Virus record (IMG/VR): IMGVR_UViG_3300009602_002561
Span: 1 to 24,098 of that record
Source: a virus
Taxonomy: Duplodnaviria > Caudoviricetes
Strand: one strand, 5' to 3'
Length of the DNA: 24,098 nucleotides
Shown: piece by piece, positions 1 through 24,098 of the stretch
Layout of the letters: the number at the start of each line of letters is the position of its first letter
Position numbering within the stretch: the first letter of the stretch is position 1
Made by a program: the position numbers and the translations under genes
Notes under the pieces: model-generated
What the model was told of the DNA's origin: nothing
What the model saw: the letters and a program-made list of their open reading frames with translations, nothing else
Databases searched by the model: none

Positions 1-35
1 ACCTTATGTAGTTCCCCTCCGACCACGAGGCTGAC

Positions 36-1514
36 ATGACCCGCGAAGAATTCCTGCGTTTGGCCGCCGAAGGCCACAACCGCATCCCTCTGTCGTTCGA
101 AACCCTTGCTGACTTCGACACGCCGCTGACGCTCTATCTCAAGCTGGCCGACGCGCCTAACTCCTACCTGCTCGAGTCCGTACAGGGCGGCGAGAAGTGG
201 GGGCGCTATTCGATTATCGGCCTGCCGTGCCGCACCGTACTCAGGGTGCATGATCACAACGTTAGCGTGACCACCGATGGCATCGAGACCGAACAGTCCG
301 AAGTCGAGGATCCGTTGGCCTTCGTCGAAGCCTTTCAGCAGCGCTATCGTGTGGCGCCGGTCGAAGGCTTGCCGCGTTTCAATGGCGGGCTGGTCGGATA
401 CTTCGGTTACGACAGCGTGCGCTATGTCGAACGCAAGCTGGCGACCTGTCCCAATCCCGATCCGTTGGGCACGCCGGATATTCTGTTGATGGTCTCTGAC
501 GCCGTGGTGGTGTTCGACAACCTTGCCGGCAAACTGCACTGCATCGTGCTGGTCGATCCGGCGCAGCCAGACGCCTACGAGGCGGGGCAGGCGCAACTTC
601 AGGCGCTGCGCGAAAAACTGCGCCAGTCGATCACGCCGCGCCTGGGCCTGGACTTCGAGAATGGCGGCGGCACCGAGCCGACCTTCCGCTCCAGCTTCAG
701 CCGCGAGGACTACGAGCAGGCGGTTAACCGCATCAAGGACTACATCCTCGCCGGCGACTGCATGCAGGTGGTGATCTCCCAGCGCATGTCGATTCCCTTC
801 AAGGCCGCGCCGATCGATCTGTACCGCGCGCTGCGCTGCTTCAACCCGACGCCTTATATGTACTTCTTCAATTTCGGCGATTTCCACGTGGTGGGCTCGT
901 CGCCGGAAGTGCTGGTGCGGGTGGAGGAAGGACTGGTGACGGTCCGACCTATCGCTGGCACCCGCCCGCGCGGCGTCAACGAGGAAGCTGATCTGGCTCT
1001 GGAGCAGGATCTGCTCAGCGACGCCAAGGAACTGGCCGAACACTTGATGCTGATCGACCTGGGCCGCAACGACGTCGGCCGCGTGGCCGAGAATGGTTCG
1101 GTGCGGCTTACCGAAAAGATGGTCATCGAGCGCTACTCCAACGTGATGCATATTGTCTCCAACGTCACCGGCCAGCTCAAGGCGCCACTGACGGCCATGG
1201 ATGCGCTGCGCGCGATCCTGCCGGCCGGCACCCTGTCTGGTGCTCCGAAGGTCCGCGCCATGGAGATCATTGACGAACTCGAACCGGTAAAACGCGGCGT
1301 GTATGGCGGTGCAGTCGGCTATCTGGCCTGGAACGGCAACATGGATACCGCTATTGCTATCCGTACCGCAGTGATCAAGGACGGCGAACTGCACGTGCAG
1401 GCCGGTGCCGGCATCGTCGCCGACTCGCAACCGGCGCTGGAATGGGAAGAAACACTGAACAAACGCCGCGCGATGTTCCGCGCGGTGGCCTTGGCGGAGC
1501 ACGGGAGCGACTGA
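36..1514 (+). CDS. trpE: Anthranilate synthase component I
   Basis: 492 aa with LLES ([17 protein letters not shown]), [39 protein letters not shown] and [10 protein letters not shown] motifs typical of TrpE. Confidence 0.97.
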
Positions 1515-1657
1515 CTTCGGCGCGGCTCAGGGGTTCATTCGGCGACTGCGACTAAAGTCCTTATTAGTTATATGGTAATGGCTATTGGCTAGCCATATAG
1601 TCGTGGAAGCCGAGCAGGATCGCTCGGCGATCCAACTCCAGCCAATTCGAGCCAGCC

Positions 1658-3823
1658 ATGTCGCAACTGCCGAGTCCCCGCTCATCCTCCGTTCGTCAGT
1701 CCTGGCCGTTGGCGTCATCGCTGGTGATTGCCCTCGCTGCGCTGCTGATGTTGGTCTGGCTGTTATCGAGTCTGGCGGATCTCAACGGCAGCCCGGTGTG
1801 GTTTCCGTTACCGCTGCACATCGCTGTCGAAACCTTCTCGATCGTTGTTGCCGCGTTGGTGTTCGCGGTGGCCTGGCACAGCCAGCAGCCAGTGCATCGA
1901 TCGAATCCGCTGCTCGCCTGTGCGTTTCTGGCCATCGCGCTGTTGGATCTGGCGCATATGCTGTCCTACCGGGGTATGCCCGTTTGGGTGACACCCGCTT
2001 CGGCGGAAAAGGCGATCGCCTTCTGGCTGGTTTCCCGCGTCTTGCTCGCCTTCACCCTGCTCGCCGTGGCGTGCCGCCTGTGCCATCGAAGCATTCCACT
2101 GCCGCGGCACCTGCTGTTGGCATCGTCGCTGGGCCTGGTCGCCCTGGTTGTTTATCTGCAGCTGTTTCAGCCGCAGCTGTGGCCGCGAACCTTTGTCGAA
2201 GGGGAGGGGCTGACCCGCTTCAAGGTCCAGATGGAATGGTTGATCATCAGCCTCTTCGCGCTGGCGGCATGGGTGTTCTGGCGGGCTCGCGAGGTTGAAG
2301 ACGGTGGCTATTTTGATGGAATGCTGGCCGCGACACTGGTCTCGATACTCGCCGAACTGTGCTTTACCGCCTACTCCAGCGTAAACAGCTTCTACAGCTT
2401 GCTCGGGCATCTGTACAAGATCGTCTCCTACGGCTTCATCTATCAGGTGGTGTTCGTTTCGAGTGTGCGGGCGCCGTATGAGCGGTTGGCGATCGAAATG
2501 AGCGAGCGGATCGCTGCGCAACAGCGCATTGACTATATGGCCCACTTCGACAGCCTGACGGGGTTGCCCAACTTGTCCCAGCTGGAGGACCGGACCCGTC
2601 AGGCGATGGCCAGCGCCCTGAAACTCAAGGGAGCAGTTGCGGTGCTGTATGTCGATCTTGATCATTTCAAGATGGTCAATGACTCGTTCGGGCGCAGCTT
2701 CGGTGACCAGCTGCTATGCACAACCGCAGTAAGGCTGCAGCAGGCATTGCCAGACAGCGCCATGCTCGCACGTGCCAGCGGCGACGAGTTCGTCGTGTTA
2801 TTGGCGGACCTGAAGAATGCCGAGGGTGCGTCGACTGTGATCCAGCTTGTCCTCGACGAATTGGCCGAACCCTTCATGGTTGAGCGTCAGCAGATCGTGG
2901 TGTCGATTTCCATTGGCGTCGCGGTCGGCCCGAACGATGGCATGGACTTTTCCTGCCTCCTGCGCAACGCAGAAATGGCTATGTACAAAGCCAAGGAAGC
3001 TGGGCGTCGGACCTGGTGCTACTACAACGCTGCCCTGGATACTGAGATGCGTGGGCGGCTGTACCTGATCAACGGCCTGCGGCTTGCTATCGAGCGAGAG
3101 GAGTTTTTTCTGGAGTACCAGCTGCAGCTGGACCTCGCCAGTGGCAGGGTAGTGGGCGCTGAAGCCTTGTTGCGCTGGCAGCATCCGCAGTGGGGGTTGG
3201 TCGCCCCCGGGCAGTTCATTCCTGCAGCGGAACAGAGTGGTCTGATCGTCGATATCGGCGAGTGGATCATTCTTGAGGCGTGCCGACAGGCAGCACGGTG
3301 GCAGGCTGAAAAGCTGGACATCCCGCGTGTCGCTGTGAACGTCGCGGCGATACAACTGCACCAGGGCTCGCTGGAACAGACTGTAGCCGCTGCCTTGGCG
3401 CAGACCGGTCTGCCGGCTTCGGCGCTGGAGCTTGAGCTGACCGAGTCCAGCCTCGTCGACAACACTGAGCAGGTGATGATTGCGCTGGCAGGTCTGAAGG
3501 CTCTGGGAGTTACGCTGTCTATCGATGATTTCGGCACCGGGTATTCATGTCTGGCGTATCTTCGGCGGTTGTCGGTGGACACCTTGAAGATTGATCGCTC
3601 CTTTGTCAGCGATCTACCCAACGAAGACGGCCATGCCATCGTCGCCGCTATCATCCACATGGCCGGGTCGCTCGGGCTGAACACGCTGGCAGAGGGGGTC
3701 GAGGACGAGGCCACTGCTGCGGAGCTGCTTCGACTTGGCTGCCGGCAAGCGCAGGGTTTTTTTTACGCTCGGCCGGTTCCGGCATCCGCACTACCCGCCG
3801 CTATCGCTTCGCTGCCGGTATAG
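1658..3823 (+). CDS. Membrane-anchored diguanylate cyclase/phosphodiesterase (MASE3-GGDEF-EAL)
   Basis: Multi-TM N-terminus with MASE3-like HxxxE and DLAHMLSYRGMP motifs. GGDEF domain (HFDSLTGLPN, DLDHFKMVNDSFG, variant SGDEF). EAL domain (EALLRW, ELELTES, DDFGTGYS, LKIDRSF, AEGVE). Confidence 0.93.
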   Translation: MSQLPSPRSSSVRQSWPLASSLVIALAALLMLVWLLSSLADLNGSPVWFPLPLHIAVETFSIVVAALVFAVAWHSQQPVHRSNPLLACAFLAIALLDLAHMLSYRGMPVWVTPASAEKAIAFWLVSRVLLAFTLLAVACRLCHRSIPLPRHLLLASSLGLVALVVYLQLFQPQLWPRTFVEGEGLTRFKVQMEWLIISLFALAAWVFWRAREVEDGGYFDGMLAATLVSILAELCFTAYSSVNSFYSLLGHLYKIVSYGFIYQVVFVSSVRAPYERLAIEMSERIAAQQRIDYMAHFDSLTGLPNLSQLEDRTRQAMASALKLKGAVAVLYVDLDHFKMVNDSFGRSFGDQLLCTTAVRLQQALPDSAMLARASGDEFVVLLADLKNAEGASTVIQLVLDELAEPFMVERQQIVVSISIGVAVGPNDGMDFSCLLRNAEMAMYKAKEAGRRTWCYYNAALDTEMRGRLYLINGLRLAIEREEFFLEYQLQLDLASGRVVGAEALLRWQHPQWGLVAPGQFIPAAEQSGLIVDIGEWIILEACRQAARWQAEKLDIPRVAVNVAAIQLHQGSLEQTVAAALAQTGLPASALELELTESSLVDNTEQVMIALAGLKALGVTLSIDDFGTGYSCLAYLRRLSVDTLKIDRSFVSDLPNEDGHAIVAAIIHMAGSLGLNTLAEGVEDEATAAELLRLGCRQAQGFFYARPVPASALPAAIASLPV

Positions 3824-4132
3824 GGCGCCCGGCTTGGCTGTAGCGGGCAAGCGATGCTCTGGTATAGTCCGGTTGAAATCGTGGCCTGGCATGGGCTACT
3901 TTGCGCTGTCAGCTCTGCGAGACCTTTTCCGTGAAATTCAGCAGCACCCTCCTGATGCGTCTGTTCAAGGCCCATGCCCGCTGGCGTTGGCGCGCCTGAT
4001 CCTCGTTGCTGGCCCCGTGCCGGAATACCCCGTTCACACCTGTATTGCCGATCGTTCTGCCGAGTCGCTATCGCGCCGGTTCGGACCGTCATGGCAGGTG
4101 GTGGATCAGCCTCAAGCCCTAGGGTGACGCAA

Positions 4133-4162
4133 ATGCTGCTAATGCTGGATAACCGGCATTAA
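4133..4162 (+). pseudogene. trpG: 5' stub of trpG (anthranilate synthase component II) truncated by prophage insertion; attL region
   Basis: ATG CTG CTA ATG CTG GAT AAC CGG CAT TAA = MLLMLDN-RH*. The first 7 residues match the conserved TrpG/PabA N-terminus MLL(M)(I/L)DNYDSF, then diverge. It lies downstream of trpE and ~160 bp before the integrase. Confidence 0.8.
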
Positions 4163-4269
4163 CTTCCGCCGATGTCCGTTGCTGTCCGGTTTTTCTGCTG
4201 AGTAGCCCGGATTTGCTAGCCTTAACAGCCGTCAGCGTCCGCCGTCCTCCGGCGACATCCTTGAAAAAA

Positions 4270-4316
4270 GCGGGTATCGTTGCGGGTATCAAATCGACTG
4301 ATACCCGCATACCCGC
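4270..4316. promoter_or_regulatory. Integrase arm-type binding sites
   Basis: GCGGGTATC direct repeats at 4270-4278 and 4282-4290, and inverted copies GATACCCGC 4300-4308 and ATACCCGC 4309-4316, just upstream of the int ATG. This layout is typical of P4-family integrase att arms. Confidence 0.7.
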
Positions 4317-4319
4317 ACC

Positions 4320-5498
4320 ATGCCCCTCACCGACGTAAAGATCAGGCAGGCCAAGCCAGGTGCTGCTGCGCTCAAGCTCACCGATGGTGGTGGGCTCTAT
4401 CTCGAGGTTCGCCCGAACGGCTCGAAGCTGTGGCGGTACCGCTATCGCATTGCCGGAAAGGAAAACGTATTCGCGCTGGGTGCATACCCGCAGGTCACAT
4501 TGGCAGATGCCAGGGCGGAGCGGGACGTGGCGCGTGAGCACGTCAAGGCTGGGCGCCACCCTTCGCATGTGCGCCAGACGGAGAAGGCGCAGCAGCTGGC
4601 CGAGAACCGCAACACCTTCAAGGTGGTAGCCGAAGAGTGGATCGATGAACGACTGGCGGCTCGTACCGAGGCCTATCGGCGCCAAGTGCGGCGGGTATTT
4701 GAAGCTGACGTCTACCCACGCATCGGGCGCTTGCCGATGCGTGAGGTCACTGCGGCGCATGTGCTGGATATCCTGACCAGGATGAGCAAGCGGGGTGCTA
4801 GCTCGTATGCCTTGCTCGTGCGGCAGTGGATATCCGCCGTGTTCCGATTCGGCGTTGCCACGCTGCGGGCAGATGCCGACCCGGCCGCGGCATTAAAGGG
4901 CGCGATTCAACGGAAGCCGATCAATCACTCCAAGCCGATGGCCGAAGCCGATCTCGCTAAGTTTTATCGCGCACTGGCCGACTATAAAGGGCATCGAGTC
5001 ACAGTGATTGCGCTTTACCTGCTACCGATGCTGTTTACCCGCACGGTGGAGCTGCGATGCGCTAGGTGGTCAGAGTTCGATCTGGACGGTGCGGTCTGGG
5101 AGATTCCTGCTGAGCGGATGAAGATGCGCCGCAAGCACCTGGTGCCGTTGCCTCGCCAGGCGGTGGACCTACTGCGGGAGTTGCGGCGGATTACGGCAGG
5201 CGAGTTGTTGTTTCCTGGTCTGCGTCATCCAGACAAGCCGATCAGTCCGACCACCCTGAACCGGGCGCTGGAGTACCTCGGCATGGATGGCTGGCATTGC
5301 CATGACTTCCGCGCTACGGCTTCAACCCATCTCTATGAGTCGGGGCGGTGGCGCAGTGAGGTGGTTGAGTTGCAGTTGGCCCATGCAGAGAAAAGCAGCA
5401 CAAGGGCTGCTTACAATCATGCTCAGTATCTATCTGAGCGCAAAGAGATGATGCAGTGGTGGGCCAATTGGATAACAGCAGCAGCAGGCGATGTATAA
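4320..5498 (+). CDS. int: P4-family tyrosine integrase
   Basis: N-terminal arm-binding domain (MPLTDVKIRQAKP...LTDGGGLYLEVRPNGSKLWRYRY). Catalytic R (TRTVELR), HDFR, LAH and AAYN (Tyr). Confidence 0.97.
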   Translation: MPLTDVKIRQAKPGAAALKLTDGGGLYLEVRPNGSKLWRYRYRIAGKENVFALGAYPQVTLADARAERDVAREHVKAGRHPSHVRQTEKAQQLAENRNTFKVVAEEWIDERLAARTEAYRRQVRRVFEADVYPRIGRLPMREVTAAHVLDILTRMSKRGASSYALLVRQWISAVFRFGVATLRADADPAAALKGAIQRKPINHSKPMAEADLAKFYRALADYKGHRVTVIALYLLPMLFTRTVELRCARWSEFDLDGAVWEIPAERMKMRRKHLVPLPRQAVDLLRELRRITAGELLFPGLRHPDKPISPTTLNRALEYLGMDGWHCHDFRATASTHLYESGRWRSEVVELQLAHAEKSSTRAAYNHAQYLSERKEMMQWWANWITAAAGDV

Positions 5499-5566
5499 TC
5501 GGGATTTCATATTTTAAGCGCTAGCTCTGCGAACAAACACGGAGCCCCAGCTGATGGAGCGTAGTA

Positions 5567-6583
5567 ATGCGGGGCATAAGCTTGGATCGCTCGATAAGCC
5601 TCCCATGGGGCCTAGGAGCAGAGGATGCCGACGAACTTTTCAAGGTTTGTCACCAAATGCGCATCGCTGAAGAATCGATTGTGCTAGATGCTAGCAGGCT
5701 TCACTTCATCGATCCGTTAGGCATGGCTACGTTGCGTGCTTTGCTAGAAGAGCAGGCGGCAACTAAAGACATCGAGATTCAGTTTCTTTCCACTGACCTT
5801 ACCGGCTATCTAGCTCGTATGGATTTCTTCAAGGATCTGGAGATCGGCGGCGTAGATCTCAGTCGAATCGGGAATAGGCAAGATCGTAGCGGTTCATTGG
5901 TCGAAATCACCAAAGTAACTAGCTTGATGGAGGCTGAAACAACAGCATCGCGGTTGGCCGAGGCGCTGACGGGAAGCCTCACCAAGTCAGATCGCAATGC
6001 GCCTGTAGATGAGGCCACAGGCCGAAACGAGTTCGATGCGTACCGCAGGCCGATAGAGTATTCGCTTAAAGAGTTACTGCAGAACTCACTGACACATGCG
6101 CGTCGTGAGGGCAGGGGAGAAGCTTCGGTCTGGGTCACGTGCCAGTACTATCCACGCAAAGAGCTAGTGCGGATGGCGATCGTTGACAATGGCTGCGGTT
6201 TTTTAGCCACACTGCGTGCGCATCCTGAAGTGGTCGAGAAAACACATCAGGGGGCTATAGAAGCGGCGCTGCGCCCTCGGGTGAGCTGTAATCGGGGACC
6301 TATGGCGCAGTTTGGTGGAACCGAGAACCAAGGGGTGGGTCTGACTACTACTGCAAGGATTGCAGAGGTAGCCGGTGGCAGCATCTTGGTCGCGAGTGGT
6401 GATGCCATGCACCACACCGGTACTAAGCAAAGTCGGGTCATGGAAAACATAGGCTGGGAAGGCGTGTCGATCAGCTTCCTATGCAAGCGGTCCCAGCTGC
6501 CGAGTGTCTCGATTGGTGAATTGCTTCCTGCAGATCCTGCGATTTCTGCGGAACAAGATCTCGGAATTTTTCAGTTTCGTTAG
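5567..6583 (+). CDS. STAS-like + HATPase_c (GHKL, anti-sigma-factor/Ser-kinase-like) protein
   Basis: N-terminal STAS-like segment (IVLDASRLHFIDPLGMATLRALL). C-terminal GHKL boxes: N box ELLQNSLTHA, G1 IVDNGCGF, G2 NQGVGL. No evident HisKA phospho-His box. RBS GGAG upstream. Confidence 0.8.
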   Translation: MRGISLDRSISLPWGLGAEDADELFKVCHQMRIAEESIVLDASRLHFIDPLGMATLRALLEEQAATKDIEIQFLSTDLTGYLARMDFFKDLEIGGVDLSRIGNRQDRSGSLVEITKVTSLMEAETTASRLAEALTGSLTKSDRNAPVDEATGRNEFDAYRRPIEYSLKELLQNSLTHARREGRGEASVWVTCQYYPRKELVRMAIVDNGCGFLATLRAHPEVVEKTHQGAIEAALRPRVSCNRGPMAQFGGTENQGVGLTTTARIAEVAGGSILVASGDAMHHTGTKQSRVMENIGWEGVSISFLCKRSQLPSVSIGELLPADPAISAEQDLGIFQFR

Positions 6584-6704
6584 CAAGTGCTATAGATAAT
6601 AGAAGCTGCAGAATGTACATTCATAACCGTTAGAACGTTAACCGCAGCGAGCATTTTCGAGTTTTCTGCGGTCAATGTTTACAGGGATCGGTAGGAGAAA
6701 CCAC

Positions 6705-7013
6705 ATGCAAGCCCAGGTATGCCTGAAGCAAGATGACTCGGTGAGAACCTACGGAATCAGAGCAACAGCGGTGCCCTACCGCGATCAGATCGAGCAGCTT
6801 CTGCCGAGCGTTGAAAGTGTTGTGATCGACTTCGGCAACCGCGACGCTACGCAGTCGTTCGTTGATGAGCTGATCGGAGCTTTGGTTCTTCGACATGGCG
6901 GCCAAGTTATGTCAAAGCTCATCTTTGAAAAGTGTAATGACGAGGTGAAGGCAATCATCCGTTTCGTTGTGCTGGACCGTATTCAGCAGCTCTCCACGCG
7001 CGTGGCCGCTTAG
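6705..7013 (+). CDS. STAS-like (DUF4325-type) protein
   Basis: ATG 6705 preceded by AGGAGA. VVIDFGNRDATQSFVDELIGAL matches the STAS-like 'v.iDF......SF.dE.fg.L' signature. Confidence 0.8.
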   Translation: MQAQVCLKQDDSVRTYGIRATAVPYRDQIEQLLPSVESVVIDFGNRDATQSFVDELIGALVLRHGGQVMSKLIFEKCNDEVKAIIRFVVLDRIQQLSTRVAA

Positions 7014-7060
7014 ACCGCTAGAGCAGCTTGTTCAGCAAGCGTTTCCCTCCATCAGTCATC

Positions 7061-7092
7061 AGGTCGCCTTTTCTTGGCGGCCTTTTGCTTTT
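7061..7092 (+). terminator. Rho-independent terminator
   Basis: AGGTCGCC-ttttctt-GGCGGCCT stem (one G-U) followed by TTTGCTTTT. Confidence 0.65.
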
Positions 7093-7170
7093 CGTGCCTT
7101 TTTATCTGCTTGAGCCACCATTGTCTTGGCTTCTGGCGAAAACCGATGTGGCTCATCGAGAGGGCCGACG

Positions 7171-7524
7171 ATGGATCGTTATAGGGTGTTCAGCAACGCG
7201 GACAAGGATGGCCAGCGTCGGTGGTACCACGCGTGCGTGCAGCGCAAGATTCCATACATTCAGGTTCTGAATCGGTCCAAGCTCGCCAAGGTTGAGTGGG
7301 ATTACATTACCCTGCCTAGTGACCTAGACAACGCGGTCTTCGATCGAGAGGACGAGATATCGTCTGCTTTACAGGATATCTATAAATCCGCAGCGGGCCC
7401 TAAGCGCTCGTATTACGGCAGCGCTGTCGTAGGGTATATGGACAATATGGCCATCGAGAGCGCCGAGCCTGCCGCAGCTAAGATAGCGGGGCTCTTCGAG
7501 CGAATACTGAGCCAGCCTAAGTGA
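7171..7524 (+). CDS. Hypothetical protein (117 aa), phage cargo
   Basis: ATG 7171 with GAGAGGG RBS. Globular-looking sequence. Converges on the alpA stop. Confidence 0.65.
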   Translation: MDRYRVFSNADKDGQRRWYHACVQRKIPYIQVLNRSKLAKVEWDYITLPSDLDNAVFDREDEISSALQDIYKSAAGPKRSYYGSAVVGYMDNMAIESAEPAAAKIAGLFERILSQPK

Positions 7525-7526
7525 TA

Positions 7527-7727
7527 CTAGGCCGCCTTTCTGGCGGCCTTTTGCATTTCTACCCATCCCTGAATCTCCGACTGCGACCAGCGCGAATATC
7601 GGCCTAGCTTGATCGGTGCTGGGAATGCCTCGGCGGCAATCATTTCGTAGATCGCGGACTTACCCAGCCCCACCTGGCGGCACACCTCTGGCAGCTTGAT
7701 CAGGATGTCGATTGCTGGCTGGTTCAT
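7527..7727 (-). CDS. AlpA-family excisionase / recombination directionality factor
   Basis: LIKLPEVCRQVGLGKSAIYEMIAAEAFPAPIKLGRYSRWSQSEIQGW is a classic AlpA wHTH. Confidence 0.93.
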   Translation of the reverse strand: MNQPAIDILIKLPEVCRQVGLGKSAIYEMIAAEAFPAPIKLGRYSRWSQSEIQGWVEMQKAARKAA

Positions 7728-8017
7728 CGCCGTGCTCTCCGCTTACTGCTGCCGCCCCGGGAGGTGGCTCGCCAGCTGACGAAGCTGGCGATGTTGCCAG
7801 CCTCGTCTCCGATCGCGCCGATGGTGTGGTCCATGATTGCGCGCATTTCTTCGAACGTGGCGCGCTGTATGGTTTTGGTGCTCTCGACCAGGGTGCGGCC
7901 GTCCGGTGTTTTCACCAGGTACTCAACAGCCCAGCGCATTGGCTTCCGCGGCGGGGTGCCGCTGACTTTGGCCTGCTCGTTGGGCATTTCGGTGGTGTAG
8001 AAGATGGTGCAGCTCAT
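7724..8017 (-). CDS. Hypothetical phage protein
   Basis: ATGA-type overlaps with both neighbours in the leftward operon. Confidence 0.7.
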   Translation of the reverse strand: MSCTIFYTTEMPNEQAKVSGTPPRKPMRWAVEYLVKTPDGRTLVESTKTIQRATFEEMRAIMDHTIGAIGDEAGNIASFVSWRATSRGGSSKRRARR

Positions 8018-8412
8018 GCCGCGCCTTCCTGCTGCTCTGTATCGAGCAGCTGGATAGGGATCTCAATCGCCTGGCCGTGCAAGTGCGTGACCATGGCGCG
8101 CAGACCGGCAGTAACCATGCGGTCTGCAGTGTGGCCGGTACGGATACCGGCTTGCAGGCAGCTCGCTCCGTTGTAGTGGAAGTGCAGCTCAAGGCGAGCT
8201 TGTTGGCCGTACCGACAGAAAAGTGCCCAGGCTTCGCCCGGATCACGGTCCGGGCGAAAAGGGCGCAATCCGTGCGTCTCTATAACGAATAGCCGAGGAC
8301 CGCTGCCGTATTCGCTGGGCAGAATCTCCATTGGACGCTGCATCGCATGGCCGACAGCATAGGCCAGCGCGATGCCGGTCAGCTGCGAGGTGCTGATAGG
8401 TTTGCTGGTCAT
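8014..8412 (-). CDS. NinX/DUF2591-like phage protein
   Basis: Start 8412 overlaps the upstream stop. TSQLTGIALAYAVG...F.P..D...AW...G.T..TAGLRAMV...G..IEIP pattern resembles DUF2591. Confidence 0.55.
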   Translation of the reverse strand: MTSKPISTSQLTGIALAYAVGHAMQRPMEILPSEYGSGPRLFVIETHGLRPFRPDRDPGEAWALFCRYGQQARLELHFHYNGASCLQAGIRTGHTADRMVTAGLRAMVTHLHGQAIEIPIQLLDTEQQEGAA

Positions 8413-9215
8413 GCTGCATCTTCCCCGAGCTGCTGCGCGCTGAGGTTGGCGCGGACGAGAGCGGCGGCGATTGACTCTAGTTCCGGGACGCAATCCAGCG
8501 TGGCGGTGTCCTCCTGATCGCCGCACGACCGGCATACAAAAAAACCGCCTTTCAATTCCGCAACCACGCGATTCAATCTTATAGCCAATTCACTCTGCGC
8601 CGGCTGCGGGGCATGCACCGTTGCGCTCGGATGCCTGTCGTCGCGGCTGTTCCCCGCGATACGGGCGAACAGATGGGCGTTCCAGCTTTGCGATATCTGC
8701 TTAAAGGTTTTCAAAGCAGCGGGCCGGGAGCCTGCCCCTGCAAACATCAGAGGCTGACGATCCGCATCATCGAAAACGATCATGTGCGGGCACTCTTCTG
8801 GAATCGCTAGAGATGCCTGCGGAGTGTTCTGCGCGATGGGTGAGGCGCAGCGTTTCACTGCTGCTGCGTACACTTCCTTGATCGTGTCCCAAGGCACAGT
8901 GACGTGCTCCGTGTAGGTCACTTCGCCGCCGCACACTTCGCATTCTTCGTCGGGCTCGTCGTCGTAGTAACAACCAGAACACGTAGTTTCGTGGCCAATC
9001 CTGAACTCGCCGGTCAGGGCTGCCTTTGCGCCGTTCTCGGCCGATAGCGCGCAAGGCATCACGACGTAGCCTGCCGGCACCGGCTCCACCTGCGGCTGTG
9101 CCAGCAGCGTTGCCAAGTAGTCAGCATGCGGGGATGGATGTGGATGCGCGCCATAGCGCAGCACGTTGATGACGCGCTCGACTTCATGTTGCGGGATGCT
9201 GATCTGTTTGCTCAT
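8409..9215 (-). CDS. Mosaic phage early protein with Cys-rich (Zn-binding) segments
   Basis: ATG 9215 with GAGGGGGA RBS. CSGC...CEVC and CRSC motifs separated by Pro/Gln/Ala linkers. Confidence 0.7.
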   Translation of the reverse strand: MSKQISIPQHEVERVINVLRYGAHPHPSPHADYLATLLAQPQVEPVPAGYVVMPCALSAENGAKAALTGEFRIGHETTCSGCYYDDEPDEECEVCGGEVTYTEHVTVPWDTIKEVYAAAVKRCASPIAQNTPQASLAIPEECPHMIVFDDADRQPLMFAGAGSRPAALKTFKQISQSWNAHLFARIAGNSRDDRHPSATVHAPQPAQSELAIRLNRVVAELKGGFFVCRSCGDQEDTATLDCVPELESIAAALVRANLSAQQLGEDAA

Positions 9216-9226
9216 GACCGTCCCCC

Positions 9227-9823
9227 TCACATGCACTGCGGCGCAGCTGCGCCGGCGTGTGCTTCGTCGATCCGTTCCCAGGTGCCCAGTGCGTGGCGGT
9301 GGGTGGTTTGCATCAGTTCGAGCAGCTTGGCGTGGAAGTGCATGCTGGCTTGCTCGCTGGTCCAGCGGGGCAGCGTGGCCGGTAGCGGAGTGACGCCGGC
9401 AAGGCAGGGCCAGGTTTCACCGTGTTCGGGCATGAGGTCGCGGCGCTCGGTGGCGAGGGCGATCATGTCCGCTTCGTGGATGCTGGTCGGTAGCTTCGGG
9501 TCGAGATTGAAGCGGTCGCAGATGGCGAGCCAGATGCCATGCTCGATCTCGCTGTAGTCGGGTAGCAGTGCTTTGAGCGGACGAACCAGATCGCCGACAT
9601 AGGCTTCGGTGGCATCGTGCACCAGAGCAGTCAGTTGCAGGCCGGGCGGGACGATGCTGGCGACTAGCAGGCTGTGCTGCGCTACCGAGTAATGATGGCG
9701 GGTGTGACCACCAAAGCGGCAGACGTGCGCCAAGGCATGGGCGATGTCGATGGTGGTGATCAGCTCCGCACGCGGTGCGAGCAGGTCGAAGCGCTGGCCG
9801 GTGTAGGTGAGGATCCAGCTCAT
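9227..9823 (-). CDS. HD-domain phosphohydrolase (YfdR/5'-deoxynucleotidase-like)
   Basis: WILTYTG, DIAHALAHVCRFGGH, YSVAQHS, ALVHDATEAYVGD, EADMIALATERRDLM. Start overlaps the upstream stop. Confidence 0.9.
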   Translation of the reverse strand: MSWILTYTGQRFDLLAPRAELITTIDIAHALAHVCRFGGHTRHHYSVAQHSLLVASIVPPGLQLTALVHDATEAYVGDLVRPLKALLPDYSEIEHGIWLAICDRFNLDPKLPTSIHEADMIALATERRDLMPEHGETWPCLAGVTPLPATLPRWTSEQASMHFHAKLLELMQTTHRHALGTWERIDEAHAGAAAPQCM

Positions 9824-10716
9824 ATTGCCTGCTCCTGTGCTCCGGCTGCCTCGATGGTCGGCCGTACCCAAACGCAGACCGGGCCATCTTCCGTGTCGTG
9901 TATTGAGAAGATGAACCAGTCTTCGCCGTCCGGTTTGCTTGGTTCCCACTTGGAGCAGTCCGGCTCGCCGCTGTCAAAGTAAGCGTCGACAAGCTCTTGA
10001 GGGGCGTCGCCCTCGAAGTCCACGACAGCCAACTCCAGGCCTTGATCGATAAACCATGCCTTAGGAATAGTCTCGTCATCAGTCGCCGGCCACGCGGCAT
10101 GCGTCCAGTGGCCGTGTTGGTCACGCTCGACGTTCACTGCTTGGATTGGCGTTCTGTTGGCTACTGTGCGGGCCGCATGCAGTTCTAGCGCGGCGATCAG
10201 TTGCCGGGCCTCGTGGCGGGCGTCGTTCAAGGCGTGGTGTTTTGTGCCTTCGAACGGGATTGCCTTTTTCGCTTGTGGGTACAGGGCTAGCAGGGTGCGC
10301 AGGTCCCGGTCGTTCCAGAACTTCCACGGCATGGCGAACCCGGAGCGCTGATAGGCACTGCCGAGGATGACGTTGTCGAAGCTGCTGCCGTTGCCCCACA
10401 CCAGCGGCTGATCTTCGGCGATACCGCCGCGGTGCATGAACTCGCTGAGCTTGCCGAGGGCAGTGGTGATGTGGATTGCGGGGAGCTCGCCACTGACTTC
10501 CTGACGGGCCTCTTGGGGTTGTGCCAGCCACCATTGCAGGGTCGGTGTGTCGATTTCGCCGCCCATGGCGAGGGAGGATTCAAGGTCAACGCGCTCATAG
10601 AACTCGTCAACAATCTCGCCCTGTTGCACGCGGACGCAGCCGATCGCGGCGATTGCCGCGTTGGGGGCGGTGCTCATGGTTTCAAGATCGAGCACGAAGT
10701 GGATGGCGTTGATCAT
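9820..10716 (-). CDS. DEDDh 3'-5' exonuclease (DUF5051/RNase AS-like) with extra C-terminal domain
   Basis: VLDLETM, TLQWW, VWGNGSSFDNVIL, RDLRT, HHALNDARHEA motifs. ~110 aa C-terminal extension (RDQHGHWTH...IHDTEDGPVCVW). Confidence 0.88.
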   Translation of the reverse strand: MINAIHFVLDLETMSTAPNAAIAAIGCVRVQQGEIVDEFYERVDLESSLAMGGEIDTPTLQWWLAQPQEARQEVSGELPAIHITTALGKLSEFMHRGGIAEDQPLVWGNGSSFDNVILGSAYQRSGFAMPWKFWNDRDLRTLLALYPQAKKAIPFEGTKHHALNDARHEARQLIAALELHAARTVANRTPIQAVNVERDQHGHWTHAAWPATDDETIPKAWFIDQGLELAVVDFEGDAPQELVDAYFDSGEPDCSKWEPSKPDGEDWFIFSIHDTEDGPVCVWVRPTIEAAGAQEQAI

Positions 10717-11225
10717 GCCACGCGCTCCTGTGTCAGGGCTGGCTGGGCGTTCCAGTAGCGTTCGAACAGGCCGTTTGCGACGGTGGCGAGGTTGCGACAG
10801 CTGGTGGCCTGGTCGTGGGCGTTGAGGTTGGCGAAGGTCTGTGCGGCGAGGCTGAGCTTGGCGGCGATGGCGGTCAGGTGCGCGGCGTCGTCTTCGGTGA
10901 GTGCGACGGCTGAGTAGGTGCGCACAGCGGCCAGGGCGTTGGCGGTCTGTTCGCGCAGGCGGACCAGCTCATCAATGCGCTGGTCCGATTCCTCGGTCAT
11001 GGCTTCGATGGCCTGGGCGGCGTTTAGGCGGCTGAGGGTGTGTTCGTGTTTGACGCGTTCGAGCTGGTGGCGCCAGGCGTCGTACTGTTCGCCATGATTG
11101 GCGTGGATGCGCGCTATGTCGTTGCGTCGGCGGCGCAGCCCTTCGAGGTAGCCAATGCCGAACACGATGGCCATGCCGGCGAAGCCGCCGATGAACGCCA
11201 GAATTTGGTAGGTGGTGAATGACAT
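10713..11225 (-). CDS. Hypothetical protein, N-terminal TM helix + coiled coil
   Basis: Hydrophobic ILAFIGGFAGMAIVFGIGYL followed by RRRR. RBS GGGGAG. Confidence 0.75.
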   Translation of the reverse strand: MSFTTYQILAFIGGFAGMAIVFGIGYLEGLRRRRNDIARIHANHGEQYDAWRHQLERVKHEHTLSRLNAAQAIEAMTEESDQRIDELVRLREQTANALAAVRTYSAVALTEDDAAHLTAIAAKLSLAAQTFANLNAHDQATSCRNLATVANGLFERYWNAQPALTQERVA

Positions 11226-11297
11226 GCTGTGTCTCCCCTGATGCCCGCCGCTGGGCCGTGGTAAGGGGCTGCGGCGGGCAGGTGCTGGTGGTGGTGG

Positions 11298-12134
11298 TTA
11301 CTTGCCGAGGGCGAAGGTGCCGATGGTGAGCGGTACGAAGCCGCCCACCTGCTGCTCGAGCACGGCCTTGAACTCGCGGGCGAACTCTTCGCGCTGGGCC
11401 TCTTCCCCGACCCATCGCAGTTTCAGCAGCGGCTCGTCGCGCCCGGTGATCACCGACAGGCGCAGAGTGATCTTGGCGGGCTGCAGGCCTTCGAATGGCA
11501 CGGTGGTGAAGATGAAGGCTGAGGGCAGAGTGTCCTGGCTCTTGGCTTCGATCTCATCCATGGCCGAACGGCTGCTGGAGAAGTCGCCCACGTTGCTGTC
11601 GCGCTGGCTGGTGGCCTTGATGACCATGCGCCGTACGGCGTTGATGGCCTGCAGCATCGGCAGATCGGTTTCGCCGGCCTTGGCTTCTAGGTTGGGCAGC
11701 CAGTCTTCCAGCCATTCGGCCAGGGCTTGCTGGCTGAGCGTCGAGCCTCGAATTGCCAACAGTGCCGAGTACGCGGCGGTGGGCTTGAGCGTCAGCATGG
11801 CGGTGTCGTCGCCATGGCCGGCGGCGCCGGGTGCGCCCAGGTTGAAGATGATGGTGGCGCGCATGGCGTCCTGATCGATGAAACCGCACGGGTCTACTGG
11901 CGCCGCGTCATCGGTTTCGTGCGCCTTGACGTACTTGGCGAAGTCCTCAATCGAATGAGTAACCATGGCACCACGGAAGCGGTCGCGCAGCGGCTGGAAT
12001 ACTTCCATCGTGTGGAGACGAATGTTTTCGGGCAGTACGGCAACGGTGGTGCCGCCTTCAACGGTGATGGGCTTGGCAGCGGCGATGACGGCCTGGGATT
12101 CGATGTGCTGAATGGCTTCTTTGCTCAATGGCAT
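11298..12134 (-). CDS. YfdQ/DUF2303-family phage protein
   Basis: RDRFRG.M.T.SIEDF..Y, FNLG...PGHGDD.A.L.LK.TAAY, Q..LAEWLEDW, SAMDEIEAKS patterns. Confidence 0.85.
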   Translation of the reverse strand: MPLSKEAIQHIESQAVIAAAKPITVEGGTTVAVLPENIRLHTMEVFQPLRDRFRGAMVTHSIEDFAKYVKAHETDDAAPVDPCGFIDQDAMRATIIFNLGAPGAAGHGDDTAMLTLKPTAAYSALLAIRGSTLSQQALAEWLEDWLPNLEAKAGETDLPMLQAINAVRRMVIKATSQRDSNVGDFSSSRSAMDEIEAKSQDTLPSAFIFTTVPFEGLQPAKITLRLSVITGRDEPLLKLRWVGEEAQREEFAREFKAVLEQQVGGFVPLTIGTFALGK

Positions 12135-12175
12135 GGTGTTGCTTCCTTGTTGGTAAGTGGGTTTTGCTGCTGCAG

Positions 12176-12523
12176 TCAGACTTCGCGCGCTTTAACCGGC
12201 GCGTCCTCGGGCTTGAACATCTGCGGTGTGGGGTCGTTCTGGAACAGCGTGAGGCCGCTCTCAGTCACGTACATGGGCGTGTCGAGGCTGGTGTCTTCAC
12301 GCTTTTTGCCGCGCTTGGTCGGCTGCACGAAGTCGAGCGTGTGGCTGACGGCCACCTGGTGGCTCTGGCCGATCTGCTTGAGCTTGAACTTGAGCGTGAC
12401 TTCGCCCGGCTTGCCGTGGTCGACGACGCCAGCGGCTACATCGGACAGGGCACGACCTACCTGACTGGCGAATACGCCGGCGTTGAGTGAGCCGAGAAAG
12501 TCATTTACGTCTGTGGGTTTCAT
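12176..12523 (-). CDS. YfdP-like phage protein (partner of YfdQ)
   Basis: TDV.DFL..LNAGVF...LS.VA.GVV...K.G.V, PT.RG...ED...TPMYV...G.LTLF; adjacent to yfdQ. Confidence 0.75.
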   Translation of the reverse strand: MKPTDVNDFLGSLNAGVFASQVGRALSDVAAGVVDHGKPGEVTLKFKLKQIGQSHQVAVSHTLDFVQPTKRGKKREDTSLDTPMYVTESGLTLFQNDPTPQMFKPEDAPVKAREV

Positions 12524-12544
12524 GCTGTGTCTCCCTTTGCTGCG

Positions 12545-12823
12545 TTATGCCGCTTGGTGGGCGGCGGTTGGTTGTTGCTGGTTGTTCGGGTCGAGCGAGT
12601 CCAGCCATGCGGCTAGGTCGCGGAGGTAAACGACGCGAAGTGCCTTCTGGGTTACATCTGTGCGCGTGTAGCGCAGCCGGACGCGGCCCTGGTGAATGAG
12701 GTCGATCAGGTTCTTCTCGCTGCTGATATGGGGCAGGTATTCGGCGCGAACCTCGTCGAGCGGCAGGCAAGGCCTGTCGTAGCGCCGCAGCAATTGCTCA
12801 AAGGTGCTGGTGGCTTTAATCAC
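12545..12823 (-). CDS. Pyocin activator PrtN-family protein
   Basis: T...LL.RY....LPLDEVR.EYLPH...L...I..G...L......QKA.RVV.L.DLA.WLD matches the PrtN family pattern. Confidence 0.8.
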   Translation of the reverse strand: MIKATSTFEQLLRRYDRPCLPLDEVRAEYLPHISSEKNLIDLIHQGRVRLRYTRTDVTQKALRVVYLRDLAAWLDSLDPNNQQQPTAAHQAA

Positions 12824-13185
12824 GCTACTGCCTCCCCGCGCCCCGCCGGGAGGCGCATGCGGACCAGCATGGCGAGCCCGTCGATGGTCTTGCCGGCGGC
12901 GGTGACGATCAGCACGCCGGCCGCATCGGTAACGACGGCGCCATAGGGCCGCACGGCGTCTGTGGTGGGCGTGACGTACAGCGTTTGGCCGGGAGCCAGC
13001 TCTGCCGCGACCACGCGATACACCTCAGCCAGCTCAAGCGCTGCAGGGTCGATAGCCTGCAGGCGCTCAACTGCCTCTCTGGCTGCGCCCAGCATGGCGT
13101 CAGCGCTGACGACGTCCGGGTGGTAGTGAACGATCGGGACCAGCTTGAGCGCGCCGATGGCATCAGTAATGGGGTTAGAGTTCAT
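12820..13185 (-). CDS. Hypothetical phage protein
   Basis: Overlapping start/stop coupling with neighbours. Confidence 0.7.
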   Translation of the reverse strand: MNSNPITDAIGALKLVPIVHYHPDVVSADAMLGAAREAVERLQAIDPAALELAEVYRVVAAELAPGQTLYVTPTTDAVRPYGAVVTDAAGVLIVTAAGKTIDGLAMLVRMRLPAGRGEAVA

Positions 13186-13457
13186 GCGACGGCTCCCTTC
13201 TGAGTCACGGTTTTATCGAGCTGCTTGGCGAGCCAGGCGATGCCGGCTTCGGTGCTCATCACCACCGGATAGTGGCTGTAAGCACCGATGCTGTTGTTCC
13301 AACGAGAGCGGGTGTCCACGAACAGGTAGCCCTTGTCGCGATGCGCACAGGCCAGTTCACCGTTCTGCTGGAGAATGCCCAGCTCACGTAGGCGGCGGCG
13401 GAGGATGCGCGGGCCAATGCCGAGCACGGCGGCGGTAGCGTCGAGGTTCCTGTTCAT
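13182..13457 (-). CDS. Antirepressor KilA-C (ANT) domain protein
   Basis: AAVLGIGPRILRRRLRELGIL...RDKGYL......T.AGIAWLAKQL is the ANT domain pattern. Confidence 0.8.
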   Translation of the reverse strand: MNRNLDATAAVLGIGPRILRRRLRELGILQQNGELACAHRDKGYLFVDTRSRWNNSIGAYSHYPVVMSTEAGIAWLAKQLDKTVTQKGAVA

Positions 13458-13467
13458 GGCGGTGGTC

Positions 13468-14364
13468 TCAGGCTGCAGCCGCGTCGTGCTGAGCAATCCA
13501 GCGCAGTCGCTCGGCTTCGCTCTTCAGCATTTCAAGGCAGGTGTCATAGGCGCCGCATTGCTCGGGGCCGGCGATGATCAGCATGCAGGCGCCGAAGGGG
13601 TGCGGTTCGTGCACAACGATCTCGCCCAGCGCCTCGCGTGCATCTGTTGGTAGCTCAGGCTTGTTCGGGTATGTCTCGTTGTGGCGATTGACGTACCAGA
13701 TGGCCTTCTCGATGTTCTCCACTGGGTTGCCTTTGGCATCGCGGCGGAACAGGTACTTGAAGGCATTCCCCAGGCAGAACGGCAGATACTCGGCAACCTC
13801 GATGCACTCCACGCCGCTCGGGTGGCCGGTGTAGTGCGGTGGGTGGTTGACCATGTCGGCGGTGGGGCTGGGCTCTTCGTCCAGCTTGTTGCGCTGGAGG
13901 TCGTTCCAGGCATTGCGCGCGGCTTCCGCCGTATCGGCACCTTCCAGCGACTGGCAGGCGCTGTACCGGCACTTCACGCCGTGCAGGAACGCATCGCCGG
14001 AACGCAAGGCATAGTCGTAGCCTATGGCCTCGCCTTCGCATCGGCAGCAGGGCAGCAACACGGCAGAGCGCTGCGGTGCTACCTCGGCTGTATCCAGCGT
14101 GCCGTTGGCGATCGCCTCGACCCAGTCAGCCAGGTGCTGCGCGTTGGCGCTATCGCCGCGCTGCAGCGTCATGCTGTGGCGCTGGTTGGCCAGGTAGACC
14201 ACTGCTTCGAGCGGCCCGCCGACCAAGGTGCCCAGCGGCTCGATGGTGATCTCCGGGCGCAGCTCGCGCGCGGGCTGGATGAGCAGCAGGATTTCGGTGC
14301 CGCCCATGCTGGCGATCAACCGAAGGGCGGCAGTGCTGCCGGCTGTTAGGGAATAGGCGCTCAT
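13468..14364 (-). CDS. Fusion: unknown N-domain + Lar-like Zn finger + DUF3310 (SaV-like) domain
   Basis: LLPCCRCEGEA...VKCRYSACQS...AEAARNAWN (Lar-like). DMVNHPPHYT...ECIEV...FCLGNAFKYLFR...KG...ENIEKAIWY (DUF3310). Confidence 0.8.
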   Translation of the reverse strand: MSAYSLTAGSTAALRLIASMGGTEILLLIQPARELRPEITIEPLGTLVGGPLEAVVYLANQRHSMTLQRGDSANAQHLADWVEAIANGTLDTAEVAPQRSAVLLPCCRCEGEAIGYDYALRSGDAFLHGVKCRYSACQSLEGADTAEAARNAWNDLQRNKLDEEPSPTADMVNHPPHYTGHPSGVECIEVAEYLPFCLGNAFKYLFRRDAKGNPVENIEKAIWYVNRHNETYPNKPELPTDAREALGEIVVHEPHPFGACMLIIAGPEQCGAYDTCLEMLKSEAERLRWIAQHDAAAA

Positions 14365-14699
14365 GCTGTCACCTGGGGCTTAGCTGGTGGGCAGTACGGG
14401 AGCAATTGCTCGGCTAGCGCTTCGAGTTCGGAACAGACGGCGCGTACCTGCTCGTTATTGAGCGCATAGGTGTGCGCGTGTCCGTCGAAGTAGATGGTTT
14501 GCTTGAAAAACCAGCTGGCGATGCGCTGTTCACGCGTCATTTCGGCGTACTGCTCGTGTGGCATCGCCTCGCGGATGCGCACGTCAATCTGTGCGTTACT
14601 GCCGTCGATATCGCAGTGGGCGATGTACCGCCCGCCTGCGGTGATGCGCAGTGTCGTTGTGACGATCTGAAGGATGAAGATTTCGATGCGCAGATTCAT
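14361..14699 (-). CDS. Hypothetical phage protein
   Basis: ATGA overlaps on both sides. GGAGGT RBS within the upstream gene. Confidence 0.65.
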   Translation of the reverse strand: MNLRIEIFILQIVTTTLRITAGGRYIAHCDIDGSNAQIDVRIREAMPHEQYAEMTREQRIASWFFKQTIYFDGHAHTYALNNEQVRAVCSELEALAEQLLPYCPPAKPQVTA

Positions 14700-14893
14700 G
14701 CTGCATCACCTCCGAACGGACCGAAGTCTTCAAAGGCGGGCAGGGTGGGTTGCTGCTTAAGTTGCGGGCGGCCGCCTGTGAGCACAATCAGCTGGCCGGT
14801 GGCGCGCTGGATGCTGGCGACGGTGTTGGGGTTGGTTGCCGCTGCCGGGTGTAGGTATACCGGGCAGCGGGTGGCGCTGTGCTGTGTCTGCAT
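14696..14893 (-). CDS. Small hypothetical protein, first gene of the leftward early operon
   Basis: 65 aa (VYLHPAA..NP..VA.IQRATG), directly after the PL-like promoter. Confidence 0.7.
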   Translation of the reverse strand: MQTQHSATRCPVYLHPAAATNPNTVASIQRATGQLIVLTGGRPQLKQQPTLPAFEDFGPFGGDAA

Positions 14894-14925
14894 GACCGTA
14901 ACCTTGGTAAGTGGGTACGGTGTGA

Positions 14926-14954
14926 AATATGTACTAGTGGTTCACTTCAGTCAA
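14926..14954 (-). promoter_or_regulatory. PL-like sigma70 promoter
   Basis: Minus strand TTGACT (14954-14949), 17 bp spacer, CATATT (14931-14926), overlapped by operator sites. Confidence 0.65.
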
Positions 14955-14989
14955 GTACCTAAGGTTCATAAATTAGTACGCCTGGTTCA
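14930..14989. promoter_or_regulatory. Three left repressor operators (OL)
   Basis: TGTACTAGTGGTTCA 14930-14944, AGTACCTAAGGTTCA 14954-14968, AGTACGCCTGGTTCA 14975-14989; same 15-bp pseudo-palindrome as the OR sites. Confidence 0.8.
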
Positions 14990-15004
14990 ATATTGATCCG
15001 CTTA

Positions 15005-15262
15005 TCAGTGTTCCATGGCGCGCCAACGGACATGTACAGTCCCGTCGGGGCGGCGGGTCATGGCGACGCCGTCCGTTTGCTGGATTTCGTCCAGCAGGCG
15101 CTCCCAGTCCTCGGCTCGGTCGTCTGGATGACGCGCTAGGTTCGCCTGGCGTTCGACTTGGGCGCGGGGTGTGGTGATGAGGTGGTTGATGCGGCGTACC
15201 AGGCGGCCATAGCTGGATGCCTGGCGCTGGTGGGTGACGCTTTGGGCCTGAGTCCGATTCAT
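15005..15262 (-). CDS. DUF1654-family protein
   Basis: SSYGRLVRRINHLITTPRAQ...DWERLLDEIQQTDGV...DGTVHVRW. ATG 15262 with AAGGAG RBS. Confidence 0.75.
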   Translation of the reverse strand: MNRTQAQSVTHQRQASSYGRLVRRINHLITTPRAQVERQANLARHPDDRAEDWERLLDEIQQTDGVAMTRRPDGTVHVRWRAMEH

Positions 15263-15276
15263 GGCTTTCTCCTTAC

Positions 15277-15296
15277 TGCTGGATATCCGTACAGTA
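15277..15296. promoter_or_regulatory. LexA (SOS) box
   Basis: Minus strand TACTGTACGGATATCCAGCA contains CTG-N10-CAG (15279-15294), just upstream of the DUF1654 RBS. Confidence 0.75.
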
Positions 15297-15394
15297 ATGA
15301 GGGCGATCGGAAAGTTCAACGAAACGGCGCCTGGTGCGATTTGGTGTGTAAGGTTTTGGGGTAGGTGGCCAGGACGGCCGGGAGGGGGATGCAG

Positions 15395-15419
15395 AAAGCC
15401 CCGCCGAAGCGGGGCTTTT
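15395..15419. terminator. Intrinsic (possibly bidirectional) terminator
   Basis: AAAGCCCCGC-cgaa-GCGGGGCTTT perfect stem with flanking A/T runs. Confidence 0.75.
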
Positions 15420-15621
15420 ATTCAGCCTGTGTCCTTATCGATGCTCCAAGCGCCGCGATCCACGCAGTGGTCCATCAGCCATCCAAGCCCGGTGCGCGTC
15501 CTGCGCCATTGCGGGCAAACTATGATGTAAGCCGGATGGGCTGGATACGGCTTAAACCCGCCACCGCTTGTAGGTGAATGCTTACAGCCGAAACAGTTGC
15601 TTGCTAGGCGAGCGGCCTGAA

Positions 15622-16053
15622 TCAGGCGGCTACGGCTTCAGTCCAGGAATTATCATGCCTCTCGAACACGGCATGCCGACCTACGGTAGGTGCCGACTCA
15701 AAAGTCATAGGACCAAATTTGATATGGATGAACGCCGAGTAGAATGCCCGCATAGCCACATCAGCGGGCCCTGGAACTTCGGCGTCGCCTTTCTTTTCCC
15801 AATTTGCGACCGTTTGCACGTCGACCCTGAGAACGCCTGCCAGCTCTTCCTGCACCAGATCCTGCTCCTTACGCAGAAAGCGGAACTGGTTGCCGGACAT
15901 CGGAGTGTTCTGGCGCACGATGTCAGCGGCAATTGCTCGATGTAGCCCATCCAGATCCTCAAACGAAACACCCTGACCGTAAGGGGTTTCTTCGATCGTA
16001 TAGCCATTCTTCAGAAAGATGCCGGGTAGGCCGGCGCCTTTGTATTCGTACAT
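15622..16053 (-). CDS. HTH (XRE/MqsA/HigA-like) antitoxin
   Basis: MYEYKGAGLPGIFLKNGY N-terminus. HTH FRFLRKEQDLVQEELAGVLRVDVQTVANWEK. Starts just after the DUF4258 stop. Confidence 0.8.
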   Translation of the reverse strand: MYEYKGAGLPGIFLKNGYTIEETPYGQGVSFEDLDGLHRAIAADIVRQNTPMSGNQFRFLRKEQDLVQEELAGVLRVDVQTVANWEKKGDAEVPGPADVAMRAFYSAFIHIKFGPMTFESAPTVGRHAVFERHDNSWTEAVAA

Positions 16054-16055
16054 AT

Positions 16056-16373
16056 CTAGATATCCCAAACCGTAATAGCGAAGAGCTTGCCGGGCTCAGG
16101 GTCGGGCTCTATTGCCGCAACGATGCAAACGACATCTCGCGGCGGAGCCTCGCTCATCAAAAACTTGTAGGTCTTCCGCCCCGCGTCATAGTCAGGGCCG
16201 CTAGTAATCCGACCACGCTGAAGGCACCGAAGAGCCTCCCCTGTCGTGACGCCTCGCTCTGCGAGCCTTTCAAGGCAGTGGCCAGTGAAGATAACGCGAG
16301 CGGAGGTCTGAGCAAGAACGTGAACGAGGTCTTCAACCTGATCTCTAGTCCACAACGGCTGCTTTGCTTTCAT
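16056..16373 (-). CDS. DUF4258 (RelE-like) putative toxin
   Basis: VIFTGHCLERLAERGVT...L.RG.I ... LFAITVW is the DUF4258 signature. Confidence 0.8.
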   Translation of the reverse strand: MKAKQPLWTRDQVEDLVHVLAQTSARVIFTGHCLERLAERGVTTGEALRCLQRGRITSGPDYDAGRKTYKFLMSEAPPRDVVCIVAAIEPDPEPGKLFAITVWDI

Positions 16374-16378
16374 GCTTA

Positions 16379-16432
16379 CCTATAATTTTTATAGGCGATC
16401 CAATCATGATCGGTGCGCCTCATTATCGTCAA
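16379..16432 (-). promoter_or_regulatory. TA operon promoter and palindromic operator
   Basis: CCTATAA-TTT-TTATAGG palindrome 16379-16395 just upstream of the toxin start. Minus-strand TTGACG-18 bp-CATGAT further upstream. Confidence 0.6.
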
Positions 16433-16470
16433 TATATGCTTAATTAAATTCGCTAGCCGGTCGCAAACAC

Positions 16471-16677
16471 TCAGGCCTCTTCCAGCTCGCTCCGCAGGAT
16501 CTGAAGGTCAAGTGGTGCTTCGATGGCTATCTGAGCGCGCCCGCCCTCGATGCCTTTGATGGTCAGCGTGATGCCGTCCAGCAGCAGCTGGGCGAAGAGG
16601 TCGTCGGGGTCGGTGCCGGGCTGGACGCGCAGCGTAACTTGTTCGCCTTCCCGGCGGGTGAGTACCAGATAGCCCAT
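16471..16677 (-). CDS. CsrA/Rsm-family translational regulator, RsmN(RsmF)-like
   Basis: MGYLVLTRREGEQVTL...[inserted helix DDLFAQLLLDG]...ITLTI..IEGGRAQIAIEAP....ILRSEL. This is a CsrA fold with the internal helix characteristic of RsmN and the conserved RNA-binding Arg. Confidence 0.85.
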   Translation of the reverse strand: MGYLVLTRREGEQVTLRVQPGTDPDDLFAQLLLDGITLTIKGIEGGRAQIAIEAPLDLQILRSELEEA

Positions 16678-16704
16678 GGTTTCGCTTCCTTGCGTTGTGT
16701 TGCG

Positions 16705-17394
16705 TTAGATCCTGACCTTGCTCGGCGGCACGATGGCGCCGACAAAGTGGATGTGTTCGATGTCGTCAAAGGCGATGGTGCGCATGTCGTAGATGGGGTT
16801 GACTGACAGCACGCCGACCTCGACATCGTTGGCGTAACCGAGCAGCTTGAGCATGCTCTCACCGTCGCGCAGCCTGATCATGACGTACTCGCCTGGCACC
16901 AGTCGCCCGTTTGGTTCACAGACTGCAATCCAGCCGCTGCGAATTGCAGGGGCCATTGAATCCCCTTTTAAACGCAGCGCGTAGGCGCCTGGGTCACGCG
17001 AGGGGATATCCACGACGCCTTCGCCTTCGTCCAGGGCATGCCAGTAGCCTTCGGCGCCCATCTGGGCGGTGCCGACAATCTTTACTGCGCGATAGGGGCT
17101 GGTTATGTCTGGGCCCGGCTCGACATTCGTTATGTTCTGGCCGGCCTCGGAAAGCATCACGCCTTCATCGAACTGAAGCCACTCGCGGCGCACGCCGAGT
17201 TCCGTCGCGATCGCGAGCATTTTGCTTGGACCCGGAATCGCCTCGGCATTGAGCCATTTACTGGCCGCTTTCGGTGTAACGCCTGCCACTTTTGCCAGGC
17301 GCGCACCTGCTCCCCAGGCGTCTATGCCTTTGACGGCAAGCGCTGCTTTGAGGCGTTTCGAAAAGGCCTGTCGGAAATCGTCATGTTGAACCAT
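16705..17394 (-). CDS. CI-like repressor (XRE HTH + S24 autopeptidase), PrtR-like
   Basis: HTH ARLAKVAGVTPKAASKWLNAEAIP. S24 GDSMAP (Ser) and MLKLL (Lys). The start could alternatively be 17439. Confidence 0.93.
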   Translation of the reverse strand: MVQHDDFRQAFSKRLKAALAVKGIDAWGAGARLAKVAGVTPKAASKWLNAEAIPGPSKMLAIATELGVRREWLQFDEGVMLSEAGQNITNVEPGPDITSPYRAVKIVGTAQMGAEGYWHALDEGEGVVDIPSRDPGAYALRLKGDSMAPAIRSGWIAVCEPNGRLVPGEYVMIRLRDGESMLKLLGYANDVEVGVLSVNPIYDMRTIAFDDIEHIHFVGAIVPPSKVRI

Positions 17395-17458
17395 AGGTTC
17401 AATTTCGCACGCCCTTGCATGTACTTTCAGTTCCGTCATAATATGTACTTCAGGTTCA
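17387..17458. promoter_or_regulatory. Three right operators (OR) and PR promoter
   Basis: TGAACCATAGGTTCA 17387-17401 (perfect 6-bp arms), TGTACTTTCAGTTCC 17420-17434, TGTACTTCAGGTTCA 17444-17458. Plus-strand TTGCAT(17415)-16 bp-CATAAT(17437). Confidence 0.8.
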
Positions 17459-17480
17459 CAGTTTGCCGAGGAGGCTCGTA

Positions 17481-17822
17481 ATGAGCACGATTAAAGAGGC
17501 AGTCCGATCAGTTGGCGGCGCCAAAGCAGCAGCGAAGGCCTGCGGCGTGAGCGTTCGGGCCGTCTACAAGTGGATCGCCGCTGATGCGTTGCCTCGTACC
17601 GAGTACACCGGGGAAACGAGCTATGTGAGTCAGCTAGCGCTCGCTGCTGCAGAACAGGGCAGCCCATTCGACATCAATCGCTTAAAAGCTACCGCCGCGC
17701 CGCGCAAAGCTGGTGAGGCTGCTGAAGCCGTTGTCGTGAATCAGCCTGAAAGGCGTGCTAGCGAGCGTCGCTCGGGCGAGCGCCGCTCTGCAGAGCGTCG
17801 AGAAGCCGAACGTCGAACCTAA
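17481..17822 (+). CDS. Cro-like regulator with C-terminal (ERRxx)5 tail
   Basis: GGAKAAAKACGVSVRAVYKWIAADALPRTEYTGET.Y is a Cro HTH. GAGGAGG RBS. Divergent from CI. Confidence 0.88.
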   Translation: MSTIKEAVRSVGGAKAAAKACGVSVRAVYKWIAADALPRTEYTGETSYVSQLALAAAEQGSPFDINRLKATAAPRKAGEAAEAVVVNQPERRASERRSGERRSAERREAERRT

Positions 17823-17830
17823 CCAATTAC

Positions 17831-18142
17831 ACCCGTCGCACACTTACCACCGCGCAGAGCGGGGCGGCGGTTGCCGGTACCGGGAGGCTTACCACCAGAC
17901 CGGTGCCGGCAGGGCCAGAAAGGCCAGAGACACAACCTGACGCCACGGCGGCAGGTGCAATAGAGGTCGAGAACTGGGGACCCACTTACCAAGCGAAGAA
18001 CCCCAGCCTCGACGGTCCGGTAATCGGTTACCAGCCGACTACCTCAACAGTCAGCCCGCTGAGACACAGCAATGCATAAGCGGGCGACGACTGCTGTAGC
18101 CATAGAGTAGGCAAATGCCCGACGAATGGCTACAGCGTTACC
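17831..18142 (+). ncRNA. Candidate structured RNA / hairpin array between cro and the CII-like gene
   Basis: At least six consecutive stem-loops (e.g. 17872-17911, 17966-18013, 18019-18043, 18054-18085, 18093-18136), four enclosing (C)TTACCA. Confidence 0.5.
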
Positions 18143-18156
18143 GGGGCTTTAAAACC

Positions 18157-18654
18157 ATGAGTCGGAAAGACCTTTTGCCGGCCGCCGGGCCGGTGTTGAA
18201 CACGCGCCAGGCGCTGTACCGCGCCACCCGCGATGCGGTAGGCGGCCAGAACTGCATTGCACTGACGATCGGGATTGACCCGGACGAGCTGAGCAAGCGC
18301 CTGAACCCCACGAACCACCGCCCCATTCACCCTGAGCTGATCGAAGAGATTGTGGCTGCGACGCGTGACCCGCGCCTGCTGGCGGCGTTGGTGCGCCCGG
18401 CTGGTGCGGTGGTGTTCGTGCCCAGGCCGGTGGAAGCAACACGCTCCGCGCTTAAGGCCCTGGGCGAGCTGCTGAAAGCCGAAGGTGAGTTTGTTGGCAG
18501 CCTGCACGCGGGCGCGGCGGACAACGTATGGGAGCACCACGAGGTGGAAACCCTGCGTTACCACGCGAACAAGATGATCGGCGAGATCCTCGGCATCGTG
18601 GCCGGTGCGGAGCAGGCAATGGAGCAAGCGTTGGAGGAGGTGGCTCATGGATGA
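18157..18654 (+). CDS. Phage regulatory CII-like (YmfL/CP76-type) protein
   Basis: MSRKDLLP.AGPVL..RQALYRA.RD..GG....A...G...D.L.KRLNP; position after cro. Confidence 0.75.
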   Translation: MSRKDLLPAAGPVLNTRQALYRATRDAVGGQNCIALTIGIDPDELSKRLNPTNHRPIHPELIEEIVAATRDPRLLAALVRPAGAVVFVPRPVEATRSALKALGELLKAEGEFVGSLHAGAADNVWEHHEVETLRYHANKMIGEILGIVAGAEQAMEQALEEVAHG

Positions 18655-18868
18655 ACACATCATCGAGCTGGCCGAACGGGCCATGGCCGAGCAGTTGCAG
18701 CGCAGCATCGATAACCGCGTGCAGTACCAGGGCGTGAGCCTGACCGAGTGCGAGGAGTGCGGTGACGACATTCCCAAGGCGCGGCAGGACGCGGTGAAGG
18801 GGTGCCGGTTGTGCTTCGACTGCCAGCAGGCTGCTGATCAGCGTGGCAAGGGGGTGCGTCGTGGTTAA
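18647..18868 (+). CDS. TraR/DksA C4 zinc-finger protein (PtrB-like)
   Basis: CEECGDDIPKARQDAVKGCRLCFDCQ. GGAGG RBS. Confidence 0.9.
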   Translation: MDEHIIELAERAMAEQLQRSIDNRVQYQGVSLTECEECGDDIPKARQDAVKGCRLCFDCQQAADQRGKGVRRG

Positions 18869-18887
18869 TGCGCACCCCTCTGCTGTT

Positions 18888-19211
18888 CTAGCCCGCAATC
18901 CTCAGGGCCATCAGCTTGCTGAGGCGCGACAGGTAAGCCTGCATGCTCTCGGCATTATCAGTGGGCACGCAGCCGTCGTTGTACAGATGGATGCGCTCCA
19001 TATTTTCGCGGCCACGAGCGTCCAGCTCGGCGGCGAGCTTTTGCGTGATGCCTTGCAGCTTCACGCTGACCGGGTGCTCTTCGTAGTTCACCCATTCGCC
19101 TGTCATGAACCCTATTGGTTTGTAGTTGCGGTTAAGCATCACGTAGCTGCCGTCTTCCTGGCGGTCGAGGCAATAGGGGAAGTGGGTGTGGCGCAGTTCG
19201 TCCTTCAACAT
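18888..19211 (-). CDS. Hypothetical protein (107 aa), antisense moron
   Basis: ATG 19211 with GGAG RBS. Protein-like sequence (FPYCLDRQEDGSYVMLNRNYKPIG...LYNDGCVP). Fills the gap between plus-strand genes. Confidence 0.7.
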   Translation of the reverse strand: MLKDELRHTHFPYCLDRQEDGSYVMLNRNYKPIGFMTGEWVNYEEHPVSVKLQGITQKLAAELDARGRENMERIHLYNDGCVPTDNAESMQAYLSRLSKLMALRIAG

Positions 19212-19236
19212 GCTTTTTACTCCAGTGAGGTTCCTT

Positions 19237-19470
19237 ATGAACAAGCCGATCATCATCGTTGCGCCGCAGGGTGCGGGCAAGACCAGGCACGCACACGCTT
19301 TGGCGGAGGCGTTCGGGTGCTTGCGGGTTGTGGAAGAGTTCAATGGACAGGTGCCGCTACGACCGGGCGATCTGGCGCTAACGAATTGCGAGGTGGTTGC
19401 CGCGACTACCAAAGGCGCGACGATCATGACACTGGACGCAGCGCTGGCCAGAGTGCAATCGGTGGCGTAG
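19237..19470 (+). CDS. Miniature P-loop-containing protein
   Basis: IIIVAPQGAGKT Walker-A-like motif. GAGG RBS. Only 77 aa. Confidence 0.7.
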   Translation: MNKPIIIVAPQGAGKTRHAHALAEAFGCLRVVEEFNGQVPLRPGDLALTNCEVVAATTKGATIMTLDAALARVQSVA

Positions 19471-19509
19471 AGGCTGCCTTCCCTAGCGCTTTGACGGGAG
19501 GGAAGACCA

Positions 19510-20547
19510 ATGGCTGAGCAAGTCCCTCTCACCCTGTCCGATCTGGCCGAGCTGCTGACCTTTATTCACGCCGATGACCGCGACACCTGGTTGGCGGTGG
19601 CGATGGGTGTGAAGGCGGAGTTCGGTGAAGCCGGGTTCGACAGCTGGAATGCGTGGAGCCAAACCGGAGACGGTTACAACTCGGCGGATGCGAAGAGCGT
19701 GTGGAAGTCGTGCCGCAAGCGTGGCACCGGCATGGGCACGGTCATCAAGCTGGCGAAGGACAATGGTTGGTCGCCGCGCCGTGAACCGATCACTGCAGAA
19801 GAGAAGCGCAGGCTGAGTGCCGAGGCTGAACAACGCCGCGCGGTGCGGCAGGCTGAGATTGAGGCCGATGAGGCGCGGCTAGGCGTAATGCGCGAGGCGG
19901 TTGCCCAGGCCTGCGAACAGATTTGGACGAAGCACTGCAAGCCCGACGGCACGAGCCCCTACCTTGAGCGCAAGCAGGTAGGGGCTTTTGGTGTGGGCTT
20001 CTTTCATTACACGGTGGTGCTCGCCATCGATGACGCTCGCCAGCGGTGTGACGTGTGGGTGGGCAGTGAGACGCGGACCTTCTTCGACAATCTGCCGAAG
20101 CCGAGGCCGGATTCGATCAGCTTCATGATGTTCAAGGCCGGCACCCTTGCAGTGCCGTTGCGCGATGCGGCGGGCAAGTTGTGGAGCCTGCAGGCAATCA
20201 ACGAGCAGGGCACGAAGCTGTTCCCGAAGTACGGGCGCAAGGGTGGTTGCTTCCATGTGCTGGGCGAGTTGGCCGGTGCTGAGTTCGTGGCTGAGGCCGA
20301 AGGCTATGCGACGGCGGCCAGCGTGCACATGGCGCTGGACTGGCCGGTAGCGATGGCGGTCGACTCGGGCAACCTCGTTGCGGTGGCGCGTGCGCTGCGG
20401 GCGGCCTGCCCGGACGCGAAGCTGGTGGTCTTTGGCGACGATGACCCAGCGGTGAAGAACAATCCGGGCCGGATGAAGGCGGAGGCCGCTGCCGCTGAGG
20501 TGGGTGGTTTTGCGTTGTTCCCGGTGATGCCAGGGGAGGCTGCCTGA
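19510..20547 (+). CDS. DNA primase N-part (PriCT-2 + Toprim)
   Basis: ADDRDTWLAVAMGVK.EFG......W..WS (PriCT-2); SPYLERK; AEGYATAAS and FGDDD (Toprim). Confidence 0.9.
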   Translation: MAEQVPLTLSDLAELLTFIHADDRDTWLAVAMGVKAEFGEAGFDSWNAWSQTGDGYNSADAKSVWKSCRKRGTGMGTVIKLAKDNGWSPRREPITAEEKRRLSAEAEQRRAVRQAEIEADEARLGVMREAVAQACEQIWTKHCKPDGTSPYLERKQVGAFGVGFFHYTVVLAIDDARQRCDVWVGSETRTFFDNLPKPRPDSISFMMFKAGTLAVPLRDAAGKLWSLQAINEQGTKLFPKYGRKGGCFHVLGELAGAEFVAEAEGYATAASVHMALDWPVAMAVDSGNLVAVARALRAACPDAKLVVFGDDDPAVKNNPGRMKAEAAAAEVGGFALFPVMPGEAA

Positions 20548-22208
20548 TGGATTGGAATGATCTGCATGTGAGCTGGGGGCTTGAGGCGGTACAGCAGCAG
20601 CTGTCGGCTGCGCTGGCTGCTGGTGAGCCTTCCCCGACCCCATCCGAGGCCGAAGCCGCGGCGCCGGGCGGCTCCTCCGACAACGGGGGGCAGGGGGCGG
20701 GGCTGACCAGTGAACAGCTGTTGCGGCGCTTTGCTCTGGTGGAAGGCACCACGCAGGTGTGGGACCAGGACAAGAAGACCGCGATGAAGAAGACGGCCTT
20801 CGAGGCGCTGGTGAGCAAGCCGCTGGCGAAGGCCTGGCTAGATGACACTGCGAAGAAGCTGATAGGCGCCGATGCGGTGCGGGAGATAGAGCAGGCGCGG
20901 CGGATGGCGGGCAAGAAGGCCGGCGCGTTGGGTATGCCGCCGACTGAACGCTATGTGTATATCGACGGCACCAAGGATGTGTGGGACCGCGAGAAGAAGC
21001 GGCGCATTCCGGAAGGTGCGGTGAAGATGGCGCTGGGCGATGCCTATGCGTTGTGGCTGAACTCAGCCGAGCGGCGGACGGTGGATGTGGACCACATCGT
21101 GTTCGACCCGGCGATGCGGTTGGACCCTGCGGTGTACATCAATACGTTCGAGGGTTTGCCGCTGGAGCCGGTACGGGACGATGAGGCGTGCGCGAACCTG
21201 CGTTGGTTGATCTCATTCCTGTGCAACCACGATGAAGAGGCCTTTGACTGGCTGAAGAAGTGGCTGGCGTACCCGCTGCAGCACCCGGGCGCGAAGATGG
21301 ATACGGCAGTGCTGGCCCATTCGATCACCGAGGGCTCCGGCAAGTCGTTGCTGTTTGCTGATGCGTTCGGGCAGCTGTTCGGGCCGTATGCGGCGACGGT
21401 AGGGCAGACGCAGTTGGAGTCGTCCTTTAACGCATGGCAGAGCCGCAAGCTGTGGGCGGTGTTCGAGGAGGTCGTGAGCCGCGACCAGCGATACAACCAG
21501 GTGGGCAAGATCAAGCATCTGATCACCGGCAAGACGGTGCGGATGGAATCGAAGTTCATCAACGGCTGGGAAGAAGCCAACCACATGAACGCGGTGTTCC
21601 TCTCGAACGAGATCCTGCCGTGGCCGATCAGTGACAGCGACCGCCGCATGCTGGTGGTGTGGCCGCAGGAGACGTTGCCGCCGGCTCGGCAGAAGGCAAT
21701 CGGTGCGGAGTTGAAAGGCAACGGGGTGGCGGCACTGTATGGCTGGCTGCTGTCGTTGGACCTGGGCGAGTTCGACCAGCGCACGCGGCCACCGCACACG
21801 GATGCGCGGCAGCGCCTGGTGGCGTTGAGCCGGGCAGGGTGGCAGACCTTCCTTTATCAATGGCAAACCGGTGAGCTCGGGTTGGACCTGTGGGGCGCGT
21901 GCCTGTCGACGGACCTGTATGCGTTGTTCCTCGAGTGGTGCCAGCGCAACAAGGAACACGCGATGAGCCAGACGAAGTTCAGCCTGTTCATCAGTGCTGA
22001 GGTGGAGAAGACGCGGTCGATCCCCTGGACGAATGGCAGCAATCGAAGCTTTGGGGCGTTCTTCTTCCCCAGCGATCCGGACTCTTCCCTGCCCCCATCT
22101 CTGACCGCAGCTGCGCTTGGCCAGCACGTGGCGGAGTGGCGCGGGAAGGCACGCAAGGCGGGCTGGGACGTGGACGGGTGGGACCACCTGAAGGCGGCTG
22201 CAGCATGA
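20547..22208 (+). CDS. Primase-associated SF3/D5-like helicase (DUF5906-type)
   Basis: WLAYPLQHPGAK, Walker A EGSGKS, Walker B AVFEEV, motif C FLSNE, DRR. Starts with the DWNDLH motif. Confidence 0.9.
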   Translation: MDWNDLHVSWGLEAVQQQLSAALAAGEPSPTPSEAEAAAPGGSSDNGGQGAGLTSEQLLRRFALVEGTTQVWDQDKKTAMKKTAFEALVSKPLAKAWLDDTAKKLIGADAVREIEQARRMAGKKAGALGMPPTERYVYIDGTKDVWDREKKRRIPEGAVKMALGDAYALWLNSAERRTVDVDHIVFDPAMRLDPAVYINTFEGLPLEPVRDDEACANLRWLISFLCNHDEEAFDWLKKWLAYPLQHPGAKMDTAVLAHSITEGSGKSLLFADAFGQLFGPYAATVGQTQLESSFNAWQSRKLWAVFEEVVSRDQRYNQVGKIKHLITGKTVRMESKFINGWEEANHMNAVFLSNEILPWPISDSDRRMLVVWPQETLPPARQKAIGAELKGNGVAALYGWLLSLDLGEFDQRTRPPHTDARQRLVALSRAGWQTFLYQWQTGELGLDLWGACLSTDLYALFLEWCQRNKEHAMSQTKFSLFISAEVEKTRSIPWTNGSNRSFGAFFFPSDPDSSLPPSLTAAALGQHVAEWRGKARKAGWDVDGWDHLKAAAA

Positions 22209-22220
22209 GTACGCTCAAAA

Positions 22221-22518
22221 GTGTGTTGGGTTGTGTTGGGTTGTGTCGGGTTGGTTTTGCGAACCCAACACAGGCGCAGGCCTCGAACGGCGCGGCTTGG
22301 CGGGTGCTGTGTGGGGTGTGTTGGGTTTGGCATCGCGCGCGCGCATGCGTTGCCGTTTCGCTTGTTCCTTCTGACGATGAAGGAAAAATTCTCTATGCGA
22401 GGACTGAAAAACCCAACAAACCCAACACACTCAACACAGATGCTTTGAAAGCCTTGATCTGTATGGGTTTTAGCTGTGTTGGGTTTGTGTTGGGTTGGGG
22501 TTTTTGTGTTGGGTTGGG
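22221..22518. repeat. Probable phage replication origin: TGTGTTGGGTT iterons in direct and inverted orientation
   Basis: Roughly a dozen copies of TGTGTTGGGTT or AACCCAACA(CA) (e.g. 22222, 22232, 22242, 22262, 22317, 22410-22438, 22475-22518) around an A/T-rich patch (~22380-22412), directly after the helicase. Confidence 0.75.
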
Positions 22519-22538
22519 TGCGGCGGGGGAGAAGAGCC

Positions 22539-23027
22539 ATGATTGAGGCAGTCGAGGCGTTGATGGTGCATTGGGCCGAGCGGTGCCGTGGTGGGCTTGG
22601 CGGGCCGGGCGCGGGAAGTTCGTCGCCGCTGGCGGTGGCGATGCAGTACGGGATGATCCCTACTGGCAGCCGTGCCACGATGGGCTTGGCTGGAGCTGAG
22701 GATCGGGCAGCCGAGGAAGTTGATGCGGCGATCGGCAGCATCAAGCAGCTGGGCCTGGCGCAGGACCGTAAGCTGGCGAAGGCGTGGCGGTTGGCGGGCA
22801 ACACCAGCCGTCCGCCGTTCTGCCTGGAGACGCAGTTGGTGAAGCTGGCGATGGTGCGCTATCTGCCGGACCCGATCCCGACCGTGGCACAGCAGATGCG
22901 GCGCGTGCGGATCGGCTCTGAGCGTACCTATCACGAGCGAGTGCAGAAGCTGCACGAGCTGGTTAGGGCTGAGCTGGAGCGCCGTGCACGGATGCAGCGG
23001 GTGCATGGCGGGCGTTACGTCGCGTAA
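22539..23027 (+). CDS. PA0613-like late regulator (Q-like antiterminator candidate)
   Basis: MIEAVEALMVHWAE...LAVAMQYG...EEVDAAI...LA..RYL...TV..QMR.V.I.SERTY..RV..LH with a C-terminal HTH; lies between origin and holin. Confidence 0.65.
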   Translation: MIEAVEALMVHWAERCRGGLGGPGAGSSSPLAVAMQYGMIPTGSRATMGLAGAEDRAAEEVDAAIGSIKQLGLAQDRKLAKAWRLAGNTSRPPFCLETQLVKLAMVRYLPDPIPTVAQQMRRVRIGSERTYHERVQKLHELVRAELERRARMQRVHGGRYVA

Positions 23028-23039
23028 ATGGCGGTCTGG

Positions 23040-23090
23040 GATTCCGGCCGGATTCCGCACAGATTCCGTTCTGATTCGGCCCTGATTCGG
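23040..23090. repeat. Five GATTC(C/G)G repeats with exact 11-bp period
   Basis: GATTC at 23040, 23051, 23062, 23073 and 23084. Confidence 0.85.
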
Positions 23091-23109
23091 CTGTGGCTTT
23101 AACTCACTG

Positions 23110-23138
23110 TTTACGCCTCCGCAGTTGGGGGGTACAAA
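23110..23138 (+). promoter_or_regulatory. Putative late promoter
   Basis: TTTACG (23110-23115), 17 bp spacer, TACAAA (23133-23138), downstream of the 11-bp repeats. Confidence 0.5.
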
Positions 23139-23233
23139 GCGCATAACAGGTCAGAGCAGCGCCAAGGCGATGACCGAAACGAGCCTTACTTGCTGTGTCA
23201 GGCACAGACCGGAACCCCCGCCGGTCACCCCTC

Positions 23234-23266
23234 AAAGCCCCGCCATCGTGCGGGGCTTTGTCTTTT
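23234..23266 (+). terminator. Intrinsic terminator in late leader
   Basis: AAAGCCCCGC-catcgt-GCGGGGCTTT followed by GTCTTTT. Confidence 0.75.
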
Positions 23267-23293
23267 CTGGCTGATGGTGTCGCCGTCGCCTTT

Positions 23294-23320
23294 GCCCGTC
23301 GCCATGCGGGCTTTTTTATT
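23294..23320 (+). terminator. Second intrinsic terminator in late leader
   Basis: GCCCG...CGGGC stem followed by TTTTTTATT. Confidence 0.7.
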
Positions 23321-23339
23321 CGTGCCGAGGAGGCCGTGC

Positions 23340-23684
23340 ATGTCGACAGAACAGCAGGTTCAACAGTCGCTGAGCGATCTTCCGTTGTGGCTGCTGCTGT
23401 TGATCGGCCTGGCTGGGTTGGTCGGCGAGATGCGCCAGGCTGACAAGGCAGGCCTCGTGGCTGGTGAGCTGGTCAAGCGTGTAATGGTGAGGTTCGGTTC
23501 GTCCGCGCTGTTCGGCATGGCCACGCTGATGTTCGTCTACTGGCTGAAGCAGGACTACATGCTGGCCGGTGCGCTGGGTATTGGCGTAGGCCTGGTCGGT
23601 GCTGACATGGCCGGCGCGTTGTATAGCCGCTATCTCGCCAAGCGGGTTGGGCTGGGTGAGGTGCCGCCGGTCCAGCCGCAGTGA
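23340..23684 (+). CDS. Phage holin (PA0614/LydA-like)
   Basis: LSDLPLWLLLLIGLAGLVGEMRQADKAG...GAD...LY.R..AKRVG with three hydrophobic segments. GAGGAGG RBS. Confidence 0.85.
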   Translation: MSTEQQVQQSLSDLPLWLLLLIGLAGLVGEMRQADKAGLVAGELVKRVMVRFGSSALFGMATLMFVYWLKQDYMLAGALGIGVGLVGADMAGALYSRYLAKRVGLGEVPPVQPQ

Positions 23685-24079
23685 GCAACCATGCCCCTCG
23701 GCCATGCTGCCATGCTGGCTGTGGTCGGTTGGTGGCGAATGGAAGCTACTGCCCAACGCATCAGCAGCTCGCAGACGACAGGCGCGAGGCGCAGCTCAAG
23801 TCAGCCAACAAGCGATACAACCGGACGCGCTCCGAGTCGGACAAGTTCTACAGCACGTCGGCGTGGCGGCGCTTCCGCTCGCACTACCTGATCATGAATC
23901 CGCTGTGCGTTGACTGTGAGGCAGACGGCATCGTCGAGCCGGCTGTGGTGGTCGACCACATCAAGCCGTTCAAGGACTTCCCTGATCTGGCCCTGGACGA
24001 GGCAAACATGCGCGGATTGTGCCGATTGCACGACAACCGTCGCCGCCATGACCGTCGCGGCAGGGGTGGGGCGGGGTGA
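23681..24079 (+). CDS. HNH endonuclease (terminase-associated, HK97 gp74-like)
   Basis: PC..AGC...YCPTH, FY....WR..R, PLCVDC, VVDHIKP, NMRGLCRLHDN. Confidence 0.92.
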   Translation: MSNHAPRPCCHAGCGRLVANGSYCPTHQQLADDRREAQLKSANKRYNRTRSESDKFYSTSAWRRFRSHYLIMNPLCVDCEADGIVEPAVVVDHIKPFKDFPDLALDEANMRGLCRLHDNRRRHDRRGRGGAG

Positions 24080-24098
24080 AAGTCTAGGAAATTCGGGC
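24062..24098. other. Possible cos region
   Basis: G-rich GGGGTGGGGCGGGGTGAAAGTCT at the end of the HNH gene, the position and style of cos sites in HNH-terminase phages. Confidence 0.35.

Follow-up and report, generated by a model that had tools for sequence, protein, structure and literature searches.

The window analysed here, the whole stretch of 24,098 nucleotides, is the left half of an integrated temperate prophage of the Stutzerimonas type. The nearest relatives of its CII were found in a Pseudomonas sp. contig (100%) and in Stutzerimonas stutzeri (98%), and a trpE-like gene, named by eye from its translation, lies near the prophage (entry 36-1514 and 12545-23684). An integrase is encoded at 4320-5498. 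The leftward early operon (PL) runs from 14893 to 7527 and contains 15 genes, including antirepressor-like, excisionase-like and YfdP/YfdQ genes. The PL promoter, TTGACT-17-CATATT, lies at 14926..14954 on the minus strand, with three operator-like repeats (14931-14989) that match two at 17421-17458. The first PL gene (14696..14893, minus strand, phrog_13491) encodes a protein of 65 aa with no known function; it was present in all 40 of the 40 clustered loci, and an Atlas search with phrog_13491 found no named family. The switch region consists of a gene for a CI-like S24 repressor (16705..17439, minus strand), a cro-like gene (17481..17822, plus strand; phrog_35, E 2.5e-12) and a CII-like gene of the CP76/YmfL type (18157..18654, plus strand; PF06892, phrog_101). 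A putative late-gene activator occupies the Q position (22539..23027, plus strand, phrog_4300). Its product has a weak PA0613-family match, and the Atlas lead was Phage_antitermQ in 11% of one cluster. DksA-like, primase/helicase and HNH genes and a holin-like ORF are also found in the window.

Other features of the map were noted in passing. Two cargo genes beside the integrase (5567-7013, plus strand) gave weak PADLOC DrmA matches (E 2e-5 and 4e-6) and a phrog_3364 match; a defence or signalling pair is possible. A 214-aa ORF at 18888-19532 on the minus strand opposes the early right operon and had no match in Pfam, PHROG, NCBIfam or PADLOC. The C-terminal tail of Cro (17745-17822) carries repeated ERR units. 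Many relatives in group A have similar Arg-rich tails on Cro proteins that are unrelated, and others lack them.

The spacer between cro and cII is common to the cultured phages PG1 and vB_PstS-pAN. The initial annotation of this DNA had described a row of hairpins there and proposed it as a candidate regulatory RNA. All six of its stems were recovered (17833-39/17864-70, 17872-83/17900-11, 17966-79/18001-13, 18019-27/18035-43, 18054-60/18079-85 and 18093-103/18126-36), together with its loop motifs, CTTACCA at 17843, 17888 and 17985 and TTACCA at 18028; GAGACACA was present at 17927 and 18061. The first CTTACCA had been taken for a hairpin loop, but the fold places the copy at 17843 in an internal bulge and not in an apical loop. 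A seventh hairpin, absent from that annotation, was found at 17936-17955. The plus strand from 17810 to 18170 folded at -147.7 kcal/mol (z -5.5, 0/100 shuffles as low), and 16 of 46 predicted pairs covaried on this strand among 14 sequences. The hairpin array is real and conserved. A six-frame translation revealed no conserved reading frame in the spacer, where alignment A2 contains indels, and Rfam gave no match for the spacer, only weak sub-threshold ones (DUF805b, 13 bits versus 35.6).

Two words recur in the array: CUUACCA, called the 'a' word here, and GACACAGCA, the 'b' word. Both were overrepresented in the window: CTTACCA occurred 6 times versus 1.1 expected, GACACAGCA 5 times versus 0.35, and the 13-mer ACCCACTTACCAA 3 times versus 0 (0/100 shuffles in each case). 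As had been stated, the same motifs sit in left-operon leaders (copies at 14905, 12151 and 11259, and at 14880, 12523 and 11225), always on the left operon's own sense strand. Outside the spacer the words occurred only there, apart from one complement of the b word at 23191-23199. The loops are not of the GGA type, again as described; they read CUUACCA/GACACAGCA on the plus strand and UGGUAAG/UGCUGUGUC on the minus strand.

G-U-compatible mismatches had been taken to point to RNA. On the plus strand they were found mainly in the last hairpin, in the cII leader (18093..18136, plus strand), where G-U outnumbered A-C by 23 to 3 in group A and by 17 to 1 in group B, but not in the two hairpins beside it, where the mismatches are A-C on the plus strand and thus G-U pairs on the minus strand. 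Given its bias to G-U on the plus strand, the last hairpin is probably a cII-leader structure that overlaps, in the DNA, the predicted antisense promoter described below. Two further motif hairpins (17833..17911) lie past the terminator-like stem, with 5 G-U to 11 A-C in H1 and 5 to 1 in H2, neither significant. Such strand counts are themselves biased, as a positive control leaned toward A-C (42 versus 20). RNAalifold consensus folding was about equal on both strands, and the single-sequence minimum free energy, computed on both, showed that the plus strand folds well too. Taken with the evidence below, the strand chosen for the array was most likely the wrong one.

At the 3' end of the spacer alignment, the invariant columns read TGGCTA and A...TA on the plus strand; seen from the minus strand, they are TAGCCA and TAnnnT, with 17-18 bp between them. 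TGGCTA was invariant in 14/14 aligned spacers while its hairpin pairing partner varied, and A282, T286 and A287 of alignment A2, which are the -10 box columns, were also invariant. The element in the window is sigma70-like, TAGCCA-17-TACTCT (18132-18104, minus strand), with the -35 box TAGCCA at 18127..18132 and, 17 bp from it, the -10 box TACTCT, of the TAnnnT type, at 18104..18109. Of 40 promoters, 36 had TAGCCA. The element was located 53-55 nt before the cII ATG in 40 of 44 distinct spacers, a set that leaves out duplicates, two truncated loci and one mis-anchored locus; in the remaining 4 it was farther off, behind a duplicated array. Among independent loci found via the first PL gene, it was present in 99 of 102 distinct spacers, while no control offset gave more than 9 of 102; of the 90 spacers absent from the earlier set, 87 had it. 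We also used 40 genome regions picked to include weak homologues, some of which repeat earlier loci; 38 of them had both genes, and these include distant phages with other words and the -35 sequence GTGCCG. The element was found in 33 of these 38 versus at most 3 at controls, the five misses having another distance. It scored 7/12 against the consensus and was not flagged by a generic promoter scan; therefore, the case for a promoter rests on positional conservation and not on the consensus score. Some members have near-consensus elements (9/12 in L284 and L285; TTGCGC-17-TATGAT in L080), and the element persisted next to very different CII N termini (L082, L108-L111). Inverted repeats upstream of the -35 box, examined by eye, varied in sequence and spacing, and an SD hairpin would fit them too. 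Six loci (L009, L010, L066, L067, L077 and L294) have a further copy of the array on the cII side of the antisense promoter, between it and the gene, which on the minus strand places the copy upstream of the promoter.

The predicted antisense RNA is about 170 nt long (17926..18097, minus strand, ends inferred; z -5.5, 0/200 shuffles). Its 5' hairpin (18045..18096) presents a near-constant b loop, UGCUGUGUCUC (18071-18061), and folded at -29.0 kcal/mol on the minus strand versus -20.8 kcal/mol on the plus strand; in its first helix, the pair at columns 10-56 was G-U in 13/13 sequences and an A-C mismatch on the plus strand. Next is the first phage-specific a hairpin (18019..18043, loop CUGGUAA), whose 9-bp stem is unbroken on the minus strand and is broken by an A-C mismatch on the plus strand. 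The second a hairpin (17966..18013), with CUUGGUAAGUGGGU (17993-17980), had 9 of 12 pairs covarying and contains 14-nt and 13-nt complements to two left-operon starts. The RNA would end in a terminator-like hairpin with a U-rich tail (17926..17955), which is weak in the window: the stem is conserved, with a z of only -1.3, and the tail reads UUGUGUCUCU versus UUUUUUG in L004. A terminator scan called no terminator at 17926-17955 in the window, nor in L004. The hairpin and U tail 170 nt downstream of the promoter are conserved in group A, and terminators are weak or absent in several relatives.

In the minus-strand alignment of 13 sequences, 95.4% of the cells were paired and 19 of 39 pairs changed on both sides, statistics matched by 0/500 shuffles that ignore relatedness. 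The consensus fold of this strand was four hairpins in a row, and the smallest members, of about 80 nt, had just one hairpin of each kind, b and a. Covariance model R1 matched group A only, with 13 strong matches in 24 sources, 10 of the 13 being the model's own input sequences or a near-identical copy. A 241-nt metatranscriptome contig, which carries no strand or end information, covers 17834-18071 (two runs, share 0.09 and 0.06). No description of the predicted spacer RNA was found in a literature search that lay mostly outside subscription journals; the accessible part of the PMC2864571 supplements gave no relevant match to the motif strings, and small RNAs are not mentioned in the accessible part of the report on Lodos (PMC11846083).

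The left-operon copies of the words were then considered with respect to translation starts. A start was counted as uncoupled when it followed a gap of >20 nt or lay at the leader, and 4 of the 15 left-operon genes qualified. All four uncoupled starts were complementary to the predicted RNA over 11-14 nt, whereas all 11 coupled starts were complementary over at most 8 nt. In the first PL gene, the leader and initial codons (14880..14916, minus strand, as for all four sites) contain a 14-nt a-site and a 10-nt b-site. A b-site with an 11-nt complement lies between the SD sequence and the AUG of the YfdP-like gene (phrog_204; 12523..12533), and an a-site with a 13-nt complement lies just upstream of the SD sequence of the DUF2303 (YfdQ) gene (12150..12162). 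The fourth, ORF 11225-10713, has an a-site hairpin and a b-site between the SD sequence and the AUG (11225..11265), complementary over 7 nt and 11 nt, respectively. In relatives, the left-operon a-site likewise lies in a hairpin just upstream of the SD sequence, and the b word follows either between the SD sequence and the AUG or within the initial codons. In the RNA the b loop comes before the a loops (5'-b...a-3'), and in the targets the a-site comes before the b-site (5'-a...b-3'); the two orders are compatible. Whole-molecule cofolding, a method whose model does not extend to kissing loops, gave -7.8 to -12.3 kcal/mol for the four targets and -14.1 and -10.5 kcal/mol for two coupled starts, so the targets were not ranked first.

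The a word differed among phages. In a first survey of 80 loci, found with CII as the query (228 loci overall), the a words included CUUACCA, CUCACCA, CCUACCA, CUCUCAC, CUCUGAC, CUCUAAC, CUCUACA and CUCUAUU, among others, and distant phages added CUCUCCACCACAGAG, CUCUUAC, CCCUCCACGGU and CUCCAACAG. Within one spacer the word was largely uniform, and it was matched in the same phage's left operon, almost never on the opposite strand. In the loci found via the first PL gene, words on the sense strand of the left operon outnumbered those on the other strand by 213 to 19 and by 203 to 14. The match between leader and spacer word extended over 11.8 nt for cognate versus 9.4 nt for noncognate combinations in 53 representatives (p 2e-4) and 10.5 versus 6.9 nt in the 38 regions (p 1e-4), with permutations that ignore relatedness in both cases. 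A leader-spacer complement of at least 8 nt was found in 35 of the 38 regions, and the cognate spacer was best or tied in only 15 of the 38. A site within a coding region read CUU in PG1 and CUC in pAN, each fitting its own spacer. In the whole PG1 genome, all copies of CUUACCA were in the spacer or the left operon, which leaves the minus strand of the spacer as the sole 7-nt antisense source there. A third genomic copy of the a-word complement was sought and none was found for CUUACCA in the window or in PG1; in pAN and Lodos, copies of the a-word complement were scattered in coding regions on both strands. Some phages (L074, L069) had mixed a words at distal sites.

The single b-word complement outside the spacer lies in a second predicted RNA, a short late-promoter leader (23147..23270, plus strand) whose b loop reads UGCUGUGUC (23191-23199). 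This leader also has a C-rich loop and, at 23233-23260, a terminator. It lies behind the Q-position gene and is preceded by a promoter-like TTTACG-17-TACAAA at 23110-23138, read by eye. Short direct repeats, GATTCCG/GATTCGG, occur between the Q-position gene and this promoter (23036-23090), a place where relatives have other repeats. The loop sequence UGCUGUG was invariant in 20/20 aligned copies; of 71 new loci, 66 contained it and none contained the sense word. In a clade whose targets read CAGCCA, the loop reads UGGCUG, and in L284 and L285 it is the complement of the a word and not of the b word. In a prospective test it was not cognate in L006/L080 and had a central mismatch in L011. The late leader matched its own PL leader over at least 7 nt in 13 of the 18 regions (of 38) that could be parsed; in these 18, the loop matched over 7.7 nt in cognate versus 6.6 nt in noncognate combinations and 6.4 nt in a same-sense control. 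The late leader RNA probably acts on the same sites as the spacer RNA through its shared b loop, and we regard the support for it as a second effector as moderate. Elsewhere, 10 nt in the start region of the exonuclease gene (10716-10740, minus strand) are complementary to the loop and stem of the late leader.

A conserved backward promoter-like signal, together with loops that mirror the tags of four gene starts, makes it likely that the spacer encodes an undescribed small RNA. We consider it probable that this is a minus-strand, multiloop antisense RNA of about 170 nt that would block translation at the four uncoupled starts, and, with similar confidence, that it represents a real, conserved and apparently undescribed gene for a multitarget antisense RNA. 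The predicted sigma70-type promoter, inside the last hairpin, would drive its transcription from 18097 to about 17926. The phage-specific a loops would pair first with the hairpin loop upstream of the SD sequence, and the near-constant b loop would then cover the SD-AUG spacer, as the a' and b' loops of C4 RNA do. Since each of the other 11 genes is coupled in translation, a block at these four starts would, by polarity, shut the whole operon and help to hold or set up lysogeny. Upon induction, PR transcription across the spacer would interfere with the convergent promoter and titrate the RNA. The PR (cro-cII) mRNA, a perfect complement of the predicted RNA, could thus titrate it, and the sponge role that had been proposed for the array could return in this other form. 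More tentatively, and with the balance somewhat against it, a family of temperate Pseudomonadaceae phages might lock its whole left operon translationally with two small RNAs, from the spacer and the late leader, with the lytic PR mRNA serving as an anti-RNA that undoes the lock upon induction and the a loop as an immunity code.

The initial annotation had favored a plus-strand sponge or antiterminator read by a protein, with phage RsmN, the Cro tail, another early protein or host Nus factors as partners. No phage protein was found to track the loop words. Fourteen families were compared with the loop-word classes (CsrA/RsmN, Cro, PrtN-like, YfdP, YfdQ, Ant, phrog_13491, phrog_8889, CII, DksA-like, Q-position protein, helicase, HD and DUF3310), and none separated the classes throughout; several were 97-100% identical between phages with different words. 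The PrtN-like protein looked promising as a reader by identity and failed on alignment. One form of this idea treats the array as a decoy for an RNA-binding protein whose operators are the left-operon sites; it would account for the same-sense repeats in loops and for the good folding of the plus strand. It also gains from the YfdP classes, which follow the group B words, and from 5 columns of the Q-position protein and 2 of CII that separate CUU from CUC phages, although these columns fail in the P. aeruginosa-type group. However, a CsrA/RsmN-like gene was found in only 4 of the first 80 loci and, by tblastn, in 4 of 228, a set that includes truncated loci, and a Cro like that of the window in only 5 of 80. 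Identical PrtN-like, Ant-like and Q-position proteins are paired with different words, and L057, L058 and Lodos keep the sites despite a YfdP shortened to 43 aa and the lack of YfdQ. Lodos is described as an active prophage in PMC11846083. The decoy also leaves the conserved minus-strand promoter unexplained, and a spacer that serves as the template of a minus-strand RNA explains the same-sense repeats without any protein; we consider the decoy quite unlikely. Antitermination fares worse still. The tightest co-variation does link the PL leader with the spacer after cro, positions that correspond to nutL and nutR of lambda, but no boxA-like match with at most one mismatch to the consensus was found in 17823-18156 or 14880-14925. 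The sites also sit at SD-AUG spacers of internal genes, the first PL gene proteins are near-identical (97%) in phages with different words, and no N-like protein tracking the loop sequence was found among the relatives compared. Nut-like signals on both early transcripts are therefore extremely unlikely.

Two other alternatives keep RNA pairing and reassign the RNA. The late-promoter leader could be the only effector, with the plus strand of the spacer as its target or decoy, as might be suggested by its conserved b loop, by the change to UGGCUG where targets read CAGCCA, and by the a-word complements of L284 and L285. The late loop is unchanged between CUUACCA and CUCACCA phages, though, and so cannot explain the co-variation of the a word; with the noncognate cases L006/L080, the mismatch in L011 and only 13 of 18 own-leader matches, we find this very unlikely. 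The remaining alternative, which we rate as unlikely, is that the minus-strand promoter is a CII-activated establishment promoter (equivalent to pE/PRE) and that a long transcript, running on to cI, has the hairpins as its 5' leader. Pairing with the left operon would then take place only during establishment, and the RNA would not be a standing lysogen small RNA. The position and direction fit, as a leftward promoter-like element lies at the cII 5' end; CII here belongs to the CP76 family, the -35 box is weak, and the terminator is weak or lacking in several relatives. On the other hand, L284, L285 and L080 have near-consensus elements, the promoter persists despite very different CII N termini, and group A conserves the hairpin and U tail 170 nt downstream. 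In phage 186, CII activates pE to express CI (PMC8538670). The predicted promoter may be constitutive or may, like pE of 186, depend on activation by CII; an establishment promoter would alter the timing and not the pairing mechanism.

The antisense RNA proposed here most resembles C4 of phages P1 and P7. PMC5320573 describes C4 as a three-stem RNA of about 77 nt, cut by RNase P from a larger transcript, in which a variable a' loop pairs upstream and a conserved b' loop covers the ribosome-binding site; C4 represses antirepressor synthesis and underlies heteroimmunity (PMC12197685). Like C4 (RF01695), the predicted spacer RNA has variable a and conserved b loops complementary to an upstream site and to the ribosome-binding site. 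In contrast to C4, its hairpins form a linear row in which the number of a loops ranges from one to several, it has its own predicted promoter convergent with PR, at which its predicted 5' end lies, and it matches four starts of a different operon. The C4 covariance model gave no match at E <=5 in the window, at E <=10 in 17700-18250, or at the gathering score in four relatives. The fold was four hairpins in a row and not the three-stem cloverleaf of C4 with its tetraloop, a' and b' loops, and there was no tRNA-like match. By analogy, then, the spacer element would work like P1/P7 C4 but is set apart from it by both model match and fold. Phage immunity based on loop-target pairing of RNA is also found in the P4 CI and N15 CA RNAs, which are processed from the target transcript and act through termination; the spacer RNA, by contrast, is on the opposite strand, and its tags are at translation starts. 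OOP, which acts on cII mRNA, and Sar, which acts on the ant start, are short switch-region antisense RNAs with their own promoters (PMC12197685 and PMC7067206). Each of these lambda and P22 RNAs has a single target, and OOP overlaps the cII 3' end, whereas the spacer RNA lies upstream of cII and has predicted targets in trans, at a distance of 3-7 kb, and a loop code specific to each phage. The element at 23147-23270 resembles StxS and lambda 6S-type RNAs in being a short regulatory RNA of the late region. RNAs of this type originate from a terminated late promoter. StxS targets stx1AB and rpoS (PMC12197685), while the loop at 23147-23270 matches the phage's own early gene starts. With CsrB/RsmY/RsmZ the array shares several hairpins with a repeated loop motif, but it has no GGA loops, its motif changes between phages, and a CsrA-like gene is rare among the relatives.

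Separately, an RsmY-like RNA with several GGA motifs was seen in the window (RF00195, 40 bits, E 1e-6, below gathering), with matches only at about 15318-15509 (entry 15395-15509 and 16471-16677, both minus strand). It lies downstream of the CsrA/RsmN-like gene, with a DUF4258 and HTH toxin-antitoxin-like pair between them, and had blastn matches in 10 of 228 loci, none among the 4 with a CsrA-like gene. The PrtN-like, S24 repressor, DksA-like, PA0613-like and holin-like genes parallel the pyocin control region of P. aeruginosa, and tailocin loci may have kept remnants of the RNAs predicted here.

Known phage antisense RNAs guard one message, whereas the spacer RNA would guard an operon via a shared, co-evolving tag. 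If the two-RNA arrangement is true, both small RNAs would read private tags only at uncoupled starts, and the variable a loop would be a second, repressor-independent immunity code, predicting which phages cross-inhibit each other independently of CI. The spacer RNA would give the lysis-lysogeny switch of a widespread phage family a further, RNA-based level of control and would provide a compact, retargetable two-loop translational repressor. Both PG1 and vB_PstS-pAN, which are in culture, carry the code. In a sample of 401 genomes from the family to which one host genome belongs, 51 had the marker gene; in a sample of 401 from the class, only that host genome had it, apart from 4 weak matches.
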